From assembly GCA_028707005.1 (NCBI GenBank), contig JAQTVB010000001.1, forward strand, positions 755-64,754: DNA of 64,000 nucleotides. Reading direction: 5' to 3'. The DNA comes from Patescibacteria group bacterium. Its GTDB lineage: Bacteria; Patescibacteriota; Patescibacteriia; Patescibacteriales; GWC2-42-12. The position numbers and the translations under genes are program-made. The notes below the pieces were generated by a model. That model saw only the letters and a list, made by a program, of their open reading frames with translations. It did no database searches and had not been told where the DNA came from. Within the stretch, counting starts at the first letter, position 1, and the number at the start of each line of letters is the position of its first letter. Shown here in pieces: positions 1-64,000 of this stretch.

Positions 1-416
1 TTATTAACCGCCTTGGTAACCGCCCCGGTAACGTCGGCGCCTTTGGCCAAACCGATGGCCACTCTGCCCTTTTTATTGCCAATAGCCACGCAGGCCCTGA
101 AGCGCATTCTCTTGCCCCCGGCCATAACTCTGGTTACTCTGGCGATATCAATCATTTTTTGTTCAAACTCTTCGTCTTTGCCCTCGCCTCGGCCGCGCGG
201 AGCTCCTCGCTTGCCCTTAAAATTTTTCCTTCTGTCTCCGCCTCTTTCGCCAAAACCGGATCCGGACGAAAGATTATTTTTCGCTCCGGCCGCCGGCGCG
301 GCACGTCCGCTATCGCCGCGCGCAGGAGTGATTGGGCGGACAGCTTTAACCTTAGCTTCCGTGGCCGGCGCTATTTCACTTTTCTTATTCTCTTGTGGTT
401 TTTTTTCTTCCGTCAT
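1..416 (-). CDS. rpsE: 30S ribosomal protein S5, 3' end truncated by window edge. Minus-frame translation from ATG at 414-416 gives MTEEKKPQENKK...RVTRVMAGGKRMRFRACVAIGNKKGRVAIGLAKGADVTGAVTKAVN, with a long Ala/Gly/Arg-rich N-terminal extension.
   Basis: My own reverse-complement translation; conserved S5 motif GGRxxRFxAxVxxGNxxGRVGxGxGKA; position downstream of rplR in spc operon order. The six-frame track misses it because the frame has no stop inside the window. Confidence 0.8.
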   Translation of the reverse strand, partial: MTEEKKPQENKKSEIAPATEAKVKAVRPITPARGDSGRAAPAAGAKNNLSSGSGFGERGGDRRKNFKGKRGAPRGRGEGKDEEFEQKMIDIARVTRVMAGGKRMRFRACVAIGNKKGRVAIGLAKGADVTGAVTKAVN

Positions 417-431
417 ATTGATACTCTAAAA

Positions 432-785
432 TTAAAATTGTAATCCCCCCGCTCTTGCTCCTTCGGCCAGCGCCTTTACCCGGCCGTGGTATTTATAGCC
501 ATTACGGTCAAACACTACCTTGCTGATGCCTTTTTTAACGGCTTTTTGAGCAATTAACTTGCCCAACTCCAAGCTCACGGCAACTTTTTTATCTTTAATT
601 TTCACTTCGCCGGCGCTGGCGCTCACTACTGTTTTGCCAATCTGATCATTGATTATCTGAACATAAAAGCCGCGGTTTGATCTAAATACGCTTAATCTGG
701 GGCAAGCGGCTGTGCCGTTTACTTTAGCTCTTACTCTGCCTTTGCGCCTGATTCTTTTGCCTTGTTTTATTTTATTTTTATCCAT
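432..785 (-). CDS. rplR: 50S ribosomal protein L18. ORF runs to 854, but Met at 785 (MDKNKIKQ...) fits the L18 N-terminus better.
   Basis: ORF 432..854 translation has L18 features (RLSVFRSNRGFYVQIIND, C-terminal GRVKALAEGARAGGLQF); spc operon order. Confidence 0.85.
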   Translation of the reverse strand: MDKNKIKQGKRIRRKGRVRAKVNGTAACPRLSVFRSNRGFYVQIINDQIGKTVVSASAGEVKIKDKKVAVSLELGKLIAQKAVKKGISKVVFDRNGYKYHGRVKALAEGARAGGLQF

Positions 786-870
786 ATAGTTAATGCGAAT
801 CTGCGAATTCGTGCGAATGCCACGAATAACTAATTTCATTTGCGGCATTCGCATGCTATTCGCAGGCGAG

Positions 871-1422
871 TTACTTGGTTTCGGTCTTGCCGGCCGTCTT
901 GCCGGCCTTGCGCCTTAATATTTCATCGCTATATTTAATGCCCTTGCCTTTATAAGGTTCTGGCTTCCTGATTCTTCTGATGCGCGCCGCCGTTTCTCCA
1001 ACAAGATATTTATCGATGCCGCTCACAGTAATGATATTGGCTTGAACGTCGGCTTTGATTCCGGCCGGCAATTCATAAACTACCGGGTGGGAAAATCCCA
1101 CATTCAGCGTTAATTTGCTGCCGCTTACCGCCGCCTTGAAACCCACGCCGTTAATCTCCAATTTTTTGGAATATGGCTGATTGACTCCGGTTACCATGTT
1201 ATTTATCAAACTCCTGAACAAGCCCCACAAAGCCTTGTCCTTTACTTTTGTTTGGTCGCCGATGCTAAGCGTAACTGCTTTATCGGTTATAGCAGCTTTG
1301 ACTGATTCATGCAATTTGGTTTTAAGCTCGCCTTTCGGTCCCTTGACGATAATAAAACCGCTCTCAAGTTTTACTTGAGTTCCCTGGGGTAATTCAATTG
1401 GCAATTTTCCTAATCTCGACAT
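871..1422 (-). CDS. rplF: 50S ribosomal protein L6 (start at internal Met MSRLGKLPIELP; ORF extends to 1455).
   Basis: SRxGKxPIxxP N-terminus and two-domain L6 layout; operon position. Confidence 0.9.
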   Translation of the reverse strand: MSRLGKLPIELPQGTQVKLESGFIIVKGPKGELKTKLHESVKAAITDKAVTLSIGDQTKVKDKALWGLFRSLINNMVTGVNQPYSKKLEINGVGFKAAVSGSKLTLNVGFSHPVVYELPAGIKADVQANIITVSGIDKYLVGETAARIRRIRKPEPYKGKGIKYSDEILRRKAGKTAGKTETK

Positions 1423-1509
1423 AGTTTTATTCAATCTGCAATTACGAATTATCAATTAACAATTTCATGATTTTAATTCGTAATTCGTAATTTTTCATTG
1501 ATCATTGAT

Positions 1510-1920
1510 TTAATATATTTCGCAAATCACTTCTCCGCCGATGCCTTGCTTTTTGGCCTCTTTGTTGGTCATTAAGCCGCGCGGAGTGGAAATAATCGCG
1601 ATGCCCAAATTATTCAACACTTTAGGCAGCTCTGTTTTACCCGCGTAGACCCTTCTACCCGGCGTGCTTACTTTCTTTAAGCAAGAAATCATCGGCTGGC
1701 CGTTCTTATATTTTAATTCAATCTTTATTTCATTAAAGGCGGAACTTGAATTCTTTTTGGCCGCGACTTTAATTATCTCCACTTTCTCAATCCAGCCGCC
1801 CTGCTCTAAAATTTTCGCAATATTATATTTCATTCTGCTCATAGGCAAAACAACCGTTTTTTTATTTACGGCTTGTGCATTCCTGATTCTTGTTAGCATG
1901 TCTGCGATTGGATCGGTCAT
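1510..1920 (-). CDS. rpsH: 30S ribosomal protein S8
   Basis: MTDPIADMLTRIRNA signature N-terminus of S8; 136 aa. Confidence 0.95.
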   Translation of the reverse strand: MTDPIADMLTRIRNAQAVNKKTVVLPMSRMKYNIAKILEQGGWIEKVEIIKVAAKKNSSSAFNEIKIELKYKNGQPMISCLKKVSTPGRRVYAGKTELPKVLNNLGIAIISTPRGLMTNKEAKKQGIGGEVICEIY

Positions 1921-2017
1921 ATTTAATAAATTTACAATTACGAATTATCAATTACGAATTATTTTATTCATTTATTTAACTAATTCGTAATTCTTAATTG
2001 TTAATTGATAATTGAAA

Positions 2018-2203
2018 TTACCAGCTGGACTTGGTGACTCCCGGTATATCGTTATTGGACGCCAGTTCCCTGAAACAAATGCGGCATAAGCCAAAATCTC
2101 TCATATAGCCGTGATTGCGGCCGCAGCGCCAGCAGCGCCTGATAATTCTGGTGGAAAATTTTGGTTTTCTTTTGGCTTTTACGATTAAAGCTGTTCTTGG
2201 CAT
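2018..2203 (-). CDS. rpsZ: 30S ribosomal protein S14 type Z (zinc-binding, 61 aa)
   Basis: [23 protein letters not shown] four-Cys motif typical of S14 type Z; between rplE and rpsH. Confidence 0.9.
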
Positions 2204-2220
2204 ATAGACAATAATTTAAA

Positions 2221-2796
2221 TTATTTTTTCTTAATTTTTCCCGCTTTAGGCTCAGTCTCATCCGCCCTGAAAGGGAAACCTAGTAATTTAAACAACTCTA
2301 GGCCTTGCTCGCGGTTTTTCGCAGTGGTGCTAAGGCAGACTCCCAAACCATGGATGTTTTCCGCTTCGTCGGCTTTAATTTCCGGGAAAGCGATATGCTC
2401 CTTAAAACCAACGGCCAAGTTGCCATGATTGTCTACCTGTTGCTGGCTGATGCCCCTGAAATCTCTGATTCTGGGAAAAGTTATATCAACTAATTTATCC
2501 ACGAAATCATACATTCTTTTATTGCGCAAAGTCACCGCCACTCCCAAAGTCATGCCTTTCCTGGTTTTAAAAGCGGAAATTGACTGTTTGGCTTTTGTTA
2601 AAATCGGCTTTTGGCCGCTAATCCTTTCCAAGCTGGAAACAACGCTATCTATAAAAGCCTTATCTTTGGCATTCCTGCCCACGCCGGAATTCAGCACAAC
2701 TTTAACCAGGCGCGGCACGGCCATGACGTTCTTATAACCGAATTTCGCGATCATTTTCGGAATTATTTCTTTTTGGTATCTCTCTTTTAAATTCAT
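2221..2796 (-). CDS. rplE: 50S ribosomal protein L5
   Basis: LKERYQKEIIPKMIAKFGYKNVMAVPRLVKVVLN is the canonical L5 N-terminus. Confidence 0.95.
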   Translation of the reverse strand: MNLKERYQKEIIPKMIAKFGYKNVMAVPRLVKVVLNSGVGRNAKDKAFIDSVVSSLERISGQKPILTKAKQSISAFKTRKGMTLGVAVTLRNKRMYDFVDKLVDITFPRIRDFRGISQQQVDNHGNLAVGFKEHIAFPEIKADEAENIHGLGVCLSTTAKNREQGLELFKLLGFPFRADETEPKAGKIKKK

Positions 2797-2812
2797 ATAT
2801 GCGAATTCTTAA

Positions 2813-3145
2813 TTAATCTATCGCTTGCTTGCATTTTTTACAAACCCTTACTTTTTTCTTATGTTTAACTTCATTTTTCACGACTTCTATATATTTATAG
2901 CCTACTCTGGTCGGCCGATCGCAGGCTTTGCAAACCAAGATGACATTTGATAAGTCCAGGGGCGCGGGAAATTCAATTCTCTGCCCTTTCTCGCCCTGCT
3001 TCCTCGGGCGCATATGCTTAATCAAAAGATTCAAGCCTTCAATCGAAGCCCGGTTGCCTAAGGGAAAAACTTGCAAAACTTTGCCGGTCTTGCCCTTGTC
3101 TTTGCCTGCTAATATTTTTACTTTGTCTCCCTTCTTTATCTTCAT
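2813..3145 (-). CDS. rplX: 50S ribosomal protein L24 with C-terminal Cys4 (CxxC...CxxC) extension
   Basis: MKIKKGDKVKILAGKDKGKTGKV KOW-domain start; C-terminal CKACDRP...CKKCKQ. Confidence 0.9.
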   Translation of the reverse strand: MKIKKGDKVKILAGKDKGKTGKVLQVFPLGNRASIEGLNLLIKHMRPRKQGEKGQRIEFPAPLDLSNVILVCKACDRPTRVGYKYIEVVKNEVKHKKKVRVCKKCKQAID

Positions 3146-3168
3146 ATAATTCTTAATTGATAATTGAC

Positions 3169-3540
3169 TTATAGCACCTCCGGCGCCAGCGAAGCAATCT
3201 TGGCAAAACCCAACTGCTTTAATTCGCGCGCCACCGGGCCGAAAATTCTTGTGCCTTTAGGATCTTTTTTATCTTTTTCAATAATAACGCAAGCGTTATC
3301 GTCAAAACGTAAATACGCGCCGTCAGAACGCCTGATTTCTTTTTTGGTTCTGATGATTACTGCCTGCGCAATGTCTCCGTCTTTAATCGCGGTATGCGGT
3401 TCAGCTTCTTTAATTACTACGGTAATAATCTCCCCGACGCTGGCATATCGTTTTTTGTAACCGCCTTGAATTCTAATGCACATCGCTCTTTTAGCGCCAG
3501 TATTATCAGCAACTTTTAATATTGTTTGTACCTGTATCAT
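3169..3540 (-). CDS. rplN: 50S ribosomal protein L14
   Basis: [27 protein letters not shown] is highly conserved L14 sequence. Confidence 0.95.
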
Positions 3541-3571
3541 ACCTTAATTTCAAATTTAAAATTTAAAATTC

Positions 3572-3862
3572 TTAATATATCATGCGCCAGCGCTTTTCTT
3601 TGCTTAACGGGCGGCATTCAACAAACCGCACTTTATCGCCGACTTTATATTGATTCTTCTCGTCATGAACTTTGAACTTCCTGCTTACTTTAAACCGTTT
3701 ATGGTATTTCGGATATATTCTGGCGGTTTCAACCGCGACCACTCTGGTTTTATCCATTTTATCGCCTATAACCACGCCGCTAAACTTGCGTTTAATGACT
3801 TGGCGCTTAGCTGGCTGGCTATTTTGACTTTGTTCTACCATATTTATTATATTAATTTTCAA
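3572..3862 (-). CDS. rpsQ: 30S ribosomal protein S17
   Basis: KRQVIKRKFSGVVIGDKMDKTRVVAVE...KVGDKVRFVECRPLSKEKRW S17 OB-fold pattern. Confidence 0.9.
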   Translation of the reverse strand: MKINIINMVEQSQNSQPAKRQVIKRKFSGVVIGDKMDKTRVVAVETARIYPKYHKRFKVSRKFKVHDEKNQYKVGDKVRFVECRPLSKEKRWRMIY

Positions 3863-3869
3863 TGGAAAA

Positions 3870-4061
3870 TTATTTTTTATTCTTATGATTTATTAATGTT
3901 AAAATCCGTGCAATTGTCCTTTTTATCACCCTAATCTCTCTAACATCTTTCAGCTGCTTATTAGCATCCTTAAAGCGCAAATCTCTCAATTTGTCGCGAG
4001 ATTCGTCCAAGATTTTCCTCAATTCTTTTTCGGTTTTAAGTTTTAATTCTTTTAAATCCAT
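3870..4061 (-). CDS. rpmC: 50S ribosomal protein L29 (start at MDLKELKLKTEKELRK; ORF extends to 4091 overlapping rplP)
   Basis: Small K/E/R-rich helical protein between rplP and rpsQ; L29-like. Confidence 0.8.
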   Translation of the reverse strand: MDLKELKLKTEKELRKILDESRDKLRDLRFKDANKQLKDVREIRVIKRTIARILTLINHKNKK

Positions 4062-4069
4062 ATAATATT

Positions 4070-4474
4070 TTATTTCTTGATGTATTTGCAATTAACCGGC
4101 AACTTATAAGCGGCCATCTTCATGGCTTCCTTGGCTTCTGGTTCGCTGATGCCGGCTATTTCAAACATTATCATGCCGGGTTTAACCACGGCGACATAAT
4201 GGTCAACCGCGCCCTTGCCTTTACCCATGGGAATTTCTCCGCCCTTAACCGTCACTGATTTATCCGGGAAAATTCTGATCCAAAGCCTGCCGCCTTTGCT
4301 GATATATCTGGTTAAAACTTTTCTGGCTGCTTCAATCTGCCGGGAGGTTACCCAGTAAGCGCCCAAACTCTTTAGGCCGTAATCGCCAAAGCTCAACTTA
4401 ATCATCTGCGAGGCTTTGCCTCCCCTTTTACGCTTATGCGACTTTCTCCATTTTGTTTTTTTTGGCATCAACAT
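4070..4474 (-). CDS. rplP: 50S ribosomal protein L16
   Basis: MLMPKKTKWRKSHKRKRGG...RQIEAARKVLTRYI L16 hallmark. Confidence 0.95.
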   Translation of the reverse strand: MLMPKKTKWRKSHKRKRGGKASQMIKLSFGDYGLKSLGAYWVTSRQIEAARKVLTRYISKGGRLWIRIFPDKSVTVKGGEIPMGKGKGAVDHYVAVVKPGMIMFEIAGISEPEAKEAMKMAAYKLPVNCKYIKK

Positions 4475-4565
4475 AGATTCAATTACAAATTGTCAATTAT
4501 CAATTACGAATTCACTTTATATTTGACGATTCTTAATTCGTAATTTTTAATTTTAAATTGGCTAA

Positions 4566-5255
4566 TTACTTCTTTTCTCCGACAATTTCTCCTTTGGCAG
4601 TCTCGCTTTCTTTCTTAAACACATCTCCCTTATATATCCATAACTTTATTCCAATGGTTCCATAGGTGGTTTTGGCCGTGGCTTTGGCGAAATCAATATC
4701 GGCTCTTAAGGTGTGCAACGGAACTTTGCCCGAGGTAAGCATTTCCGTCCTGGCGATTTCCGCGCCATTTAACCGGCCGCTGATAATTACTTTTACTCCT
4801 AAAGCGCCCGCTCTTTCTATCCGGCTAATCGCCTGCTTCATTACTCTTCTGAAAGGCATTCTTTTTTCAATGTCAATCGCCATCAAACCGGCGATAATCG
4901 CGCTCGATAAATTCGGCCTGTCAAATTCCGTGATATTCAAATTTATATCGCCCAACTTGAAATTCTTTAAAAATTTATCATGCAATTTCTTTTTTAAATC
5001 ACCCGCGCCGCTACCGCCGCGGCCGATTATAATCCCCGGCTTAGCCGTAAAAATACCGATTACAACCTTATGCCCGCTTCTTTCTATCTCCACCCGATCC
5101 ACGCCGGCTTCCCTAAACTCGGTGAATAAATATTTTCTTAAATTAACATCCTGCTCTAAATTTTTAATTAAAATCTTTCCAGTAGCAAACCATCGGGACG
5201 GCCAAGTCCTGGTAATATTCAACCTAAATACTTTTGGATTTACTTTATGTCCCAT
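4566..5255 (-). CDS. rpsC: 30S ribosomal protein S3
   Basis: MGHKVNPKVFRLNITRTWPSRWFA and KH-domain GRGGSG; 229 aa. Confidence 0.95.
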   Translation of the reverse strand: MGHKVNPKVFRLNITRTWPSRWFATGKILIKNLEQDVNLRKYLFTEFREAGVDRVEIERSGHKVVIGIFTAKPGIIIGRGGSGAGDLKKKLHDKFLKNFKLGDINLNITEFDRPNLSSAIIAGLMAIDIEKRMPFRRVMKQAISRIERAGALGVKVIISGRLNGAEIARTEMLTSGKVPLHTLRADIDFAKATAKTTYGTIGIKLWIYKGDVFKKESETAKGEIVGEKK

Positions 5256-5342
5256 AGATTCAATTACAAATTATCAATTATCAATTACGAATTAAGGAAT
5301 TTATAATTTTTAATTCGTAATTTTTAATTTTTAATTGATTTA

Positions 5343-5939
5343 TTATCCGCTCTTTCTCCTAAACATCTTCCCCACAAACCCCTTGCTGCCGCCTTCTATC
5401 CTGGCGTGGCCGCGGCGTCCTTCCATCCTCGGATCGGTAATTACTTTGCCTTCTTCTTTGGTTTCAATGTTCTTTTCTTTCTTGTCTTTTTTGGCCGGTT
5501 CTTTGATTTCAACGGCCGGTTCTTTTTTGGGCTTGGTTTCAAGCTTAATCGGCGAGGCCAAAACCTGCTTTTTCGCAGCCACCTTGCCCGAAGGCTTAAT
5601 CTCATCTAAAACCAAGTAAATATGACTGGTCCGTTTTCTGATGGGTGTTGCTCGTCCGTGCGCTCTGGGCATCCAGCGCTTCAAAGTCGGACCCTGGCCG
5701 ATGGTTATTTCTTTTATGAATAAATTATCTTTAACCAATTCAAAATTGTGCTCGGCGTTCGCCATGGCTGATTTTATGAGCTTAGCTACCGGCCCGGCGG
5801 CCAATTTATCTATAAATTGCAACTGGTCCAGCGCTTTGACTACCGGCATTTTTTTTATCAAATTAGCCACCAGTCTTATCTTGGTCGGCGACATTTTGAT
5901 AAATTTTAATTTCGCTTTTACTTCCATAAATAGATTCAA
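5343..5939 (-). CDS. rplV: 50S ribosomal protein L22 with ~80 aa K/E-rich C-terminal extension
   Basis: KAKLKFIKMSPTKIRLVANLIKKMPVVKALDQLQF L22 core; extension KPKKEPAVEIKEPAKKDKKEKN. Confidence 0.9.
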   Translation of the reverse strand: MNLFMEVKAKLKFIKMSPTKIRLVANLIKKMPVVKALDQLQFIDKLAAGPVAKLIKSAMANAEHNFELVKDNLFIKEITIGQGPTLKRWMPRAHGRATPIRKRTSHIYLVLDEIKPSGKVAAKKQVLASPIKLETKPKKEPAVEIKEPAKKDKKEKNIETKEEGKVITDPRMEGRRGHARIEGGSKGFVGKMFRRKSG

Positions 5940-5975
5940 TTACAAATTATCAATTATCAATTACGAATTATTGAT

Positions 5976-6314
5976 TTACTTGCCTGCTTTCGGCGCTGGC
6001 GCTCCGGCTGGCGCTGGCGCTCCGGCCGCGGCCGATTCTCTGGCCTGATCTTTGGCCATCTTGCCGCCATGGCTGATAAATTTCCTGGTTGGTGAAAATT
6101 CTCCCAGCTTGTGCCCTACCATATTTTCCACAATAAAAACCGGCACATGTTGCTTGCCATTATGCACGCCGATGGTAAAGCCTACCATTTCCGGAGCAAT
6201 CGTACAAGCCCTGTCCCAAACCTTAATAACGGCCTTATCCCCCTGGCGCAAGGCTCTGATTTTTTTCATTAATCTTTCGTTAACGTATGGCCCTTTTTTC
6301 AACGATCTGGACAT
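5976..6314 (-). CDS. rpsS: 30S ribosomal protein S19 with [17 protein letters not shown]-terminal tail
   Basis: [19 protein letters not shown] and [14 protein letters not shown]19 motifs. Confidence 0.95.
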
Positions 6315-6326
6315 ATATTATATAAA

Positions 6327-7160
6327 TTATTTTACTCTTCTTGAAATAATTAATCTATTGGATCTCTTTTTGTGGTCCCTGGTTTTGACTCCCAGCGCCG
6401 GTTTGCCCCATTTTGTCTTCGGGTGCCTTAAACCGATTGATTGCTTGCCTTCACCGCCGCCATGCGGATGGTCCACCGGATTCATGGCCGTTCCTCTTAC
6501 CGTCGGCCTTACGCCCAAAAGTCTTTGCCGGCCGGCTCGGCCGATAACGATGTGATTTCTGTCCGGATTGCTTACTTGGCCGATTGTGCAAAGGCACTCT
6601 TTGTTCACCAGCCGAATTTCGCTGGAAGGCATTTTAATCTGCGCATAATCCCCTTCAACGCCCATCACAGACGCTAAATTGCCTGCCGCGCGGGCGACGC
6701 GCGCGCCCCGTCCCGGCTCTAATTCAAGATTATAAACCTGGATGCCGGCAGGAATGAATTTAATGGGCATGGCATTGCCGGTTTTAATTTCAATTTTATT
6801 CTTTGAACTTAAAATTTCCTCGCCGACATTCAGGCCCAGCGGCATAATGATATATCTTTTTTCGCCGTCTTTATAATATACCAAGCCGATTCTTGCACCG
6901 CGGTTCGGATCATATTCAATAGACATTACCTTGCCCGGAATATCAAATTTGTCTCTTTTAAAATCAATTTGGCGGAGATATCTTTTAACGCCGCCGCCCT
7001 GATGGCGCACCGTAATCTTGCCGGTGTTGTTTCTGCCCGCCTGGGGCTTCTTGATGGTAATCAAACTCGGCTCCGGTTCAGTTTTGGTAATATCCAAAAA
7101 ATCGTCGAATGTTGCCGACCGCCTGCCTGATGATGTAGGTTTTACTATTTTAATTCCCAT
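6327..7160 (-). CDS. rplB: 50S ribosomal protein L2
   Basis: GRNNTGKITVRHQGGGVKR and PVDHPHGGGEGK L2 signatures. Confidence 0.95.
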   Translation of the reverse strand: MGIKIVKPTSSGRRSATFDDFLDITKTEPEPSLITIKKPQAGRNNTGKITVRHQGGGVKRYLRQIDFKRDKFDIPGKVMSIEYDPNRGARIGLVYYKDGEKRYIIMPLGLNVGEEILSSKNKIEIKTGNAMPIKFIPAGIQVYNLELEPGRGARVARAAGNLASVMGVEGDYAQIKMPSSEIRLVNKECLCTIGQVSNPDRNHIVIGRAGRQRLLGVRPTVRGTAMNPVDHPHGGGEGKQSIGLRHPKTKWGKPALGVKTRDHKKRSNRLIISRRVK

Positions 7161-7244
7161 AGAATCAATTACGAATTATCAATTACGAATTACGAATTTT
7201 TGTAATCTTAATTGATAATTGTTAATTCGTAATTTTTAATTGAA

Positions 7245-7730
7245 CTAAACTCCTTCGTAAATTTTAATGGTCTGGCCTTCGGGCAAGGTTACAATAGCCT
7301 TCTTCCAATCTTTTCTCTTGCCGCTGGTTCGGCCATAACGCGCCTTCTTGCCTATCTTATTAATAACGTTAACGCCGATCGGCTTGATGCCATAGATTTC
7401 TTTAACAGCTTTAGCTATTTCTATTTTATTGGCATCAAGCGCTACGGCGAAAACATATTTATTTAAAACACCTAAATTGCTCACTTTTTCAGTCACTAAC
7501 GGCTTGGCTAAAATTCTATAAGCATTGCCATAAACCGTTCTCACTTCCGTCTTTTTACCGCCGGCTTTAACGGTTTTCACGGTGCTGGGCGCGGCATACA
7601 AATCTTTCATGCTTTTGCCGGCCGGTTCGGTCTTAAGGACTTTTTTAGCAGCTTGAACCGGAGCGGGTTTTGCAACCTCTTTTGTCTTATCTGCTTTTTT
7701 ATCTTCAGTTTTCTTGCCGAATAGTGACAT
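7245..7730 (-). CDS. rplW: 50S ribosomal protein L23 with ~65 aa Lys/Ala-rich N-terminal extension
   Basis: C-terminal 95 aa (YRILAKPLVTEKVSN...KKAIVTLPEGQTIKIYEGV) is L23; the N-terminus is low complexity. Confidence 0.85.
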   Translation of the reverse strand: MSLFGKKTEDKKADKTKEVAKPAPVQAAKKVLKTEPAGKSMKDLYAAPSTVKTVKAGGKKTEVRTVYGNAYRILAKPLVTEKVSNLGVLNKYVFAVALDANKIEIAKAVKEIYGIKPIGVNVINKIGKKARYGRTSGKRKDWKKAIVTLPEGQTIKIYEGV

Positions 7731-7744
7731 AGATTACAATTTTT

Positions 7745-7876
7745 AATTTTTAATTTTATAATTTTTAAATAATAACCAAATATTCTAATTTTTAATAAAA
7801 TGCGAGTCGTGAGAGCTGAATTATATTTAGTTATTAAAAATTAAGATATTATTTAAAAATTATAAAATTAAAAATT
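7745..7876. repeat. Perfect 30-bp inverted repeat (aatttttaattttataatttttaaataata / its reverse complement) flanking a 72-bp core in the rplD-rplW spacer; long hairpin or miniature element
   Basis: Direct reading: arms at 7745-7774 and 7847-7876 are exact reverse complements. Confidence 0.7.
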
Positions 7877-8612
7877 ACCCGTATCTTTCTTCCGTTTTTT
7901 TAATCGCCGCCTTGGTCATGATTAAATTTTTGTATTTCAATAAATCCACCACGTTGATATTATCTAAATTCTGCAATTTAATGCCGGGCAAATTTCTGAC
8001 CGAATTATTTAATTTTTCATCAGCCTTGTCCACCATAATTAATATGCTCCGCTTCTTGTTTTCTTGTTTTTTTGTTTTCTTGTTTTCTTGTTTTTTTACC
8101 TCTTGGCTTTTTTGCTTACCTGCTTCGGCTGGCTCGGCCGCGAGCGGCTTGGCGCCCGTCTGCTTTTCCAGGCCGGCAACAATGGCGTTAAACGCCTTGG
8201 TTTTATATTCGGCCATCGCCAATTGATCTAAAACTATAAAATGATTGCTGGCTACTTTATCGGACAAAGCCATAAAAATGGCCGCTTGTTTCATTTTTTT
8301 ATTGATTCTCAATTTGAAATTGCGGTCTTTCCTCGGACCGAAAGTCACTCCGCCGCCGCGCCAGATCGGCGAGCGAGAAGAACCATGGCGCGCCCGGCCC
8401 GTTCCCTTTTGCGCCCAAGGCTTTTTGCCGCCGCCGCGCACTTCGCTTCTAATCAAAGTATGCGCTAAAACTTTCCTCATGTTGGCCATCTGGGCAACCA
8501 CCGCCTGATGCACTAAAGCCGCGTTGGCTGGCACGCCAAAAATTTTGGCACTAAGCTCCATTTCTCCCTTTTCTTCCGCTTGCTGATTGTAGATTTTTAC
8601 TTTTATCGCCAT
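7875..8612 (-). CDS. rplD: 50S ribosomal protein L4 with internal low-complexity insert ([15 protein letters not shown])
   Basis: [45 protein letters not shown]4 start; insert encoded by the (caagaaaa)n repeat at 8040-8100. Confidence 0.9.
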
Positions 8613-8624
8613 ATTTCATTATTA

Positions 8625-8738
8625 TTGTCATTGCGGGCTTGACCCGCAATCCAGGAGAGTGTGGCACGAACACATTATTTTACCATTCGCGTTCTTGCTA
8701 CATACTCCTGGATGGCGGCTCGGAGGCCGCCATGACAA
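8625..8738. mobile_element. MITE-like palindromic element of the TTGTCATTSCGGG family (TIR ttgtcattgcgggc ... gccgccatgacaa; internal ccaggag/ctcctgg palindrome)
   Basis: Terminal inverted repeats and sequence similarity to copies at 12311, 12581, 47406 and 59975. Confidence 0.55.
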
Positions 8739-8817
8739 AAATTATTCAAATCACTAATCTGTAAAATTGGGGGGAGTTTGCTTCCTCCGCCCCATGAGGA
8801 CTGGCCTCTCTAGACCT

Positions 8818-9339
8818 TTAGCTGGCCTCGTCGTCCAGCGCCGACCTGGCATCCCCATCGTATAGCAGTTTTCGCAAACGATCGGCAACGGCTCTGGCCG
8901 TAACCATCTTCTCAAATGCCCTCACAAACTGTCGGTGGTTGCGTCTCCACTGGATTGCCTCTTGGTCTTGGCTTAACTCAGCGGCCAGATCACGATACTC
9001 AACATCAAGTTCCGCCACCTCTTTTAGCACTACCGACTCGTTCACCATGATGAATAGTTGTGACATCAATGGTAGTGGTTGCAACAGCCTGCGCAGGCGT
9101 TCAACAAGGGCTCTGGCTCTAATCATTCGCTCAAACTTCCGGACGAACTCTTGATGTTCCTCTCTCCATTGGATTACCTCCTGGTATTGGCTTAACTCAG
9201 TGGCCAGATCACGATACTCGGCATCAAGCTCCGCCACCTCTTGGCGCAATTTTTCCACGTCCGCCACCACGAATGGCTGTGATTCAATTGGTCGTGGTCC
9301 AAACATCAGCTCCAACTCTGCTTCTGTAATTGCAATCAT
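8818..9339 (-). CDS. Hypothetical GC-rich coiled-coil protein made of two tandem ~55-aa repeats (VAELDAEYRDLATELSQYQEVIQWREEHQEFVRKFERMIRARALVERLRRLL / VAELDVEYRDLAAELSQDQEAIQWRRNHRQFVRAFEKMVTARAVADRLRKLL), inserted between rplD and rplC
   Basis: Single uninterrupted ORF; internal duplication seen directly in translation; GC roughly 55% versus about 40% in flanking genes. Confidence 0.6.
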   Translation of the reverse strand: MIAITEAELELMFGPRPIESQPFVVADVEKLRQEVAELDAEYRDLATELSQYQEVIQWREEHQEFVRKFERMIRARALVERLRRLLQPLPLMSQLFIMVNESVVLKEVAELDVEYRDLAAELSQDQEAIQWRRNHRQFVRAFEKMVTARAVADRLRKLLYDGDARSALDDEAS

Positions 9340-9394
9340 TTCTGACCTCCATTTCTCTTATTTGTTTTTTCTGTTTTTTATTCTATTGAAAATT

Positions 9395-10186
9395 TTACTT
9401 TGTCTTCTCCGCGACTAACTCAACTTTACTCACAACTTCTTTTTTCTCTTCCGTCTTTGTTTCCACCGCGGTTTCAGTTTTCACTTCCGGATTTTTCTCT
9501 TTCGCCACTTCAGTTTTCGCGGCTACTTCAACTTTCGGCTGCGCAATTTTCAGCTCCCCTTCTCCCTGAATCATCACCACGCTATTTCTCGCGCCCGGGA
9601 CTGCGCCGCTTACATATAGAATATTATTCGCCTGATCAACTTGCACGATTTTTACGTTGCTGGTTGTCACCCGGTCATTGCCCATGCGGCCGGACATCCT
9701 TTTGCCCTTCAAAACGTGCTGGATGCCGCCCGCGCCGATGGAGCCGGAAGTTCTTACCTGATCTTTGGTGCCATGAGTTTGAAAATGTCCGCTCCAGCCG
9801 TGCCGTTTCACGCCGCCCTGAAAACCCTTGCCTTTGGAAGTGCCGATCACCTTAACCGTATCACCAACCGCGAAAGTGCTTACATCAATGACATCGCCTA
9901 TCTTCAAATTTTTCACTTCATCTCTGAATTCCCTTAAATATTTTAAATTTTTCTTTCCATCCTTTGAAACTTGGCCGGCTTTCTTCAAATGGCCGAGTTG
10001 CGGCTGGCTAATATTTTTTTCTTTTCTTAAGCCAAACCCAAGCTGAACGGAATTATATCCATCGGTTTTAACATTCTTCAGCTGCACTACCGGACAAGGG
10101 CCGGCCTGAACTTTGGTTACGGCCACCACATTTTCACCCTGCCAAACCTGCGTCATTTCTAATTTTTTTCCTATAATATACTTCAT
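9395..10186 (-). CDS. rplC: 50S ribosomal protein L3 with ~60 aa C-terminal K/E/T-rich extension
   Basis: MKYIIGKKLEMTQVWQGENVVAVTKVQAGPCPVVQLK and GTSKGKGFQGGVKRHGWSG L3 motifs. Confidence 0.95.
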   Translation of the reverse strand: MKYIIGKKLEMTQVWQGENVVAVTKVQAGPCPVVQLKNVKTDGYNSVQLGFGLRKEKNISQPQLGHLKKAGQVSKDGKKNLKYLREFRDEVKNLKIGDVIDVSTFAVGDTVKVIGTSKGKGFQGGVKRHGWSGHFQTHGTKDQVRTSGSIGAGGIQHVLKGKRMSGRMGNDRVTTSNVKIVQVDQANNILYVSGAVPGARNSVVMIQGEGELKIAQPKVEVAAKTEVAKEKNPEVKTETAVETKTEEKKEVVSKVELVAEKTK

Positions 10187-10341
10187 ACTAAAATATGCTT
10201 TTGCTTCTTTAAGTTATAAACTAAAACTAAATACAGGATATAATCCTAATACTACAAATGTTACACGAATACTACAAATATAATAATTTTGTAGTATTTG
10301 CATACTATTCGTAGTATTCGCATTTTAATATTCGTAGATAT

Positions 10342-10367
10342 AAAAAACTGGTCTTCAACAAAACCAG
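10342..10367 (-). terminator. Stem-loop (ctggtcttcaacaaaaccag) followed by T-run on minus strand inside the 384-bp rpsJ-rplC spacer; intrinsic terminator or attenuator
   Basis: Hairpin plus A6 on plus strand (T6 on minus). Confidence 0.5.
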
Positions 10368-10570
10368 CTTAAGCCGCCCATGGCGGTTCAATTCTCTAGA
10401 CTTAATGGAATTTTAGCTGTTTTATTGGATTTACCTCGTTTTTATATCAACCATTATTCAAGCACTTTCCCGCAGGAGTTGCTTAAACAATCGTTAATAT
10501 TATCTAAAAAACATTCTAACTGATAATTAAATCTGTGTCAATCTGTCCAATCTATGTTCAATTTGTGCCC

Positions 10571-10948
10571 TTACATCTTAATCTCAATATCCACGCCAGC
10601 CGGCAGCCCCAGATTAGTCAACGACTCGATAGTCTTGGCCGTGGGTTCAATAATATCTACCAGCCTCTTATGAATTCTGATTTCATATTGATCCCGGGAA
10701 TCTTTATGCACAAAAGTAGAGCTATTGACTGTGTACTTTTTCTTTTCCGTCGGCAAAGGTATGGGTCCGTAAATCTGCGCTCCGGTCCGCTCGGCCGTGT
10801 CAATAATAGTCTTGGTTGATTGGTCAATAATCTTGTGATCAAAAGCCTTAATCTTAATGCGGATCCTTTGCTTAGACTCCTCATTAGCTTTTATCTCTTC
10901 TTTCGCCTTATCGTCTCTAATGGACTTTTTGTCTTTAGCTTCGGTCAT
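10571..10948 (-). CDS. rpsJ: 30S ribosomal protein S10 with ~25 aa N-terminal extension
   Basis: [42 protein letters not shown]10 core. Confidence 0.95.
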
Positions 10949-11090
10949 GTAAAATAATTAATTCAAATCTACAAATGATATGCCAATCTACAAATATTTG
11001 TAGATTAGGATTATGTTTGTAGATTAGGATTATGTTTAAATAAGAACAAATTTGCCCCGCCGTTTAGTTACGGCAGGGCCGTATCTGCCA

Positions 11091-12278
11091 TTATTTAATA
11101 ATCTTAGTGACTACTCCAGCGCCCACGGTTTTGCCGCCTTCGCGAATAGCGAATCTCATCTTTTCTTCCAGAGCTACTTGGGCGATTAATTTAATCTTTA
11201 AATTAACCGTATCGCCGGGCATGACCATTTCCGTGCCGGCCGGCAATTCAACTTCGCCGGTGACATCGGTGGTGCGGATATAGAATTGCGGCTTATAGCC
11301 TTTGAAAAACGGCTTGTGGCGGCCGCCTTCTTCTTTGGTTAAGACGAAAACTTCGCCTTCAAATTCAGAATGAGGATGAACCGTGCCCGGTTTGGCCAAA
11401 ACCTGGCCTCTTTCCACTTCATCTTTTTTGGTGCCGCGTAAAAGCAAACCGGCGTTATCGCCAGCTTGGCCCTGATCCAATGATTTATTGAACATTTCAA
11501 TGCCGGTGATAACGGTCTTTTGCGTATCCCTTAAACCGATAATTTCCACTTCATCGTTTAATTTGATGGTGCCTCTCTCAATTCTGCCGGTCACGACTGT
11601 GCCGCGGCCTTCAATTGAGAAAATGTCTTCAACCGGCATCAAGAACGGCTTATCGGTTTCGCGCTTGGGTTCGGGGATATATTCATCCAAGGCTTTGGCC
11701 AAATCCAAAATGGCTTTGCCGTATTCCCCGTCCGGACTTTCCAGCGCCTTTAAAGCGCTGCCGCGGATAATCGGCGTGGTGTCGCCCGGGAATTCGTATT
11801 TCTTTAATAAATCGCGGATTTCTTCCTCAACCAAGTCAATTAATTCTTTATCTTCCACCATATCGCACTTGTTCAAGAAGACAATAATGTATGGTACGCC
11901 GACCTGTCTGGCCAAAAGAATGTGCTCTCTGGTTTGGGGCATGGGTCCGTCAGCGGCGGAAACCACTAAAATGGCTCCGTCCATTTGCGCCGCGCCGGTG
12001 ATCATGTTTTTAACATAGTCAGCATGGCCCGGGCAGTCCACGTGCGCATAGTGCCTTTTTTCAGTTTCATACTCAACGTGGCAAGTGGCGATAGTAATAC
12101 CGCGCGCCTTTTCTTCCGGCGCCGAGTCAATCTGGTCAACGCTTTTTTGGGTAGCCTTAAAACCCTTGTGATGCAATACCGTAAGCATTGCCGCGGTCAA
12201 GGTTGTTTTGCCATGATCCACATGGCCGATGGTTCCCACGTTAACATGGGGTTTTGAGCGATCAAATTTTTCTGCCAT
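11091..12278 (-). CDS. tuf: Elongation factor Tu
   Basis: [27 protein letters not shown] GTPase motifs; 395 aa. Confidence 0.98.
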
Positions 12279-12310
12279 ATTATATTGTCTTAACGGCCCC
12301 CAACATCACC

Positions 12311-12339
12311 TTGTCATTCCCGCGAAAGCGGGAATCCAG
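12311..12339. repeat. Partial copy of the MITE-like repeat (ttgtcattcccgcgaaagcgggaatccag)
   Basis: Identical 29-mer to the left end of element 12581-12700. Confidence 0.6.
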
Positions 12340-12420
12340 AAATTTTGGGGTTATCGCCCGATAATTTAAAAGGTGGGCGTCCAACCGTCTATAATTAATT
12401 TTATTATGAATTTTATTAAG

Positions 12421-12449
12421 GACACGATACGACAAGCTTGCATCGTGTT
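12421..12449 (-). terminator. Hairpin (cacgatgcaagcttgtcgtatcgtg) plus AT-rich tail immediately 3' of the tRNA-like element
   Basis: Inverted repeat read directly. Confidence 0.4.
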
Positions 12450-12527
12450 TGGAGCCCCCGATTGGAATCGAACCAATTACCTCGACCTCTTGCGAGGCCG
12501 CAGTCTAGCCATGTGACTTACGGGGGC
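12450..12527 (-). ncRNA. 78-nt tRNA-like element. It has a 7-bp acceptor stem, U8, D-arm with G18G19, T-arm GGTTCGATTCC, discriminator and encoded CCA. The anticodon arm is replaced by a 6-bp stem capped by a GCAA tetraloop (GGCCTC-GCAA-GAGGTC); no 7-nt anticodon loop can be folded.
   Basis: Manual folding of GCCCCCGTAAGTCACATGGCTAGACTGCGGCCTCGCAAGAGGTCGAGGTAATTGGTTCGATTCCAATCGGGGGCTCCA. Confidence 0.45.
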
Positions 12528-12580
12528 GCCAAAAATTTTAAAAGTACATCTCCTTAACGAAATGCACAATCCTTATTTCT

Positions 12581-12700
12581 TTGTCATTCCCGCGAAAGCG
12601 GGAATCCAGGAGGGAGCGGCAGGAATGCGGCCGTTATGATAACATGTTCATGCCTCGCTCTCCTGGATTCCCGACAGCCTGCGGCTTCGGGAATGACAAC
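12581..12700. mobile_element. Full-length 120-bp MITE-like element: TIR ttgtcattcccg / cgggaatgacaa, internal hairpins (tcccgcgaaagcggga; ccaggagag...ctctcctgg)
   Basis: Perfect 12-bp terminal inverted repeats; member of dispersed family. Confidence 0.6.
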
Positions 12701-12706
12701 ATATAA

Positions 12707-13114
12707 TTAAAACGCCAAATCTTCCAGATACTGCCGGTCTTCTTCAATAATTTCTTCGGCGTTAACCTTTCTCTTTGGCGGAATTGACCAGCTTTTATTA
12801 AATTTTCTTATCATTTTCTCCCGCGCTTCTTCTTTATCTTCTTTAACCGGCAGCTCGGAAAAATAATCCAGGCTGGTGTCAAAATCTTTATCTTCAACTT
12901 GTTCGCTTTTCCAGATGGCAATATCGCGATTTATTTTATCAAGTAGCTCATCTTCTGTCAAGCCCCTAACCTCGCTTTTGCCTAAAACCAAGTTTTCATA
13001 ATCTTTCACCGACATGATTACAAAAGCGTTGTCCGGCTTGGAGCTGTCGAAAACAATTAATTTATCGCCGGTTTTTTTTACCAAATTAATCGCTTTTTGC
13101 AATTGATCCTGCAT
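12707..13114 (-). CDS. Hypothetical acidic protein (135 aa)
   Basis: Uninterrupted ORF with typical codon usage; no recognisable motif. Confidence 0.5.
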   Translation of the reverse strand: MQDQLQKAINLVKKTGDKLIVFDSSKPDNAFVIMSVKDYENLVLGKSEVRGLTEDELLDKINRDIAIWKSEQVEDKDFDTSLDYFSELPVKEDKEEAREKMIRKFNKSWSIPPKRKVNAEEIIEEDRQYLEDLAF

Positions 13115-13292
13115 AACAATACGAATTACGAATTTATTACGAATTTACGAAAATTTAATATCGCTCACTCTAATGATTCGTATTTACATTATATTTTCTC
13201 TGGACTAAAAAGTCAAACACTGGACAAATTCCTGATAGAAAGAAACTTGACTTTTATATTCGTAAATTTGTAACTGATTCGTAATTCGTATG

Positions 13293-15374
13293 CTATTTTT
13301 TCTCTTTTTCCCCGATAATCTCTTCCGCCACGTTTCTCGGCACTTCGGCGTAATAGCCGAATTCCATGGTATAGCTGGCGCGGCCCTGGGTCATTGATCT
13401 GATCTGGGTGGCGTAACCGAACATTTCCGACAGCGGCACTTTTGCTTTGATGAATTTAACTACGCCGCGATCACCCATTTCTTCAATCTGCGCCCGTTTG
13501 GAATTCAGGTCGCCGATAACTTCGCCCATGAACTCCTCCGGGGTAACGGTTTCAACTTTCATAATCGGCTCTAAAATTACGGGCGAGGCGTGCTTGGCGG
13601 CGTCCTGGAAAGCCAGGGAGCCGGCGATTTTAAAAGCGGCTTCCGAAGAATCAACTTCATGGAAAGAGCCGTCAAAAACCGCGGCCTTGACATCCACGAT
13701 CGGATAGCCGGCTAGAATGCCCCGGCTCAAAGCTTCTTTCACGCCTTTTTCAATCGCCGGAATAAATTCGCGAGGAATTACGCCGCCTTTTACTTCATCA
13801 ATAAACTCAAAGCCCTTGCCCGTTTCATTGGGTTCAACTCTTAACCAGCAGTGGCCGTATTGGCCATGGCCGCCCGACTGCCTGATATATTTTCCTTCGG
13901 CTTCGGCTGATTTTTTGACGGTTTCGCGATAAGCTACCTGCGGCTTGCCCACGTTAGCTTCCACTTTAAACTCGCGCCTCATCCGGTCAACAATAATATC
14001 CAAATGAAGCTCGCCCATGCCGCCGATAATCGTCTGCATGGTTTCTTCGTCGCTTCTCACGCTAAAGGTTGGGTCCTCCTCCGCCAATTTAGCCAAAGCC
14101 ATACCCATTTTTTCCTGATCAGCTTTGGTTTTGGGCTCAATGGCAATATGAATAACCGGTTCGGGAAAGACAATTGACTCTAAAACCACCGGCCGAGTTT
14201 CCACGCATAAAGTATTGCCCGTGGTCGTGCCTTTCAAGCCGATTACCGCCGCGATTTCACCGGCGTAGACTTCCTGGACTTCTTCCCGGTGATTGGCGTG
14301 CATTCTTACGATGCGGCCGATTCTCTCTTTCTTGCCGGTAGAAGTATTTAAAACATAGGAACCGGAATTTAAAACGCCACTGTAAACTCTGATAAAACAA
14401 AGCTTGCCCACGTAAGGATCGGTGGCGATTTTAAAAGCCAAGGCCGCGAACGGCTCCGCGTCCGACGGCTTGACTTCAACAATTTTTTCTTTATCATCCG
14501 GATCAAAACCGGTGATAGCCGGCACATCTAACGGCGACGGCAAATAATCAACCACGCCGTCCAAAACGGCCTGGACGCCCTTATTCTTCAAAGCGCTGCC
14601 GCAAAAAACCGGCACGATTTTATTATGTATCACCGCTTGGCGCAAAACCTTTTTCAAATCTTCAATTTTAATTTCTTCGCCGGCTAAATATTTATTCATT
14701 AAAACTTCGTCATTTTCGGCAATCGCTTCAACCAGTTTGGCCCGAAAGTCTTCCACTTTTTCTTTCATCTCGGCCGGCACCTCTCTATCTTCCCATTTCG
14801 TGCCCAAGTCGTCTAAAAAAAACCGCGCTTTTCTTTCCAATAAATCTATCATGCCCTTAAACTGGTCTTCGGCGCCGATCGGCAACTGCACCGGATAGGC
14901 ATGTTTAGTAAGCCTTTTATGGATTGATTCCAAGTCTTTATAAAAATCGGCTCCGGTGCGGTCCATTTTATTGATAAAAGCCAGGCGCGGCACTTTGTAT
15001 TTGTCCGCCTGATGCCAAACGGTTTCCGATTGCGGCTCAACGCCGGCCACGCCGTCAAAGACGACCACGCCGCCATCCAAGACGCGCAATGAACGCTCCA
15101 CTTCGGCGGTAAAATCCACATGGCCAGGAGTGTCAATCAGGTTGATGCGGCAGTCTTTCCAAAAGCAAGTCGTGGCCGCGGAAGTAATAGTGATGCCGCG
15201 CTCGCGCTCCTGCTCCATCCAATCCAAATCGGTTGAACCTTCATGCACTTCGCCGATCTTATGTTTTTTGCCGGTATAAAAAAGAATCCGCTCGCTGGTA
15301 GTGGTCTTGCCGGCGTCAATATGCGCGATCACGCCGATATTCCTGGTTTTTTCCAAACTATATTCTCGGGGCAT
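13293..15374 (-). CDS. fusA: Elongation factor G
   Basis: [33 protein letters not shown]; 693 aa. Confidence 0.98.
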
Positions 15375-15446
15375 AGAGTAAAAATTTTTAATTTTGTAAT
15401 TTTTAATTTTTAAACAATTTTCAATGATTTAATTTTCAAAAAATTT

Positions 15447-15881
15447 TTAGCCCCGAAATTCTCTTCGCACATTTTCATCTAATCGACTAATAAAACCGCT
15501 TCTATTTTCAGGCCGTATATCTGCAATTAATCTTTTTAAAAATGGGACATCTTTTTTTATTCTATCGGAAGCATATTGTATAGCGTAAGGATCGCCTCCA
15601 AGACCGTCCGTTCCCTTAGAGCACGCGCTAAAAACAACATCTTCATCGTCTCGTAAACTATTAGACGCAAATCTTAAATACTCGCCATTGTGTAATCTCA
15701 AAAAAGCCTTCATAAAATCTTTGTCGTTTACCAAGGTCGGATCACCTTGCTCAACTAGCTCAGCTAATTGAGTAAGTTCTTCATTATTCATTTCTCTTCC
15801 TGATTTATGTGCAGCAAGAATATGTCTTCTTAAAGTTAACGCTTCATTTTCGTTTGGTTGTCGCGGGATTTGTTCTGGCAT
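15447..15881 (-). CDS. Hypothetical protein with DUF4116-like repeats (NGEYLRFASNSLRDDEDVV; DPYAIQYASDRIKKDVPFL), inserted between rpsG and fusA
   Basis: ORF; repeat pattern xNGxxLxYASxxLRxDxE recalled from DUF4116 family. Confidence 0.45.
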   Translation of the reverse strand: MPEQIPRQPNENEALTLRRHILAAHKSGREMNNEELTQLAELVEQGDPTLVNDKDFMKAFLRLHNGEYLRFASNSLRDDEDVVFSACSKGTDGLGGDPYAIQYASDRIKKDVPFLKRLIADIRPENRSGFISRLDENVRREFRG

Positions 15882-15979
15882 TTTTTATAAACAATAACTC
15901 AATTTCTCTTTTCAAAATTGAAAATTGAGAATTGAAAATTGTTTAAAAATTAAAAATTACAAAATTAAAAATTACTGTA

Positions 15980-16456
15980 TTATCTCGCGAAGTGCGCGAA
16001 CGCCTTGTTGGCTTCGGCCATGCGGTGCACTTCGGCGCGCTTCTTCACGGCCGTACCCTCGCCCTTGGCCGCGTCCATAATCTCGGCCGCCAGCTTTTCC
16101 GCCATGGGTTTTCCCTTGCGGGCCCGGGCCGCTTCAATCAGCCAGCGGCAGCCTAAAGCAAAACGCCGTTCGCCTCTAACCTGAAAAGGAATCTGGTAAT
16201 TGGCTCCGCCGACGCGCCGGCCGCGGATTTCCAAAAGCGGACTAACCTGCTTTAAAGCTTTATTAAAAACGTGCCTGGGATCCTGCTTGGTCATTTCTTT
16301 TACAATATCAAAACAGCTGTAGACGATTTTTTGCGCCACGGATTTTTTACCGCGCTCCATGATGTAATTAATAAATTTAGCGATATCCAAATCGTTGAAT
16401 CTCGCCTCCGGCAAAATTTTTCTTTTGCTTACTGCTTTTCCTCTCATATTGGTCAA
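15980..16456 (-). CDS. rpsG: 30S ribosomal protein S7
   Basis: KRAEVHRMAEANKAFAHFAR C-terminus and overall S7 pattern. Confidence 0.95.
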   Translation of the reverse strand: MTNMRGKAVSKRKILPEARFNDLDIAKFINYIMERGKKSVAQKIVYSCFDIVKEMTKQDPRHVFNKALKQVSPLLEIRGRRVGGANYQIPFQVRGERRFALGCRWLIEAARARKGKPMAEKLAAEIMDAAKGEGTAVKKRAEVHRMAEANKAFAHFAR

Positions 16457-16518
16457 TTAAGAATTACGAATTATCAATTACGAATTAAAATTCGTAATTC
16501 GTAATTTTTAATTGTTAA

Positions 16519-16938
16519 TTATTTTTTTGGTCTTTTTGCTCCGTAGCTTGACCGGCTCTGCATGCGGCCTTCCACGCCCAAAGTATCATAAACGCCGCGG
16601 ACAATCTTATACCTTACGCCCGGCAAATCCTTGGTGCGGCCGCCTTTAATTAAAACGATGGAGTGTTCCTGCAAGTTATGGCCTTCGCCCGGGATATAAG
16701 CGGTTACTTCCATGCCGTTGGATAATCTTACGCGGGCGATTTTTCTTAAAGCCGAGTTAGGTTTCTTGGGCGTGGTGGTGGTTACCTTAACGCAAACGCC
16801 GCGCTTAAACGGCGCGCCTTTGGGCAATTCGGTTCTTTTCCTATGCAAAGTATCCAGCGTTGATTGCAGCGCCGGCGACTTGGTTTTGCTTTTGTTTGAA
16901 TGCCGCCCCTGGCGGACCAGCTGATTTATTGTGGGCAT
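16519..16938 (-). CDS. rpsL: 30S ribosomal protein S12
   Basis: [12 protein letters not shown]...[10 protein letters not shown]...[15 protein letters not shown] canonical S12. Confidence 0.97.
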
Positions 16939-17158
16939 ATGAAAAAATTTTTAATTTTATAATTTAATAATACGAATTACGAATCTGCTACGAATTTACG
17001 AATGAATATAATGCAAAACATAAACGAGGTAGATGGCGCGGTTATCAGTATTCGTAAATTCGTAATTCGCATCCCTTTAGTAAAAAAACAAACCCGTATA
17101 CGCGGGATATTTAAAAAACTAACGGCTTATTCTAATCTAACACAAGGTAAAAAAATGG

Positions 17159-17398
17159 TCAAGAGCGCTTATTGCTTACTTTCTTCTCCAATATTTCCAC
17201 TCGCCGTTGCAATTCTACTAGCTCAAATCGGTAAGCCACATTGTCTAGTTTTAGTTTAATTTCCTCCTGGCCTCGCTCTAAAGTATCTAACCGCTCTTCT
17301 GTGCGATTAAACCTCTTACTATGGCTATTTTCCGCTTCAGCAAAGCCAGTTTGCACCATAGCCGCCAAATCTTCAATTGTCACTTTTTTATTTTTCAT
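17159..17398 (-). CDS. Hypothetical small coiled-coil protein (79 aa)
   Basis: ORF with heptad-like charged pattern; no homolog recognised. Confidence 0.35.
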   Translation of the reverse strand: MKNKKVTIEDLAAMVQTGFAEAENSHSKRFNRTEERLDTLERGQEEIKLKLDNVAYRFELVELQRRVEILEKKVSNKRS

Positions 17399-17753
17399 AA
17401 GTATATTATAGCAAAACTTGATATTTATTCAAGGGCTCCGCTTCTTCTCAAACGGATAAAAACCCTAGCTGGTTATAAAGAAGGGCGACATAGAGTTCTT
17501 CTCGCAGTCGCCCTGGCCATTGGTTTTCGCTCGCTTGCGCAAGCGACCTCTCCCTGGCCGGGGAGAGCGGTGTTAATCGCCCTTAGTTCTGGTTCTGGGT
17601 GTTGTTAAAGGTGTTCATAGGCAGAAGTGCCGAATTGAACGTTGTGGTTGTGAGTTATACAACTAACCCGCCTCCCTTTTTCTCCGGGTCGTTGTCCATT
17701 ACTTATTATCTTATAACAAAACAAACCCCCTGTAAAGGAGTTGTGAGGTAGTA

Positions 17754-17819
17754 GATATGAGATATGAGATATGAGATACGAGCTACGAGCTGTGAGATGT
17801 GAGATATGAGCTGTGAGAT
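17754..17819. repeat. Tandem heptamer array (GAGATAT/GAGCTAC/GAGCTGT, about 9 units) immediately 3' of the M50 protease stop
   Basis: Direct reading of gatatgagatatgagatacgagctacgagctgtgagatgtgagatatgagctgtgagat. Confidence 0.8.
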
Positions 17820-17821
17820 TT

Positions 17822-18424
17822 TTACATGCCCACAATCAGCCTAAACAAAAAATTGATAAGCGGCACGATCAAAGAAAAGCCGAACAGCGCAAACAACAAA
17901 ACAAACATAAAGCCATAATGCTCAAGCTGCGATAATGTCCTTTGCCAGTCATAAGGCAAAAACGGCAAGAGCACTTTAGCGCCGTCCAAGGGCGGTATGG
18001 GCAGAAGATTAAATATCATCAGCACTAAATTTATTTGCACAATGGCGGCTATTAAGGAAGCCATGGCCAGGCTTAAGCCGGGGAAAAATCTTAAGACCAG
18101 CCCGAAAAACAAAGCGGTAATCAAATTGGCCAGCGGGCCGGCAACCGCTACTTTGGCGATGCCGTATTTCTGATCGCGCAAATTATACGGGTTGAAGGGC
18201 ACGGGTTTGGCATAACCAAAGGCTAAAGCGCCATTCGTGCCGAAAAATAAAAATAGCGGCATCAAAACAGAGCCCCACCAGTCAATGTGCGCCAGAGGAT
18301 TCAAAGTCAACCGGCCGGCATCGCGCGCCGTCGGATCGCCCAGCCTGTCCGCCATCCAGCCATGCATATATTCATGGATAACGGCGGAAAATAGAATAAT
18401 AATCAGAATATATATAATCGCCAT
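17822..18424 (-). CDS. Peptidase M50 family (site-2 protease-like) membrane metalloprotease
   Basis: HEYMH (HExxH) in a TM helix and downstream LDG motif; multiple TM segments. Confidence 0.8.
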   Translation of the reverse strand: MAIIYILIIILFSAVIHEYMHGWMADRLGDPTARDAGRLTLNPLAHIDWWGSVLMPLFLFFGTNGALAFGYAKPVPFNPYNLRDQKYGIAKVAVAGPLANLITALFFGLVLRFFPGLSLAMASLIAAIVQINLVLMIFNLLPIPPLDGAKVLLPFLPYDWQRTLSQLEHYGFMFVLLFALFGFSLIVPLINFLFRLIVGM

Positions 18425-18606
18425 AGTTTAAAACAATATAATATAAATCCTAAACCCCAATGACCAATCACCAATCAAGCTCTAAGTCTTAAATTCCAAT
18501 TTATATTTGGTCATTGTGAATTGAAAGTTGGGAATTGCATTTTAATTTTACCACTTCTTGCTTATTTTCACAAAACATGCTACCCTTTATTCATAATTCA
18601 TTACTT

Positions 18607-18625
18607 GCCTGCCGGTAGGCAGGTT
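18607..18625. promoter_or_regulatory. GC palindrome cctgccggtaggcagg 15 nt upstream of rpmB start; member of a recurrent CCTGCC-Nx-GGCAGG motif
   Basis: Palindrome read directly; similar sites at 22551 and 47205. Confidence 0.4.
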
Positions 18626-18640
18626 CATTATCTATAACTT

Positions 18641-18817
18641 ATGGCTACGAAATGCTCTCTTTGCGGACGGGGTTCGACTCGCGACGCCTCTCGTTCTCAT
18701 TCCAACATTCAAACTTTAAAAAGGCAGCATATTAATCTGCAAGTAAAAAAAATCAACGGCCGCCGGCTGGCGGTCTGCGCCAAATGCATTAAAAGCCTGG
18801 CCAAAAAGAAAAAATAA
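18641..18817 (+). CDS. rpmB: 50S ribosomal protein L28 (58 aa; below the ORF-track size cutoff)
   Basis: Manual translation MATKCSLCGRGSTRDASRSHSNIQTLKRQHINLQVKKINGRRLAVCAKCIKSLAKKKK matches the L28 pattern CxxCGK..GNxVSHxNxKTKRxxxPNLQ. Confidence 0.85.
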   Translation: MATKCSLCGRGSTRDASRSHSNIQTLKRQHINLQVKKINGRRLAVCAKCIKSLAKKKK

Positions 18818-18845
18818 TTTTCTTTTTATTTTATGTCCTCTAAAA

Positions 18846-18875
18846 ATCCCGCCGGTCTCCGGCGGGATTTTTTTA
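18846..18875 (+). terminator. Rho-independent terminator after rpmB (atcccgccggtctccggcgggat + T7); A-run upstream makes it bidirectional
   Basis: 10-bp GC stem plus T-run. Confidence 0.85.
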
Positions 18876-18959
18876 TCTGTATCTTAGGCTGGAAACTTTT
18901 TTTCCTGACTTTTTCCTGTGCTTTTTCCAAGCCATTTTTTTCTTTTTGTTCATATGATT

Positions 18960-19793
18960 TTATATAGCTAACAAAATTATGCCGCCAATCAGCAATATCA
19001 AACAAACCGCCTTAACTAACAAATGCTTTTCATGAAAATAAACCTTGCCGGACGCAACCGACCAAAACACGGCCGAAGACCGAAAAGCCGATAAAATCAC
19101 CGAGGCTGGCGCTAAAACGTAAGCATAGCTGTTTAAAAAAGACGGGATGGCATTAAGCAGAGACTGGAAACAAAAAATTTTCTGCCGAAAAAAAATGAAT
19201 GGATTTTCTTTGGCTTTTAAAAAGGCCATTAGCAATAAAAAAATCAACAAGGCTAAATAGATGATGGTTTGTTCAGCGGCGACCGAATTATAATAAGTAA
19301 TATCGTATTTATACAAGGAAATGGTCGCTACCGCCAAAACGGCCGTGGCTAAAGACAGCCAGGCGCCTTGTTTCTTCACGCCCTGATAAGAAAAAAGCAA
19401 AATTAAAGAAAGGATGATCACGCCGATGCCGGCCATTTGATAATTATTTATTTGATAGTTAAGAAAAAAATCAACCAGCAGCAATAAAGGCATGGTTAAA
19501 ATCCTGATAAAACCATAGGTGCTGCGTTCGGCTTGAGCGATGGCGGTTAAAGAAATATAGGTTAAAATAACCTCCAAAATCGCCCTGATGCTGATCGTGG
19601 GCAAAGAAGCCAGGGAAAAAATAAATTCACGCCGAAAAATATTAACGGCGATAAAAATTAAAGTTACCGTAAAACTATTGACAACCGCCAAACTGTAAAG
19701 GCTTATTTGCTTTTGTTTTAATTCAACCTTAACAAGGGAATTGGAAATTTCATCAAAAAATGTACTGAAAAAAACTATCAAGACTCCAAACAT
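18960..19793 (-). CDS. Polytopic membrane protein, probably DMT/EamA-like transporter (about 10 TM)
   Basis: Hydrophobic periodicity, 277 aa; family assignment tentative. Confidence 0.5.
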   Translation of the reverse strand: MFGVLIVFFSTFFDEISNSLVKVELKQKQISLYSLAVVNSFTVTLIFIAVNIFRREFIFSLASLPTISIRAILEVILTYISLTAIAQAERSTYGFIRILTMPLLLLVDFFLNYQINNYQMAGIGVIILSLILLFSYQGVKKQGAWLSLATAVLAVATISLYKYDITYYNSVAAEQTIIYLALLIFLLLMAFLKAKENPFIFFRQKIFCFQSLLNAIPSFLNSYAYVLAPASVILSAFRSSAVFWSVASGKVYFHEKHLLVKAVCLILLIGGIILLAI

Positions 19794-19797
19794 ATTT

Positions 19798-20082
19798 TTA
19801 ATTTTTTGTAGTAACGGAAAAACTTCGTCCGTCCTCGGCTAATTTTAACTTGGCAAACCGGCCGGCCGCACCGCGCCACTCGTTCGCGAAGCCCCAGCCG
19901 TTCCAGCGCCACAGCGCGAGATACTCGCCCCGGCAAATGTATTTATCATCATACTCCCCTTCTATAACGATCAATTCCGGCTTCTTATCCCCGTCAAAAT
20001 CGCTGAACAAAAATTCGCAGTTCGGTTTTTCTAAATTTGACGACTGCCAGAGCGGTCTTACGGTATCGGCGGCGAAGCGCAT
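19798..20082 (-). CDS. Hypothetical protein with FG-GAP/VCBS-like DFDGDKKPEL motif
   Basis: ORF; short motif only. Confidence 0.4.
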   Translation of the reverse strand: MRFAADTVRPLWQSSNLEKPNCEFLFSDFDGDKKPELIVIEGEYDDKYICRGEYLALWRWNGWGFANEWRGAAGRFAKLKLAEDGRSFSVTTKN

Positions 20083-20103
20083 GTTGATTAATAATTTAAC
20101 AGG

Positions 20104-21147
20104 CTAGCCCCTGGTTTCTTTATTATTCACAAAAGAAGCGTAGATATCCAACAAGGCGAACAACAGGCTTAAGATGATTGGGCCCAAGAGGAAGCCAATC
20201 GGACCGAACAAAACGATGCCGCCAAGAACTGACAAAAGAATCAGCAAAGGATGGAGTTCCATGCCGCGGCCAATAAGCTTGGGCCCGAGCAAATTATCAA
20301 TCAGCCCGACCGCCAGCATGCCCCAAAGCGCCAGTCCGCAGGCGGAAAAATAGCGGCCGCCCACAAAAAGAAAAATTATCGTTGGAATAAAGACCAGTGA
20401 AGTGCCAAACGTCGGAATAAGCGCGGCCACGGCCGCGGCCGTGCCCCAAAGCACGGCGTTGGGCACGCCGAAAATGGTAAAGCCGATCGCGGTTAACGTG
20501 CCCTGAATAATGGCAATCAAAAGATTGCCCCTGACGACCGAGCTCATGGCCAGCTCCAGCCTCTTGATGATGGTTTCATCGTCTTTATCGTTAAGCGGAC
20601 TTAAAGCGATGATTTTTTTTCTAAGCTTTGGCCCGTCTTTCAAAAGGTAATAAAGCGAAATTAAAAATAAAAAAGCCGTGGCGACGATATTGGCGAAGTT
20701 GGAAAAAACCACGCCTAAATTGGCCAAAAACCAGCTTAAGCCTTGTTGAAAATATTGGCCGAAATTAAGGGAAAATTCCGGCAAATCCGGAAAACGTTCG
20801 CGGAAATCGTTCATCAAAACATTTAAAGCGTTAAAAATACTGTCCGTGCCGCCGCCCGCGGCCAGATATAAATATAGATCCCTGGCTTCTTTTAAAATCT
20901 GCGCCCCGACAAACAGCAAAGGCGTGAAGATTAGAACTAAAATTGTAGCTACTGTCGCCAACGCCGCCGCGGCTTCATGATGGAAAAAATACTTCAGCAT
21001 CTTGCGGTAAAGCGGCTGGAACAAAACGGCGAAAACCACGGCCAAGGTAAAAGCGAACAGAAACGGCTTTAAAATTAAAAACGACAAAACCAACGTAGTG
21101 GCCAAAAGAATCAATAAAAAATAAAATTGCGGCTTTTGGTTGTTCAT
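20104..21147 (-). CDS. AI-2E family transporter (PerM/UPF0118-like permease)
   Basis: 347 aa, 8 TM pattern, conserved loop and TM arrangement of the AI-2E family. Confidence 0.7.
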   Translation of the reverse strand: MNNQKPQFYFLLILLATTLVLSFLILKPFLFAFTLAVVFAVLFQPLYRKMLKYFFHHEAAAALATVATILVLIFTPLLFVGAQILKEARDLYLYLAAGGGTDSIFNALNVLMNDFRERFPDLPEFSLNFGQYFQQGLSWFLANLGVVFSNFANIVATAFLFLISLYYLLKDGPKLRKKIIALSPLNDKDDETIIKRLELAMSSVVRGNLLIAIIQGTLTAIGFTIFGVPNAVLWGTAAAVAALIPTFGTSLVFIPTIIFLFVGGRYFSACGLALWGMLAVGLIDNLLGPKLIGRGMELHPLLILLSVLGGIVLFGPIGFLLGPIILSLLFALLDIYASFVNNKETRG

Positions 21148-21175
21148 ATAATTTATTAAATTTTAAAAATATTAC

Positions 21176-21249
21176 TGGTCGGGGTGCGCGGAATCGGACC
21201 GCGGCTACAAGCACCCCATGCTCGCGTACTGCCACTATACGACACCCCG
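21176..21249 (-). tRNA. tRNA-Pro (anticodon GGG), 74 nt with encoded CCA, C1:G72 pair, G37
   Basis: Manual cloverleaf: CGGGGTG acceptor, D stem GTAT/GTAC, anticodon stem CGAGC/GCTTG with loop AUGGGGU, T arm CGCGG-TCCGATT-CCGCG, ACCA. The overlapping ORF 20975..21259 is spurious. Confidence 0.85.
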
Positions 21250-21384
21250 AAAAAAGCAAAAATTTAACAGGACAATGCGGGAGTTACCGTTATATTGCCC
21301 CCCGTCGCATTACCGGGGCTACAGCCCGCTAATCTTATTTTATCATTATAGCATAATCATAAGCCAAATTTACAAATTTTTGCA

Positions 21385-21425
21385 AATAAAAAAAGACCCG
21401 GCGTTGCTTTGCGCATCCGCCGGGT
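21385..21425 (-). terminator. Minus-strand intrinsic terminator (cccggcgttgctttgcgcatccgccggg, then T10 on minus) terminating transcription coming from the GC-rich segment 21539-22140
   Basis: GC stem plus A10 on plus strand. Confidence 0.7.
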
Positions 21426-21538
21426 GTGTAGCTCGCTTGAGCTGAAGTAAATCAGTCATTTAGCAGAACACTTAATTGAATTGAGCGTCCTGGCCAAAAA
21501 CTGAAAAACCATAGAAAGTAAATTACGCTTTGTTGTTT

Positions 21539-22140
21539 TTACCCGCACGGAGCGGGTGGTAGCGTGGCCATTGGCGCCTGCTCGTTCGACGCAGGCAGAC
21601 GCAGATTGGAGCGATGAATCCGAAATGGTAGAGGAGAGCCTGCTACCATGAAGTCCACTTCAGAATCGTTCGAAGCGGGATTCCCGGTTATTCTCACCGC
21701 GCTTCCTGCTTCTATGCGCAGCGTCCTTCCGGCCGGCTGCCCTCCCGCCGGCGACATTTCCAGCGCGAAGTTGGCCGGCTGCACAAAGATCGCTCGATCC
21801 CCCTTGCGAAACACTGCTACTGACTGTATTTGTTGCATAGTTATACTCTTTCAGATCGTTGCCTGCGAACCGTAATTCGGGATGTGTAAATCTCCGACCC
21901 AGACTAAGGCCGGCGATTTGGTCTTAGGATCCTTGAGGCTAATACGGGCCAGTTCAATTCGGCCGTGGCCGTTTCTAACCTTTAGCCTCCCCCTGACACT
22001 AAATTTTACGCTAGGATCAATGCGAAACCCCGAGTACCGGCATCTTCTCTTTGATCTTCTCCGGCACAGCCTGTAACAGTGAGCTATCCAATTAGTATGC
22101 ATCCGCCTGCCAATGAGCTGTTGTTTGTTTTTTTTCATAG
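21539..22140 (-). other. Anomalous GC-rich (~55-60%) 600-bp segment with overlapping ORFs on both strands (99, 95, 75, 64 aa), none protein-like. It is bracketed by terminators; candidate ncRNA, decayed gene or foreign DNA next to tRNA-Pro.
   Basis: Composition shift and ORF-track pattern; no conserved RNA motif identified. Confidence 0.3.
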
Positions 22141-22230
22141 TTTTTGTTATTACCGCGAATATTGGCGCTCCAAAAGTTCACCCTCTGAATAGCCAATTGC
22201 GCGATAATAACGAATTTTCAAAGAACATAT

Positions 22231-22270
22231 AAAAACTGGCTCCCCGTTAAGAGAGCCAGTTTTTGTTTTC
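22231..22270. terminator. Bidirectional intrinsic terminator (ctggctccccgttaagagagccag flanked by A5 and TTTTTGTTTT)
   Basis: 8-bp stem and flanking runs. Confidence 0.7.
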
Positions 22271-22620
22271 CCTAGTGAGTTTTAACTTAATCAATTCGTT
22301 AAAACACCACAAAAAACTGCTCTCCCTAGCGAGAACCAATAAAAGTAAAATGAAAAAACAGTTTTTTGTATGGTCTTAAGCATAATTATTAAATTTTTAT
22401 CAACCCGACTTTGGCGCGAGCACCTAAACTCTCATTCGGATGATCGCAATTTGTAGAATGCGAGTCTAATCATACCTGTGGATAATTATAGCAAATTGTA
22501 CATAAAAAGCAAGTTATTCTGTAAATTATATATTCGCATGTGCCCCTATTTGCCTGCCTGCCGGCAGGCGGGTAGTGGGGCTCCGCCGCAGGCGGACAAC
22601 CAAAATATGGCTAATTTTAG

Positions 22621-22657
22621 AAAAAAAGAGGGGTGACCGACATCTGCCGATCACCCC
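22621..22657 (-). terminator. Minus-strand terminator after hypothetical gene 22676-22981 (ggggtga...tcacccc, then T7)
   Basis: Hairpin plus A7 on plus strand. Confidence 0.7.
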
Positions 22658-22675
22658 GTGTTCATCCCCCCGTGT

Positions 22676-22981
22676 TCAGCCCCGTTTCCCTTCCTGGGCT
22701 TTTTTCTGTCTTCGCTCAATCTGGCGCCCGTAGGATTCTTGAATCATGCTCCAGGCTTGTTCCCTGGAAATTCTCGGACCACGAGGAATGGCCGCCTTCC
22801 TTAATCCCGGATAGAACCCGGCCAGCACTGCATGCAGGCTGTCGCGCGCCGCCGCTACCCAGCTAGAGGCGCAATTAACTCCTACCCACCAAGTCTTGTT
22901 GTCGACAGAAACTCGGATATTGGCTGCCCCCTGCTCATGACCGACCACGCACTCCAACACTTGAAAACTGTTGTTTTTCAT
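22676..22981 (-). CDS. Hypothetical GC-rich protein (101 aa)
   Basis: ORF followed by its own terminator; GC-rich island. Confidence 0.45.
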   Translation of the reverse strand: MKNNSFQVLECVVGHEQGAANIRVSVDNKTWWVGVNCASSWVAAARDSLHAVLAGFYPGLRKAAIPRGPRISREQAWSMIQESYGRQIERRQKKAQEGKRG

Positions 22982-23009
22982 CTTGCTTCTCCTTCCTGTA
23001 ATGGCCCGG

Positions 23010-23345
23010 CTAATCCCCTTGGCCGCACTTATGCCCCGGTATCTGATCAGTAAAATCGCACTCCAGCCTGGCGTAGATTCTCTCCACGTCCCACTCTGCG
23101 GTATTAACTGACACCGGCCGCAACTGACAAATGAAAAGTTCGCTCAAAGCGAAAGCCATGGCATGGCTCACAGCCTCGGCCGGCGATTTTCCTATGAAAC
23201 AACTCGTAACACTACGGCCATCCCTGGACTTCATCGTTACTTCGGCCTTGATGGTGCACCTGGAACCGACACGCCCAATGGTAACCAAGTATCTTTCCAT
23301 AGTGAACAGCTTGCTCACACTAACGTCTTGTAAAGTTTGTTGCAT
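23010..23345 (-). CDS. Hypothetical GC-rich protein (111 aa), forms two-gene cassette with 22676-22981
   Basis: ORF 28 bp upstream of partner; the (caagaaaa)n repeat lies upstream at 23346-23420. Confidence 0.45.
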   Translation of the reverse strand: MQQTLQDVSVSKLFTMERYLVTIGRVGSRCTIKAEVTMKSRDGRSVTSCFIGKSPAEAVSHAMAFALSELFICQLRPVSVNTAEWDVERIYARLECDFTDQIPGHKCGQGD

Positions 23346-23504
23346 TTGTTTTTCTCTTTCCTTTTTGTTTTCTTGATTGTTTTTTTGTTTTCTTGATTTT
23401 TTGATTTTTTGTTCTCTTGTTTATTTAATTACCGAAAACCGCCAACCAGCCAGATTCGCTCATAAGCCGTTTACGATAATTAAGCCGGTTGTTGAAAGAG
23501 CGAT

Positions 23505-23532
23505 AAAAAACCGCCCCGATAGCTTGGGGCGG
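23505..23532 (-). terminator. Minus-strand terminator downstream of ndk (ccgccccgatagcttggggcgg, then T6)
   Basis: 7-bp GC stem plus A6 on plus strand. Confidence 0.7.
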
Positions 23533-23563
23533 CTTTGTATGTAAATTATTTTTTCACGATTTT

Positions 23564-23654
23564 ACACCGCCCCATAATCAATAGCAATAAGGCCCTTAAC
23601 CTTAATAATAATGGCGATAATCATGCTAATGATTTGTCCGGCGGTCTTAAACAT
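23564..23654 (-). CDS. Possible 30-aa hydrophobic peptide (MFKTAGQIISMIIAIIIKVKGLIAIDYGAV) between ndk and its terminator
   Basis: Manual translation; single TM-like helix; could be spurious. Confidence 0.2.
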
Positions 23655-23703
23655 ATTATGAATCTTAGCGAACAATAATTTATTTGTCAAATAATAATTC
23701 GTA

Positions 23704-24315
23704 TTATTCCTTCAGGCCGTCTAGATTGACGTCATATAAAATCTGCTCGGCAATCAAACGATAATTATGCAATTCTTCTTTTTTAAACCAAATTTTTATT
23801 TCCTTCTCCGCTTCTTCGGCCGAGCCGGAAGCATGAATCAAATTTCTCACGCTGCGCTGATCCAAGTCGGCCATGGCGTAGGAGTCTAAGGTCAAATCTC
23901 CTCTGATCGTGCCGACATCCGAGGTCAACGGTTCGGTTGAGCCGGTAATTTTTCTGACAATCGCCACCGCGCCATTGCCCTGCCAAACCATAATGATCAC
24001 CGGGCCGGAGCTTAAATATTTGGCATTGCTCATCATCACCGCTTTGCCGTTGTCCATATTAGTCTTATAGGGAGAAGTCAAGCCTTTTTTTTCATAAGCC
24101 GCCCGCGCCTTGCGTCCGACTTCTTCCAGCCAGGCGTCGCCGCCCACTTCATAATAATGCTTAATCGCCATTTTCTCCGTCGGGATAGCCATTTTCAGGC
24201 CGGTAAGTTTTAAACCGGTCCGCTCATAACGATGAATTAATTCGCCGATCAGCGATCTTTGGACGCCGTCCGGCTTAACAATAACCAAGGTTCTTTCTTG
24301 TTTGGGATGATTCAT
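23704..24315 (-). CDS. ndk: Nucleoside diphosphate kinase (203 aa, with insertions)
   Basis: ERTLVIVKPDGVQRSLIGELIHRYE, SGPVIIMVWQG, TIRGD motifs. Confidence 0.85.
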   Translation of the reverse strand: MNHPKQERTLVIVKPDGVQRSLIGELIHRYERTGLKLTGLKMAIPTEKMAIKHYYEVGGDAWLEEVGRKARAAYEKKGLTSPYKTNMDNGKAVMMSNAKYLSSGPVIIMVWQGNGAVAIVRKITGSTEPLTSDVGTIRGDLTLDSYAMADLDQRSVRNLIHASGSAEEAEKEIKIWFKKEELHNYRLIAEQILYDVNLDGLKE

Positions 24316-24424
24316 ATAATTTATTCAAACGAATTACGCGGATACAAAGTTGCCGAGAAAAAATCGAAGCTTCACTGATTCTGGCATTCGTAAATTCGTA
24401 CCCGATTCGTAATTCGTATTATTA

Positions 24425-24796
24425 TTATTTCAAAATATTTTTAACCTTCTCGCTTACTTCGGCCGGCGTCAAGCTGGCCTTAACCAAATAATCGGCCGCG
24501 CCCATTTTTTTCCCTTTGATTTTATCGTCTTCGGTGCCCAAATTAGTAAGCATGATTACCGGAATATGCTTGGTAGTCTGACCTTTTTTGATTTCCTCAA
24601 GCACGGAAAAACCGTCCAGCCCGGGTAAAATGACATCCAACATAATAATGTCCGGCTTTTCGCTCTTGGCCAAACTAAGCCCGACGGCTCCGTCCTGGGC
24701 GGTTAAAACTTTAAAACCATCAGCCGTAAATTTAGCTTGATAAATTGAACTGATCGTTGCATCATCCTCCACTAATAAAATCTTTTTGTTGTCCAT
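24425..24796 (-). CDS. Single-domain response regulator (CheY-like receiver); start at MDNKKILLVEDD
   Basis: LLVEDD, DIIMLDVILPGLDG and TNLG..K receiver-domain motifs. Confidence 0.85.
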   Translation of the reverse strand: MDNKKILLVEDDATISSIYQAKFTADGFKVLTAQDGAVGLSLAKSEKPDIIMLDVILPGLDGFSVLEEIKKGQTTKHIPVIMLTNLGTEDDKIKGKKMGAADYLVKASLTPAEVSEKVKNILK

Positions 24797-24893
24797 AGCC
24801 GTGAAAAAAATAATAATAAAATTACACCTTAGATGGTGATTTGCTTTCAATTATAACAGTTTTTTGATAAATTGCAACCGGCTTATCAAGCCT

Positions 24894-25823
24894 CTATTTT
24901 TTGATGATTTTCCGGCCATCGCTCGCCAGTCTGATTGTTCCCTCCAAATCAGTGCGATAAATTTTTGCGCCTTGCCGTTCGATTCTTTTTATTGTTCTTA
25001 AGCTGGGGTGGCCGAATTGATTGTCCCGGCCGACTGCAATCACGGCAATATCCGGCCGAACCAATTTAAGAAATGCTTCGCCGGTGGAATAGCTTGATCC
25101 ATGATGACCGACCTTTAAAACATCGGCTGGCAGATCAACGCCGGCGGCAATCAAGGCATCCTCAACTTCCGCTCCCGCGTCGCCGGTCAAGAGGATCTTC
25201 TTCTGGCCATAAATCAGTTTGCTGATTATGGAACTTTGATTTAAATCCTTGATGGCGCGATTCAACAGGCTGGAATTGGGATAAAGTATCTCCAGGCGGG
25301 TGTTCTCGCCCAAAGCTATAGTTTGCGCCCGATCAACTATCTCCAGCGGCACTTTTTTATCACGCACCAGCTTAAGCCAGCTTAAATAGTTGGGCGCGTT
25401 ATGCGTTACGCCGGTGTATAAAATCTTTTTCACCTGATATCTTTTTAAAACTTCTATCAGCCCGGTTACATGATCATCATGCGGATGCGTAAGAATCATT
25501 AGATCAATTTCCTTGTCCCACCAAGCCAAATTTTCCGAGAGCCGCCTTACCACGGTTTTATCCGGCCCGCCGTCTATTAAAACATTTTGTCCGGCCGGCG
25601 TTTTAATTAAAATCGCATCGCCCTGGCCCACGTCCAAAAAATCCGCTTCCAGCTTTTGCGGCTGGCTCCAGTAAAGCCAAAACAAAGGAATAGCGACCAA
25701 TATAGCCGCTATTCCCAGTATGAGAAAAATTTTACATAGTTTGGCAGACACAAAAAAATTTTCAATTTTAAATTTTTGAATTATTTTGAAAATTGATAAT
25801 TGATAATTGAAAATTATCCTCAC
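24894..25823 (-). CDS. MBL-fold metallo-hydrolase, ComEC C-terminal domain-like (stand-alone), N-terminal TM anchor
   Basis: LDVGQGDAILIKTP...THPHDDHVTG metallo-beta-lactamase motif, as found in the ComEC/Rec2 C-terminus. Confidence 0.75.
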   Translation of the reverse strand: MRIIFNYQLSIFKIIQKFKIENFFVSAKLCKIFLILGIAAILVAIPLFWLYWSQPQKLEADFLDVGQGDAILIKTPAGQNVLIDGGPDKTVVRRLSENLAWWDKEIDLMILTHPHDDHVTGLIEVLKRYQVKKILYTGVTHNAPNYLSWLKLVRDKKVPLEIVDRAQTIALGENTRLEILYPNSSLLNRAIKDLNQSSIISKLIYGQKKILLTGDAGAEVEDALIAAGVDLPADVLKVGHHGSSYSTGEAFLKLVRPDIAVIAVGRDNQFGHPSLRTIKRIERQGAKIYRTDLEGTIRLASDGRKIIKK

Positions 25824-28171
25824 TTCCCTCCCAACGCCTGATAGTCAGCCTCGGTCACGCCCACGCCCAGTTTGCGCATGATATTAAAAGCATCGGCGGC
25901 TTTGGCCAGAAAATATCTTTTGCCGTCGGCCGGATTAATATACCAGGCCTCGCCATGTCCCTGCACCTGCAACAAAATCTTGCCTATGAACTTTTTCGCC
26001 AAAGCGCTGTCAAAAACCAATTTTTTATTTTTTATTAAAGGCGAATAGCCGGTGATGATCTCATCTTTATCGCTATAACCGTCGGCATCGGTATCAGCCT
26101 TGTTCGGATCGCTGCCGATAGCGGTTTCAAAAGCATCGGGCAAGCCATCGTTATCCGCATCGGCGCCGGATAAAGCGCTTAAGCCGACCGGAATTTTTAC
26201 CAAATTGGCATTGGTCATGCCGATGGCCTGCTGTCTGATAACGGCAAAGGCTTGCTCCGGCTTGCCCAAAAAATACAACTTCTTATCTGTTTGGCTAAGA
26301 TAATAGGCTTGGCCCTTGGCTTGCACCCTTAAAACAATTCTGCCTTTAAGTTTCCCGTATAAGCTGTTATTAGCGATGGCGTAACTCTCAAGGTTGGCGG
26401 CCTCGGCTATACTGCCGGCGCCGGCGGAAAGCGGCGCCGCAATAGCCGGTTCTTGAACATTCAGGCCGGCCCAGGCGGTTTTCACATTCGTGCCCGGAGT
26501 GCTGGTAGAACTTACAAAATATTCATATTGGCCATAAGCCAAATTTTTTAAAACCACTTCATGCCGCGCGGTTTTGGCGTCTGACCCGGCTACGCTTACC
26601 GAGGCGTCTCCTGCCTTGCGATAATAGACATAACCCGAGGAGATTAAATTAGTGGCCCAGCTGGTGGTGGCGTTCTGGCCCAAAGCGGAAACGCTCGGAC
26701 CGGCAGTAATGGCTAAAGTATCATCTATGGGCAGAGAAAAACCGCTGATTATCTCGGTCTTTTCCGCCGTGCCGTTCTTGGCCGTTATGGCATAAATATA
26801 ATTTTCTCCCGATTTTAAATGATCTAAAATAATAGCATGTTCAAGCGCCGATTCAGCAGCGTCAATTTTATTATCATTAACATTATAATGCGCTTGGTTG
26901 TAATTTAAAACGCCCGTGGTTTTCAGATCGGTTGTCCAGCCGATTATGGCGGTAGTGGAACTTACCAAGCTTACGCTTTTGGCTATAACGAAAAAATCGT
27001 CAGCTTCCGCCAAACTCTTGTAAACTTTGACCGGGGTAGAAGTGGCATCATTATTATAATTGGCTTCAACCAACTGCTTATTTTTATTGACGGCAAAGGA
27101 CAAATTAAAATTTCCCGGCTGGCTGAAAACGCCATGGAACTTATAGTTAAAAATCCCGCCCGGATTAAAAGGCGCGTTTAGCGTCGGGTAAGAGTCCATG
27201 ACCGGATCGTTGACGCCGTAGTCAAAATACGGCAGGCTGAAATTTATTTCGCTTTTTGCCAGGCCGACGGCGTCGGTTAAAGCAACCTTGCCTGAATTTT
27301 TTATGCCAATAATTAAATCAATCGCCTGGCCCAGAATAATTTTATCCGCGCTAAAGCTCGCCGAATTAATGGCCAGATCGGTGTCGGCCGCGTTATAAAC
27401 GGTAATTTTTTTAGCGGCTGAATTATTAGCTAAGTCGCTTTCCGCTAAAGCGTCGTCCGCATCAATGGTAAAGCTGAATTGCTTTTCGCCGCTTGAAGTA
27501 AATTTTCCTTCATAGCTCCAGTAGAGATAGCCGCCGCTATGAATTATATTCTTAAGCGACGGCGCAGTGCTTGAGGCCCGGTCAATGGAAAAATCTTGAA
27601 AACCGCGCGCTATATTTAAACCGGCCTCGGTATATAAATTATAAGAACTGTTGTTTTTCACCGCGATTTGGATATAACAATTTTGGTTGACCATGGGGTT
27701 GGCCGGCAGGAGAGAAATGGATTCAACCGCCAAATCATAGCCGGCCACGCTCACCGTTAAGCTAATCGAATTGTTGCCGGTGTCGCTTTCGGTTAAAAAA
27801 CCGGCCGGATCAACGGAAAAATTAAGCGTCACCGAGCCGATCTTGGTAAACAAACCATTGATGCCGAAAGTAATATAATCGTTAGTTCTTATAAACGCGC
27901 CTGGCGACGGCGAAACACCGGTTTGAGAATCGGTTTTATAGCCATCTCCGGAAACATTGGATTTCAAAGGAAAATTCAAAGTAAAATCATTGCCCAGATT
28001 TTTTACCTTGGCGGTAAAACTGCATAATTGATTAACTTCGCACTTAGCCGAATTCATAATTAAAGATTCGGCCTTCAAGTCATAATTTTCATCCGCCCGG
28101 GCATGCTTCGGTCCGGGGGAAATAACTAAAAGCAAGAAAAATAATATAACAATTTTTATAAACTTTTGCAT
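25820..28171 (-). CDS. Large secreted protein (783 aa): signal peptide, Ig/CARDB-like beta domains, TSP3-like Ca-binding DxDxDG repeats, two C-terminal ~55-aa repeats (GEAWYI/GQAYYL ... DAFNIMRKLGVG)
   Basis: Signal peptide MQKFIKIVILFFLLLVISPGPKHARA; repeats read in translation. Confidence 0.6.
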   Translation of the reverse strand: MQKFIKIVILFFLLLVISPGPKHARADENYDLKAESLIMNSAKCEVNQLCSFTAKVKNLGNDFTLNFPLKSNVSGDGYKTDSQTGVSPSPGAFIRTNDYITFGINGLFTKIGSVTLNFSVDPAGFLTESDTGNNSISLTVSVAGYDLAVESISLLPANPMVNQNCYIQIAVKNNSSYNLYTEAGLNIARGFQDFSIDRASSTAPSLKNIIHSGGYLYWSYEGKFTSSGEKQFSFTIDADDALAESDLANNSAAKKITVYNAADTDLAINSASFSADKIILGQAIDLIIGIKNSGKVALTDAVGLAKSEINFSLPYFDYGVNDPVMDSYPTLNAPFNPGGIFNYKFHGVFSQPGNFNLSFAVNKNKQLVEANYNNDATSTPVKVYKSLAEADDFFVIAKSVSLVSSTTAIIGWTTDLKTTGVLNYNQAHYNVNDNKIDAAESALEHAIILDHLKSGENYIYAITAKNGTAEKTEIISGFSLPIDDTLAITAGPSVSALGQNATTSWATNLISSGYVYYRKAGDASVSVAGSDAKTARHEVVLKNLAYGQYEYFVSSTSTPGTNVKTAWAGLNVQEPAIAAPLSAGAGSIAEAANLESYAIANNSLYGKLKGRIVLRVQAKGQAYYLSQTDKKLYFLGKPEQAFAVIRQQAIGMTNANLVKIPVGLSALSGADADNDGLPDAFETAIGSDPNKADTDADGYSDKDEIITGYSPLIKNKKLVFDSALAKKFIGKILLQVQGHGEAWYINPADGKRYFLAKAADAFNIMRKLGVGVTEADYQALGGK

Positions 28172-28359
28172 TTTATTAAAAATTATAAAATTAAAAATTA
28201 AAAATTTTCCTTATGCTTATATTTTATCACTTCTTCCCTGCTTTAACAATTAAGGAGATATTTGAATAAAAAAACCGCGGCCGAGAGATCTCCTGGCGGA
28301 AATCTCCGATCGCGGTCTGATTTTCTAAAAGGACTCCACTCCGGCTGCCGGCGCTGGCG

Positions 28360-29529
28360 CTAGTAGCCGATAGTGATGGTCTGCAGGCTATCCGTTAATT
28401 CAAACGTCCTGCAAGTCAAGACGCTGAAGGCATCAACCTTGATGCAAGCCTGCCAAACCCCAGGGCTGGCGTTCGTCGCCACGTCGCCGTAGAGATCAAC
28501 CACCCTGGTGCCGAGCGGCAACACGCAAAACGAGACATTTGAAAAGACGTTTGTCGCCGTAAGGACGACTTTTTTGCTTCCTAGTTGAACGCCATCGGCA
28601 GGATCAACCAAGCGCAAGTTGGAAACGGCCTGACACTCGGCCGGATCCAAATAGACGGTTACTGGTCCCACGTTGTCTCCCTCGTTCGTGTTGTCGGTTA
28701 AGACGAACGAACCCAGTTTAACGTTTCTTGTTCCCGGTGCCACGGTTTGGTCGCCAAAATTGGGATTTTTGGTTAACAGTAGACAATCGTCGCTCACCCT
28801 GAGCGTACACCCATCAACTTCTGCGACGGGTACAGAGAACCAGAACGCCCTCTGCGCTATCACCCCTTGGACATTGTTATGCCCGGAGGCTATACCAACG
28901 GTTATGGTTTTACCGCCGAAGTTGCCTATATTACAGGCTGTGAGCTTCACTTTATTGGTCACCCCAACTGCAACTGTAAAGTCGCCCGGATTAAACCGGA
29001 AATCCTTAGGCAAGCCGTTTGTCACGGCCCGGCAACATAGCTCCCGGCCATCGACGATCAGCCGGATATACATCACCTGACCAGGCATCAGGTCGCCGTT
29101 AGGCTCCCTGATGTAAATGACGACCGGCAGGCCGTCAACCCACGACCCGGCATCCGTCGCCGTGACATCAAACACGGCCAATACCTGTTCAAACGTGTTG
29201 ACGATCAGCTCGCTGTCCGGAGACTCCGGCGCGCGAGTGATGGTCAAATTGGGCTGCTTCACAACCCAGAAAAAACTCCGGCTATTGGTCATAGTCGTGT
29301 CAAAAGTGCAGACATTGGTCGGCAATGCCGCCACCTCGGACCAAGGGCCGTTCACCGACGTTGAACTTAAGACCCGGTAGGCTACGCCTGGCTCTCCCTG
29401 CCAGCAGATTCTGGCTTGATCGCCGCCTACCGGATTATTGATGATGAGCTGAAGACCTGTGTCTTCAGCATTAACTGCCGTCACGATAAGCAACGACAGG
29501 ATTACTGCGTTGATTGTTGTAGTTTTCAT
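28360..29529 (-). CDS. Hypothetical secreted protein (389 aa), GC-rich relative to neighbours
   Basis: Signal peptide MKTTTINAVILSLLIVTAVNA; composition. Confidence 0.5.
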   Translation of the reverse strand: MKTTTINAVILSLLIVTAVNAEDTGLQLIINNPVGGDQARICWQGEPGVAYRVLSSTSVNGPWSEVAALPTNVCTFDTTMTNSRSFFWVVKQPNLTITRAPESPDSELIVNTFEQVLAVFDVTATDAGSWVDGLPVVIYIREPNGDLMPGQVMYIRLIVDGRELCCRAVTNGLPKDFRFNPGDFTVAVGVTNKVKLTACNIGNFGGKTITVGIASGHNNVQGVIAQRAFWFSVPVAEVDGCTLRVSDDCLLLTKNPNFGDQTVAPGTRNVKLGSFVLTDNTNEGDNVGPVTVYLDPAECQAVSNLRLVDPADGVQLGSKKVVLTATNVFSNVSFCVLPLGTRVVDLYGDVATNASPGVWQACIKVDAFSVLTCRTFELTDSLQTITIGY

Positions 29530-29641
29530 GATGTTTCATGTAGTTTCTTTGTACTTTCATTTTGAAATTGTCAATGTGCCTTCCACCCGGAATGGCCCAT
29601 TTTCTTGTGTCACTATCCTACTAACCCAACTTGTCATTGTA

Positions 29642-31186
29642 CTACAATTGTGAGCTAATGTCAAATTTTTCTGCCAACATTTTGCATCGCCGCAATTTGA
29701 TGACTAAAAAAATTATTAGCAAATAATAGACCGCCACCCAGCCCCAAGCCAGATGACCAACGGTCAAAGAGCTGAATTTAAAACCGGCAAAAAATTTCAC
29801 CACCGCCAGAATGTATTTGGTCAAAATCAGGCTGGGCAGAAAAAAAAGAAATGACAGCTTAGGGACAAGCGCGGCCAGAGGCAAGGCCGCCAAAATAGCC
29901 ATGGTCAGAATCGGCACGGCCCATAGCACGGCCAAATTGGCCAGGGGCGCGATCAAAGAGACGCGCGAAAAGTCATAAGCCAGGATCGGCACAGTGAAAG
30001 TTTGCGCGGCCAGCGTGATCAGCAAAGCGTCGCTCACGCCCTTGAGCTTGGGCAGTTTGATTTTTTCCCAGAGCGCTTCCAGAATCGGATAAACATAAAC
30101 CAGCCCGGCCATGGCCGCAAAAGACAGCTGGAAACCGGCGTCATCGCGCAACAGCTTGGGATTAATTAACAATAAAATCGCCGCGGTTAAAACCAGCGAG
30201 TTGGTCATCTTGTTTAACCGCCCCAATTTCAGCGCCCAAAGCACAAAAAAAGCCATCAGCCCGGCGCGCGTGGCCGAGGCCGGTGCGCCGACCAATATAA
30301 TATAACCGGCCAGCAGCGCGACCGCCAAATAAAACGCGTAACGCCGCGCCACTCCTAAGGCCAATAAGACGGCCATGGCGATAGCCGCTAAAATACTGAC
30401 GTTGAAACCGGAAACGGCCATAATATGCGTCAAGCCGACTTTTTGAAAATCATCCCTAATATTTTGCGGCAAGCCTTTTTGTCCGCCAAAAACAATCGGC
30501 CGCGCCAAACTTGCTTCCGGCTCGCTTAATCCCGCGTCAATCAAGCCGGCCAGAATTTTTTTAAAATGAAAAATGCGGCGGTAAATCAGATTGCCTTGGC
30601 CCGAGCGGATGACGCTGATCTTCGGATAATAGCACACCGCGTAGATATTATAGCGCGCCAAGTAGCGATCATAAGCAAACCCGTTGAATTCTTCCGGCTG
30701 CTCCGGCTGGCACGCTATTTCCAGCTCGTCGCCATAGTCATGCTCCGGATACAAATTGGTGGTAACCAGCAATCTGCCCTTGGCCGGCCGCCAGGCCGGC
30801 GACTGAATTGCCACCACCGCGATCTCTAATTTTTGGCTGGTTTCCCTTGGATCAGGCTCGCTGGCCACCAACCCGCGCGCTACCACTGATTTCCCATGAT
30901 AATGCCAGATTTTATCCGGCGCATCCTGCGGCAGGCTTACGGCATAGCGCCAAAGGGCAAAGCATAAAATGGCCATGCCCAGTAAGGCCAGGTCGCGACC
31001 TGGCCTTGCCTTGGCCGTTGCTCCGCCTGTCTGCCACAACAACGCCGCCACCATCAAAAAAAATATGGCGGCGCCAAACCACCGTATTTTATATTCTAAA
31101 AATTTAACTGGCAAAAACGAGGCCGCGGCAATACCGACAATAAACACTAAACAACTGATTAAAAAAATCTTGGATTTAGAAAACAT
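29642..31186 (-). CDS. comEC: ComEC/Rec2-family DNA internalisation channel (DUF4131 plus competence domain) lacking the MBL domain
   Basis: GLTHIMAVSGFNVSIL competence-domain motif; polytopic membrane protein of 514 aa. Confidence 0.8.
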   Translation of the reverse strand: MFSKSKIFLISCLVFIVGIAAASFLPVKFLEYKIRWFGAAIFFLMVAALLWQTGGATAKARPGRDLALLGMAILCFALWRYAVSLPQDAPDKIWHYHGKSVVARGLVASEPDPRETSQKLEIAVVAIQSPAWRPAKGRLLVTTNLYPEHDYGDELEIACQPEQPEEFNGFAYDRYLARYNIYAVCYYPKISVIRSGQGNLIYRRIFHFKKILAGLIDAGLSEPEASLARPIVFGGQKGLPQNIRDDFQKVGLTHIMAVSGFNVSILAAIAMAVLLALGVARRYAFYLAVALLAGYIILVGAPASATRAGLMAFFVLWALKLGRLNKMTNSLVLTAAILLLINPKLLRDDAGFQLSFAAMAGLVYVYPILEALWEKIKLPKLKGVSDALLITLAAQTFTVPILAYDFSRVSLIAPLANLAVLWAVPILTMAILAALPLAALVPKLSFLFFLPSLILTKYILAVVKFFAGFKFSSLTVGHLAWGWVAVYYLLIIFLVIKLRRCKMLAEKFDISSQL

Positions 31187-31246
31187 TTTCCCTCCTTATG
31201 AAAAAATAATTTTCAAACAAAGACCATGGGTTTGCTTAATTAAAAA

Positions 31247-32062
31247 TTACCCAAAGGGATTTTCTTTGGTAAAATCCGGCAAAAACACGGAATGGCTGCC
31301 CGGCGCCTGCGCCCAGCCTTGATCAAGCCCAAGCTTCAACATGTAATGAAAAACTTTTTCATATTCTTCCGGCGCCACGTTCCGTCTAAGTTCCGGAAAA
31401 TTTTTCGCTTTGAAAACCGGCGCGTATTGACTCATTAAATTAACGCGAATGTCTTGATTGATTTCTTTAAGACAATTTAAAGCCATAAAGCTATTTTCCG
31501 CGTTATTGGGCAAAACCAGATGTCTGACCATCAAGCCTTTTATCGCAATCTTGTTTTTATCCAGCTGCAGATGGCCGACCTGCAGCAGCATGGCTCCGAC
31601 CGCCGCCTTGGCCTTTACCAGATAATCTTTCACGCCGGAATATTTAAAAGCCAAAGAGTCGCTGCCATATTTAAAATCAGGCAGATAAATATCCACCAGC
31701 CCCTTCATGCTCTCAATGACGTCAAGGCTTTCATAAGCGTTAGAATTCCAAATAATCGGCAGTTTTAAGCCCTGCTCTTGAGCCATGACAATCGCTTGCT
31801 TAATCTCTTTAGCCCAAATGGTTGGCGACACCAGATCAATGTTAACTGCGCCCTCCCGCGCCAAGGTAAGCATAATGTCGGCCAGTTCTTTAATACTGAA
31901 CTTTTTACCAAGGCCCTGTTGCGAAATTTGGTAATTTTGGCAATAGACACATCTCAAATTACAACCGGTAAAAAATATTGTACCTGCGCCTTGATCTCCG
32001 ACTAGCGGCGGCTCTTCGCCAAAATGTTTGCCATACCAGGCAATTTTTACGGAATTGGACAT
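31247..32062 (-). CDS. Radical SAM protein, PflA/AmmeMemo-type activase-like family
   Basis: GCNLRCVYCQN CxxxCxxC cluster motif near N-terminus; 271 aa. Confidence 0.6.
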   Translation of the reverse strand: MSNSVKIAWYGKHFGEEPPLVGDQGAGTIFFTGCNLRCVYCQNYQISQQGLGKKFSIKELADIMLTLAREGAVNIDLVSPTIWAKEIKQAIVMAQEQGLKLPIIWNSNAYESLDVIESMKGLVDIYLPDFKYGSDSLAFKYSGVKDYLVKAKAAVGAMLLQVGHLQLDKNKIAIKGLMVRHLVLPNNAENSFMALNCLKEINQDIRVNLMSQYAPVFKAKNFPELRRNVAPEEYEKVFHYMLKLGLDQGWAQAPGSHSVFLPDFTKENPFG

Positions 32063-32092
32063 AATGATGCTTATTCTAAATTTCCCATTGTT

Positions 32093-32755
32093 TTATTTAT
32101 ACACCCGGTGAAATTTATAAAATAAATAACTAAAAATAATCAAAGCAAGCAGGCCCAAGCCGGCGTATTTCCCTACCTTGCCTTCAAAAGACCGCCAGAC
32201 CGGCTTGTTGAAAAATTTTGTTTTTAATCGCGGAATAGTGATCAAGGCCTTGGCCATCTCTAAAATGGGAAATTCCTCCTTCTCCCCCACCACCAAAACA
32301 TATTTGCCTAAATTATCCGGGCTAGAAACTTTTATAAAATAATAGCCGGCCTCACCGAATTTTTTTACCCATGGCCCTTGCCAATAATCATCGCCCGCGT
32401 ATTCTTCATAAAACGCGGTCCAGGCCGCCGCTTCGGGATTAAGCGTGGCGAAAACCGCGGCCGCTTGTCCTAGCTCCGGCGCATACTCTATGGCCACAGT
32501 TTTATCTTTACCAATATTCGGCAAAGCCGGCACCAGAATTTGCCAATAAAGCTCCTGCGCTTCTTTCAAGTCAATAACGTAAAATGCCGGCTGGCCTTTT
32601 AGTTCGCCATAAAATGCCTGGGAAACTCTGGGATTCTTGATAACGACCAGCTGATCGCCGGTGATATAGCGCGGCTGATGCGCTCCAGCTGCCGCCGCCA
32701 CGCCGAAACTGCAAAATACCAAGCCTAATATTAAAATAAACCGATATTTCATCAT
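32093..32755 (-). CDS. Hypothetical exported protein with C-terminal TM anchor (220 aa)
   Basis: Signal peptide plus C-terminal hydrophobic helix. Confidence 0.5.
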   Translation of the reverse strand: MMKYRFILILGLVFCSFGVAAAAGAHQPRYITGDQLVVIKNPRVSQAFYGELKGQPAFYVIDLKEAQELYWQILVPALPNIGKDKTVAIEYAPELGQAAAVFATLNPEAAAWTAFYEEYAGDDYWQGPWVKKFGEAGYYFIKVSSPDNLGKYVLVVGEKEEFPILEMAKALITIPRLKTKFFNKPVWRSFEGKVGKYAGLGLLALIIFSYLFYKFHRVYK

Positions 32756-32756
32756 A

Positions 32757-32800
32757 AATTGTTTTATTGTTTTCTTGCTTTCTTGCTTTCTTGCTTGTCC
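32757..32800. repeat. (caagaaag)n repeat gttttcttgctttcttgctttcttg upstream of 32755 start, adjacent to hairpin tcctccg-aagcttcag-cggagga
   Basis: 25-nt identity with the nrdR 3' end (40880-40904). Confidence 0.6.
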
Positions 32801-32809
32801 TCCGAAGCT

Positions 32810-33914
32810 TCAGCGGAGGAGGGTTTTCTTGCTTCGTAAATACGCTTCCATAAAGCCGTTAAGCTCTCCGTCCAAGACGCTTTGAATATCAGAAGTTTCC
32901 TGCTCGGTGCGATGGTCTTTAACTAACTGGTAGGGCTGCATGACGTAAGAGCGGATCTGCTTGCCCCATTCGGCTTTTTCTAATTTGCCGCGCACTTTTT
33001 TTTCTTCACTATCCTTTCTTTCTTCGGCCAGCTTGAATAATTTAGCTTTTAAAATCCGCAGGGCCGTTTCCCTGTTTTGCAATTGCGATCTCTGCGTCTG
33101 GCAAGCGACCACAATGCCGCTCGGCTTATGCAAAATACGCACCGCGGTTTCCACTTTATTGACATTTTGCCCGCCCGCGCCCGAAGAGCGGTAAGTCGTC
33201 ACCTCCAGATCGGCCGGCTTGATTTCCATTATTTCAGTGTCCGGCAATTCGGGAATAACTTCCACTAAAGCGAAAGAGGTGTGGCGCATCTGTTCGGCAT
33301 CAAACGGCGAAATGCGCACCAAGCGGTGCACTCCTGATTCGCTCTTTAAATAACCGTAAGCCCAGTTGCCGATAATACGGTAGCTGGCGTTTTTAATGCC
33401 GGCTTCGTTGCCCGCGTTGCGCTCCACTAATTCGGCTTGCCAGCCGCGCTTTTCCGCGAATCTTAAAAACATGCGCTCCAGCATCTGCGCCCAGTCCTGC
33501 GCGTCCACGCCGCCGGTGCCGGCGTGTAAAGAAATAATAGCATTATTTTTATCGTATTTGCCGGAAAATAAAACAAAAAACTCCAGCTCCTCGTAGCGGC
33601 GCTTGAACTCCTGGTATTTTAAATTAGCTTCATCAGCGATTGATAAATCACGCTCTTTCACGGCTTCGGCAACATACTGTTCCAAATCGGTAATTTCTTT
33701 TTTTAGCTTTTCCCACTGGCCGATTTCTTTTTCTTCATTTTCCGCCTGTCGGCTGATGGCCACGGCCGCTTCCCGATTTTGCCAAAAATCAGGCGCGCTC
33801 ATCTTTAACTTCTGGCCGCCGACTTCGACCATTCTTCTGTCCAAATCAAAGCAACCTCCAGGTATCTAGGAGGCGTTCTCTCAATATTTCCAGATTTTTC
33901 AATAAATTTTCCAT
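32810..33914 (-). CDS. prfB: Peptide chain release factor 2 with programmed +1 frameshift (frame-0 peptide [22 protein letters not shown] ends at CTT TGA T at 33846-33851, then continues [12 protein letters not shown]...)
   Basis: SPF and GGQ motifs; manual translation of the upstream frame shows the canonical CUU-UGA shifty stop. Confidence 0.85.
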
Positions 33915-34028
33915 GCATTTATCTTACACTTTTACAGCCTAAAAATCAAGCCGGCGACAAGGGTTTCTATAAATAAACAGGTATGCTATAATAACTAAAG
34001 AAGGGATTAAATATTAACTAAAAAAATT

Positions 34029-34175
34029 ATGCCGGAGATTTACAACCCTAAAAAAGAAACACAAAAAATCAAACAGGGAATTGAAGTTTCTCCGCAAGGT
34101 TACCACCTCACGGAAAAAGATACGCAGGAAAAGAAAAAAGGAGCAAAGCAGGAAGAATGGAGAGAGCAAAAATAA
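34029..34175 (+). CDS. Possible small hydrophilic protein (48 aa) with its own terminator
   Basis: Manual ORF MPEIYNPKKETQKIKQGIEVSPQGYHLTEKDTQEKKKGAKQEEWREQK; hairpin terminator 34186-34217. Confidence 0.3.
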   Translation: MPEIYNPKKETQKIKQGIEVSPQGYHLTEKDTQEKKKGAKQEEWREQK

Positions 34176-34185
34176 TTTTTTATAA

Positions 34186-34217
34186 AACACGACCGTTAAT
34201 TGGTCGTGTTTTAATTT
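34186..34217 (+). terminator. Hairpin aacacgacc-gttaat-tggtcgtgtt followed by TTAATTT
   Basis: 9-bp stem. Confidence 0.55.
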
Positions 34218-34258
34218 GTGCTAATCTGTGTATTTTATCCGTGTTAAATTTGTGTGTC

Positions 34259-35521
34259 TTATCTAGCCTCTTCCAGTTTAACTTTAATGGTTTTTTCCTT
34301 GGCTTGGTGAAGAACTTTTAAAGTAATCTCCTGGCCCGGCTTAAATTTGGCGATTTCCGCGGCCAGCAAATTTTCTTCGGTGATTTTCTCGCCGTTAATT
34401 TCCAAAATAATATCATTTTCCGTGAGTCCCGCCTTGTCCGCCGGACTGCCGGGGATAACCGCCAAATCGGTCGGCTTCTGGCCGCGGACGATAATCGCGC
34501 CGTAATCCACCGATAATTTATTGTCCTGGGCAATGGACTGATTGATAATTAAATATCTCACGCCAAGCCAGGGCCGGACAATGCGGCCGTTGGTTTTAAC
34601 ATTATTAATAATGCTTTTAACCGCGTCAATCGGTATGGCGAAACCGATGTTCTGCGCCCCTTGCGCCATAGCCGTGTTAATGCCGATCACCTGGCCGGCA
34701 ATATTGAGGAGCGGACCGCCGGAATTGCCCTGATTAATGGAAGCGTCTGTCTGGATGACATTTTCCAATTCTTCCGCTCCGGATAAAGCGCCGCTGGCGG
34801 TAATGGAGCGGGCTAGACCGGAAATCACGCCGGTGGAAACCGTGTTTCTGAATTCGCCCAAAGCGTTGCCGATGGCGATAACGCTCTGCCCCACTTTCAG
34901 ATTGGCGCTGTCGCCCAATTCCACGGTGGGCAGATTTTTAGCGTCAATTTTCAAAATTGCCAAATCAATAGTCTGATCCTGGCCCACGACTTTGGCCGGA
35001 AATTTCTTGCCATCATTCATTAAAACCGTATAATCGGCTTCAGCGTCATCAACCACATGGCGATTGGTGACAATCAAGCCGTCGGCGGTAATGATAAAAC
35101 CGCTGCCGCCGCCGATTTCTTGCTTAACTGTCCCGCTTGAATCCTGGTTGGACTGATTATTATTCTGCGGCTGGCTAGGCAAAGCAAAATCCGGAAAATC
35201 GGAACCGAAGAATTGGCGGAAAAATTCCGAGCCGAAAGGATTGCCGTATTGCTGAATTTTGGGCAAATTTTTGGTGATAATAATACTTACTACGGCCGGC
35301 GAAACCTTGTCTACGGCCGAAATCACGGCAGAATCTTCGCTTACTTTAATGATTTTTTCCCTCTCCGCGGACGGTTTAGAAAAGCCAAACCACTGGCCGA
35401 AATTCAGCTGATTGGAGGCCAGGCTGCCTGCCCAAAACCCGAAACCGGCGCCCACGATTGAGCTTACAATAATAGAAATGACGATAACCGCAATAAACGC
35501 TTTTTTAAAATTATTGTCCAT
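34259..35521 (-). CDS. htrA: HtrA/DegP-family serine protease (trypsin-like domain plus PDZ) with N-terminal TM
   Basis: TNRHVV (His), D, GNSGGPLLN (Ser) catalytic triad context; C-terminal PDZ. Confidence 0.9.
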   Translation of the reverse strand: MDNNFKKAFIAVIVISIIVSSIVGAGFGFWAGSLASNQLNFGQWFGFSKPSAEREKIIKVSEDSAVISAVDKVSPAVVSIIITKNLPKIQQYGNPFGSEFFRQFFGSDFPDFALPSQPQNNNQSNQDSSGTVKQEIGGGSGFIITADGLIVTNRHVVDDAEADYTVLMNDGKKFPAKVVGQDQTIDLAILKIDAKNLPTVELGDSANLKVGQSVIAIGNALGEFRNTVSTGVISGLARSITASGALSGAEELENVIQTDASINQGNSGGPLLNIAGQVIGINTAMAQGAQNIGFAIPIDAVKSIINNVKTNGRIVRPWLGVRYLIINQSIAQDNKLSVDYGAIIVRGQKPTDLAVIPGSPADKAGLTENDIILEINGEKITEENLLAAEIAKFKPGQEITLKVLHQAKEKTIKVKLEEAR

Positions 35522-35699
35522 AGATTTTATTGAGAAAAGTGAATCAACGAGATTATGACCTATATATTTATACGCTGACCAGGACAGTTTTGTTGCAGAT
35601 TATATAATATTATAGTATTGCCATAAAAAATTTTCAAATCGAACATACTTGATTTTTTTGTTATTATTTGGTTTCATTAAGAGAGGTTGAAAAAAACAA

Positions 35700-35990
35700 T
35701 AGGCGGAGCGGCTTACAGGCAAAAAACTGCCGGCTTAGCCGCTATGCTGACATTAGAGCCAAAAAACACCACGGCTCTGTCTGGCGAACACTTCGCCATT
35801 ATTATTTCGCGATCAACGCGCGCCCCCCAGCGCGTTCAACACCATAGACCACGGTAAGACGACAATAGCGACCACGCCGGCCCACCAGCGAAGTCGAATT
35901 CTCCTCACGCCATACTATGGCCCTGGCTTTCGCGAAATCAGCCTTGGGGAGGGCGAGCTGTTCAGCCGCTCTCCCCCTCTTTTTTTAAAT
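35700..35990 (+). ncRNA. Candidate structured ncRNA (~290 nt, GC-rich, multiple hairpins) ending at a strong intrinsic terminator; antisense to flanking genes; class unknown
   Basis: No ORF; GC island in AT-rich intergenic DNA; plus-strand terminator at 35946-35987 not attributable to any plus-strand CDS. Confidence 0.4.
35946..35987 (+). terminator. Intrinsic terminator ggggagggcgagc-tgttca-gccgctctcccc + CTCTTTTTTT
   Basis: 12-bp GC-rich stem plus T7. Confidence 0.8.
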
Positions 35991-36085
35991 CAACTTCAAC
36001 ATAAAAAAACCGCGCGACACCAACGGCTCGCGCTGAAAAAATTTGCCTCGCACCAAATATATTGCCTTAGATTCTGGAATCAAAC

Positions 36086-36418
36086 TTATTTGAACCTAAA
36101 TATTTTTTCTTCAAACTCTTCTATCCTGCCTTTAACCACTTCAACGCCTTCCAATTCCAGCAGTTCATTTTTCTTTTTCGCTCCCCGCGCGTACCCGCCC
36201 AAGCCGCCATCGCTTTTAACCACGCGGTGGCAAGGCGCTTGCGGCGCTTGCGGATTTTTATTCAAAGCATTGCCCACGGCGCGCGCAGCCTTGGGCCTGC
36301 CCAGATGCTTGGCCAGCTCTTGATAAGTCGTAACCCGGCCACGCGGAATTTTTTTCAGCGCTTGCCAGACTTTTTGATTGAATCCGGCTGATTTTATGTT
36401 CTTACATAATGTTGACAT
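36086..36418 (-). CDS. ogt: Methylated-DNA-[protein]-cysteine S-methyltransferase family (DNA-binding / active-site domain only, 110 aa)
   Basis: PCHRVV active-site motif and surrounding HTH. Confidence 0.8.
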   Translation of the reverse strand: MSTLCKNIKSAGFNQKVWQALKKIPRGRVTTYQELAKHLGRPKAARAVGNALNKNPQAPQAPCHRVVKSDGGLGGYARGAKKKNELLELEGVEVVKGRIEEFEEKIFRFK

Positions 36419-36466
36419 CTAACAAAAATTAGGCTAATTTAATATTATCACGGCAGAATAAAAACA

Positions 36467-36700
36467 ATGAGAGAAAACAAAATGAACTTTGCAACTTTTA
36501 TTCCTAAACTCGTGGCCAACCTTACCCAGGTCTCAACGCAACGGGTCGGCGAGCAGACGGTTATCCCCCCGGCAATACAGGAGGAAGTAATCAGCAACAT
36601 CGCCGCTGCTATTGAAACACAGTTGTTGACCTACAGAGCCAACAGCCTCAGAGTCGGAGAACTTGTGGCGGCGGTCAGAAACGTAACCGGAGGTTGCTGA
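36467..36700 (+). CDS. Hypothetical small protein (77 aa) followed by terminator
   Basis: ORF plus dedicated terminator. Confidence 0.4.
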   Translation: MRENKMNFATFIPKLVANLTQVSTQRVGEQTVIPPAIQEEVISNIAAAIETQLLTYRANSLRVGELVAAVRNVTGGC

Positions 36701-36717
36701 TCTGATCATCTCTCCCC

Positions 36718-36753
36718 GCTCGCCCGGTGTCTTAGCGCCGGGCGAGTTTTTTT
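36718..36753 (+). terminator. Intrinsic terminator gctcgcccgg-tgtcttag-cgccgggcgag + T9
   Basis: 10-bp stem plus T-run. Confidence 0.85.
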
Positions 36754-36863
36754 ATTTAAAAACAATACGAATTACGAATCAATTACTAATTTACCAATTC
36801 AATCGCTGATTTACCTAAATTTATTCGTAAATTCGTATAGAATTCGTAATTTGTATTGTTAAA

Positions 36864-37205
36864 CTATTTTATCAGCGCCTTAATGTTATCCGGCAAATTA
36901 TTCACGTCGACATTATTCAAATTAAGGTTGCCGGCCGAACCTTTAAGCAAATCCTGCACAGAACTGCCACCTAGCAACTCCTGATACTGGCCCATATAAG
37001 TCTTTAAAAGCGGCGGCAAATAAATCAAACCCAGAATCAGCGGCACGACAATCAATAGTAAATAGATCACGCTGATAATCTTCTGCAAAGTAATGTAGCG
37101 CTTGATGCTTTTGGTCAAGCGATAAATCTCCTGGCTATATTCCAGGTTTTGTTCCAATAATTTTTTAATCTGCTCTGTTTCGTTAGTTTTGTTTTCTTCA
37201 TCCAT
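36864..37205 (-). CDS. Hypothetical single-TM membrane protein (113 aa)
   Basis: ORF with central hydrophobic helix. Confidence 0.5.
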   Translation of the reverse strand: MDEENKTNETEQIKKLLEQNLEYSQEIYRLTKSIKRYITLQKIISVIYLLLIVVPLILGLIYLPPLLKTYMGQYQELLGGSSVQDLLKGSAGNLNLNNVDVNNLPDNIKALIK

Positions 37206-37312
37206 AAATTACCAATCAACAAATCAGCTACGAATAACACGAATACTCATAGAAAATTTGTAAATTTTTTTATTATTTGTGTCATTTGTGAATTAATTTG
37301 TTGATTTGTAAT

Positions 37313-38146
37313 TCATCTTACTTCACACCTCTCAACATATCTCCGCCCAATCTCCGCCATTTCGTTCATCTGCCGCGTGTTATACGGCACCCGGCCCTTT
37401 AAAGCCTCGTCCACCAAATCGACCCGGCTTTGAAAATTCTGCAGATACCAAAGCGCCGCACCCTTGATGATTTTTCCCATGGCCGCAATATCATTTCGAT
37501 CTATCAACTCCGGCACCACGGTTGTCCTGAATTCATAGGGCAAACCGTTCGCCATAACTATTTTAACACTTTCTTGAATTTTTTTTAAGTCTGCCGCCGC
37601 GCCGACAACTGCTTGGTATTTATCCAATGGCGCTTTAAGATCCATGGCCCAATAATCGATCAGCCCTTCCCTGATGAGCAATTCCAGCATCGCAGGATTG
37701 GTGCCGTTGGTGTCTAATTTCACTAAAAAGCCCAACGCTTTTATTTTTTTTGCAAATTCAGGCAAATCTCGCTGGAGCGTTGGCTCGCCGCCGGTAATCA
37801 CCACGGCATCCAGCTTCTTTAGCCGCGATTTCAAGAAGACAAAAAAGTCATCCTGGGTAATTAAAGGATGAACTTTTTGTTGCCCGCTAAGCGGGTTAGC
37901 GCCTGAGCGGGCATATTTCAACTTGCCATCCCTTGCCTGTGCGACTCCGGTCTTAATGGGCAAACCCGCGACAGTATTAACGAAAGAAGCGGGCTTGCCC
38001 GCCGAAGCTTCAGCGCAGGCGGGCCAGACAAGCATGGGGTTATAGCAAAAATGACAACGGAAATTGCAGCCTTGAGTAAAAACAATCGCGCTCACCTTTC
38101 CGGGATAATCCAATAAGCTGAATTTTTGTAAACCACCAATGGTCAT
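37313..38146 (-). CDS. nrdG: Anaerobic ribonucleoside-triphosphate reductase activating protein (radical SAM) with ~60-aa insertion
   Basis: LLDYPGKVSAIVFTQGCNFRCHFCYNP NrdG motif. Confidence 0.85.
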   Translation of the reverse strand: MTIGGLQKFSLLDYPGKVSAIVFTQGCNFRCHFCYNPMLVWPACAEASAGKPASFVNTVAGLPIKTGVAQARDGKLKYARSGANPLSGQQKVHPLITQDDFFVFLKSRLKKLDAVVITGGEPTLQRDLPEFAKKIKALGFLVKLDTNGTNPAMLELLIREGLIDYWAMDLKAPLDKYQAVVGAAADLKKIQESVKIVMANGLPYEFRTTVVPELIDRNDIAAMGKIIKGAALWYLQNFQSRVDLVDEALKGRVPYNTRQMNEMAEIGRRYVERCEVR

Positions 38147-38719
38147 AATGCGAATACTGCGAATTAATCGCGAATACTGCGAATTAATATTTGCGGCATT
38201 CGCATATCATTCGCGGATTCGCATTAATTTTGATTCACTTTATAAGTCTTGCGATTATAATACTCGGCCTGTTTGCCGTCGTTCCATTGCTGGACCGGCC
38301 GTAAATAACCGACGACGCGGGAATAAACTTCGCAAGCGGTTCTCTTGGTTTCAATGGGGCTCATAGATAATTTTCAATTTTCAATTTACTAATTTTCAAT
38401 CAATTTTCAATGCAACAATTCTTAAATTTTCAATTGGTTTTATCCGCCGTTTGAAAATTGAAAATTGTAAATTCATTGAAAATTGAAAACTGTAAATTGA
38501 AAATTTTTATTTTATTTTTTATTTACAATAAATATTTTAACAATGAGTATTTATGCAATAATCTATTGCACCTACTATTATAAACGGCATCACACAAAAT
38601 AAAACAACTAAAAGAAATATGACAAGCAAAATAGTAAAAAATAACTGATGTTTTTGAGATTCTCCCTTAATTTTAAATTTTACATTGTCATTTTCCATTT
38701 TGATTTTTACATTTTCAAC

Positions 38720-40789
38720 TTATATCAACGCGTGTTCAATCTCTTTGGCCACTTCCTCCTTAGGCGTATAACCGATCTCTTGGTCGCACTTGGGGCAGAA
38801 AAAATGTTCGCCGGCCAGATAACCGTGCTTGGGGCAGACGGAAAAGGTCGGCGTAACCGTAAAGTACGGCAAACGATAGCGATTGACTATCTTCTGCACC
38901 AAACTCTTGACCGCTTCGGCCGAGGGCATGGCCTCGCCGATAAAACCGTGCAAAACCGTGCCGCCGGTATATTTGGTCTGCATTTCATCCTGCAAATCCA
39001 AAGCTTCAAACAAGTCATGCGTATAATTCACTGGTAAGTGGCTGGAATTGGTATAGTAGGGCGAAGCTTTGCCGGCTTCCACCGCTTCGTTATTGGCCAC
39101 AATAATATCTTTATATTTATCTTTATCAATTCTGGACAAGCGCCGGGTTACGCCCTCGGCCGGCGTGGCTTCCAGGTTGTATAGATGATTGGTTTTTCCT
39201 TGATAATCCAGAACTTTATTTCTCATGTAATCCAAAACCTGCAAAGCAAATTCCCGGCCCTCCGGCGTGACAATGCCTTTCTTGATCGGCGCAAAATTCA
39301 GCAAAGCTTCATTCATGCCGATAATGCCGATGGTGGAGAAATGATTATTCCAAAAGCCGCCGAAGCGCTCTCTAATATTATTTAAATAATATTTAGCGTA
39401 AGGATAAAGCCCTTTTTCCGTTAAATCTTCCAGCGCCTTGCGTTTTATTTCCAGGCTCTCCGAGGCAATCTGCATTAAATTATCCAGCCGTTCAAAAAAT
39501 TCTTCTTTAGTCTTGGATAAATAGCCGACGCGCGGCAAATTAACGGTGACCACGCCGATGGAACCGGTCAAAGGGTTGGCCGCGAACAAACCGCCGCCTC
39601 GTTTTCTTAATTCGCGATTATCCAGGCGCAGACGGCAGCACATAGAACGAGCGTCTTCCGGATTCATGTCGCTATTGATAAAATTGGAAAAATAAGGAAT
39701 GCCGTACTTGGCCGTCATTTCAAAGACCTTGCCGGCGACCGGCGAATCCCACTGGAATTCTTTGGTAATATTGTAAGTCGGGATCGGGAAAGTAAACACC
39801 CGGCCCTTGGCGTCGCCCGCCATCATCAATTCGGCGAAAGCCAAATTAATCATGTCCATTTCCGGCTGAAATTCTTTATACTTCTCCGGCATAATCTTGC
39901 CGCCAATAATCACATTCTCTTCGCCGGTGGTCGGCCCGGGCACTAAATCCATGGTGATGTTAGTAAAAGGCGTCTGAAAACCCACTCTGGTCGGCACGTT
40001 GACGTTAAACAAAAACTCCTGCATGGCTTGCTTAACTTCCTGATAATTAAGATGGTCGTATCTGACGAATGGCGCTAAATAAGTGTCAAAATTGGAAAAA
40101 GCTTCAGCTCCGGCCACTTCGCCCTGCAAAGTATAGAAAAAATTAATAATTTGCCCTAAGGCCGTCCTTAGATGCTTGGCCGGCCGGGATTCAACCTTGC
40201 CGGAAACTCCGCCAAAACCGCGGATTAAAAGATCTTTTAGATCCCAGCCGGCGCAATAAGCGGCTAACAATTGGAGATCATGAAGATGCAAATCTCCGTT
40301 TTTATGGGCATCTCTGATGTTTTGCGTATAAACCTGGTTTAACCAATAATTAGAAGAAATCGCTGAAGCCAAATGATTATTTAAGCCCTGCAGCGAGTAG
40401 CTCATGTTGGAATTTTCTTTAACGCGCCAATCACTCTGCTTCAGATAGCCTTCCATCAATTCATCGGAATTGATCATGGATTTCATCTCGCGCAGGCGCG
40501 CGCGCTGATCGCGGTACAGAATATAGGCTTTAGCGGTTTTAATCTGCCGGTTCTTAATTAAAATTTCTTCCACCAAATCCTGCACCTCTTCCACCGCCGG
40601 AATGGAGCGGGCGTGAAATTTCTCATTCAAAGTCGCCACCACCTGGTCAGCGAACTTTTTCGCCAAAAACATATCAGGCTTGCCCACGGCTTCGGTTGCT
40701 TTATAAATCGCGTTTACCAATTTAGTCTGGTCAAACGGCGCGATTTCTCCGGAACGTTTTAATATTTGGTTAATCGTATTCTCCGCCAT
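38720..40789 (-). CDS. nrdD: Anaerobic ribonucleoside-triphosphate reductase (class III), ATP-cone N-terminus, C-terminal Zn ribbon; glycyl-radical loop appears as EIGYTP instead of RVxGY
   Basis: SMCCRLRLD thiyl-radical motif, ATP-cone, CPKHGY...CPKCDQ. Confidence 0.9.
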   Translation of the reverse strand: MAENTINQILKRSGEIAPFDQTKLVNAIYKATEAVGKPDMFLAKKFADQVVATLNEKFHARSIPAVEEVQDLVEEILIKNRQIKTAKAYILYRDQRARLREMKSMINSDELMEGYLKQSDWRVKENSNMSYSLQGLNNHLASAISSNYWLNQVYTQNIRDAHKNGDLHLHDLQLLAAYCAGWDLKDLLIRGFGGVSGKVESRPAKHLRTALGQIINFFYTLQGEVAGAEAFSNFDTYLAPFVRYDHLNYQEVKQAMQEFLFNVNVPTRVGFQTPFTNITMDLVPGPTTGEENVIIGGKIMPEKYKEFQPEMDMINLAFAELMMAGDAKGRVFTFPIPTYNITKEFQWDSPVAGKVFEMTAKYGIPYFSNFINSDMNPEDARSMCCRLRLDNRELRKRGGGLFAANPLTGSIGVVTVNLPRVGYLSKTKEEFFERLDNLMQIASESLEIKRKALEDLTEKGLYPYAKYYLNNIRERFGGFWNNHFSTIGIIGMNEALLNFAPIKKGIVTPEGREFALQVLDYMRNKVLDYQGKTNHLYNLEATPAEGVTRRLSRIDKDKYKDIIVANNEAVEAGKASPYYTNSSHLPVNYTHDLFEALDLQDEMQTKYTGGTVLHGFIGEAMPSAEAVKSLVQKIVNRYRLPYFTVTPTFSVCPKHGYLAGEHFFCPKCDQEIGYTPKEEVAKEIEHALI

Positions 40790-40865
40790 ATCATTTTGTT
40801 TAATATAAATTTAATTTTCTCACCGCTTGCCTCGCCGAAGTTTTAGCGAAGGCGGGAATCCGGAT

Positions 40866-41351
40866 TTATTTTTTTGTTTTCTTGCTTTCTTGCTTTCTTG
40901 TTTTCTTCAGCAGCTTGTTCAATTCCCGCCTGAATTCGTGGGCGTCTTTAAATGATTCATAAACACTGGCGAAACGGATATAGGCAACCTGATCAAACCG
41001 CTTCAAATTCTTCATGACGATTTGCCCGATATGGTCCGAAGTTACTTCGTTTTTCCTTAAAATTTGCAAGTCGCGCTCAATCAGATTAACCAGCTTCTTG
41101 AAGTTATCGTCCGTGACCGGCCTTTTTTCCAAGGCTCGCTTCAAGCCTTTGACTAACTTCTCTCTGGAATATGATTCTTTGCGGCCATCGCGCTTAACCA
41201 CTACCAGATCCAGAATTTCCACCTCCTCATAAGTAGAAAACCTAAAACCACACTTTAAGCACTCGCGCCTCCGTCTGATAGACAAGCCGTCTGCCGCCAC
41301 TCTGGAGTCAATCACCTTGGAATCTTCATAATAACAGGCTGGACATCTCAT
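40866..41351 (-). CDS. nrdR: Transcriptional repressor NrdR (start MRCPAC; ORF extends to 41393); C-terminal KQESKKTKK tail encoded by the (caagaaag)n repeat
   Basis: MRCPACYYEDSKVIDSRVAADGLSIRRRRECLKCGFRFSTYE zinc ribbon plus ATP-cone. Confidence 0.95.
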   Translation of the reverse strand: MRCPACYYEDSKVIDSRVAADGLSIRRRRECLKCGFRFSTYEEVEILDLVVVKRDGRKESYSREKLVKGLKRALEKRPVTDDNFKKLVNLIERDLQILRKNEVTSDHIGQIVMKNLKRFDQVAYIRFASVYESFKDAHEFRRELNKLLKKTRKQESKKTKK

Positions 41352-41387
41352 ATAAGACACTAAGTTACACGGATTAGAAACCAATTT

Positions 41388-41406
41388 ACACAAATTAAAT
41401 TTGTGT
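41388..41406. promoter_or_regulatory. NrdR-box-like palindrome acacaaattaaatttgtgt upstream of nrdR (second half-site taatttgtgtt at 41417-41428)
   Basis: Matches NrdR box consensus acaCwAtATaTwGtgt; positioned in promoter region of nrdR-nrdD-nrdG. Confidence 0.6.
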
Positions 41407-41724
41407 TCATTCGTCCATAATTTGTGTTAATCTGCGTCTACCCCAAATAAAAAAGCACCTATGCTGCCAAAAAATCATAAAAAGTGCTTTATCGGGCGGG
41501 AGGGAAATTAACCATATCTTGTGATTGCTAATTTAATTATACCACTAGGGATAGTATGGTCAAGTTCAAGCCCTTTGGCTAATTTTAGTTTAGTTTTTCA
41601 AAAATATTTCACAATGTTTCGTTTTGATTTCCCACTGCTCGATTCGAGGCTGTGGATATGTGGATATGTCGGCACCGACCAGGCGAATTCGGCCGCGATT
41701 GGCGCCGGCTGACCTGAAAAAAAA

Positions 41725-42528
41725 TTATTCAGCGCTAAATCTGGCCAGTTGCCCATTCTTAAGGTTGCGGCGATAAACCATAAACAGAAATAGGCTCATC
41801 GCTACCAAATAGAGCAAGGCTAGGCCAGCGCCGATCAAAAAATTATTCAATAATGGGGCTGTTGGATCGCCATTAACGATGCCGCGCAGGCTTTCAAAGA
41901 CATAAGAAGGCGGAATCGCCTTGGCAACTATCTGCAAACTCGCCGGCAGAGTGGCTACCGGATAAAAAACGCCGGCAAAAACCGACAAAGCAAAAGGTAT
42001 GGGCCAACCCAGCCACTCGGCTGCCGGGCCAAAACGCAGAATAATCGCAGTCATCAACAAGCCCAGGGCTATGCCGAAAATCAAGAGCACCACCAAGAAC
42101 GGCAAAACGGCCAGGCCAACCCTAAAAATGTCATAGCCGAAAGCCAGGCCAGCGAACAAGGCGTTAATAAGAAAGGCGGCAACGCCAGTGGTCAGGCCGG
42201 TCACCACCAAGCCGGCGACATATTCTTTAAGCCGCAGAGGCGAAGCAAAAAAATTGACGAAATTCTGCGTCCAGACATCTTCTAAGAATCCGGTCATTAA
42301 GCCGTGCATAATCCGGCTGAAAAAATCCCAAAGAATAATTGCGCCTAAAATCACGTTAGCAAAAGTAAAAGTCGCCTGGCCGAAAGTGCTTAAATAGCGA
42401 TTAATGAACCCCCACATCACGATGTCCAGCAACGGCCAGAGGAAAATTGCGACCAAGCGCACCGGGTTGCCTTTAAATAGAAAAAGCTGGCGGACAAAGA
42501 TGGCGTAAATTTTGCATAGCATCATCAT
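41725..42528 (-). CDS. ABC-2 type transporter permease
   Basis: 6 TM, 267 aa, immediately downstream of ATPase. Confidence 0.75.
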   Translation of the reverse strand: MMMLCKIYAIFVRQLFLFKGNPVRLVAIFLWPLLDIVMWGFINRYLSTFGQATFTFANVILGAIILWDFFSRIMHGLMTGFLEDVWTQNFVNFFASPLRLKEYVAGLVVTGLTTGVAAFLINALFAGLAFGYDIFRVGLAVLPFLVVLLIFGIALGLLMTAIILRFGPAAEWLGWPIPFALSVFAGVFYPVATLPASLQIVAKAIPPSYVFESLRGIVNGDPTAPLLNNFLIGAGLALLYLVAMSLFLFMVYRRNLKNGQLARFSAE

Positions 42529-42542
42529 AGACTTGTTAAGCG

Positions 42543-43289
42543 CTATCGCTCAAAAGTTAACGGCTCCCTGGCCACAGCAATGAATAGCTCTTCCAAATCC
42601 TTCTTCCCCTGTAGAGCGGGCAAAGTCTTGGGGTCGCCGGCCAATAAAACTTTGCCATGGGACATAAAAAGCACGCGGCCGCAAACATCGGTAATTTCCG
42701 CCATATTATGCGAGGTCCAAAGCACGGCGGCGCCGCTTTTTTTTACATAATCTTTAATAATCTGCCTGATTAAATGCGCGATACTCGGATCCAAAGAAGC
42801 TGTCGGCTCGTCGAGCAACAGCAGCTTAGGCTCATTAATAATGGCCTTGGCTAAATTTAAGCGGCTGGCTTCGCCGGAAGATAAAAGTCCGACCTTAGTT
42901 TTGGCAAATTTCTGCAAAGAAAAATCTGCCAATAAAAAATTTATGCGCTGCTGCAGGTTTTTCACGCCATAAAGCAGGCCGAAAATATAAAGATTCTGGC
43001 GAACCGTTAAATTGGCGGGCAAATGCGCGTAAACAGCGGCAAAATTAGTCTGGCGGCTGATTGCCTCGCGCTGAGTTTTCAAATCTTTGCCTAAGATTTC
43101 AATCCTGCCGGCGCTCGGCTCCAAAATGCCCAAAATCATATTGATGGTCGTGGTTTTGCCCGCGCCATTGGGGCCCAAGAGGCCGACGATTTCTCCGGCT
43201 TTAATCTCAAAAGAAACCTGATCAACCGCTTTAACCGCCCGATATTGCTTTGTCAGCTTATTAAGACGTAAAATTGTTTCTTGGGACAT
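42543..43289 (-). CDS. ABC transporter ATP-binding protein
   Basis: GPNGAGKTT Walker A, LSSGE signature, LLLDEPT Walker B. Confidence 0.95.
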   Translation of the reverse strand: MSQETILRLNKLTKQYRAVKAVDQVSFEIKAGEIVGLLGPNGAGKTTTINMILGILEPSAGRIEILGKDLKTQREAISRQTNFAAVYAHLPANLTVRQNLYIFGLLYGVKNLQQRINFLLADFSLQKFAKTKVGLLSSGEASRLNLAKAIINEPKLLLLDEPTASLDPSIAHLIRQIIKDYVKKSGAAVLWTSHNMAEITDVCGRVLFMSHGKVLLAGDPKTLPALQGKKDLEELFIAVAREPLTFER

Positions 43290-43297
43290 GTGAACTT

Positions 43298-44266
43298 TTA
43301 TTTTTTAATAAAACGTCGGTAAGCCTTTTTGCCCAAATAATATAAGAGCCAAATAACCAAGGCATAAACTATCAACGCCGGCAGGACAACAACTAAAAAG
43401 CCAATCAAACCGTCAACAAAATTCTGGCCATTGACCAATAGCTGCTTAACCGAGTTTTTCACTACCTGCCAGGGGCGCCAGTCGTCCGCTGCCGGCGCAA
43501 TCGTTACGTCTTCGCTGATATTTGCCGTAATGGTGGACATATCGGTTTGAGAATCAAGGTAGCGCTGCTGGCCCTCCAGCTGTTCAATCTCGCCCCGCAC
43601 CGCGGCCAACTCTTTGGTCACGGCTAAAATTTCTTCCATCTTGCCCGAACGATTTAATAAGGCTAAAAAGGAAGCCTCCTCGGCGCGCTTATTTTTTAGA
43701 CACGCCTCCAGGTCAATATACTCGGCGGTGATATCTTGAGCGTTAGTGGATTCGGATAAAACCTGCGTAGCCACTTTTTTAATTGCCGTGAAAGCGGCGG
43801 TAAAATGGTTAAAGGGCACGCGCACGGTGATGGAGCCGGCTTTAACGCCGCGGCTTGATTCATAAAAATTTGAATTGGCCACTTCCCCTTGGTTTATTTT
43901 AGCGATATTGGCAATTGCTTCAGCGGCGCTCTCTGTTTTCTCCACCTTAAGGCTTAAACTGCCGGTTCTAATCACCTTTTTTTCTGCAGTTGCGCCAGAA
44001 TTGGCAACTGCAGAACCGCTCGCGCCGGCCGATGAGGCCATGTCTTGCGCCACTTCACCTTTAAAAACGACATTGCTCATGGCCGATGGCGACATGAGCG
44101 ATAAAGCGCCGGCAACACCCGACTCTTCGGCGGCAATATTATAACTGATGCTATGAGTGGTTGCCGCGCCTTGGCCCAGGCTCTTAACCATAATCACCAG
44201 GCCAACATAAAAAACCGCTAGCACCAGCAGAGCGATTCCGGCAATTTTTAAAATTTTTTTTGTCAT
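43298..44266 (-). CDS. DUF4349-like protein (N-terminal TM, coiled coil, C-terminal TM), partner of the ABC exporter
   Basis: Architecture and synteny; family assignment from memory. Confidence 0.5.
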   Translation of the reverse strand: MTKKILKIAGIALLVLAVFYVGLVIMVKSLGQGAATTHSISYNIAAEESGVAGALSLMSPSAMSNVVFKGEVAQDMASSAGASGSAVANSGATAEKKVIRTGSLSLKVEKTESAAEAIANIAKINQGEVANSNFYESSRGVKAGSITVRVPFNHFTAAFTAIKKVATQVLSESTNAQDITAEYIDLEACLKNKRAEEASFLALLNRSGKMEEILAVTKELAAVRGEIEQLEGQQRYLDSQTDMSTITANISEDVTIAPAADDWRPWQVVKNSVKQLLVNGQNFVDGLIGFLVVVLPALIVYALVIWLLYYLGKKAYRRFIKK

Positions 44267-44310
44267 AAGCTAGATGAATTATAAATTAACGGATAATTCT
44301 TAAAAACTAT

Positions 44311-44799
44311 TTAATTGCTCACTTGAAAATATTTATCGCTGCCATTCCAGCCCCGGCTACCCTGAAAAATTCCTTTGCCGCCAGCCGGGGTGGGCGCGCT
44401 TAAGCCAGAAAGGCTCACTGCCGCGTCTTTGTTCTCCAAATTGGCATACAAAGCGCACTGGCCAGAATCAGTTACTAGATATTTATAATTGGACGCGGCC
44501 TCTGTGCCGGTCTTGGGGTCGCGAATGTTCTTCGGGATATTGGCGCTATACTGCGGATATTTAGCCGCGTATTCGGCGATCAGCTCGTTTAAATCATACT
44601 CGCCCGCCCCGGCGCCGGGCAATAAACAGCCAAGGCTGAAAAAGCGCCCAATCTCGCTTAAGTCGTTCATTCGCTTGGCGTCGCGCGCTTTGACCATGGC
44701 ACCGCCCAAATAAACAACAGTCAGGCTGGCTAAGACGCCGATGATGGCGATAACCAGTAAAACTTCAATTAGAGTAAAAGCTTTGGTTGATTTGGGCAT
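44311..44799 (-). CDS. Type IV pilin-like protein (prepilin-type N-terminal cleavage/methylation domain KAFTLIEVLLVIAIIGVLA). The ORF continues in frame to 45249 through an AT-rich 150-aa membrane segment; start called at MPKSTK.
   Basis: Class III signal peptide motif; composition break at 44800. Confidence 0.7.
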   Translation of the reverse strand: MPKSTKAFTLIEVLLVIAIIGVLASLTVVYLGGAMVKARDAKRMNDLSEIGRFFSLGCLLPGAGAGEYDLNELIAEYAAKYPQYSANIPKNIRDPKTGTEAASNYKYLVTDSGQCALYANLENKDAAVSLSGLSAPTPAGGKGIFQGSRGWNGSDKYFQVSN

Positions 44800-45330
44800 C
44801 CGTTTTTTATCTCTAAAAATAAAGGTGAAAAGAATAAAAAAAATAATGCAAGGCACTATTGCCGTTCCCCAGAACGACAATTGATATAAAATTAATATGA
44901 TCCATGAATTTGGTAATTTCGCGGCCGAAGACATGAATGAAACAGGTATTATAAATGTACCTATCCCAACCAGTGTTAAAGCACTCACCCGTTTTAGCCA
45001 TAATAAAGATAGCTTGTCTTTTGTAAGTTCAAAAAATATATATATAACAAAATAGATAGCGATGACAATACTATAAGAAAGTACGATATTATCTGATTTT
45101 GTCTTATCATAAATATTAAAAAAATTATACATTACACCCGAAAAAAACATAGCAACTACTATGACAAATTGAATTCTGTTTTCAATTTCCTTGATGATAG
45201 TTTTTTTGTCAATATTTTCGTTACTCATAGTATTCCTTAACTTTACCATTCTTAAACCAATTTTTCAACTTCGCTAAAACACAAAAACACCGTCCCCTCC
45301 TAAACGGTGTTTTGCGTTTTATAAAAAAGG

Positions 45331-45691
45331 TTATTTTAAAAACCTTTTATAAACCAACAACCCGCCTTGGGCTAAAAGCCAGCCAAGCACGGAAAAAACT
45401 GCATACCACGCATACATGGCCCACATTCCCCAACTGATAATTAACAACGGTGCAGCTATAATCAACCGGCACCACCAATATTTTTTGTCTATGAATATAA
45501 AAGAAAATAATGAAGCAAACAAAGAAATAGATTAAATTGGGCCCTATTATAAATAGATTTGGTGATATAGCTTCAGGTCGCATTGCTACAACATACAAGT
45601 CGCCAAATATTTTTCTCGTAAACCAAGCTATTATGGTTGACGCTATAAAAATTAAAATAATTTTTATAACCATTTGAATGTTTTTACTCAT
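45331..45691 (-). pseudogene. Two overlapping small membrane-protein ORFs in different frames (45347-45691 and 45331-45522) within an AT-rich segment; possible frameshifted small membrane protein
   Basis: Both frames show TM-like stretches; AT-rich composition (about 27% GC). Confidence 0.25.
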
Positions 45692-46007
45692 AAAGTTATT
45701 CTTAATATTTTACTACTTTTAATGAGTAAGCTATATCCGTCTATAGTTATTTTATTCTTTTTCTTTAAATTCTCCAAATGTTTAATAAACGAATTAGGAT
45801 CTCGCTCGATAAATTCTACTCGCTGAGCCGACAGTTTGGCCAACCGGCGCCGAACCATAGTTAACTAGCCCTTGGCTTTGATTTTACCGCCCAAAACAAA
45901 AAACCATGCCGCGGCAAAAATTGGCATGATAAATAAAAACAGAACCCTCCTGCTCATAAAAATTTTAGTTAAGAATTATTTTAATAATTATTAATCAAGC
46001 AAAATAT

Positions 46008-47189
46008 TTACATCATCTTCTTCCGAATGAACGCCGGGATGCCGAGCTCGTCGTCTTCTTCCGCGGCGGCCGCGCCTTTTTTTTGCGCCGGTTCGGCTTG
46101 AGCCTGCTTTAAGGGCGAAATCTTGCTCTTTTTCTTGGTTTGGTCTCTTTTATCTTTTTCCTCTTCCACCGAGGCAATATAAGGATTGGGCGTATAGACT
46201 CTTTCTCCGGCCAAACCTTCGCTTACGCCCACGCGCCGGCCGTCAAAACCGGTCGCTACCACCGTAACTTTTATTTCATCTTTATATTTATCGTCAATCA
46301 CGGCTCCGAAAATGATCTTGGCGTCCTCATCGGCCGAAGAAGTAATCACTTTGGCTGCTTCATTAACTTCATGCATGGTAAGATTCGGCCCGCCCACGAT
46401 CGTAAAGAGCACGCCGCGCGCGCCCTCAACCGACATCTCTAGGAGCGGCGAACTGATTGCGGCCTTGGCCGCTTCAATCGCCTTGTTTTCTCCCGAGGCC
46501 TGGCCGATGCCCATCAAGGCCGAACCGGCGTTAGCCATCACCGCTTTAACATCGGCAAAATCCACGTTGATGAGCGCCGGGATGGTAATAATTTCCGAAA
46601 TGCCTTGCACGCCCTGCCTTAAAACTTCGTCCACGACCATAAACGCGTCCAAGAGCGTGGTTTTCTTATCAATCACTTGCAATAATTTATCGTTGGGAAT
46701 AGTAATAATGGCGTCAACCTTGTCGGCCAGTTCGGCCAGCCCCCGCTCGGCGATATTTTTTCTCTGCGCGCCTTCGAAAGAAAACGGCTTGGTCACTACG
46801 GCAACGGTCAAAGCGCCCAAATCGCGGGCGATCTCTGCCACGATCGGCGAAGCGCCCGTGCCGGTTCCGCCGCCCAAACCGCAAGTAATAAAAACCATAT
46901 CCACATCTTTTAGAACGTCTCTGATTTCATTCTGGCCCTCTTCGGCGGAACGTTTGCCTAATTCCGGATTCATGCCCGCGCCCAAGCCGCGGGTAATGGT
47001 TTTCCCGATATGAATTTTCTTTGAAGCCTTATTCATGTGCAGGGCCTGAACGTCAGTGTTAACCGCGATAAACTCCACGCCCCGGATGCCGCAATCAATC
47101 ATGCGGTTGACCGCACTGCCGCCCGAACCGCCCACGCCGATCACTTTTATTTTCGCAAAGGTTTCCACCGATGGTTTTACTTCTGCCAT
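46008..47189 (-). CDS. ftsZ: Cell division protein FtsZ
   Basis: GVGGSGGSAVNRM, GGGTGTGASPIVAE tubulin signature. Confidence 0.98.
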   Translation of the reverse strand: MAEVKPSVETFAKIKVIGVGGSGGSAVNRMIDCGIRGVEFIAVNTDVQALHMNKASKKIHIGKTITRGLGAGMNPELGKRSAEEGQNEIRDVLKDVDMVFITCGLGGGTGTGASPIVAEIARDLGALTVAVVTKPFSFEGAQRKNIAERGLAELADKVDAIITIPNDKLLQVIDKKTTLLDAFMVVDEVLRQGVQGISEIITIPALINVDFADVKAVMANAGSALMGIGQASGENKAIEAAKAAISSPLLEMSVEGARGVLFTIVGGPNLTMHEVNEAAKVITSSADEDAKIIFGAVIDDKYKDEIKVTVVATGFDGRRVGVSEGLAGERVYTPNPYIASVEEEKDKRDQTKKKSKISPLKQAQAEPAQKKGAAAAEEDDELGIPAFIRKKMM

Positions 47190-47204
47190 ATTTGAGAATT
47201 ACGA

Positions 47205-47228
47205 ATTACCTGCCTGCCAGACAGGCAG
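47205..47228. promoter_or_regulatory. GC palindrome cctgcctgccagacaggcagg about 20 nt upstream of ftsZ start codon
   Basis: Same CCTGCC/GGCAGG arms as sites at 18607 and 22551. Confidence 0.4.
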
Positions 47229-47442
47229 GCGAATTATGAATCTCTAATTTTCTCACCCCATGATTCATTATTCCTGTTTATATCTTAACCTATACTTAAA
47301 AATATAGCAAGTGGTTTGATTCTACCGACTTTTCCACAGGGTGTATAAATCTTTTATACACCTGGCTTTTGCCCCCTTGATAAAGGGGGTTAGGGGGATT
47401 TTATTTTGTCATTTCCGCGCAGGCGGGAATCCAAAATTTATT

Positions 47443-48141
47443 TTACTTCTGCCCTTTTATTTTTTCCAATCTCTCGACAATATTCTTTAAGTCATTAACA
47501 TCTTGATTACTATATTTTCCTTTATTATATTTAAATTTATTGAGGATAGCTTCTACCTTATCAAAAATATTATTTAAAATAGTAGAATCCAGATTACATT
47601 TATTGTCAGTATAAAGGTAACTCATGGCTTTCCTAAACCTATCTAAGAGCTCGCCCATTTCCTCGTTTTGTTTAAACTTAGAATAGTCGTGATATTGATC
47701 ATTAACCAGGCTTAGTATATAACTGTATCGATATCTGTCACGCTCATATTCATCCTCTAACATACTCCATCTTTTTGGATGTCTTAATTTTCTTAATACT
47801 CTAGCTTCGATCTCTAATATACGTCCCTTGTTGGTCCCGATATCTTTTGCAATTTCTTCAGGTGTTTCTCCTAAGAAGAATCTTCGCCTTATTACCTCTT
47901 TTTCTTTTTCGCTTGATAAAGTTTCAATCATTATTTCCAGTTCTTCGCGTAGTAACGAATCTTCCGAAACATCTCTCCTGTCTAATTTGGCCCGCCGTTG
48001 CATTTCTCTAAATGCTTCTTTTTCTTTTTCCGACACCCTGTCCTCTCTTTTTATTGGTTCGATCTCTTCGCCTTCAACCGCTATCTCTCCTTCACTGCCC
48101 AACACTTCTTCCTCCTTTGGCATAGTTTCAAACTTCGGCAT
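47443..48141 (-). CDS. Hypothetical protein with sigma-70 region-4-like HTH (RRFFLGETPEEIAKDIGTNKGRILEIEARVLRKLRHP), acidic N-terminus, ~100-aa C-terminal domain; located between ftsA and ftsZ
   Basis: Region 4.2-like motif recognised by eye; no regions 2 or 3. Confidence 0.6.
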   Translation of the reverse strand: MPKFETMPKEEEVLGSEGEIAVEGEEIEPIKREDRVSEKEKEAFREMQRRAKLDRRDVSEDSLLREELEIMIETLSSEKEKEVIRRRFFLGETPEEIAKDIGTNKGRILEIEARVLRKLRHPKRWSMLEDEYERDRYRYSYILSLVNDQYHDYSKFKQNEEMGELLDRFRKAMSYLYTDNKCNLDSTILNNIFDKVEAILNKFKYNKGKYSNQDVNDLKNIVERLEKIKGQK

Positions 48142-48267
48142 AACATTATTTTTAAACCTCCTCTTAATCCCCTCTTTCGTAAGGAGGGGGCCTTAAATCC
48201 CCGCTCGGCTAACGCCTCGCCGCCCCTTTATTAAAGGGGCCTTAAATCATGATTCATGATTCATTCT

Positions 48268-49533
48268 TCACGGTATCAGCGAACTAAACCACTTCTTAAC
48301 TTTTTCCACAGTCTGGCCTACCGCGCCGCCGAGCCGCCAATTAATCTTTGAACCTGATTTATGCCCGGACAATTGATTGCCCCAGGCTAGAAGCCCCAAG
48401 GCGGTCAAATAATCTATGTCATTCACTTTATCAATGGCCGAAGAGACATTATTGTTAGCGCCTAAACAAGCGGGCAGGCGCAAACGATTTTTCGCGGTTT
48501 CCACAATATCATTAAGCTTAGCGCCGCCGCCGATTAAAAATACTCCGGCCGGGAGCATACCCGAGCGGTCTATCTTTTTCAATTCATCGTCAATTTTATC
48601 AAAAATTTCTTCCACCCGCGCCTCAATGATTTCCGCCACGTATTTTTTGGAAATTATCATTTTTTCGTCAGCCATGTTTTCTTCTCTGGCCAGATCGGAA
48701 ATATCCACCTCGTCCTTCTTGGTAAATTTATCTCCCCGGGAAGATCCGTATTCCAGCTTGATCCGCTCCGCCAAATTAATCGGGCATCTTAAGCCGATCG
48801 CCACATCGGAAGTAATGTGCTCGGAGCCGATAGGAATGACCGCGGCATGGAGCAATTCGCCTTCTTCAAAAACGGCCAAGCTGGTAGTGGCGGCGCCGAT
48901 ATTGATTAAAGCCGCGCCCAATTCTTTCTGCTTCGGGGAAATTACCACTTCAGCGGCGGCCAAAGGCGATAAAACCAAATCATTGATTTCCAGGCCGGTG
49001 CGATAAATCGCCTTGGTCAAATTCTTTATCTGGCTGGAAAATCCCTGAATAATCAAAGTTTCAACTTCCAGCCTTACGCCGGTCATGCCGATCGGGTCTT
49101 TGATATCCGCCTGGTTATCCACGTTAAACTTAACCGGAATGACATGGAGAATTTCGTAATTTGGCGGCACGGATAAAGCCTGCGCCGCTTCCACGGCGCG
49201 GTTGACATCGTCTTCGGTAATTTCATTATCGCTCCGGCCGACTGCTACCACGCCATGGCTTTTTTCGCACTTCAAATTCGGGCCGTTGATGCCGACCCAG
49301 ACATTATTCAAAGGCACGCCGATCAGTCTTTCGGCTTTTTCCAGGCAGGCGGAAATGGCCGAGGTGGCGTCTTCAATGCTATTGACCGAACCGCGGTTAA
49401 TCCCTTCGGCCGGGGCGGTAACCGCGCCTAAAATATGCAATTGTTCACCGGTTTCACCGGCCGCTCTTTGGCCGACTGCCAGTCTGATGGCTGTTGAGCC
49501 GATGTCTAAACCGGCGATGATGTTATCTTTCAT
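48268..49533 (-). CDS. ftsA: Cell division protein FtsA
   Basis: GLDIGSTAIRLAV actin-fold phosphate-1 motif; 421 aa. Confidence 0.95.
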   Translation of the reverse strand: MKDNIIAGLDIGSTAIRLAVGQRAAGETGEQLHILGAVTAPAEGINRGSVNSIEDATSAISACLEKAERLIGVPLNNVWVGINGPNLKCEKSHGVVAVGRSDNEITEDDVNRAVEAAQALSVPPNYEILHVIPVKFNVDNQADIKDPIGMTGVRLEVETLIIQGFSSQIKNLTKAIYRTGLEINDLVLSPLAAAEVVISPKQKELGAALINIGAATTSLAVFEEGELLHAAVIPIGSEHITSDVAIGLRCPINLAERIKLEYGSSRGDKFTKKDEVDISDLAREENMADEKMIISKKYVAEIIEARVEEIFDKIDDELKKIDRSGMLPAGVFLIGGGAKLNDIVETAKNRLRLPACLGANNNVSSAIDKVNDIDYLTALGLLAWGNQLSGHKSGSKINWRLGGAVGQTVEKVKKWFSSLIP

Positions 49534-49649
49534 AAGTAATGCAAATTACGAATTTTTTACAAATTTACAAATATTTTTGTCATCTTATTTACTTTATTTG
49601 TAAATTTGTGACAGATTTGTAATTCGTATTGTTATTATACTAAAATTAT

Positions 49650-50039
49650 TTAAAACTGTCCAAATAATTTATACGCCTGCGGCCAAAAAATGATCAGGCC
49701 GATGATTAGCGCGCCCAGCGATGATAGTAAAACCGCGGCCGCCATAATATCTTTAATCTCTTTTACGTAAGTATTGATCCTCGGTTTTAAGACGTCGGTA
49801 ATCCTTTCCACCGCGCTGTTGGCGGTTTCCGCGACCAGCACCAGCGCGATTGCCAGAACGAGCAAAGCCCAGCTCACCGGGTCAATCTTAAAATAAATCC
49901 CGAAAATTACGACCACCAGGCTTAGGCTCGCCTGGATTTTTAAATTTTGCTCTTCATGAAAAATTTTTAACAAGCCCTTAAAAGCATAGCTAAAACTTCT
50001 CACCAGCCTGCCAATTCTTATCATAAATTTATTCAACAA
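49650..50039 (-). CDS. dgkA: Diacylglycerol kinase / undecaprenol kinase family (DgkA)
   Basis: 3 TM, ETANSAVERI motif; 129 aa. Confidence 0.75.
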   Translation of the reverse strand: MLNKFMIRIGRLVRSFSYAFKGLLKIFHEEQNLKIQASLSLVVVIFGIYFKIDPVSWALLVLAIALVLVAETANSAVERITDVLKPRINTYVKEIKDIMAAAVLLSSLGALIIGLIIFWPQAYKLFGQF

Positions 50040-50042
50040 TTT

Positions 50043-50474
50043 TTAATTACAAAATTTTAAATTCTCCATAAACTGCTCCCCCATCTCCATCATCTTCTGT
50101 CTGTCTTTTTCCGTTTCATCGTCATATCCCAGCAAATGCAGCAGCCCATGGACCAGGATAAAAATCAACTCCTCGCGAGCAGAATTGCCGAATTGACCGG
50201 CTTGCCTTTTTATCTGGTCGTAGTCGATTATCAGCTCGCCCCAAAGCTCGCCTTCTCCGGCAAAAGACAGGATGTCGGTCGGTTCGCTTTTATCGCGATA
50301 TATCCGGTTCAACTTTTTAATTTCCGCGTCGCTTACAAAAGCAATGGACAGTTCTTCGCCTTTAACTTGATATTCCGCAACAAATTTATTTACCAGCCCT
50401 TTAATAAAGCTTGAATTAATCTTTTTCTTGGTCCGATTGTTAATCTCAATTCTCATGTATTTCCCGTTATTCAT
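50043..50474 (-). CDS. ybeY: Endoribonuclease YbeY
   Basis: HGLLHLLGYDDE H3xH5xH metal site. Confidence 0.9.
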   Translation of the reverse strand: MNNGKYMRIEINNRTKKKINSSFIKGLVNKFVAEYQVKGEELSIAFVSDAEIKKLNRIYRDKSEPTDILSFAGEGELWGELIIDYDQIKRQAGQFGNSAREELIFILVHGLLHLLGYDDETEKDRQKMMEMGEQFMENLKFCN

Positions 50475-50480
50475 TATTCA

Positions 50481-51509
50481 TTACTGTTTTAAGGTAAAAG
50501 ACTTAACCATCATGTTGAAAATATCAATGTAATCAAGGATATTGTTCTCGCCGGGATTATAGGTAATGGTAAAAATATAATTTTGCCCCGCATCCATTAA
50601 GTAAGCGGTCAAGCCGTCTAAATTTTTTATCCCCTGCCAGCCCGCTCCGGCCAAGCGGTCGGCGTCATTAATGACGCTAACCCCCAGTTGGTCCAAATAC
50701 CACTGGTCAAGCGTTGCTTTAGCCTCATTAGCTTGGACAATAATCCCGAAAAATTGGTTGTCATCGGTTTTAAACATTATTGAATCGTCCCCACCGCTCA
50801 AACTCATCTGCCAGGCGCTGGGATACAACACGATATATTTATAGGTATTGTTTTCATAAAGCGAAATCGCGGGATTATCAATTAATTTGCCCGAGCCGGC
50901 CGGATTATATAAATTCATCACTTCGTCTCCGTCTAAATAACTGTCACCATCCGTATCCGGAGAAGAAGTGGCCGTGCCCAATAAAAATTCTTCCGCGTTA
51001 GCCAGGCCGTCCGCGTCGCTATCAAGCGCAGGGATCAAGCCAATTGACGTTTCCGGCTCAACCGTTTCCAGAGTGCTCGTGGCCGTCGTTGATGTAGCCG
51101 CTGTTTCTTCTGTCGATAAGGCGGCTGTTTCGGTTGAGGTGGTTGCCAGGTCGGTTTGATTTTGTTCCGCTTCAGCCGCGTTTTCAGCCGGCGGGTTGGT
51201 TTCAACCGCCGTAAGCTCCGTCTTAACGGTAACGGCCGGCTCTTTTAATAAATAGAAATACAAACCAGCCGAAACCGCGGCCAAAAATAACACGCCGCCG
51301 CCGACAATCATCAAACCGGCGGTTTTGGCGCTGTCGGCTTTTATCGGTTTATGGCGAAAACGCTCCGGCATGGTATGAATGGCAATATTGTCTATCTGAA
51401 TCTGTTTTTCTTTCACCGGCTCGGCCGCGGCCAATTCCTCGCCAGCCGGCTGTTCCGCCGGCTTTTTCTTAAAAAAACTTAAGGGGTTAAACATAATATT
51501 GATTTTCAA
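50481..51509 (-). CDS. Membrane-anchored protein with TSP3-like Ca-binding repeats (DSDADGLANAEE...DTDGDSYLDGDEV) and C-terminal beta domain
   Basis: TM near N-terminus; DxDxDG repeats. Confidence 0.55.
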   Translation of the reverse strand: MKINIMFNPLSFFKKKPAEQPAGEELAAAEPVKEKQIQIDNIAIHTMPERFRHKPIKADSAKTAGLMIVGGGVLFLAAVSAGLYFYLLKEPAVTVKTELTAVETNPPAENAAEAEQNQTDLATTSTETAALSTEETAATSTTATSTLETVEPETSIGLIPALDSDADGLANAEEFLLGTATSSPDTDGDSYLDGDEVMNLYNPAGSGKLIDNPAISLYENNTYKYIVLYPSAWQMSLSGGDDSIMFKTDDNQFFGIIVQANEAKATLDQWYLDQLGVSVINDADRLAGAGWQGIKNLDGLTAYLMDAGQNYIFTITYNPGENNILDYIDIFNMMVKSFTLKQ

Positions 51510-51520
51510 ATTCCATAGTA

Positions 51521-52231
51521 TTATTTAATTTCCAATAATTTTCCCGCCCCCTTGGGATTATAGCCGTTTTTGACTTCGTCGCCATCCTTATAGCCGTCGC
51601 CGTCAGTATCGGGGATTAGAGGATCGGTATTGTAAACTTTGGTTTCTTCCCGATCGGTTAAACCATCCTGGTCAGTATCCGCATCGGTAACGCTGGTGCC
51701 ATAAGCGGCTTCTTCTTCATCGGTTAAGCCGTCGCCGTCAGTATCCTGGGGTTCGGTTATAACCTGCTCCACCGGTTCAATCGGGGCCGTATTCGCCTCC
51801 TCGGCTGACGGCGAAGTTGCCTGGTTGGTTTCACCGCCGCTTGTCTGTTCTTCCACTATCGTGCTATCAGCCGCCTGCTTGCCGCCGAACGCCAGCTTCA
51901 AGCCGAAATAGCCTCCGGCAATGACCACGACCACGCCGCCAAACAATAAGCCAAACACCAGCATTTTATTGCTTCTCCAGCCCACGGCCGGCGGCACTAC
52001 GGTGCCGCGCGGCGGCTCGCCGGCTGGCCGAGAGCGGAAAACTTCTGGTTTGGCGGTTTTATCCATTTCGGCAAAAATGTCTTCAGCTTTGACCGGCCCG
52101 GCTCCGGCGCCGTTCTTAACTCCAGCCGCGTTTTCCGGGACTGGCCTTACGGGCGCCTGGCTCAACGGCCTGGCGCCAGACTGCGGCATCGCTTGATTGC
52201 GCTCATCCACTTTGTCTAATTCGTCAAACAT
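51521..52231 (-). CDS. Membrane-anchored protein with three TSP3-like DTDGDG repeats
   Basis: TM plus DTDGDGLTDEEE / DTDQDGLTDREE / DTDGDGYKDGDE. Confidence 0.55.
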   Translation of the reverse strand: MFDELDKVDERNQAMPQSGARPLSQAPVRPVPENAAGVKNGAGAGPVKAEDIFAEMDKTAKPEVFRSRPAGEPPRGTVVPPAVGWRSNKMLVFGLLFGGVVVVIAGGYFGLKLAFGGKQAADSTIVEEQTSGGETNQATSPSAEEANTAPIEPVEQVITEPQDTDGDGLTDEEEAAYGTSVTDADTDQDGLTDREETKVYNTDPLIPDTDGDGYKDGDEVKNGYNPKGAGKLLEIK

Positions 52232-52251
52232 AAATTTATTTTATGAATAAT

Positions 52252-55200
52252 TTATCTTTCATCAGGCATCGCTTGATTTGCGTTCAGGCTATCGGCCGTT
52301 GCCGCTGTTCCTTGTATGCGGCCGCTTTCATTGCCTTGAGCGTCCAAAGCGGAAACCGCAAAATAATAGGTAGTGCCTGAAGCCAAACCGGTGATAGCGG
52401 TGCTGCAAAGAGCGTTAGAACATTTACTCTTATCCACCTTAACCGACGCGCCGGGAATGACCGCTCCACTGCCGTCGCGGCTGGCGCCATAATATACTTT
52501 ATAGCTTACCGTATCGTCAATGTTGGGCGCCCAGGCAACCGTTGTCTGGTTTGAGCCGACCGTAACCGACAAATCTCGCGGCGTGGCCGGAGCCAAAGTA
52601 TCGGCCGGCGTGGTGCTGGCCTCATTGGAGTAACCGCTTTCTATGGCCTTGTTATTATACGCGGTAACGGCAAAGTAATAAACTTGTCCATTAACCAGGC
52701 CGGTCACTGTATAATTAGTCGCCGCGCTCTTAATATCAATGTTTTTATTATATTGGCCGCTGGCCGTGCCATAATATAATTTATAGCCGGCAGCCGATCT
52801 GGCCGGATTCCATGAAGCGCTTACTTTCCCGCCCGCCCGCAAGGCATTGACGCTTAATCCGCTGGCTACGTCCGGCGCAACACCTCTAAAAAAATATAAT
52901 TCTTTTACAATATCATCCGCCGCTGAAGCGCCGCGAATGATTGCGCTTTCCGACAGCGCCGGCAAATCATCGGCTGTGCCGGCTTCACCGGCATCGCGGC
53001 AGTAATGCAATGAAAAATTGGTGTTATAGCAATCGCCTCCGCCGGCGGCGCAATTTCCGGCCAGGTCTGTCCATGGCGCCCAAGTGCCGTCAGCCTTAAC
53101 CACCGGCCAGGGGTTATCGCACAAAAATACGTAAATTTCCGCCTGGCCTTCTTTAACCGCGCCTTTGGTTCCCATCACCGAGTCTTCGGCGATGGTCGCT
53201 TTGGCGTCAAGCAACGTGCTGGCATCTTTAATATTCTGCGCCACAATCACCACGTTATCGGTTGCGTTTTCTCCGGCTTTAAACTTAACCACCGTTTGAT
53301 CCTCGATCGCCCAGCTCCACTCCCAGCTATACAAACCCGCGATCGAACTAAGCGCCTGCCCGTCCGCGGAGTAGCCGGTCGCCCGAAAAATTTTATCGCT
53401 ATCCTGGACGGTATCGTAATCCGCGTTCTGGCTGTTATCATCTTTAGTATCATTAACGCTGGTCTTGAATAAATAGCTCGCCGGATTAACCGCTACCGAA
53501 GCCAAGCGGCAAATCCCGCTGTCAACGTCAGAACTCTCTTTAGTGGTGAAATACCAAATTTTCGCGTTTTTAAAGTTTTGACCGTTGAAAACCGCCGGAT
53601 TTTCATAGGCGTCGCCGCCCAGAGGCGCGCCAACGCTATTCATACCCACGCCGCTCGCGGCCAGCACGCCTTCTTTGATCGCGTCGGACGTGTCCGCGTC
53701 TCCCTTAATGATCACATAATATCTTCTGCCGGCATCCAGCATTTTTCTCAATTTATATTCTACCACGGTTTTATTGGCAATATTATAGCCATCAACCGCT
53801 CCCGGAACAACGCAATAATTTCCATTTAAAGCCAAAGCTTCTTGAGCAAAAAGTTTATTTACTAAAGGCGCCTTAGCCAGCCAGGCTTTAATCCTGCCCG
53901 CCAAACTGGGCCGATACGCGGCGGTTAAATAGGTGGTGCCGGACGGGCAGGGGTCGGCGCCGTAAGATCCGGCCACCATAATATTATTCGCGAAAGAATC
54001 CGGCCGCATATACTGGTTAAAAGTGGCTTGAATCAGAGCGTTGCGGCAGATGCCGGGCCCCATGGGCTTGGCGCTCTCCACGCTCGGCCGGGCATGGCAG
54101 CAGGCATCGGCGCCGCAGCCGGTCGTGGCCGCGCTGCCGCAGTCGCCATCCTTCGTACAGCCGCAACACAGTCCGCGCTTATCGCCGGAGCAGGGTGATT
54201 GGTTGGCTTTACAGGTTAACAACGTATTGATGGCCGTACATTTATCCGGATTAGCCGCCGGATCGCAGCAGCAAGTGCCGCAGTCATTAGGCGGATTCTG
54301 CGGCCCCGTGCCATCCTCATTCAAGCAGTTAAAGCCGGTGCAGATATCAGTATCGCATCGTGGTTGGGTCGTAGAATAATTAAAGCAGGTTTGGCCAAAG
54401 GCCGGCGGCAAAGTACAGCTGGCGCTGCAGCCGGCCGCAGTCCGATAGCTGGGCAAAGTCGTTTTGTAAATCGCCGAACCGCAAGTAGCGGTGCTGTTAT
54501 CGCAAGGATAATATGAACAATAAGCGTTAGTGTCGCCGCTTACGCCGGAGGAAACCGTTTCCGTGCCGCCGCGGCAAGCATTGCCGCCCATGGCGTCAAC
54601 GCAGCAGGTGCCGACGCCAAGCTTGGTGCAGTTGCCGCTGCCGCTAAGCCCCGAGCAGTCCTGGCAAATGCCGTCACCGCCCGCGCCGGCAGTATCGCAG
54701 AATTTACCGCTGGCGTTTTTGCAATTGCAAGCGCGGTTGCTGGCCGCTTGATTAACTGTGCCGCCAATTTTTACCGTACAGCCGGTGCAATAACCCAAAG
54801 TATTGGTATCGGCATTTCTGTCGCTGCCGCAATTGCCTTGGCATTTTAAAGGATAACAGCAGTCTTGCGCCGAATAGTCGAGGCGGCAGCAGCATTCGCA
54901 AGCTCCGGCGCTGGCTTTCTGGCATTTGCCGCTTACACAGCTGGCGCCGCTCGCGCAGACATTTTTGTCAATCAGGCATTGTTTAGCCTGACAAATTGAG
55001 CCGCTGGGGCATACGTTCAGTTCGCAGACAGAGGCATCGCCCGCCTGACCGCCGGCTCTGATGATGCTGCACCAGCCATTAGCGTCTAAAAAAGTTCCGC
55101 CCGGACAAGGGTTGCCGCCGGAATTAATCTGCAAAATTTTCGTGCTATAACCGCTTACGGTCCGGCATTGCTGTTCGGCAAAGACGATGTCGTCAAATTG

Positions 55201-58200
55201 GATTTTCTCATTTTCCGTCTGCCGGTAATTTACCAGTAAAACCAGCTTAACGTATTTTGTACCCATTCTAAAAGCATTAGGACCATTGCCAAAGCTTTGT
55301 CCGGTGATGCCGCCGCGGTTATAAGCTAAATTCTCCCATTCCCAGGGAACGGCGGAATTTACGGCCGCGGCATATAAATAAGTATTGCCGCCATAATGAT
55401 TTTTCACAACAACCTTTGCGCCAGGTTTATTGATTTCATCAAGCACCTGCTGGGGCAAAGCATGATTTAAATTAATAACTTTACTGCCGTTAATGCCGGT
55501 GCCGTTATAAGCGCCTCGATTGAGTTCAACGGAGTTGAAACAGCTGGAATTGGCCGGGTTGGTCGTGCCGCAAGGCGTAGGATACCAGGAAAAAACATAA
55601 TCAACTCTATGGCTGGTATCGCCGTCATAATAGAAACCCAGGCTTCTAACGCCGGCCACGGTTGTCTGGTCGTTCCAGCCGCTGATGGCTTCCTTAACAA
55701 CGATCTGGGTATCAGAAACGCTCGCAATCGTAGCGTCGCTACCCTTCCTTAAGACTTCTTCAGCGCTGATTAATTTTTGATTTTCATCATACGGCGCCAG
55801 GCCGAAATACAGTCTTGATTTGAATGGCACGCAGCTTTCTCCGTTCGCGGCATCGCAGATATTAGCATCGTTAGTGCAAGTTTTATAGGCTGAATTGGCA
55901 ATCACTTCCGTGCCATTCTTCACGCAGACTTTGCCCGTGCCGGCTGATTTGAATCTGCCAAAAATATAATAGGTGGTATTTATATTAATGGGCACAAAAT
56001 CAGTGGAAAAAAGGTTGTGGAATCCGTTTTGCGCGTATATTTTATTAGAGCCTTCGGCAACGATGCCGATTTTAAAATTAGAAGCCGGCTCGGTGTCAAA
56101 ATCGCTGGCGGCATCCGGCTCTTCGGCGTCAAATTTCATTGACTCGCTGGCCGCCAAATCATCGCACGTCCTATCTTTCAGCCTGCATTTATTCAAAGTT
56201 TGATCATAAACGCATTGACCACTGCCGCAAATCACCGGATAGGCGGCATGGCAATAATCATCGCCGCAATCCCCGGCCGCTGTTAAGCCGCCGGCGTATG
56301 ACGAGCACAAGCCCAGCGAATTCGGGCAGTAATAGCCGCCCGCGCATTGGTTGCCATAACCGGCGCAGGAATCTGGAGCAGTGCAGACGGTTGGAGTGGC
56401 GGAATTATTATCAGTATCTCTGCAATAAGAATTATCTTTGCAACATGAGCCATCGCCGCATTGGGCGGGCGAATTGGCGGGACAATCATCACACGTTCCA
56501 TCGTAATTGCATTCACCGACACTGCAGCATCTAAAGGTAGCGCCGACAGCAAGCGGGTTGGGAATATTGCATTTTTCCTGATTGACGCAATCTTTCGGCT
56601 GGCAAATACAGCTTGCGGTATCGCAGTATGTGGTGGCATGATCGCATTGATCTTTATTAATATCGCAACTGCCGGCTTTGCCATCTTTATAGCAAGGACC
56701 GCCGGCAAGCGATTTGCAGATACACTCATCAGTATTGCAAACGGAAATCGCCAGATCGCACTGGTTGTCATCGCTACTGCAATCGCCGGCCACGCCATCC
56801 TGATAGCAAGGATCGCCGATAGCCGGATGCTCCGCGCAGGTGCAAGACCTGGGCTGGCAAACCAAACCCGCGGCTTCGCACCTGGATTGACTGGCGTCGC
56901 AAGTTCCGCTTACCGCGCCGTTATAGCAAGGATCGCCCACGCTGGGCAGATAAGTCGTGCTGAAAGTCCATTGATAGACGCTGGACTTATATTGAGGAAA
57001 GCAAACATCTTGTTCTGTTTTTCCTCCGGTTGTGCTTTTGCATTGCCCGGCGTAGGGCGTGCCGGTTGAACAGCACAGGCTGTCCGCGCCGCAATCGCCG
57101 GTTTGTTTGCAGATGCCAACGGTAAAATTCAGGCCATTGCCGACCGCTTCCTTGCTCACGCCATGATCTATTAAAGTTTTAACGGCGCGCACCGGACCGG
57201 TTACCGCTTGCTGATGCACCGTGGTTTCGGCTTTGTCCGGCTTGGGATTGCCTTGAGCCTCGGTGTCAATTCCCCAAAAAGCAATCGCGCTGCCGGATTG
57301 ATTATGATTAAGCTGAAATCTAACCTGGCTATTCGCGTCTTGATCGCCAAAATACTCGCCCCATAAACTTACCTGGCTATTCCTTTGCCCCATGATCGGG
57401 TCAAGCTTGCATAAGCTGGGCGCGAGCGGCAGGGTTGAATCGGCTGTAAATGCCGCCGGGCTCAAATCACTGCTATCTATTTCCCAAAATTGGCCGCCGC
57501 TTTTGGCGATTTTCATGTAAATTACATAATCTCCATTAGCCAGTCCGGCCGGCGCTTTGACGATCACCTGCTTGTCGCTCCAGACTGAATCAGCGCAAAC
57601 TTCCGGAAAAGTATAACTGGCTTTTTTGTCGTTAAGCGCGGGGCCGAAATAAATTTCGCTAGTTCCTTTAGCGGCGCCAAAACCTTGGCCGCGGATGGTA
57701 ATATATTGCCCGGCCGCGCCTTGAACCGGATCAAAAGAGGAAATCAGCGGACCGGCATAAGGCTCGGCGGTTTTCTGAAACTCCAAATAATTACTTAAAA
57801 CTTTTTTAGCTTCATCAGCCACAAAGCTGGTGGTTTTGCCGGTTTGAATATTAGGCACTTGGGCAGCTCCCTGCTTGCCTCTCACATCTGTGAATACTGA
57901 ACTTAAGGCCGTGGTGCTGGCCGACCAATCGCCAAAATAAGCTTGATTGTCTTTAGTCAATCCGACTCCGCCATAAGTAATAGTATCATTCATTTTCCCG
58001 CTCGCCGGCGCCAGCTGGCACAATCCGGGCCGGGCGATCGTATTAATCAAAAAATCATCCAGGCGCGGATTAGTAAGGCTGTCATCGGAAAAACCGCTGG
58101 CCGCTTCCACTTTAATCGGCCCGGTAGCCGCGCCAACCGGCACTATCGCGATAATCTGCGTGTCGCTCCAGACATGAGCGCATTGGCTGTTGCCCGCGCC

Positions 58201-60015
58201 CGCGTCGTTGGCTAATTTAGCTTCCTGCCAAAAATTACAAGTGCCTGGAGTAAAAGCATCGCAATCGTCATTTGATCGACAGGATATTTTAATATGCCCA
58301 TCGCATTTTCCCTGGCCGCTTTTAAAATAGACTTTGCCCGCTTGAGCGCCGAAATATTTGCCGATGATGGTCACAAAATTTCCGGCCGCGCCGTTAGGCG
58401 TAGTCTGGCCGCATTTTACCGAGCCACCGCAATCGCTATCAGCCAAGCAGGCTTTATTAACATCATTTTCGCAAAAACCGCCGGCCGGAAAAATTCCGGT
58501 GATCACCGGCAGGCGTTGGCATAGGCAGCAATTGGCCACGCCCGCGCCATAGCCGCCGGCCGCGCAAGCCGCTTGATTTGAATTTTGCGCCGTGCAAAAT
58601 TGGGAGGCGCACAAGCTATTATTGCAGGTAGCCGGAACGGATAAATCATTGGCGCAAGCCTGTCCGTCGCAGGCGCCGCACTCTCCGCCGCAATCCACAT
58701 CGGCTTCATCCAAATCTTTAATGCCGTTGCAGCAATGGCCCGGCCTGATCTTTGCGGTAAAACTGTCTTCAGCCGGCTGGTTGGCCACGTCATGAGCTTT
58801 AATTTTAAAAATATAGTTGTCGCCCGCCTTCATGGCCGTGGTGTCGTAGACGTGCTCGGCTGACTGATAGGTCTTGCCATTGCCGGCGATCTGCTTGGCC
58901 ATCGTTTCCGCGCCGTCTTGTTTTTGCTGATAAAAAACCAAATCTGCAATGCCAAGATCATCTCGGCCCCAGCCGGTGACGGTATTGGCGCCCGCCTTCA
59001 TGGCAACTCCGGCTTCAGTCTGGCAGATCTGCGCCGGCACGATGCCGGCTTCAGGGCCGGCCGTATCAATTAAATTGCCGGTGGAAAACACGAATTCGCA
59101 GGGCGCGTTAAAACCGCAGCTCAAGCTCTGGCCGCCGGCCGAAATGATGCCGCTCAAACCGTTGATCTTTACTTTAAATTTGCTCCAGGCCGGAAAACAG
59201 CCCAGCGTATTTTTTTCATCCCCGCAAGCCGTGGTGGTGGCATAGCTCATGGCCCAGCGGCCGTTGACAAAGTCTCTCATGCCACCCATGTCCAGCGCCT
59301 CGCCCAAAGCAGTGATATTTTGAGAATTGGCCGGATCAATATCGGCTATTTTCTCCATTTTAAAATTATTGTCCAAAATCTGCTGGGTAATATTTTCGGC
59401 CGCCACGCCATTAAAAAAGGCTTTAACCGTTACGTTGCGCGCTACATTTATGTCCTGGTCGCCCGGCCTGGTGGCGGTTAAGCCAAAAGCGCCGCCGCCA
59501 TAAGGCGTGCCGCAAGGACCGGCTTGACAGGAACTATTGCAACAATACTGGCCGGCTGAACAGGCCGGGTTGCAGATCGTGCCGTCGCCTTGGCCGCCGG
59601 TCGTCGCGCCAAGCAAACTATTTAAAATAAAGCTGGCGATCGCGAAAGAAGCCAAAATAATAATCAGGCCGATCACCGCGCCGGTTAAAATCTTTTTGGC
59701 TTTTTCTATTTTATCCGCCTCGCCCCCGGCCGTCATCCACAGCCAGCCGGCGTAAATTATCAAACCGACCGCGATGATGCCTAAGAATCCCAGCGCTATC
59801 CTGATAATATTAGCCACCACGACTCTGGGATCGGTCGCCGACAAGCCGGTGCCGGCGGCGTAGTTTAAGCCCGTGTCAACCGCCGCCATGGCAAAATGAG
59901 CCGAAGCGAACAAGGCGATCAGCAGGCAAGCGATGAAAACTAGTTTTTTTATTATTTTAAAATTATACATTGCATTGTCATTGCGAGGATCCGCCAGCTG
60001 GCGGAGACGAAGCAA
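52252..60015 (-). CDS. Giant (2587 aa) surface protein: N-terminal VirB2/TrbC-like (T4SS pilin-type) two-TM domain, then ~2000 aa of extremely Cys-rich repeats, then fibronectin type III domains
   Basis: Uninterrupted 7.8-kb ORF; N-domain ...DPRVVVANIIRIALGFLGIIAVGLIIYAGWLWMTAGGEADKIEKAKKILTGAVIGLIIILASFAIASFILN; C-terminal YKLYYGTASGQY...YYFAVTAYN FN3. Confidence 0.8.
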   Translation of the reverse strand: MLRLRQLADPRNDNAMYNFKIIKKLVFIACLLIALFASAHFAMAAVDTGLNYAAGTGLSATDPRVVVANIIRIALGFLGIIAVGLIIYAGWLWMTAGGEADKIEKAKKILTGAVIGLIIILASFAIASFILNSLLGATTGGQGDGTICNPACSAGQYCCNSSCQAGPCGTPYGGGAFGLTATRPGDQDINVARNVTVKAFFNGVAAENITQQILDNNFKMEKIADIDPANSQNITALGEALDMGGMRDFVNGRWAMSYATTTACGDEKNTLGCFPAWSKFKVKINGLSGIISAGGQSLSCGFNAPCEFVFSTGNLIDTAGPEAGIVPAQICQTEAGVAMKAGANTVTGWGRDDLGIADLVFYQQKQDGAETMAKQIAGNGKTYQSAEHVYDTTAMKAGDNYIFKIKAHDVANQPAEDSFTAKIRPGHCCNGIKDLDEADVDCGGECGACDGQACANDLSVPATCNNSLCASQFCTAQNSNQAACAAGGYGAGVANCCLCQRLPVITGIFPAGGFCENDVNKACLADSDCGGSVKCGQTTPNGAAGNFVTIIGKYFGAQAGKVYFKSGQGKCDGHIKISCRSNDDCDAFTPGTCNFWQEAKLANDAGAGNSQCAHVWSDTQIIAIVPVGAATGPIKVEAASGFSDDSLTNPRLDDFLINTIARPGLCQLAPASGKMNDTITYGGVGLTKDNQAYFGDWSASTTALSSVFTDVRGKQGAAQVPNIQTGKTTSFVADEAKKVLSNYLEFQKTAEPYAGPLISSFDPVQGAAGQYITIRGQGFGAAKGTSEIYFGPALNDKKASYTFPEVCADSVWSDKQVIVKAPAGLANGDYVIYMKIAKSGGQFWEIDSSDLSPAAFTADSTLPLAPSLCKLDPIMGQRNSQVSLWGEYFGDQDANSQVRFQLNHNQSGSAIAFWGIDTEAQGNPKPDKAETTVHQQAVTGPVRAVKTLIDHGVSKEAVGNGLNFTVGICKQTGDCGADSLCCSTGTPYAGQCKSTTGGKTEQDVCFPQYKSSVYQWTFSTTYLPSVGDPCYNGAVSGTCDASQSRCEAAGLVCQPRSCTCAEHPAIGDPCYQDGVAGDCSSDDNQCDLAISVCNTDECICKSLAGGPCYKDGKAGSCDINKDQCDHATTYCDTASCICQPKDCVNQEKCNIPNPLAVGATFRCCSVGECNYDGTCDDCPANSPAQCGDGSCCKDNSYCRDTDNNSATPTVCTAPDSCAGYGNQCAGGYYCPNSLGLCSSYAGGLTAAGDCGDDYCHAAYPVICGSGQCVYDQTLNKCRLKDRTCDDLAASESMKFDAEEPDAASDFDTEPASNFKIGIVAEGSNKIYAQNGFHNLFSTDFVPININTTYYIFGRFKSAGTGKVCVKNGTEVIANSAYKTCTNDANICDAANGESCVPFKSRLYFGLAPYDENQKLISAEEVLRKGSDATIASVSDTQIVVKEAISGWNDQTTVAGVRSLGFYYDGDTSHRVDYVFSWYPTPCGTTNPANSSCFNSVELNRGAYNGTGINGSKVINLNHALPQQVLDEINKPGAKVVVKNHYGGNTYLYAAAVNSAVPWEWENLAYNRGGITGQSFGNGPNAFRMGTKYVKLVLLVNYRQTENEKIQFDDIVFAEQQCRTVSGYSTKILQINSGGNPCPGGTFLDANGWCSIIRAGGQAGDASVCELNVCPSGSICQAKQCLIDKNVCASGASCVSGKCQKASAGACECCCRLDYSAQDCCYPLKCQGNCGSDRNADTNTLGYCTGCTVKIGGTVNQAASNRACNCKNASGKFCDTAGAGGDGICQDCSGLSGSGNCTKLGVGTCCVDAMGGNACRGGTETVSSGVSGDTNAYCSYYPCDNSTATCGSAIYKTTLPSYRTAAGCSASCTLPPAFGQTCFNYSTTQPRCDTDICTGFNCLNEDGTGPQNPPNDCGTCCCDPAANPDKCTAINTLLTCKANQSPCSGDKRGLCCGCTKDGDCGSAATTGCGADACCHARPSVESAKPMGPGICRNALIQATFNQYMRPDSFANNIMVAGSYGADPCPSGTTYLTAAYRPSLAGRIKAWLAKAPLVNKLFAQEALALNGNYCVVPGAVDGYNIANKTVVEYKLRKMLDAGRRYYVIIKGDADTSDAIKEGVLAASGVGMNSVGAPLGGDAYENPAVFNGQNFKNAKIWYFTTKESSDVDSGICRLASVAVNPASYLFKTSVNDTKDDNSQNADYDTVQDSDKIFRATGYSADGQALSSIAGLYSWEWSWAIEDQTVVKFKAGENATDNVVIVAQNIKDASTLLDAKATIAEDSVMGTKGAVKEGQAEIYVFLCDNPWPVVKADGTWAPWTDLAGNCAAGGGDCYNTNFSLHYCRDAGEAGTADDLPALSESAIIRGASAADDIVKELYFFRGVAPDVASGLSVNALRAGGKVSASWNPARSAAGYKLYYGTASGQYNKNIDIKSAATNYTVTGLVNGQVYYFAVTAYNNKAIESGYSNEASTTPADTLAPATPRDLSVTVGSNQTTVAWAPNIDDTVSYKVYYGASRDGSGAVIPGASVKVDKSKCSNALCSTAITGLASGTTYYFAVSALDAQGNESGRIQGTAATADSLNANQAMPDER

Positions 60016-60306
60016 TCTCTGGTTAGAAACGCTTTACATGTCTAGCGCTAAATATCTTTGTTTTCCTTGTTTTTATACTGGTCGTTTCTGTTTAACAGAT
60101 TATCGGTTACTCCAACGTAAAATACATTATGCGATTTATTAGTGTTTATGTATACAAAATAGTATTTCTCATAAATCATATTCGTTCTAACTTACCAGAG
60201 ATTGCCGCGTCGTCGCTAACGCTCCTCCTCGCAATGACATACAAGAAAAGATTGTCGTATCATCCAACCTCGGTTGTTTTAACTAGGGCTGGCTTCGGGA
60301 ATGACA
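59975..60306. mobile_element. Composite MITE-like element in the spacer between the two giant genes: ttgtcattgcgagga ... tcctcgcaatgacat inverted termini, AT-rich 230-bp core, extra half-site cgggaatgacaa
   Basis: Inverted repeats at 59975-59989 and 60224-60240; family similarity. Confidence 0.5.
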
Positions 60307-60314
60307 AAAATGGT

Positions 60315-63188
60315 TTATTCGCAAACTCCTTTAGCCCTGCCGTTGCAGCAGGACGGCTTATTGTCGCTCACCGCTTGAGCGCCCGAACAGGCCGGACCGG
60401 CGCCGGGCTTATAGCAATTTTGATAGACATCTTTTAAGCCTGAACCGGCTTGCGCCTGATAACTGGCGGCACCGCTAAAATTGCTGTGGTTGATGAAAAC
60501 ATCGCTTTCTTCATACTCGCCGTCTTTAGGCTCTTTATCAAAACCCTTGCCGGTCACCCAATATGCCAAAGGCGCCTGGGCAAGAGCGTTTAAATTAAGC
60601 AGTTGATGGACAATTTGCTCCTCGCCGTTAACCACCGTGACACTGCCCGTGGTCAATCTGGAAGACATCATTAATTTGTCAAAATGCATTTGCACTGAAT
60701 TGGACAAGCCGACATTATCGGCCGGGTAAGCCGGAACGGTTTGAGTTGCTTTCGGGCTGGTAATATCTAAAAGGTCGCTGATGAAAAACGACCAGCGGAA
60801 ACTATCGCCGTTGTTCTGGGCCGCAGTTAACGCCACGGCGCCGGTGCAGTTAACGCCAGAACCGCAAACCGTTTCTTCATCATTTAAACTGCATTGCCGA
60901 TTGTTGCCGTTCGCGCATAAGCCGTAAAGATCATTTTCATTATAATAACTTACCGGTCCTTGAGCGAGAATGTCGCGATTGCCGTCCAGAGAATTCATGG
61001 CCATGTCCACTATGCCGTCCACGATATTCGGTTTGGTCATATCAGCCTGCGGATAATTTTTTCCATTAGCGTCTTGGCAAATTTTCTCGGCTGAATCGCA
61101 AAGATTAAAAGGCGCTTTGCTGGCGCAGTCAAGATTAGCGGCACAAGCGGCAAAATTGGCCGCGGCCAATTCCACCTTTAAGCGGCTATTGGCCGGCAGG
61201 CAATAAATTTTTTCCCCGCAAGCGTTAAAACCGCATTCATTATCAGAAATAAAATTAACCGTGCGGTACTGGTTGGAAATTTCAAATTTTCCGCCCAAAG
61301 AATTGCCGGCGCATTTATTGCTCACGCATTTATAGGATTTGCATTCCGCGTCAGCGCTGCAGGCCGCGTCTCCTGCTTTGGCGGCCGCGGCATTATTGAC
61401 TACTCTAATATAATTTTCCACTTCGGTATTGGCTCCGGAAACCGTTAAAGGCATGACCGCCTCGTTAAAATCAAGCTGAATGGTCGCGTTCATGGGCTTA
61501 TCGCCCCGCCCCTTAACAATCTTAGCTGTTTGCTTATCCGCGCCGCGAGCCGCCGCCGCTATGGTTAGGGCGTCGGGATTGCTGGTCTTTAATTCAATAT
61601 TATTACCATCCGTTCCGGCTACTGCGGCTGTTATAGTTACGATTTTAGCTAAACTCGTTGCCGTTACTTCGTTATTGCCGCTCAACGCTATTTTGATATT
61701 AGCCGCGGTGGCTCCAATACCACTTCCCAAACTAATTTGCCCCGCTCCGGCAGCTCCGGCCACAAAAGTGTAAACCGTGTTGCCCACGGTTAAAGTGTCG
61801 GCCGTGATCGCCCTGGATACCGTTATATTCCAGCCGTTGCCGGCCGTAAAACTGCCGGTGGCGCTATTTAAAGTTAAAAGCAAATTGCATTCGCCGAAAG
61901 CAATGGTTTTTTGTCCCGCGCTGTTTTGTCCAAAAACGCCCTGGCCTAACATCGTGGCGCCAGGGGAAGGTGAAGAATAAAGTATGGCAACTAATCCGCC
62001 GTTATCAGCCAAACTAACATTTAAAGTGCCGTCCTGTTGGCAGTTGGCATTGATGATCGTGCTAGCGGCTGGCGTGTCACTTTGCGGATCGGACTTGACC
62101 GTGCTTGCCACTCGCGCATCGCGCCCAGCTAGCGGCTGTTCGCTTACCGTGATTGTCCATCGCGCTGGCACCGCCTGGCCGGAAGTATTGGCAGCGTCCT
62201 GGCTCACGTCCGGCGCCGGAAAAATTCCGCTTGACTCCACTTGCGGCGGAGTTAAGTCAATCTTATTGCTCACTTCAAAACTCCATTCATAATCATTGCC
62301 GAACGAGCCAAAGGCTTTTTTACCATCAGCTTTTAAAATATCATTCCCCAGATACACGGCATAATTTATATACTCGGCGGGCGAACCTAAATAGGTGTCC
62401 GGCATGAAGACAAAGGTTTTATTATTGGTGGTGGAATAAACTTTAGCGCTTACAGTCGGGCAGGTGCCGATAGCCGTACCTAAACATTTGAGCTCATCCG
62501 CTAGTTTAAATATTCTAACGTTATTATTGGCAATCGCTCCGCCGTTACATTTTGGAGTTGGAGGAGTTGTTGAATTATCTGTACCTACCGGATCGCAAAG
62601 CGTATCCAGTTGCATCGCTTCCCTGAAAGTCACGATAATACTGGTGTTGCGCGGCACGTCTTTTTGCCCGCGCGCCGGATAATGCGATTCTATGATGCCG
62701 TTGCCCAAAGCCGAAATGCCGCCGCCGCTCGGGCCGCCGCCAGCCGGATTATTAGCGCCGCCGCTGGTTGAATTCGTAAGCATATTTAAAATGAAAGTGG
62801 CGATAGCGAATGACGCGAAAATAATAATCAAGCCGATGACCGCGTTTTTTAAAATGTTCTTGGCCTGTTCTATTTTCTCTTCATTGCCATTACTGGTCAT
62901 CCAGATAAAACCGGCGTAAATAATCAAGCTCACGGCAATGATGCCCAAAAACCCCAGGGCTATTCTGATAATGTTGGCAATAATAACTCTCGGATCAGTG
63001 TTGGACAAACCGGTAGCCTCCACGTAGTTCAATCCCAGGTTAGGTTCGGCCGCCAGCGTAAAGTTCGCCAACAAAAAAATAGCCGTTGTCGCGATAAACA
63101 AATAGACAGCTACTTTTAAATTTTTGGAGTATTTTGAAAATGAAAGCATGGGGAAAAAATTGAAATTTATATTCTTTGACTTTTGCAC
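60315..63188 (-). CDS. Paralogous surface protein (957 aa) with the same VirB2/TrbC-like N-terminal domain (~75% aa identity to the 52252-60015 N-domain) and a Cys-containing beta-rich ectodomain
   Basis: N-domain ...DPRVIIANIIRIALGFLGIIAVSLIIYAGFIWMTSNGNEEKIEQAKNILKNAVIGLIIIFASFAIATFILN; DNA about 80% identical to 59640-59900. Confidence 0.8.
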   Translation of the reverse strand: MQKSKNINFNFFPMLSFSKYSKNLKVAVYLFIATTAIFLLANFTLAAEPNLGLNYVEATGLSNTDPRVIIANIIRIALGFLGIIAVSLIIYAGFIWMTSNGNEEKIEQAKNILKNAVIGLIIIFASFAIATFILNMLTNSTSGGANNPAGGGPSGGGISALGNGIIESHYPARGQKDVPRNTSIIVTFREAMQLDTLCDPVGTDNSTTPPTPKCNGGAIANNNVRIFKLADELKCLGTAIGTCPTVSAKVYSTTNNKTFVFMPDTYLGSPAEYINYAVYLGNDILKADGKKAFGSFGNDYEWSFEVSNKIDLTPPQVESSGIFPAPDVSQDAANTSGQAVPARWTITVSEQPLAGRDARVASTVKSDPQSDTPAASTIINANCQQDGTLNVSLADNGGLVAILYSSPSPGATMLGQGVFGQNSAGQKTIAFGECNLLLTLNSATGSFTAGNGWNITVSRAITADTLTVGNTVYTFVAGAAGAGQISLGSGIGATAANIKIALSGNNEVTATSLAKIVTITAAVAGTDGNNIELKTSNPDALTIAAAARGADKQTAKIVKGRGDKPMNATIQLDFNEAVMPLTVSGANTEVENYIRVVNNAAAAKAGDAACSADAECKSYKCVSNKCAGNSLGGKFEISNQYRTVNFISDNECGFNACGEKIYCLPANSRLKVELAAANFAACAANLDCASKAPFNLCDSAEKICQDANGKNYPQADMTKPNIVDGIVDMAMNSLDGNRDILAQGPVSYYNENDLYGLCANGNNRQCSLNDEETVCGSGVNCTGAVALTAAQNNGDSFRWSFFISDLLDITSPKATQTVPAYPADNVGLSNSVQMHFDKLMMSSRLTTGSVTVVNGEEQIVHQLLNLNALAQAPLAYWVTGKGFDKEPKDGEYEESDVFINHSNFSGAASYQAQAGSGLKDVYQNCYKPGAGPACSGAQAVSDNKPSCCNGRAKGVCE

Positions 63189-63237
63189 CTTTTTGTAATA
63201 TTATTATAACACTAATAGCCGGGGGAAAGCAAACTCT

Positions 63238-64000
63238 ATGACCATTAACCAAGTTACCAGTAAATTTAAAGAAAATAACCCCAAGGCCGACACCACCTTG
63301 ATAGAGTTGGCGTATGAATTCGCGATCAAAGCCCATGGCGGGCAAAAAAGAAAAAACGGCGAGCCGTATATCCAGCACTGCCTGCATACGGCTTTTGTTT
63401 TAGTGCAAACTAAAGCTGATTTAGAAACCGTAATCGCCGGCCTGCTTCATGACATCCCCGAGGATACGGAATACACCTTAGCGGATGTTGAAAAAAATTT
63501 CGGCGCTGAAGTGGCGAGCCTGGTTGAGGGCATCACTAAATTAAGCAAAATAAAATACCGCGGCATCGAGCGCTATCGCGAAAGCTTAAGAAAAATGTTT
63601 TTGGCCATGGCCCGCGACCTAAGAGTTATCTTGATTAAATTCGCCGACCGCCTTCATAATCTTAGAACGTTGGATTCTCTGCCCTTGGAAAAGCGCCTGC
63701 GCATCGCTAAAGAAACTCTGGAAATTTACGCCCCCATCGCCGGCCTCCTGGGCATCATGCAATTAAAATGGCAGATGGAAGATATTTGCTTTAAACATCT
63801 TTATCCGGAGGAATACAAAAAACTGGCCTATAAATACGAGGTGGAAAAAAGGCTGGAGCATAACCAATACATTCAAAAAATAAAAAATATTTTAAGCGCG
63901 AAACTCCGCGAAGCTAAAATCCCTTTTGAGCTCACCAGCCGCTTTAAGCATCTTTACAGCATTTACCTTAAAATGCAGAAAAAAAACAGAAGATTTGATG
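63238..64000 (+). CDS. RelA/SpoT-family (p)ppGpp synthetase/hydrolase, N-terminal HD domain; 3' end beyond window
   Basis: Manual translation MTINQVTSKFKENNPKADTTLIELAYEFAIKAHGGQKRKNGEPYIQHCLH...LLHDIPED HD motif. Confidence 0.85.
   Translation, partial: MTINQVTSKFKENNPKADTTLIELAYEFAIKAHGGQKRKNGEPYIQHCLHTAFVLVQTKADLETVIAGLLHDIPEDTEYTLADVEKNFGAEVASLVEGITKLSKIKYRGIERYRESLRKMFLAMARDLRVILIKFADRLHNLRTLDSLPLEKRLRIAKETLEIYAPIAGLLGIMQLKWQMEDICFKHLYPEEYKKLAYKYEVEKRLEHNQYIQKIKNILSAKLREAKIPFELTSRFKHLYSIYLKMQKKNRRFD

Follow-up and report, generated by a model that had tools for sequence, protein, structure and literature searches.

A candidate plus-strand small-RNA gene in an accessory hot spot between ogt and htrA of a Patescibacteria bacterium

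The window analysed here is a 64-kb stretch of DNA from an uncultured Patescibacteria group bacterium, and nearly all of its genes lie on the minus strand. Between two of these genes, ogt and htrA, a GC-rich segment rich in hairpins ends in an intrinsic terminator of the opposite polarity. What does this segment specify, and do the relatives of the organism carry it at the same place?

A structured, GC-rich segment in the htrA-ogt gap

The gene at 34259-35521 (minus strand) encodes an HtrA protease with trypsin-like and PDZ domains, and the gene at 36086-36418 (minus strand) the DNA-binding/methyltransferase domain of Ogt. The closest HtrA proteins come from Patescibacteria MAGs (Parcubacteria/Moranbacteria-like). 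The gene order around the element is nrdR, nrdD, a radical-SAM activase, a 113-aa protein (p113), p77 on the plus strand, ogt, the element and htrA, followed past htrA by a peptide release factor, a 220-aa protein, a second radical-SAM protein and comEC. At 564 bp, the htrA-ogt gap is the largest non-coding gap of the window, and it has the highest GC peak of all of these gaps (0.63 over 100 nt). The window has an overall GC content of 45.6%, and its intergenic DNA is typically 20–35% GC. The 100-nt windows from 35700 to 35999 reach 0.53–0.59, while the flanks fall to 0.20–0.32 (35450-35699) and 0.34–0.41 (36000-36149).

The element is bounded on both sides by signals that belong to its neighbours. 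On the right lies the minus-strand terminator of ogt itself (36003-36033), with its hairpin at 36012-36033 and a U7 tract at 36003-36009, which converges with the terminator of the element at a distance of ~20 nt. The left boundary is the minus-strand htrA promoter, TTGAAA-17-TATAAT (35609-35637; 11 of 12 consensus positions), which lies outside the element. In the related locus L002 the complete TTGAAA-17-TATAAT is readable as well, and in the related locus L003 its -35 hexamer. The original prediction described the segment as antisense to its neighbours. The opposite orientation holds, but the element overlaps neither neighbouring coding sequence, so that "antisense" applies to orientation only.

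The gap on the other side of htrA, 414 bp towards the release-factor gene, contains a plus-strand ORF for a 48-aa Lys/Glu-rich peptide (34029-34175). This ORF scores as coding-like by codon usage (+0.28 for the ORF, +0.21 in a second scoring) and a gene is called there on the public contig; the ORF has no family match in Pfam, PHROG or PADLOC.

From GC content, folding energy and codon usage, we delimit a candidate non-coding RNA body of ~297 nt on the plus strand (35690-35986), consisting of a GC-rich structured core and the terminator; the 5′ end is an estimate. The 301-nt segment 35690-35990 has a minimum free energy (MFE) of -111.8 kcal/mol on the plus strand, corresponding to z = -5.8 against 100 dinucleotide shuffles. 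The MFE and centroid structures consist of five separate hairpins or domains, one of which is branched. Each of the five modules is significant alone against its own shuffles (z -3.1 to -4.5), and helix probabilities are 0.73–1.0, except for the A7:U7 closing helix (0.47). The ~290-bp GC-rich, hairpin-dense plus-strand segment that had been predicted between htrA and ogt is thus borne out by its GC content of 0.53–0.59, its z of -5.8 and its five modules.

The first module, hairpin H1 (35702-35748), has an 11-bp outer stem that pairs 35702-35713 with 35737-35748, a 4-bp inner stem and the A-rich loop CAAAAAAC; its ΔG is -23.5, its z -3.1 and its pair probability 0.90–0.97. Hairpin H2 follows directly (35749-35781; z -3.9) and carries a 12-nt A-rich loop, AAAAAACACCAC. 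The 5′ half of H2 repeats a portion of H1 in direct orientation (TTACAGGCAAAAAAC / TTAGAGCCAAAAAAC; repeat D2). Hairpin H3 (35782-35808; z -3.2) is formed by 7 bp around a 3-nt loop (35782-35798) and continues into UUAUUAUUU. Together with UUAUUAUUU it is the sole terminator-like site that a simple terminator scan flagged in the element; as a weak internal site of this kind, it could give rise to a short isoform of ~100–120 nt. The fourth module, H4, is a branched domain of 135 nt (35804-35938; ΔG -43.0, z -4.5) that is closed by a 9-bp stem (AUUUCGCGA / UCGCGAAAU) and has helix probabilities of 0.73–1.0. It contains H4a, a hairpin with a C-rich loop (35815-35836), and H4b, a long and irregular hairpin (35842-35920). 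The terminator forms the fifth module. The stems of the element are mostly perfect and 7–13 bp long.

The minus strand of the 301-nt segment folds almost as well (z = -5.7). The two strands have 72 of the 92 predicted pairs in common, and most stems are Watson-Crick symmetric, so the fold alone neither fixes the strand nor proves a function at the RNA level; only the polarity of the U-tract separates the strands. Against the background of this DNA, 5 of 107 windows of 300 nt reach z <= -5.6, mostly where they straddle intergenic gaps or gene ends. In a matched run with 15 shuffles the element scores z -7.8, and none of the 107 background windows goes lower than -6.8. The background z has a mean of -1.0, and the hairpin density of the element is well above that of coding sequence here. 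When MFE is regressed on GC over 637 windows, the plus strand ranks 35th (top 5.5%) and the minus strand 2nd. No tandem repeats were found. A 23-nt self-match at 4673-4695 sits inside a coding sequence and is a chance match, and the window holds no longer one.

Other gaps of the window are structured as well. The strongest GC-corrected fold signal belongs to the gap at 12279-12706 (minus strand), in which ARAGORN reports, at 12450-12527, a "tRNA-???" whose anticodon would have four bases (gcaa); the Rfam tRNA model has no match to this interval at E <= 0.1. On either side of it lies a perfect 27-nt copy of GGATTCCCGCTTTCGCGGGAATGACAA (12311-12337 and 12581-12607); a third copy, at 47406-47432, has 3 mismatches. 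At 22230-22620 (minus strand) a second ORF-less unit lies between the minus-strand terminators 22621-22657 and 22231-22259. By eye it has a TTGCTT-17-TATAAT promoter-like site near 22512-22480, its fold reaches z -6.0, and it gave no Rfam match and no coding-like small ORF; it is a candidate for another small RNA. The gaps 8613-8817, 10187-10570 and 41394-41724 also lack a coding-like small ORF. The first two may be regulatory leaders, given their strong fold signal and their setting among apparent ribosomal-protein genes.

Terminator, promoter candidates and coding potential

The element ends in an intrinsic terminator on the plus strand (35946-35986). It consists of a 13-bp GC-rich stem with one bulge (35946-35976), the trinucleotide CUC and a U7 tract (35980-35986). 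The hairpin has a ΔG of about -24 kcal/mol (-24.3, or -23.5 with T7 in the window scan) and a z of -3.6. The simple terminator scan missed this site because of the bulge and the 3-nt spacer. A custom scan of both strands of the 64 kb identified it as one of the five strongest sites of the window, those that combine ΔG <= -20 kcal/mol with a T7 run, in agreement with the textbook terminator (35946-35987) without a plus-strand coding sequence that had been described at this place. Each of the other four lies just downstream of a gene on its own strand, p77 among them. The terminator of the element serves no plus-strand coding sequence, its polarity is opposite to that of htrA and ogt, and the U-tract is absent on the opposite strand. 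Since the other four sites all end same-strand genes, this orphan terminator implies a plus-strand transcription unit.

Promoter-like sites can be read upstream of the element. The AT-rich upstream part of the insert (35638-35689, plus strand) is unstructured (z +1.4) and contains weak promoter-like hexamers. By eye, TTGATT (35649-35654) is followed after a 17-nt spacer by TG-n-TTTCAT (35669-35677), or TATTAT (35662-35667) can be read instead; a promoter scan of 35638-35689 gave nothing above threshold. The best plus-strand sigma70-like site in the promoter scan, AGGACA-16-TATAAT (10/12), is located at 35581-35608, 80 nt upstream of the element, and its palindromic -10 is common to it and the divergent htrA promoter. 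By eye, its -35-like hexamer has no counterpart in L002 or L003. A start from this site would yield a transcript of ~370 nt.

The segment is non-coding. According to the original prediction no ORF exceeds about 38 codons; this has to be corrected, because TTG starts give ORFs of 59 and 56 codons, the longest in the element (37 codons with ATG). With 60 genes of the window as the training set, the codon-usage log-odds of the six frames all fall between -0.23 and -0.41, compared with +0.335 ± 0.11 for real genes of the window (5th percentile +0.156). A joined six-frame query against 5.8 billion proteins found no match at E <= 1. An exhaustive phmmer search with the longest stop-free frame returned a single match, a 12-copy tandem-repeat sequence, which we rejected as a repeat artefact with a score summed from weak repeated matches. 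The small ORFs of the element matched nothing in Pfam, PHROGs or PADLOC, and no gene is called at the element on the public contig. A degraded protein-coding fragment, which had been named as the finding that would overturn an RNA, was found neither by tblastx over related loci nor by the six-frame and phmmer searches or codon usage.

The same gap in related genomes

The comparison covers 140 related loci (750 kb), which were retrieved with HtrA as query from collections of genomes and metagenomes or by exact-protein look-ups. Relatives with 70–77% identical HtrA keep the same gene order. Where they carry no cargo, ogt and htrA are 60–250 bp apart and separated by an AT-rich spacer (125–180 bp in L002, L003 and L057-L060). 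The gap sequences of L002 and L003, when read, contain only the ogt terminator and the htrA promoter in AT-rich DNA.

In other relatives the gap is occupied. Five loci (L004 and L063-L066) hold ~1.8 kb between ogt and htrA; in L004 (1195-2910), Pfam identifies an MNT (NTP_transf_2)-HepT toxin-antitoxin pair and a NUDIX hydrolase, next to a 182-aa ORF of unknown function. The closest relative (77% identity in HtrA) has a 153-aa orphan ORF in the gap. A further locus with a 75% identical HtrA (L139; GCA_964560005.1, CAZLKB010000003.1, 1-3000) carries a complete diversity-generating retroelement (DGR) directly upstream of htrA. It comprises a target gene with a variable repeat (850-978), a template repeat (1324-1455; 82.6% identical over 132 nt), bAvd (1472-1795, minus strand) and a reverse transcriptase (1942-2859). 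The template RNA of this retroelement occupies the same slot upstream of htrA, and the plus strand of our element is likewise A-rich and non-coding. In contrast to L139, the genes around our element include neither a reverse transcriptase nor Avd, the window contains no second copy that could be a variable repeat, and the element is not similar to the template or variable repeat of L139; we rejected a DGR template repeat as an identity for it.

Among the loci compared, a long GC-rich non-coding ogt-htrA gap occurs in the window only. The inserted block spans ~35648-36003, about 356 bp, and is bracketed by an imperfect 14-nt direct repeat, D3 (TCAAATCGAACATA at 35634-35647 and TCAACTTCAACATA at 35990-36003; 79%, 11/14). 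This repeat is a possible insertion scar at about chance level, as a rough estimate gives ~0.6 such pairs in flanks this AT-rich. Searches of the 140 related loci with the element by blastn, nhmmer and tblastx retrieved only an identical (100%) Logan contig, and exact-protein look-ups with HtrA, Ogt and p77 all return the same single contig. A single-sequence covariance model of a 138-nt domain found only itself over 610 kb. Neither blastn against phages and plasmids nor exact-pattern scans of viral contigs found a match. By this comparison, the element is an insertion specific to its lineage, at a site that is a hot spot for accessory genes.

A second insertion lies on the other side of ogt. 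The orphan gene p77 encodes 77 aa on the plus strand (36467-36753), with coding-like codon usage (+0.20) and a strong terminator of its own (36719-36753). It has no match in Pfam, PHROG or PADLOC and is absent from relatives that keep p113 and ogt adjacent; like the element, it is specific to this lineage.

Interpretation of the element

Known RNA families offer no identity for the element. A permissive Rfam scan (E <= 10) over 35500-36100 returned sub-threshold noise only: a snoRNA and a miRNA match, a match to STnc410 on the AT-rich flank, and a 13-bit ylbH-leader match on the opposite strand. A run over the whole window at gathering thresholds gave 0 matches and is untrustworthy, as it missed a tRNA-Pro at 21179-21249 (48.1 bits against a gathering score of 29) that was found in E-value mode; the negative result for the element comes from the permissive scan and not from this run. 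ARAGORN detected no tRNA or tmRNA in the element. The statement that it is not RNase P RNA, tmRNA or SRP RNA, made originally by eye, holds against the family models of the permissive scan and, for tmRNA, against ARAGORN. A full-text search of the literature on structured RNAs and 6S RNA in Patescibacteria (CPR) found nothing relevant.

The suggestion of a 6S-like RNA is not supported. Like 6S RNA (Rfam RF00013 and relatives), the element is non-coding, structured and a few hundred nucleotides long, but it matches no 6S model at E <= 10. 6S RNA forms a rod in which a closing stem and a terminal stem lie on either side of a large central bubble, while the element folds into several hairpins with a branched domain, and it is missing in relatives both at the syntenic site and within about ±3 kb of htrA. 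Since Patescibacteria are divergent and may be poorly covered by Rfam, the models could conceivably have missed a housekeeping RNA of divergent form (6S, RNase P, SRP or tmRNA). With no such family in the permissive Rfam scan, no tmRNA from ARAGORN, a fold that is not the 6S rod and no element at the syntenic site in any relative, this explanation is scarcely credible and largely refuted. The other identity proposed originally, a novel structured RNA, is possible.

The polarity and quality of the terminator, the compact body of near-perfect hairpins, the high GC content amid AT-rich intergenic DNA and the absent coding signal together make a plus-strand, non-coding transcription unit the most likely nature of the element. 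We tentatively favour a stand-alone plus-strand small-RNA gene of ~300 nt that is carried in an accessory hot spot. The ~356-bp insert would lie between the ogt terminator and the htrA promoter, and its AT-rich upstream stretch would hold a weak promoter. Transcription would begin at ~35615 or at ~35675-35685 and produce a GC-rich RNA body of ~250 nt, in which three 5′ hairpins, two of them with A-rich loops of the CAAAAAAC type, precede the branched 135-nt domain. The strong Rho-independent terminator would then halt transcription ~20 nt before the convergent terminator of ogt. The RNA may act in trans, through base-pairing or protein binding. We favour a trans-acting or protein-binding RNA over a leader because no plus-strand gene follows. 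As a speculation, the A-rich loops of H1 and H2, which are also part of a direct repeat, are the most obvious candidate interaction sites.

Several observations speak against a small-RNA gene: no homologue was found in the collections searched and the relatives lack the element at the locus, no convincing promoter lies immediately upstream, ~5% of the windows of this DNA reach a similar z, and the plus-strand MFE comes no higher than the top 5.5% after regression on GC. The element resembles bacterial small-RNA genes in that it is intergenic and non-coding, contains several stem-loops, ends in a GC-rich hairpin with a U-tract, is oriented independently of its neighbours and, like many small RNAs, is restricted to a lineage. 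It differs from them in that no homologue, seed region or target was found for it, and at ~300 nt it is longer than is typical of base-pairing small RNAs. Overall, the element is most like an ordinary stand-alone small-RNA gene and is a member of no described RNA family.

The element may instead be an inert remnant of accessory DNA, which is the main rival reading and only somewhat less likely. It would derive from a former plus-strand cassette, as a 3′ UTR with its terminator or as a decayed orphan gene, and would have no present function, except perhaps to stop stray plus-strand transcription from running antisense into ogt. The relatives, which hold differing cargo at the same spot (none, MNT-HepT with NUDIX, a DGR, a 153-aa ORF), fit this reading, as do the singleton status of the element and the presence of p77 as a second orphan plus-strand insertion beside ogt. 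However, decay in an AT-biased genome should erode both GC content and stems, and the five stems of 7–13 bp are essentially perfect. No frame has a coding signal or protein similarity, and the hairpin density is well above that of coding sequence here, where the background z averages -1.0. The intact stems and the high GC argue against a long decay; a recent insertion would look alike. We infer from the 54% GC and the intact stems, amid intergenic DNA of 20–30% GC, that the element is either recent or maintained by selection.

The element could also be a non-autonomous mobile element of the MITE, Correia or BOX type between ogt and htrA, which we regard as improbable. MITE and Correia elements have a similar size of a few hundred bp, self-complementarity, terminator-like features and presence/absence polymorphism. 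A 23-nt terminal inverted repeat (35691-35713 with 35964-35986) is 74% complementary (17/23), a level reached in 1 of 2000 end-shuffles, and the imperfect 14-nt direct repeat around the 356-bp insert, together with the presence/absence pattern, fits insertion. The inverted repeat, however, consists essentially of A7/T7 and the 8–9 nt GAGCGGCU/AGCCGCUC; without the homopolymers, 300 of 2000 shuffles reach it. The direct repeat is about as good as expected by chance, and there is no clear target-site duplication. Only one copy is present in the 64 kb, with none in the 750 kb of related loci or in the viral, phage and plasmid collections that were searched, and the real repeat family of the window (GGATTCCCGC...GGGAATGACAA) is unrelated to the element.

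Two further alternatives assign the segment a regulatory role. As an orphan riboswitch or attenuator, its body would sense a signal and its terminator would gate read-through antisense across ogt. The arrangement of a structured 5′ domain, a terminator and a convergent ogt just downstream is compatible with this, and GGAGCGGCU, the 5′ strand of H1, has two potential partners, its local one and the 3′ strand of the terminator, AGCCGCUCU; pairing with the latter would be a possible long-range anti-terminator (repeat I1). This competing helix would span 250 nt, though, and H1 forms first during transcription; read-through would be obstructed by the ogt terminator hairpin. The element is not conserved and matches no known aptamer, riboswitch or leader class in Rfam, and with ogt convergent no plus-strand gene follows, all of which makes an attenuator very unlikely. 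A system like a type I toxin-antitoxin, in which an overlapping plus-strand RNA represses a 31-aa hydrophobic peptide encoded at 35813-35908 (minus strand; VRRIRLRWWAGVVAIVVLPWSMVLNALGGAR), has a slighter chance still. The peptide does have a basic N-terminus and one hydrophobic helix-like stretch, and a sister lineage carries a toxin-antitoxin pair in the same hot spot. Against this, the ORF starts with GTG and has no ribosome-binding site at a usable distance, and by eye there is no minus-strand promoter between the ogt terminator and the ORF. At 31 aa a codon score is unreliable, and the 0.18 of this ORF is borderline; GC-rich antisense frames often look hydrophobic, and the peptide has no PADLOC or PHROG match.

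The small-RNA gene is the reading that we retain, and the element, a singleton, is a candidate and not a discovery. There is little likelihood that it represents a new class of ~300-nt structured RNA, a promoter-to-terminator cassette in an accessory hot spot of Patescibacteria. If it did, the cassette would be an accessory module made of RNA alone, with a regulatory, addiction or anti-phage role for instance, and not a housekeeping RNA. The more solid by-product of the analysis is the map that shows the ogt-htrA gap to be a hot spot of insertion in this lineage. Validation of a strain-specific structured RNA at such a site would point to the acquisition of RNA genes as mobile cargo by these small genomes.

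What the first reader, a model, noticed from the sequence alone, without database searches (positions are those of the whole stretch)
47443..48141. Sigma-70 region-4-like HTH gene wedged between ftsA and ftsZ
ftsA and ftsZ are adjacent in almost all bacteria. Here a 232-aa ORF separates them. It has an acidic N-terminus, a clear region-4.2-like helix-turn-helix (RRFFLGETPEEIAKDIGTNKGRILEIEARVLRKLRHP) and an unrelated Asn/Lys-rich C-terminal domain. It lacks sigma regions 2 and 3, so it is not a complete sigma factor. It could bind -35-like DNA as a division-linked regulator or act as a sigma mimic or anti-sigma.
Basis: partly seen in the sequence, partly recalled or inferred. Interest (0 to 1): 0.65.

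Follow-up and report, generated by a model that had tools for sequence, protein, structure and literature searches.

The report
Sigma-tail gene inserted between ftsA, ftsZ
A small, fast-evolving accessory gene, copied from the tail end of the main bacterial sigma factor and fused to a domain of unknown function, sits on a 0.9-kb insert between the division genes ftsA and ftsZ in one small clade of Patescibacteria; it is a real oddity, but probably dispensable rather than a core division regulator.

Summary
A 232-aa ORF (47443-48141, minus strand) lies between ftsA and ftsZ and passes Pfam's Sigma70_r4 threshold. It has no sigma regions 2 or 3.

It belongs to a rare Patescibacteria-only family of about 15 clusters among 1.8 billion representatives. 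The family has four parts:
- an acidic N-terminus;
- a conserved N-motif;
- a sigma-A-like region 4, with homology running from the RpoD 3.1/3.2 boundary to the RpoD C-terminus;
- a family-specific four-helix bundle.

In the window it sits on a clean ~905-nt insert bounded by two similar hairpins. Of 80 FtsZ loci from related genomes, none carries it, including two close relatives with 88-90% FtsZ identity. Three to four close metagenomic relatives do carry it at the same site. Their copies are only 33-45% identical, while FtsA and FtsZ are 87-92% identical, and two copies look decayed. A distant lineage has it at ftsA|ftsZ inverted, next to an IS200-like transposase. Other members sit inside unrelated operons or beside ftsW/rodA.

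Linkage to division genes is therefore non-random but not general. Every copy is much AT-richer than its neighbours.

Function is unknown. My best guess is an RNA-polymerase-docking sigma-4 surrogate. A plain DNA-binding regulator or a hitchhiking cassette remain live alternatives.

The parts
47443..48141 (-). orfX coding sequence, 232 aa: a sigma-4 domain protein of a small Patescibacteria-only family
   Evidence: ORF list. Sigma70_r4 at 33.1 bits against a gathering score of 24.1. Family alignment A2 of 14 members. dN/dS below 1. GC 0.35 and GC3 0.33, the second-lowest GC3 of 49 window ORFs.
48061..48141 (-). Residues 1-27: the family start motif MPKFE followed by a variable, disordered acidic insert
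   Evidence: Alignment A2. pLDDT below 50. Low conservation, 0.22.
47956..48060 (-). Residues 28-62: conserved N-motif (EPIxxEDxVSxxEKEAFxEMQR...ISED). hhalign places it on the RpoD region 3.1/3.2 boundary and linker ([20 protein letters not shown]...)
   Evidence: hhalign aligns orfX 28-131 with RpoD 256-363 of 365, probability 98%. The NCBIfam RpoD_Cterm model matches residues 25-130. This part is among the best conserved of the family, 0.62.
47773..47955 (-). Residues 63-123: sigma region 4 (4.1 plus the 4.2 helix-turn-helix, ending in ...LRKLRHP), closest to primary (group 1) sigma factors
   Evidence: Pfam PF04545. A PDB profile search returns only sigma-A/RpoD region 4. Foldseek top hits are SigA r4 chains at 38-44% identity. 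pLDDT 85-93.
47446..47772 (-). Residues 124-232: family-specific Asn/Lys-rich C-terminal four-helix bundle with the motif KLDSxTFNxICDEIKxIL
   Evidence: AF2 model of the domain alone: pLDDT 79, pTM 0.71, four helices. No significant PDB match, best E 0.36, to designed bundles. No Pfam or PADLOC family. Found only inside this family.
47363..48267 (.). The ~905-nt insert relative to the closest orfX-less relatives (L003, L004). It runs from the base after the ftsA stop codon to just before the conserved palindrome
   Evidence: MAFFT alignments of the ftsA-ftsZ spacer.
48222..48239 (.). Left bounding palindromic hairpin GCCCCTTTATTAAAGGGG, inside a ~70-nt hairpin-rich stretch. That stretch carries a 13-nt direct repeat GGGGCCTTAAATC at 48187-48199 and 48236-48248
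   Evidence: the repeat finder D5, I3 and D7. The motif occurs only at these two places in 64 kb, against 0.28 expected. The RNA fold of the leader has z = -2.8.
47371..47388 (.). Right bounding palindromic hairpin GCCCCCTTGATAAAGGGG. On the plus strand it reads as a terminator-like site facing the gene. The identical 24 nt (TCCCCCTAACCCCCTTTATCAAGG) follow the 33%-identical homologue in L098
48157..48165 (-). Shine-Dalgarno-like AAGAGGAGG, 15 nt upstream of the ATG. The preceding CCCCTC...GAGGGG hairpin (about 48169-48189) has counterparts in L100 and L102, where the stem includes the SD itself
   Evidence: Sequence. Alignment. Palindrome scan. Fold. A regulatory role is inference.
47340..47362 (.). 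Conserved perfect palindrome GGTGTATAAA-N3-TTTATACACC just downstream of the insert and upstream of the ftsZ promoter. It is part of the host locus, not of the insert
   Evidence: Unique in the window. Present in all close relatives with or without orfX, and absent from the other ~75 FtsZ loci.
47282..47310 (-). Retained ftsZ promoter-like element TTGCTA-17 nt-TAAGAT, conserved in position in L003, L004, L100 and L102
   Evidence: Read from the alignments. It scores below the tool's 9-of-12 threshold, so this is inference.
48268..49533 (-). ftsA, the upstream flank
   Evidence: Pfam FtsA and SHS2_FTSA.
46008..47189 (-). ftsZ, the downstream flank
   Evidence: Pfam Tubulin and FtsZ_C.

Best explanation
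orfX is an accessory, rapidly evolving paralogue of the C-terminal third of the primary sigma factor. It keeps the region 3.2-like linker and the complete region 4, and adds a family-specific four-helix bundle.

It arrived on a ~0.9-kb AT-rich insert that is bounded by hairpins and shows no recognisable promoter. The insert sits directly behind the ftsA stop codon, and the ftsZ promoter stays intact downstream. The gene is therefore most likely made from ftsA read-through transcripts.

My preferred mechanism is inferred, not shown. The conserved N-motif and region 4.1/4.2 scaffold dock the protein on RNA polymerase where sigma-A region 4 normally sits, at the beta-flap. That would make it a sigma-4 surrogate or competitor that dampens or redirects -35-dependent initiation. 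The fast-changing HTH surface and C-terminal bundle would carry the lineage-specific part of the function.

The identity and history of the element are well supported. The mechanism is a best guess.
For: Identity:
- r4 passes Pfam's threshold in all 14 aligned members.
- Homology to RpoD runs from EPVSLE (the 3.1/3.2 boundary) to the RpoD C-terminus.
- The structure model and Foldseek give only sigma-A r4.

History:
- There is a clean 905-nt insertion relative to L003 and L004.
- L100, L102/L103 and probably L098 have the same site and orientation, with FtsA and FtsZ 87-92% identical but orfX 33-45% identical.
- The orfX-bearing genomes group together in an FtsA+FtsZ tree.
- dN is 0.45-0.54 for orfX against 0.05-0.10 in the flanks, and omega is below 1.

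Expression: no promoter-like or terminator-like site lies on the gene strand between ftsA and orfX.

Mechanism:
- The N-motif and region 4.1 are the best conserved parts (0.62; 50-67% identity within the clade). The HTH (29-41% within the clade) and the C-terminal domain (22-26%) diverge fastest.
- The four copies from the window's clade have quite different recognition helices: NKGRILEIE, SAGRAQQIG, SKKEFKQDE and GGARTQQIY. The nearby palindrome hardly changes. This argues against a conserved DNA target and for a conserved protein partner.
- No sigma-2 partner gene is adjacent in any of 11 contexts, so it is not half of a split sigma.
Against: - There is no direct evidence of RNA polymerase binding.
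- The conserved residues of region 4.1/4.2 are also the fold's hydrophobic core, so their conservation does not prove flap binding.
- Most family r4 domains keep a net positive charge like RpoD r4 (+2 to +4), and several keep R-x-R-Q in the recognition helix. Both are compatible with DNA binding.
- A free competitor would have to beat sigma-A's own tethered region 4.
- The gene is lost, truncated or C-terminally scrambled in close relatives, so whatever it does is dispensable.
- Similarity of the N-motif to region 3.2 rests on low-confidence columns of one hhalign alignment.
Confidence: 0.35

Rival explanations
1. orfX is an ordinary sequence-specific DNA-binding transcription factor. The sigma-4 HTH reads -35-like or inverted-repeat DNA and the C-terminal bundle oligomerises the protein. 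It regulates neighbouring genes, here ftsZ.
For: - The HTH is intact, with net positive charge in most members.
- Weak KorA, GerE and other HTH regulator hits occur in some members.
- NCBI already names it a DNA-binding protein.
- It lies next to ftsZ in two distant lineages and next to ftsW/rodA in two loci.
- A perfect palindrome with two inverted TATACA (-35-like) hexamers lies between orfX and the ftsZ promoter. A shorter TGTGTAT-TC-TATACA lies between the divergent orfX and ftsZ in L083.
Against: - The palindrome is equally conserved in L003 and L004, which lack orfX at this site.
- The recognition helices of the clade's copies differ radically while the palindrome is almost invariant.
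- No shared palindrome is found near other family members.
- The window protein has lost the RpoD DNA-contact positions equivalent to R588 and Q589 (NKGRILEIE). The residue mapping is from my own knowledge of E. coli sigma-70.
- A regulator of an essential gene would not be expected to be absent, truncated or hypervariable among near relatives.
Confidence: 0.25
2. orfX is a hitchhiking or selfish cassette with little or no host function. It would be a mobile or recombination-spread insert that lodges in spacers of conserved operons, is tolerated there, and decays.
For: - There is presence/absence polymorphism among close relatives.
- GC3 is 0.26-0.42 against 0.54-0.65 for the neighbours in most host loci; in the low-GC loci L093 and L101 the neighbours' GC3 is 0.20-0.42. 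In the window it is a compositional outlier.
- It is bounded by two similar hairpins that occur nowhere else in 64 kb.
- The L083 copy is flanked by identical REP-like hairpins next to an IS200-like Y1 transposase.
- The L098 copy carries an 18-codon ftsA 3' remnant and the identical right hairpin into a different context.
- It lies in the same orientation inside operons at rpsG|..., MacB ATPase|permease and ftsA|ftsZ.
- The L100 copy is truncated to 126 aa and the L102 C-terminus is scrambled.
- The ftsA-ftsZ spacer also takes other insertions, in L061, L027 and L054.
Against: - Omega is below 1, and strongly conserved motifs are shared by very distant lineages.
- There is no transposase or Y1 homologue in the 64-kb window.
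- There is no nuclease or recombinase domain in the protein.
- It occupies the same intergenic site in two lineages with only 42% FtsA+FtsZ identity. An unspecific hitchhiker does not explain that.
Confidence: 0.2
3. orfX is an arms-race module. It would be a sigma-4 decoy that soaks up phage proteins targeting sigma region 4 or the beta-flap. Conversely, it could be a mobile-element-derived factor that takes over host RNA polymerase.
For: - Divergence is very fast and concentrated on exposed surfaces of the HTH and the C-terminal domain.
- Distribution is patchy and composition is AT-rich.
- One member sits in an island with Fic, a type I restriction HsdR, SNase, NUDIX and a SocA/Panacea toxin-antitoxin.
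- Sigma-family proteins do occur in defence systems: MzaA matches nine members, through r4 only.
- Phage proteins that bind sigma-A domain 4 exist, for example G1 ORF67 (PDB 4g6d), which appears among the Foldseek hits.
Against: - There are no full-length relatives in 50,697 phage records or in IMG/VR.
- There is no PADLOC match beyond r4.
- Omega estimates are below 1, although dS is saturated.
- Only one of about 11 contexts looks like a defence island.
Confidence: 0.07

Closest known systems
Primary sigma factor RpoD/SigA, region 3.2 to region 4 (Pfam PF04545 Sigma70_r4)
   Same: Sequence and predicted fold of residues ~63-123 are those of group-1 sigma region 4, including the ...ALRKLRHP(S)R signature. 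Identity to solved SigA r4 chains is 38-44%. Homology extends back to the EPVSLE motif at the 3.1/3.2 boundary.
   Different: - It has no regions 1.1, 1.2, 2 or 3.1, so it cannot open promoters or act as a sigma factor.
- It has a shorter 4.1-4.2 loop.
- It has a helical N-motif where RpoD has the sigma finger.
- It has an extra ~110-residue four-helix bundle.
- It is an accessory gene, AT-rich and hypervariable.
Divided sigma factors and sigma-4 analogues: B. subtilis SigO-RsoA two-subunit sigma (table in PMC10141391); phage T4 gp55 plus gp33, the latter a beta-flap-binding sigma-4 analogue (Twist et al. 2011, cited in PMC9429907)
   Same: These are precedents for a polypeptide that supplies only the sigma-4 function, or only its docking site on the beta-flap.
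   Different: - Those systems have a partner that carries sigma-2. No such gene is adjacent to orfX in any of 11 contexts, and there is none in the 64-kb window.
- gp33 is not homologous to r4, whereas orfX is.
Small r4-like or LuxR/GerE/KorA-type HTH regulators
   Same: They are a small helical DNA-binding module of the same HTH superfamily. Five members give weak KorA hits and two give weak GerE hits.
   Different: The best matches by far are to genuine sigma-70 r4. The GerE and KorA scores are below threshold. The domain order (HTH first, helical bundle last) and the conserved acidic N-motif are not those of LuxR/GerE proteins.
IS200/IS605-type and REP/RAYT elements (Y1 transposase, hairpin ends)
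   Same: - The gene is bracketed by two similar palindromic hairpins in the same orientation.
- It shows presence/absence polymorphism.
- In L083 it is adjacent to a Y1_Tnp gene with 4-5 copies of one REP-like hairpin.
- L061 also has a Y1 transposase in its ftsA-ftsZ spacer.
   Different: - There is no Y1 transposase in the window.
- The hairpin is not repeated elsewhere in 64 kb.
- The hairpin sequences differ between lineages.
- orfX itself has no transposase features.

Membership tests
Sigma70_r4 domain (Pfam PF04545) | HMM score at or above the gathering threshold of 24.1 bits | tested here: met
   33.1 bits, E = 4e-8, residues 77-121. All 14 aligned family members match, best E 4.5e-18.
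Complete sigma-70 family sigma factor | Region 2 (PF04542), which binds core polymerase and the -10 element | tested here: not met
   No r2 hit at E <= 1 or in any family member. All NCBIfam sigma models score far below their cut-offs, for example TIGR02937 at 32.5 against 42.9. hhalign aligns only RpoD 256-363 of 365.
Complete sigma-70 family sigma factor | Region 3 (PF04539) in group 1-3 sigmas | tested here: not met
   No PF04539 hit. Only the last residues of 3.1 and the 3.2 linker align, at low column confidence.
Two-subunit (split) sigma factor | A co-encoded partner that supplies the sigma-2 domain | tested here: not met
   The neighbours in 11 contexts carry no sigma domain. tblastn of RpoD against the window hits only orfX. 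The rest of the genome was not available.
LuxR/GerE-type regulators (PF00196) | GerE HMM above threshold | tested here: not met
   Only 2 of 14 members match, with best E 0.022.
Anti-sigma factors | A recognised anti-sigma domain, or demonstrated binding to a sigma factor | tested here: inconclusive
   No anti-sigma Pfam family matches. The C-terminal fold matches nothing. Binding cannot be tested with these tools.
MZA defence system sigma factor MzaA | NCBIfam NF041931 at or above 800 bits; full-length architecture | tested here: not met
   33.3 bits, aligning only to the r4 end of the model, positions 617-712 of 726. The PADLOC MzaA hit also covers r4 only.
IS200/IS605 or REP/RAYT mobile element | A Y1 (HUH) transposase in the element or genome | tested here: not met
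   No Y1_Tnp homologue in the 64-kb window (tblastn). One is present next to the L083 homologue (PF01797, 30.5 bits). The whole genome could not be tested.
IS200/IS605 or REP/RAYT mobile element | Similar subterminal hairpins at both ends, and insertion polymorphism | tested here: met
   The two CCCCTTxATxAAAGGGG hairpins occur only at the two ends of the insert. The insert is absent from L003 and L004. On its own this is not sufficient for membership.
Free-standing homing endonuclease | A nuclease domain (GIY-YIG, HNH, LAGLIDADG or similar) | tested here: not met
   No such Pfam hit. The C-terminal domain is a plain four-helix bundle.
Core dcw (division and cell wall) cluster gene | Conserved presence at this position in related genomes | tested here: not met
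   Absent from all 80 GTDB FtsZ loci. Present only in the window, in L100, L102/L103 and probably L098, and inverted in the L083 lineage.

The most novel reading that the evidence does not exclude
The ftsA|ftsZ junction of this clade hosts a hypervariable RNA-polymerase-directed module, a sigma-4 surrogate or decoy. Its conserved half docks on polymerase. Its fast-evolving HTH and C-terminal surfaces are shaped by conflict with phage anti-sigma proteins or between mobile elements. It spreads as a cassette without a recognisable promoter that lodges inside conserved housekeeping operons, carrying conserved non-coding hairpin ends while the protein diverges to about 35% identity. That would be a previously undescribed class of accessory transcription factor and of gene cassette in the reduced genomes of Patescibacteria.
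Probability: 0.12. Interest if true: 0.75.

Novelty: new variant of a known kind. Interest (0 to 1): 0.42.

Why it matters
Patescibacteria have tiny genomes and few recognisable regulators. A sigma-derived protein encoded inside the ftsA-ftsZ unit would be one of the few handles on how these organisms control transcription or division.

What this analysis shows:
- The gene is not a core division component. It is a rare, fast-evolving accessory family built from the polymerase-docking and -35-reading end of sigma-A.
- If it does dock on RNA polymerase, it would be a cellular, sigma-homologous counterpart of phage tricks such as T4 gp33 or AsiA/MotA.
- The non-coding ends are conserved while the coding sequence is hypervariable, and insertion into conserved operons recurs. 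Both are worth a wider survey.
- If it is merely a decaying hitchhiker, the finding is a curiosity.

Tried and rejected
- **Complete or split sigma factor: rejected.** There is no r2 or r3. No partner gene appears in 11 contexts. There is no other sigma homologue in the window.
- **The conserved palindrome as the orfX operator: considered unlikely.** It is conserved in relatives without orfX, and it stays invariant while the recognition helices diverge. No comparable palindrome lies near other family members.
- **Recent horizontal acquisition inferred from low GC alone: not accepted.** The insert is shared by genomes whose synonymous sites are saturated (dS 1.0-1.8 in ftsA and ftsZ). Every family member is AT-rich wherever it sits, so the low GC may reflect weak selection.
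- **Allele replacement versus vertical fast evolution: not resolved.**
  - WIN and L100 group together in the family tree and share N-terminal DNA similarity.
  - L102 groups with L098.
  - dS saturation blocks a firm answer.
- **Phage origin: no support.** There are no relatives in IMG/VR. Only r4-level hits appear in 50,697 phage records. PHROG hits are generic sigma families.
- **Known RNA elements in the hairpin-rich flanks: none found** in Rfam at E <= 1.
- **Fold of the C-terminal domain.**
  - Foldseek against the PDB gave only generic or designed four-helix bundles.
- **C-terminal domain in other architectures: none found**, within the limits of the word index.
- **Literature:** no paper links Patescibacteria, ftsA/ftsZ and sigma.
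Full report
**1. What is in the sequence**

The window's minus strand carries ybeY (50043-50474), a diacylglycerol kinase gene (49650-50039), ftsA (48268-49533), a 232-aa ORF (47443-48141, here called orfX) and ftsZ (46008-47189).
- orfX passes Pfam's own threshold for Sigma70_r4: 33.1 bits against 24.1, residues 77-121.
- No region 2 or region 3 model matches. Every NCBIfam sigma model aligns only its C-terminal end and scores far below its cut-off.
- The N-terminus is acidic, with net charge -7 over residues 1-62.
- The C-terminal ~110 residues match nothing.

NCBI already lists a 226-aa version as 'sigma factor-like helix-turn-helix DNA-binding protein [Patescibacteria group bacterium]' (P0001). 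The family's N-terminal motif M-x-K-F-E shows that the earlier ATG at 48141 is the likelier start.

**2. The protein and its family**

The word-indexed search found only two real relatives. An exhaustive HMMER search of 1.84 billion representatives found about a dozen more full-length ones of 203-238 aa.

They share four parts (alignment A2):
- a variable acidic start;
- a conserved N-motif, EPISxEDxVSxxEKEAFxEMQR...ISEDPQL;
- a full sigma region 4;
- a C-terminal domain with the motif KLDSxTFNxICDEIKxIL.

Evidence on each part:
- Profile comparison with an RpoD aligns orfX 28-131 to RpoD 256-363 of 365. That runs from the EPVSLE motif at the region 3.1/3.2 boundary to the RpoD C-terminus (probability 98%).
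- PDB sequence and fold searches return only sigma-A/RpoD region 4, at 38-44% identity.
- AlphaFold models region 4 with pLDDT 85-93. It models the C-terminal domain as a four-helix bundle (pLDDT 79 when modelled alone).
- That bundle has no significant PDB match and no Pfam or PADLOC family. It was found only within this family.

The protein is thus a truncated paralogue of the tail of the primary sigma factor with a novel appendage. It is not a sigma factor, and no sigma-2 partner is encoded next to it anywhere.

**3. The insert**

I fetched 80 FtsZ loci from one-per-species genomes.
- ftsA lies directly upstream of ftsZ in nearly all of them. The median spacer is 123 nt in 80 loci (76 of these plus L083, L100, L102 and L103). 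None of the 80 encodes an orfX relative.
- The two closest, L003 and L004, have 88-90% FtsZ and 84% FtsA identity. Against them the window has a clean insertion of about 905 nt. It starts right after the ftsA stop codon and ends just before a perfect palindrome, GGTGTATAAA-N3-TTTATACACC (47340-47362).
- The palindrome and the promoter-like TTGCTA-17-TAAGAT behind it are host features, retained upstream of ftsZ in all members of the clade.
- The insert is bounded by two similar palindromic hairpins at 48222-48239 and 47371-47388. They occur nowhere else in the 64 kb, against 0.28 expected.
- No promoter-like or terminator-like site lies on the gene strand between ftsA and orfX. Co-transcription with ftsA is the simplest reading, but it is inference.
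- orfX has GC 0.35 and GC3 0.33 against 0.56-0.61 in its neighbours. That is the second-lowest GC3 of 49 ORFs in the window.

**4. Relatives at the same site**

| Locus | Copy | FtsA / FtsZ identity to window | orfX identity to window | State of the copy |
|---|---|---|---|---|
| L100 | P0184, 126 aa | 88% / 91-92% | 42-45% | truncated; has lost the C-terminal domain |
| L102, L103 | P0045, 238 aa | 87% / 91-93% | 39-40% | unrelated C-terminal tail that runs into the palindrome |
| L098 | P0043, 234 aa | only an 18-codon ftsA remnant | 33% | full length |

- L100 and L102/L103 carry a homologue at exactly the same site and in the same orientation.
- dN is 0.45-0.54 for orfX against 0.05-0.10 for the flanks. 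dS is saturated (1.0-2.9), so omega is roughly 0.15-0.5: relaxed but below 1.
- In an FtsA+FtsZ tree the orfX-bearing genomes group together, and L003 plus L004 are their sister. One gain or one loss explains the pattern.
- L098 is preceded by only an 18-codon remnant of the ftsA 3' end plus the same AATGAAT..ATGAATCATG spacer motif. It is followed by a 24-nt stretch identical to the window's right hairpin. The gene upstream of the remnant is not ftsA.
- So the non-coding ends can be far better conserved than the protein, and the segment can move with a scrap of ftsA attached.

**5. Relatives elsewhere**

- **A very distant lineage (L083, L001, L002; FtsA+FtsZ 42% identical).** It has ftsA, then an IS200-like Y1 transposase (PF01797, 30.5 bits), then orfX on the opposite strand, then ftsZ. 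Four to five copies of one REP-like hairpin lie around both inserted genes.
- **Other members**:
  - after a GT4 glycosyltransferase and convergent with ftsW/rodA (two loci);
  - between the ATPase and permease genes of a MacB-type transporter;
  - after rpsL-rpsG;
  - after an M50 peptidase;
  - in an island with Fic, HsdR, SNase, NUDIX and a SocA/Panacea module.
- **Chance estimate.** Two independent lineages at one particular spacer out of roughly eight independent contexts, in genomes of some 800 genes (my rough figure for genome size), is about a 1-in-20,000 coincidence. The link to ftsZ is therefore real, but it is not a general property of the family.
- **The spacer as an insertion site.** It also takes other insertions: a Y1 transposase in L061 and unrelated ORFs in L027 and L054.
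- **Composition.** In most loci orfX has much lower GC3 than its neighbours, 0.26-0.42 against 0.54-0.65; in the low-GC loci L093 and L101 the neighbours' GC3 is 0.20-0.42.

**6. How it might work**

Three facts constrain the mechanism.
- The best-conserved segments are the N-motif and region 4.1 (0.62; 50-67% identity within the clade). The HTH including the recognition helix (29-41% within the clade) and the C-terminal domain (22-26%) change fastest.
- The recognition helices of the four copies from the window's clade are quite different (NKGRILEIE, SAGRAQQIG, SKKEFKQDE, GGARTQQIY). Meanwhile the adjacent palindrome is almost invariant and is present without orfX. The palindrome is therefore probably not its operator, and a conserved DNA target is unlikely.
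- The homology to sigma covers exactly the parts that, in holoenzyme, run along the RNA exit path and clamp the beta-flap tip. That is established knowledge of sigma-70 structure. The flap-tip chimeras are among the top fold hits.

I therefore favour a polymerase-docking sigma-4 surrogate or competitor whose variable surfaces carry lineage-specific contacts (confidence about 0.35).

The rivals are:
- a plain DNA-binding regulator (0.25). The domain keeps a positive charge in most members, and HTH proteins are usually DNA binders;
- a tolerated, decaying hitchhiker cassette (0.2);
- an arms-race decoy or take-over factor (0.07).

None of these can be settled by sequence analysis.

**7. Comparison with known systems and novelty**

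- **Membership.** It is a member of the Sigma70_r4 domain family. It fails the tests for a complete sigma factor, a split sigma, LuxR/GerE, MzaA, a homing endonuclease and a core dcw gene. The IS200/REP resemblance (hairpin ends, polymorphism, a transposase next to one homologue) is partial. There is no transposase in the window and no further hairpin copies.
- **Functional precedents.** These are the two-subunit sigma SigO-RsoA (PMC10141391) and T4 gp33, a beta-flap-binding sigma-4 analogue (cited in PMC9429907).
- **Literature.** I found no paper describing this family or a sigma-like gene between ftsA and ftsZ in Patescibacteria.
- **Classification.** I class it as a new variant of a known kind: a known domain in a new, rare architecture and an unusual, partly conserved genomic position.

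**8. Verdict**

Interest is moderate (0.42).
- Points in favour: the location is eye-catching and the family is undescribed.
- Points against: the gene is accessory, patchy, decaying in close relatives and of unknown function.
- Most novel reading still allowed: a conflict-driven, operon-hitchhiking RNA-polymerase module (probability about 0.12).

Noticed in passing
window 47340-47362; also L003 4885-4903, L004 3858-3876, L102 5711-5729, and a variant in L100: A perfect 10-3-10 palindrome GGTGTATAAA-N3-TTTATACACC lies about 25-35 nt upstream of the ftsZ promoter-like element. It is conserved in all five to six genomes of this clade, with or without orfX, and absent from about 75 other Patescibacteria FtsZ loci. 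Each arm holds a -35-like TATACA. It could be the operator of an unknown ftsZ regulator, or an RNA hairpin between ftsA and ftsZ.
   Followed up: partly
window 47441-47453 and 47175-47187: The exact 13-mer GGCAGAAGTAAAA occurs twice in the window: at the orfX stop codon and at the ftsZ start codon, in different frames. Only 1 of 100 shuffles gave two matches. It is not shared by L102's orfX end. It may be a recombination relic or chance.
   Followed up: partly
L098 332-452 and 1158-1181: A homologue only 33% identical to orfX is preceded by an orphan 18-codon ftsA 3' end (...DWFKSLIP*) behind a non-FtsA ORF. It is followed by 24 nt identical to the window's right hairpin. The non-coding ends travel with the cassette and are conserved far better than the protein.
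   Followed up: partly
L083 1650-2810; L002 290-890: One REP-like hairpin (CTTGGAGGCAAGGCCTCCAAG) occurs 4-5 times around the orfX homologue and the adjacent IS200-like Y1 transposase. One copy lies in frame inside the transposase ORF. L083 lacks 137 nt that L002 has exactly at one hairpin, which suggests hairpin-mediated rearrangement.
   Followed up: partly
L061 2071-3465; L027 4082-5001; L054 3133-4091: The ftsA-ftsZ spacer has taken other insertions in other Patescibacteria: a membrane protein plus a Y1 (RAYT-like) transposase in L061, a 295-aa unknown protein in L027, and about 960 nt in L054. The site seems permissive or favoured for insertions.
   Followed up: partly
L094 150-659; proteins P0122 and P0060: L094 has a stand-alone 169-aa protein with an RNA polymerase alpha C-terminal domain (PF03118, 56 bits) next to a Y1 transposase, on the contig that also carries an orfX homologue. 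Remote hits include proteins that appear to fuse sigma region 4 to an alpha-CTD-like helix-hairpin-helix; this was read by eye and no domain search was run. Fragments of polymerase subunits may be a recurrent kind of accessory protein.
   Followed up: no
window 47195-47275 and 48245-48267: The motif AATGAATCATG (or near copies) occurs right after the ftsA stop and again upstream of ftsZ. It is next to a GC-rich hairpin CCTGCCTGTCTGGCAGGCAGG (about 47215-47235) that L003 and L004 lack. The window has 9 matches at up to 1 mismatch against 1.7 expected. These look like small hairpin or MITE-like insertions in the spacer.
   Followed up: partly
window 44750-45950: There is a second AT-rich stretch (GC 0.26-0.38) just downstream of ftsZ. 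It covers the N-terminal membrane half of a 312-aa protein whose prepilin N-methylation motif sits at residues 154-176 (PF07963), and a 114-aa membrane ORF with no family.
   Followed up: no
window 52252-60015: A 2587-aa Cys-rich secreted or surface protein, with repeated CxxC-type modules and fibronectin-like C-terminal repeats, lies four ORFs upstream of ftsA (51521-52231, 50481-51509, ybeY and the diacylglycerol kinase gene lie between).
   Followed up: no
L003, L009, L011, L013 and other CAZ.../CAY... records: Many MAG records titled 'uncultured Gammaproteobacteria', 'Saccharibacteria' or 'Bdellovibrionales' carry FtsZ and FtsA 58-88% identical to this Patescibacteria window, with Patescibacteria-like synteny. 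The record titles look like unreliable taxonomic labels.
   Followed up: no
window 48124-48141: The NCBI protein record (P0001, 226 aa) starts at the second Met. The family-wide M-x-K-F-E start motif and the SD-like AAGAGGAGG favour the upstream ATG at 48141, giving 232 aa.
   Followed up: yes

Follow-up and report, generated by a model that had tools for sequence, protein, structure and literature searches.

Conserved large surface proteins of Patescibacteria carry a VirB2-like pilin module

Two adjoining genes in the window analysed here (the whole stretch of DNA, 64,000 nucleotides) encode large proteins, named M (944 aa) and G (2572 aa), whose N-terminal ~90 residues are shown by profile searches to be true sequence relatives of VirB2/TrbC-like T4SS pilins. 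The M-G pair is no local peculiarity, but belongs to a cluster of four genes that is old and is shared by hundreds of species. We propose, with about an even chance of being right, that M and G act as "modular VirB2-like pilins", constitutive and anchored by the hairpin, which would co-assemble via the pilin module and display beta-rich and disulfide-rich ectodomains. No description of pilin-fused giant proteins was found in a literature search of incomplete coverage.

The gene pair and its N-terminal module

The two adjoining minus-strand open reading frames lie where the initial annotation had placed them, at 52252-60015 (2587 aa from a TTG) and 60315-63188 (957 aa from a GTG). The lengths given there hold for the open reading frames and not for the annotated products, which start at internal ATGs (59970 for G and 63149 for M), and each of which is identical to an NCBI protein from a Patescibacteria MAG (Table 1). 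In M the signal peptide is followed by the VirB2-like hairpin, which a Gly-rich linker joins to an Ig-like Big_5 domain and an all-beta ectodomain with a Cys-rich C-terminus. Horizontal transfer, a possibility prompted by the raised GC of G, was ruled out because G is syntenic in more than 70 genomes. The spacer between M and G is unusually long here, compared with 4-35 nt in five other genomes, and holds an inverted-repeat element with arms at 59976-60026 and 60191-60239 (RNA fold z=-5.7), which probably plays no part in how the system works. Scans of the region for promoters and terminators performed no better than chance.

Table 1. Positions of the cluster genes, their domains and neighbouring features in the window.
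Feature	Position	Strand	Basis
Gene M, 944-aa modular pilin-like surface protein	60315..63149	-	ORF, translation, exact NCBI protein P0364
M signal peptide (~aa 1-34), predicted cleavage at an A-x-A-type site between TLAA and EPN	63048..63149	-	Hydrophobic helix 8-27; cleavage inferred
M pilin module (~aa 35-128): mature N-terminus, TM helix 1, charged loop, TM helix 2	62766..63047	-	PF18895, AF2 helices, hydropathy
Inverted-repeat element of ~264 nt in M-G spacer, MITE-like or large hairpin	59976..60239	.	Inverted arms, RNA fold
Gene G, 2572-aa giant modular pilin-like surface protein	52252..59970	-	ORF, translation, exact NCBI protein P0121
G pilin module (~aa 31-122)	59605..59880	-	PF18895, identity to M core, own HMM
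IPT/TIG domain of G (aa 741-810)	57541..57750	-	PF01833 39.1 bits, cut-off 20.9
Lineage-specific Cys-poor insertion in G (~aa 1260-1640)	55051..56193	-	Per-residue BLAST coverage
Two C-terminal fibronectin type III domains of G (~aa 2365-2549)	52324..52878	-	Pfam fn3 56.7 bits, two stretches; PDB fn3 matches
236-aa single-pass membrane protein, third cluster gene	51521..52231	-	Pfam TSP3_bac 61.7 bits, hydropathy
Gene X, 337-aa single-pass membrane protein, fourth cluster gene	50481..51494	-	Translation, conserved position
ybeY, dgkA, ftsA, ftsZ: downstream synteny anchor, outside the system	46008..50474	-	Pfam

The N-terminal modules had been likened to VirB2/TrbC pilins, with an HMM check of both domains set beforehand. 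M passed the curated cut-off of the Pfam family T4SS_pilin (PF18895; 26.6 bits), scoring 36.4 bits over the whole protein and 39.8 bits when the domain was searched alone, with aa 55-120 aligned (E=4.9e-10), and G fell just below it, at 22.4 bits (E=1.3e-4). The isolated module of G matched PF18895 at E<=0.01, and our own HMM at E=2.5e-43. PF18895 was matched by all 91 close relatives, and 42 of the 91 also matched PF04956 (TrbC/VirB2), with a best E-value of 1.4e-6, while M and G themselves gave no direct significant match to PF04956. The pilin-like conjugal transfer protein family NF045849 scored 37.4 bits, with a cut-off of 40. By sequence profile, then, the assignment to the VirB2/TrbC-like pilin family stands.

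Hydropathy and the AF2 model likewise agree with the proposed topology, in which the signal peptide is followed by two TM helices and not by one. Hydropathy peaks lie at 13-31, 55-73 and 103-121 in M and at 10-28, 55-73 and 98-116 in G, and AF2 places the helices of the module at 53-84 and 90-128, with pLDDT above 90. The N-terminus is a Sec-type signal peptide, and N_methyl (PF07963) is absent from M and G by Pfam. The signal peptide is presumably cleaved from both proteins; a D/N-x-GL motif is conserved straight after the predicted cleavage site (48 sequences). The helices of the two modules are joined by short, positively charged (K-rich) loops, TAGGEADKIEKAKKIL and TSNGNEEKIEQAKNIL, and both modules retain, in register, the loop motif G-x7-AK and the near-invariant residues of free pilins. 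The ~75% identity first reported for the two N-domains applies to a 74-aa core (77%) and not to the longer span of 121 aa (62%).

Hydrophobic profiles draw spurious matches, and some relatives match Cyt_bd_oxida_II, DctQ and other families at E 1e-3 to 1e-4, so the pilin match might reflect hydrophobic composition in an unrelated two-TM segment. Structure searches were also non-specific: by fold, this hairpin could not be told apart from other helical hairpins. When PDB sequences were searched with a profile of the 91 pilin modules, the only matches were spurious ones to "Pizza" designer repeats, plus VirB2 at E=7.6. However, any spurious family was matched by at most 9 relatives, as against 91 of 91 for PF18895, and an independent NCBIfam pilin-like model matches at 1.5e-9. 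Together with the score of M above the curated cut-off, the TrbC matches among the relatives and the motif held in register with free pilins, this makes an artefact scarcely credible.

Conservation of the cluster and co-variation of M and G

The conserved order is relA/spoT (minus strand), then M-G-TSP3 protein-X-ybeY-dgkA-ftsA-ftsZ. Its downstream part, ybeY-dgkA-ftsA-ftsZ, recurs in 5/6 annotated loci and in every GTDB locus with a flank long enough, and M is followed by G in ~70 of 80 species-representative genome loci. At least 517 species representatives encode a relative of M. The homologues of M (more than 480, full-length) are 40-60% identical, and those of G (more than 300) are 1500-2700 aa long, most with PF18895, Big_5, TIG and fn3 domains; the fused architecture is common to both sets. 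Both proteins are single-copy 1:1 orthologues, 60-77% identical in the module, and can be aligned with their orthologues over nearly the full length (for G, by per-residue BLAST coverage).

Two neighbouring membrane proteins had been described as TSP3-repeat proteins upstream of the pair. They lie downstream of G, and both are indeed single-pass membrane proteins belonging, as had been suspected, to the same conserved cluster as M and G; TSP3 repeats were recovered in the first gene, and no significant TSP3 match was found in the second. The 236-aa protein is predicted to have its N-terminus in the cytoplasm and its TM helix at 91-109, with the three TSP3 calcium-binding repeats on the outer side, and its gene occupies the same place in loci L002, L004, L006, L007 and L008 and in many of L009-L088. 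X is called as 337 aa in locus L001 also. Its single TM helix lies at ~60-78, and the protein further comprises a linker rich in Thr and Ala, DxDxDG motifs like those of TSP3 and, at the C-terminus, a globular domain without a family match; X has no Pfam match, and its orthologues give weak TSP3 matches.

The proposal that the pair arose by recent duplication with diversification of the ectodomains did not survive this comparison. In addition to the tandem arrangement in ~70 of 80 loci, the nearest neighbour of M is another M in 23/24 cases and that of G another G in 23/24, and 44% of the residues identical between M and G of the window are encoded by different codons. The duplication is ancient, and predates the divergence of hundreds of species.

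The pilin module is the best-conserved region of both proteins, since between genomes its core is ~65% identical, against 42% for M overall and 38% for G overall. The modules of M and G also co-vary. Core identity between the two was 68.4% within a genome and 61.4% when M and G were paired at random, and that of the mature N-terminus was 61% and 44%, respectively (0/10,000 permutations in each case). Recent gene conversion was rejected as the source of this similarity because synonymous sites have largely diverged, and the excess of shared codons at conserved residues is small (31/55, with 21.7 expected; p=0.008). Old or partial gene conversion, not physical contact, could still account for the co-variation. 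The divergence of M and G is close to that of YbeY (47%) and DgkA (52%). This housekeeping-level conservation, together with the fixed synteny beside ftsA and ftsZ, speaks for a constitutive envelope structure and against a variable, host-specific adhesin.

The ectodomains of M and G

Beyond TM2, ~815 residues follow in M and ~2450 in G, and the predicted topology agrees with the initial annotation in placing them outside the cell. The AF2 model of M (pLDDT 88) is all-beta beyond residue 150, and has a disordered Gly-rich linker after TM2, which varies in length among homologues. Big_5 was found in M by Pfam (33.3 bits), and Ig-like arrays are present in M and G by Pfam, AF2 and Foldseek. The FN3 domains noted earlier at the C-terminus of G were recovered by Pfam, which finds two. 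In contrast, the ~2000 residues of Cys-rich repeats ascribed to G were not: of its 151 Cys, 122 fall within four blocks (131-200, 401-600, 951-1260 and 1641-1980) that total only ~920 aa, and the sole clear internal repeat is a unit of ~40 aa present three times at 1012-1130. The Cys-poor insertion in G is present in merely 3-4% of 119 homologues, and has no match in Pfam or PDB.

Comparison with known structures was of limited help. Searching PDB by Foldseek with the complete model of M returned generic Ig-like matches only, with TM-scores of 0.1 or less, and Foldseek also returned a weak match of M to an archaeal (Nitrosopumilus) S-layer protein (probability 0.09, TM-score below 0.1). In PDB sequence searches G gave fn3 matches only, and the M profile gave none. 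Pfam and NCBIfam found no SLH, CWB2 or similar S-layer domains in M or G, and neither protein has an [LN]PX[TSA][GA] sorting motif or a C-terminal TM helix.

The disordered linker after TM2 raises the possibility that M and G are precursors or substrates, with the pilin module cleaved off or acting as a T4SS targeting signal, and the ectodomain released or delivered to a host. Conjugative pilins are known to undergo C-terminal processing, as in TrhA, which loses five residues (PMC12037004). However, such processing trims a few residues and not thousands, and no conserved cleavage motif was seen in the Gly-rich linker. Moreover, the ectodomain would already be outside after Sec export, so that a T4SS would not be needed for its release. 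We regard this reading as very unlikely.

Relation to T4SS pilins and to known surface structures

The earlier statement that the window lacks VirB4/VirB6/VirD4-like genes was borne out, with no VirB4- or VirD4-sized candidate in the 64 kb; the remaining open reading frames of at least 500 aa encode a CARDB/TSP3 protein, EF-G, NrdD and ComEC. In six Pfam-annotated loci (among them the five listed above) no T4SS genes were found up to 10 kb from the cluster, and in 85 loci no free pilin genes were found up to 10 kb from it. We know of no Patescibacteria PF18895 protein for which pilus formation has so far been shown. The occurrence of VirB4 per genome was taken from Table S1/S3 of PMC12102498. 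Elsewhere in the genome, VirB4 is present in 5/6 of the M/G-bearing genomes (Table S1, PMC12102498), a co-occurrence no higher than the phylum background of 80%. GCA_000997945.1 has VirB4, TrsD and T4CP genes and six VirB2 matches, none of which adjoins virB4, and free pilin arrays in this clade also occur away from virB4. In the T4SS locus of Southlakia epibionticum the pilin array is essential, and arrays in Patescibacteria comprise 2-11 genes (PMC10633639, PMC12102498). Related "poly-pilin" proteins carry 4-17 hairpins per chain.

M and G resemble the stand-alone VirB2-like pilins of the same phylum, which are of the PF18895 family, 45-60% identical in the hairpin, and share the signal peptide, TM1, G-x7-AK loop, TM2 and conserved residues. 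These pilins are ~120-150 aa long with nothing beyond TM2, whereas M and G add 800-2450 residues; they diverge strongly within arrays (mean 25% identity, PMC12102498), whereas M and G are single-copy orthologues; and they often adjoin virB4, whereas M and G lie in a fixed housekeeping neighbourhood far from it. Classical VirB2/TrbC/TraA/TrhA pilins (PF04956) also have a cleaved signal peptide (cleavage being predicted for M and G), a helix-loop-helix and a positive loop, and the profile link runs via the close relatives that match PF04956. Classical pilins are small (mature ~70-120 aa) and have no further domains, unlike M and G with their Big_5, TIG, fn3 and Cys-rich modules, and are encoded with virB3-B11 in Gram-negative T4SS, whereas the host of M and G is a monoderm. 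Some are C-terminally trimmed or cyclised, which a C-terminal fusion like that of M and G would preclude.

The initial annotation had taken the locus to encode two recently duplicated and diversifying adhesins, carried on a pilus of the conjugative type and used for episymbiotic host attachment. The loop of conjugative pilins faces the lumen of the pilus, and a layer of five subunits rises ~12 Å (PMC12037004), so that a C-terminal extension would point outward, yet not on every subunit. The outward C-terminus, the pilin-family module and the adhesin-type domains found by Pfam all suit a pilus-borne adhesin, and surveys of Patescibacteria T4SS found no adhesin and no PrgB-like adhesins (PMC12102498). 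However, at five subunits per ~12 Å an ectodomain of 800-2450 aa would be too bulky for every subunit, and on these steric grounds we infer that a filament of M or G alone is ruled out. The cluster is unlinked to T4SS genes, the duplication is old, and M and G, unlike host-range adhesins, have 1:1 orthologues alignable over nearly their full length that diverge no faster than YbeY and DgkA. A diversifying adhesin pair of this kind is accordingly improbable.

The likeness to PrgB-type Gram-positive T4SS adhesins is confined to large size and a place at the surface, where such a protein could serve a monoderm T4SS in cell-cell contact, since M and G have no LPXTG or C-terminal anchor, no homology to these adhesins, and a location outside any T4SS locus. 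A parallel in design is offered by the modular type IV pilins PilB and PilC of Streptococcus sanguinis (PMC8179133, PMC9934059), in which a polymerising N-terminal pilin module is joined to a C-terminal functional module, and which are low-abundance subunits, encoded by dedicated minor-pilin genes, that add adhesion to a filament. These belong to an unrelated superfamily, with a class III signal peptide and a single N-terminal helix, and M and G lack a prepilin motif; the likeness is by analogy only, and may indicate how M and G work, not membership.

The hairpin might instead have been recruited as a membrane anchor alone, with M, G and the TSP3 proteins forming a calcium-stabilised, S-layer-like or fibrillar coat that involves no T4SS, pilus or free pilin. 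Two-component archaeal S-layers, such as SlaB/SlaA of Sulfolobus, consist of a membrane-anchored stalk and a very large lattice protein that are encoded together. The tandem of a medium and a giant beta-rich protein with Ig-like arrays recalls both these and SbsA-type Big_5 S-layers, and the likeness extends to the constitutive expression context and the calcium-binding partners. A coat would also suit the position of the cluster, which never adjoins T4SS genes and always lies beside ybeY-dgkA-ftsA-ftsZ, its single-copy, housekeeping-level conservation, the Ig-like beta-sandwich chains (Big_5, TIG, fn3) with the Foldseek match to an archaeal S-layer protein, and the presence of free pilin arrays away from virB4 in this clade. 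However, M and G differ from S-layer systems in that both are membrane-anchored, via a pilin-like hairpin, and show no sequence or reliable fold match to them; the Foldseek match is weak by both of its scores, and no known S-layer anchoring domain is present by Pfam. A mere anchor, moreover, should keep its hydrophobicity and not its sequence, yet the hairpin is the most conserved part of both proteins, retains G-x7-AK and the invariant residues of free pilins, and co-varies between M and G. A T4SS-independent envelope layer fits the fixed cell-division synteny and the Ig-like and S-layer-type domains equally well, and we consider the anchor-only reading possible, if doubtful.

In our preferred reading, that of co-assembling modular pilins, M, G, the TSP3 protein and X would form a constitutive four-gene envelope module of ABY1/Falkowbacteria-type Patescibacteria, with a housekeeping function rather than that of a fast-evolving, host-specific adhesin. 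M and G would be exported by the Sec pathway with loss of the signal peptide, and the module would span the cytoplasmic membrane twice, as a helix-loop-helix that has its two ends on the outer side, so that the Gly-rich linker and the ectodomain would project from the cell. The constraint on the module, its retention of free-pilin residues and the co-variation of M with G suggest that the two hairpins pack against each other, and probably also against free pilins. M and G would thus be two minor "modular pilins" linking a large surface structure to a pilin assembly, which may be a membrane oligomer or one end of a short VirB2-type filament made by a T4SS whose genes lie elsewhere. Both single-pass TSP3 proteins may be calcium-binding accessory parts. 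More tentatively, and with some doubt, M and G may be the first VirB2-class "modular pilins", which would co-evolve as a heteromeric complex at the cap or base of the Patescibacteria VirB2-like filament, nucleate or terminate that filament and bear ectodomains of 800-2450 aa.

The T4SS of Patescibacteria is essential in the one species tested, has no relaxase, and contains VirB2-like pilins that were unexpected. ABY1/Falkowbacteria and their relatives, one whole class (at least 517 species), carry a fixed pair of large surface proteins in which the pilin module is the most conserved part and co-varies between the two. If the modules co-assemble with free pilins, the pair would be a concrete candidate for filament cargo and host contact. 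If they do not, "T4SS_pilin" matches here would in part represent a membrane-anchoring device, and counts of VirB2 homologues based on PF18895 would over-estimate pilus genes; either outcome bears on the annotation of these genomes. Should the cap or base reading prove true, it would make good the reported lack of an adhesin in the essential, relaxase-less T4SS of these episymbionts, and would mean that conjugative-type pilins can bear very large cargo and that "poly-pilin" proteins are covalently pre-assembled filament segments.

Gene models and genomic setting

The two large adjacent reading frames named by the initial annotation are both present in the window, which is Patescibacteria (CPR) core genome, has almost all genes on the minus strand, and includes genes for ribosomal proteins, EF-Tu, EF-G, ComEC, NrdD, FtsZ and FtsA. 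Homology search returned an exact database match for each frame, both from the same NCBI MAG contig and both starting at an internal ATG: P0121 (2572 aa, "fibronectin type III domain-containing protein") for the longer and P0364 (944 aa, "hypothetical protein") for the shorter. These models, G and M respectively, were used here.

Coordinates of the features discussed, as window positions
Feature	Positions	Strand	Remarks
G ORF	52252-60015	minus	2587 aa from TTG
G as used	52252-59970	minus	from internal ATG
M ORF	60315-63188	minus	957 aa from GTG
M as used	60315-63149	minus	from internal ATG
M-G spacer	59971-60314		344 nt here vs 4-35 nt in five other genomes
Spacer element	59976-60239		~264 nt; imperfect inverted arms 59976-60026 / 60191-60239, AT-rich centre
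TSP3 protein (third cluster gene)	51521-52231	minus
X (fourth cluster gene)	50481-51494	minus
relA/spoT	from ~63241	plus	runs off window end
CARDB protein	25820-28171	minus	783 aa; adjoins ComEC (29642-31186)
PF07963 ORF	44311-45249	minus	312 aa; adjoins a DUF4349 protein
tRNA	12450-12527	minus	78 nt; just upstream of EF-Tu

The element in the M-G spacer stops 6 nt short of the start codon of G, folds as RNA with z = -5.7, and resembles either a MITE-like insertion or a large hairpin. GC content across the G gene (positions 52000-60000) is 51-54%, compared to 39-48% in the rest of the window. Transfer was considered as the cause and rejected, since more than 70 genomes have G in the same gene order, and the high GC reflects a composition rich in Gly, Ala, Cys and Pro. 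Elsewhere, the CARDB protein, which also has a TSP3 repeat and an fn3-like region, is a further TSP3-bearing surface protein within the window. The prepilin N-methylation motif PF07963 lies at residues 154-176 of its ORF, mid-ORF and not N-terminal, reflecting either a wrong start or an unusual N-terminal extension. The tRNA, detected by ARAGORN, has a four-base anticodon ('gcaa') and no assigned identity. No Rfam family scored above threshold anywhere in the window.

The N-terminal module and the ectodomains

Both M and G begin with a hydrophobic signal peptide, presumably cleaved, followed by a short conserved segment (…D-x-GLNYAxGTGLSxTDPRV…) and two helices of strong hydrophobicity with a charged loop of 10-16 residues between them (…WMT-x-G-x3-KIE-x-AK-x-IL…). 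AlphaFold predicts an antiparallel hairpin (helices 53-84 and 90-128, pLDDT >90) with a disordered Gly-rich linker directly after it. Against PF18895 (Pfam T4SS_pilin; curated cut-off 26.6 bits), M scored 36.4 bits as a whole protein and 39.8 as an isolated domain, and G stayed below it at 22.4 bits (E = 1.3e-4); for NF045849 (NCBIfam, pilin-like conjugal transfer proteins; cut-off 40), the scores were 37.4 bits for M, just below, and 23.2 for G. All 91 close relatives of the module matched PF18895 and 42 matched the classical TrbC/VirB2 family PF04956 (best E = 1.4e-6), with spurious membrane families each matched by at most 9. A structure search with the hairpin returned thousands of generic helical hairpins with no pilin prominent and so speaks neither for nor against a pilin fold, and a PDB-sequence profile search reached Agrobacterium VirB2 only at E = 7.6. 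Judged by sequence profiles, the module belongs to the pilin family, and these family matches, together with a predicted topology of two helices after the signal peptide and not one, therefore uphold the pilin-like, two-transmembrane domain proposed by the initial annotation. In place of its figure of ~75% identity between the two domains, identity is 62% over 121 residues and 77% over the 74-residue core.

The ectodomains of M and G, everything after the module, are probably extracellular. M contains a Big_5 Ig-like domain and is modeled as all-beta beyond residue 150, while G matches Big_5 weakly, contains a TIG domain and ends, as proposed, in fn3 domains, of which two were found. The ~2000 residues of Cys-rich repeats attributed to G proved an overestimate: 122 of its 151 cysteines fall in four blocks spanning ~920 residues together, and the only clear internal repeat consists of three copies of a ~40-residue unit (1012-1130). 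G is conserved over almost its full length, except for a Cys-poor insertion (~1260-1640) found in 3-4% of homologues. The two accessory genes, described as upstream of G, lie downstream on the coding strand; both products are membrane proteins, as suggested, each crossing the membrane once from an N-terminus on the inside, and only the first has a significant TSP3 match.

Distribution and age of the gene pair

When used as the query of an exhaustive search (E ≤ 1e-3), the 131-residue module matched 34,765 cluster representatives; the top 150 are mostly long proteins of two size classes, 570-1000 aa and 1500-2700 aa. More than 480 M homologues of 830-1000 aa were found, alignable over ~99% of their length at 40-60% identity, along with more than 300 G homologues of 1500-2700 aa, most with PF18895, Big_5, TIG and fn3; when each species was represented by a single genome, M relatives were found in at least 517 species. 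The order relA/spoT(-), M(+), G(+) occurs in ~70 of the 80 loci listed, followed by the TSP3 protein, X, ybeY, dgkA, ftsA and ftsZ wherever the flank suffices, and the gene order is the same in six loci for which Pfam annotation was precomputed. Named records with the cluster are Falkowbacteria/Parcubacteria, and the six in Table S1 of PMC12102498 are all of GTDB class ABY1. Just upstream of M, recurrent genes in loci L002, L004, L007 and L008 are those for signal peptidase I (Peptidase_S26) and histidyl-tRNA synthetase, together with a small ORF and the divergent relA/spoT. Locus L008, which is Falkowbacteria-type, has an extra 950-aa protein with a faint He_PIG match and two small ORFs between G and the TSP3 gene (16304-19156), and clpP-secDF in place of the ybeY-ftsZ block. 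Many MAG records bearing this Patescibacteria-specific cluster (L013, L014, L017, L020, L028 and others) are titled 'uncultured Gammaproteobacteria bacterium' and one 'Bacillota bacterium'; these are evidently placeholder or wrong taxonomic labels.

The initial annotation had read the pair as a recent duplication, which the comparison of 24 genomes with both proteins on one contig rejects. The nearest neighbor of the M module was another M in 23 of 24 cases, and that of the G module another G, equally in 23 of 24. Since, in addition, 44% of the residues identical between the window's M and G cores use different codons, the duplication predates the radiation of the carrier species. Orthologue identity to the window proteins averages 42% for M, 38% for G, 47% for YbeY, 52% for DgkA, 71% for FtsA and 82% for FtsZ, so M and G diverge at an ordinary housekeeping level, unlike a rapidly changing adhesin.

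Co-variation of the modules and relation to conjugative pili

Conservation in both M and G is highest in the module (~65% identity between genomes), which retains residues that are near-invariant in free pilins, the stand-alone ~130-aa PF18895 proteins. After ancient duplication and independent evolution, M and G would be expected to resemble each other no more closely within a genome than between genomes. Instead, M-G identity was 68.4% within genomes versus 61.4% in random pairings for the core, and 61% versus 44% for the mature N-terminal segment; for each, the observed value exceeded that of every one of 10,000 label permutations. Motifs switch jointly in M and G (GLNYAxGTGLS versus NMLWGGxEGNxQ, and IRWFIGF in one genome pair). 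The co-variation reflects either co-evolving contact surfaces or an old, partial gene conversion, and the second would fit a slight excess of shared codons over expectation (31/55 versus 21.7, p = 0.008). Contact between the modules is putative. The main rival explanation, that the hairpin only anchors an S-layer-like coat with no T4SS involvement, agrees with the Ig-like ectodomains and the fixed position beside ftsA/ftsZ, but a hairpin constrained in sequence and co-varying is unlike a passive anchor, and we consider this explanation rather unlikely.

M and G are the only pilin-module ORFs in the window, where, as noted initially, no ORF is a candidate for VirB4 or VirD4. In six annotated loci, the 10 kb around the cluster contain no T4SS component, and in 85 loci no free pilin gene was found at this distance. 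VirB4 is reported in 2,417 of 3,035 Patescibacteria assemblies and in five of six genomes with the cluster found here (PMC12102498). In one of these five, GCA_000997945.1, VirB4, TrsD, three T4CP and six VirB2 matches were reported, with no VirB2 near virB4 (PMC12102498). Assembly machinery elsewhere in the genome is therefore plausible, but five of six is no better than the background rate. The clade does have free pilins: on a Falkowbacteria-type contig, five free PF18895 pilins of 118-144 aa form an array directly after a solute-binding-protein gene (L089, 8597-10917; also L090), with no VirB4 within 10 kb. Separately, poly-pilins (P0241, P0243, P0255, P0278, P0294, P0340) carry 4 to ~17 tandem PF18895-like hairpins in one chain (…IYAGYLW-x-AGGNEE-x-V-x2-AK…, ~40-residue linkers; one of 1775 aa has 17 matched stretches), for which we found no description in the literature.

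VirB2-like pilins and pilin arrays are known in Patescibacteria, where they have been treated as small proteins, and adhesin was not found (PMC10633639, PMC12102498, PMC12857230). Our literature search, of incomplete coverage, found no description of pilin modules fused to giant ectodomains or of this four-gene cluster, but a few M orthologues are already named "pilin" by NCBI. The closest functional analogy is with the modular type IV pilins of Streptococcus sanguinis (PMC8179133), an unrelated filament class whose defining prepilin motif M and G lack. Solved conjugative pili have the loop between the two helices on the lumen side, where it binds lipid, and the pilin termini are adjacent, being joined by a peptide bond in cyclic H-pilin (PMC12037004); provided the two termini lie on the outer face, an extension at the C-terminus would project outward. 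Five-subunit layers rise only ~12 Å (PMC12037004), so an ectodomain of 800-2450 residues could not sit on every subunit. Pilus display and adhesion by M and G are putative and unproven. On the reading we favor, which is about as likely as not, M and G would be constitutive "modular VirB2-like pilins", surface proteins anchored by their hairpins. Their modules would pack against one another and probably against free pilins, the two proteins serving either as minor subunits or in a complex at the cap or base, with the TSP3 proteins as calcium-binding accessories.
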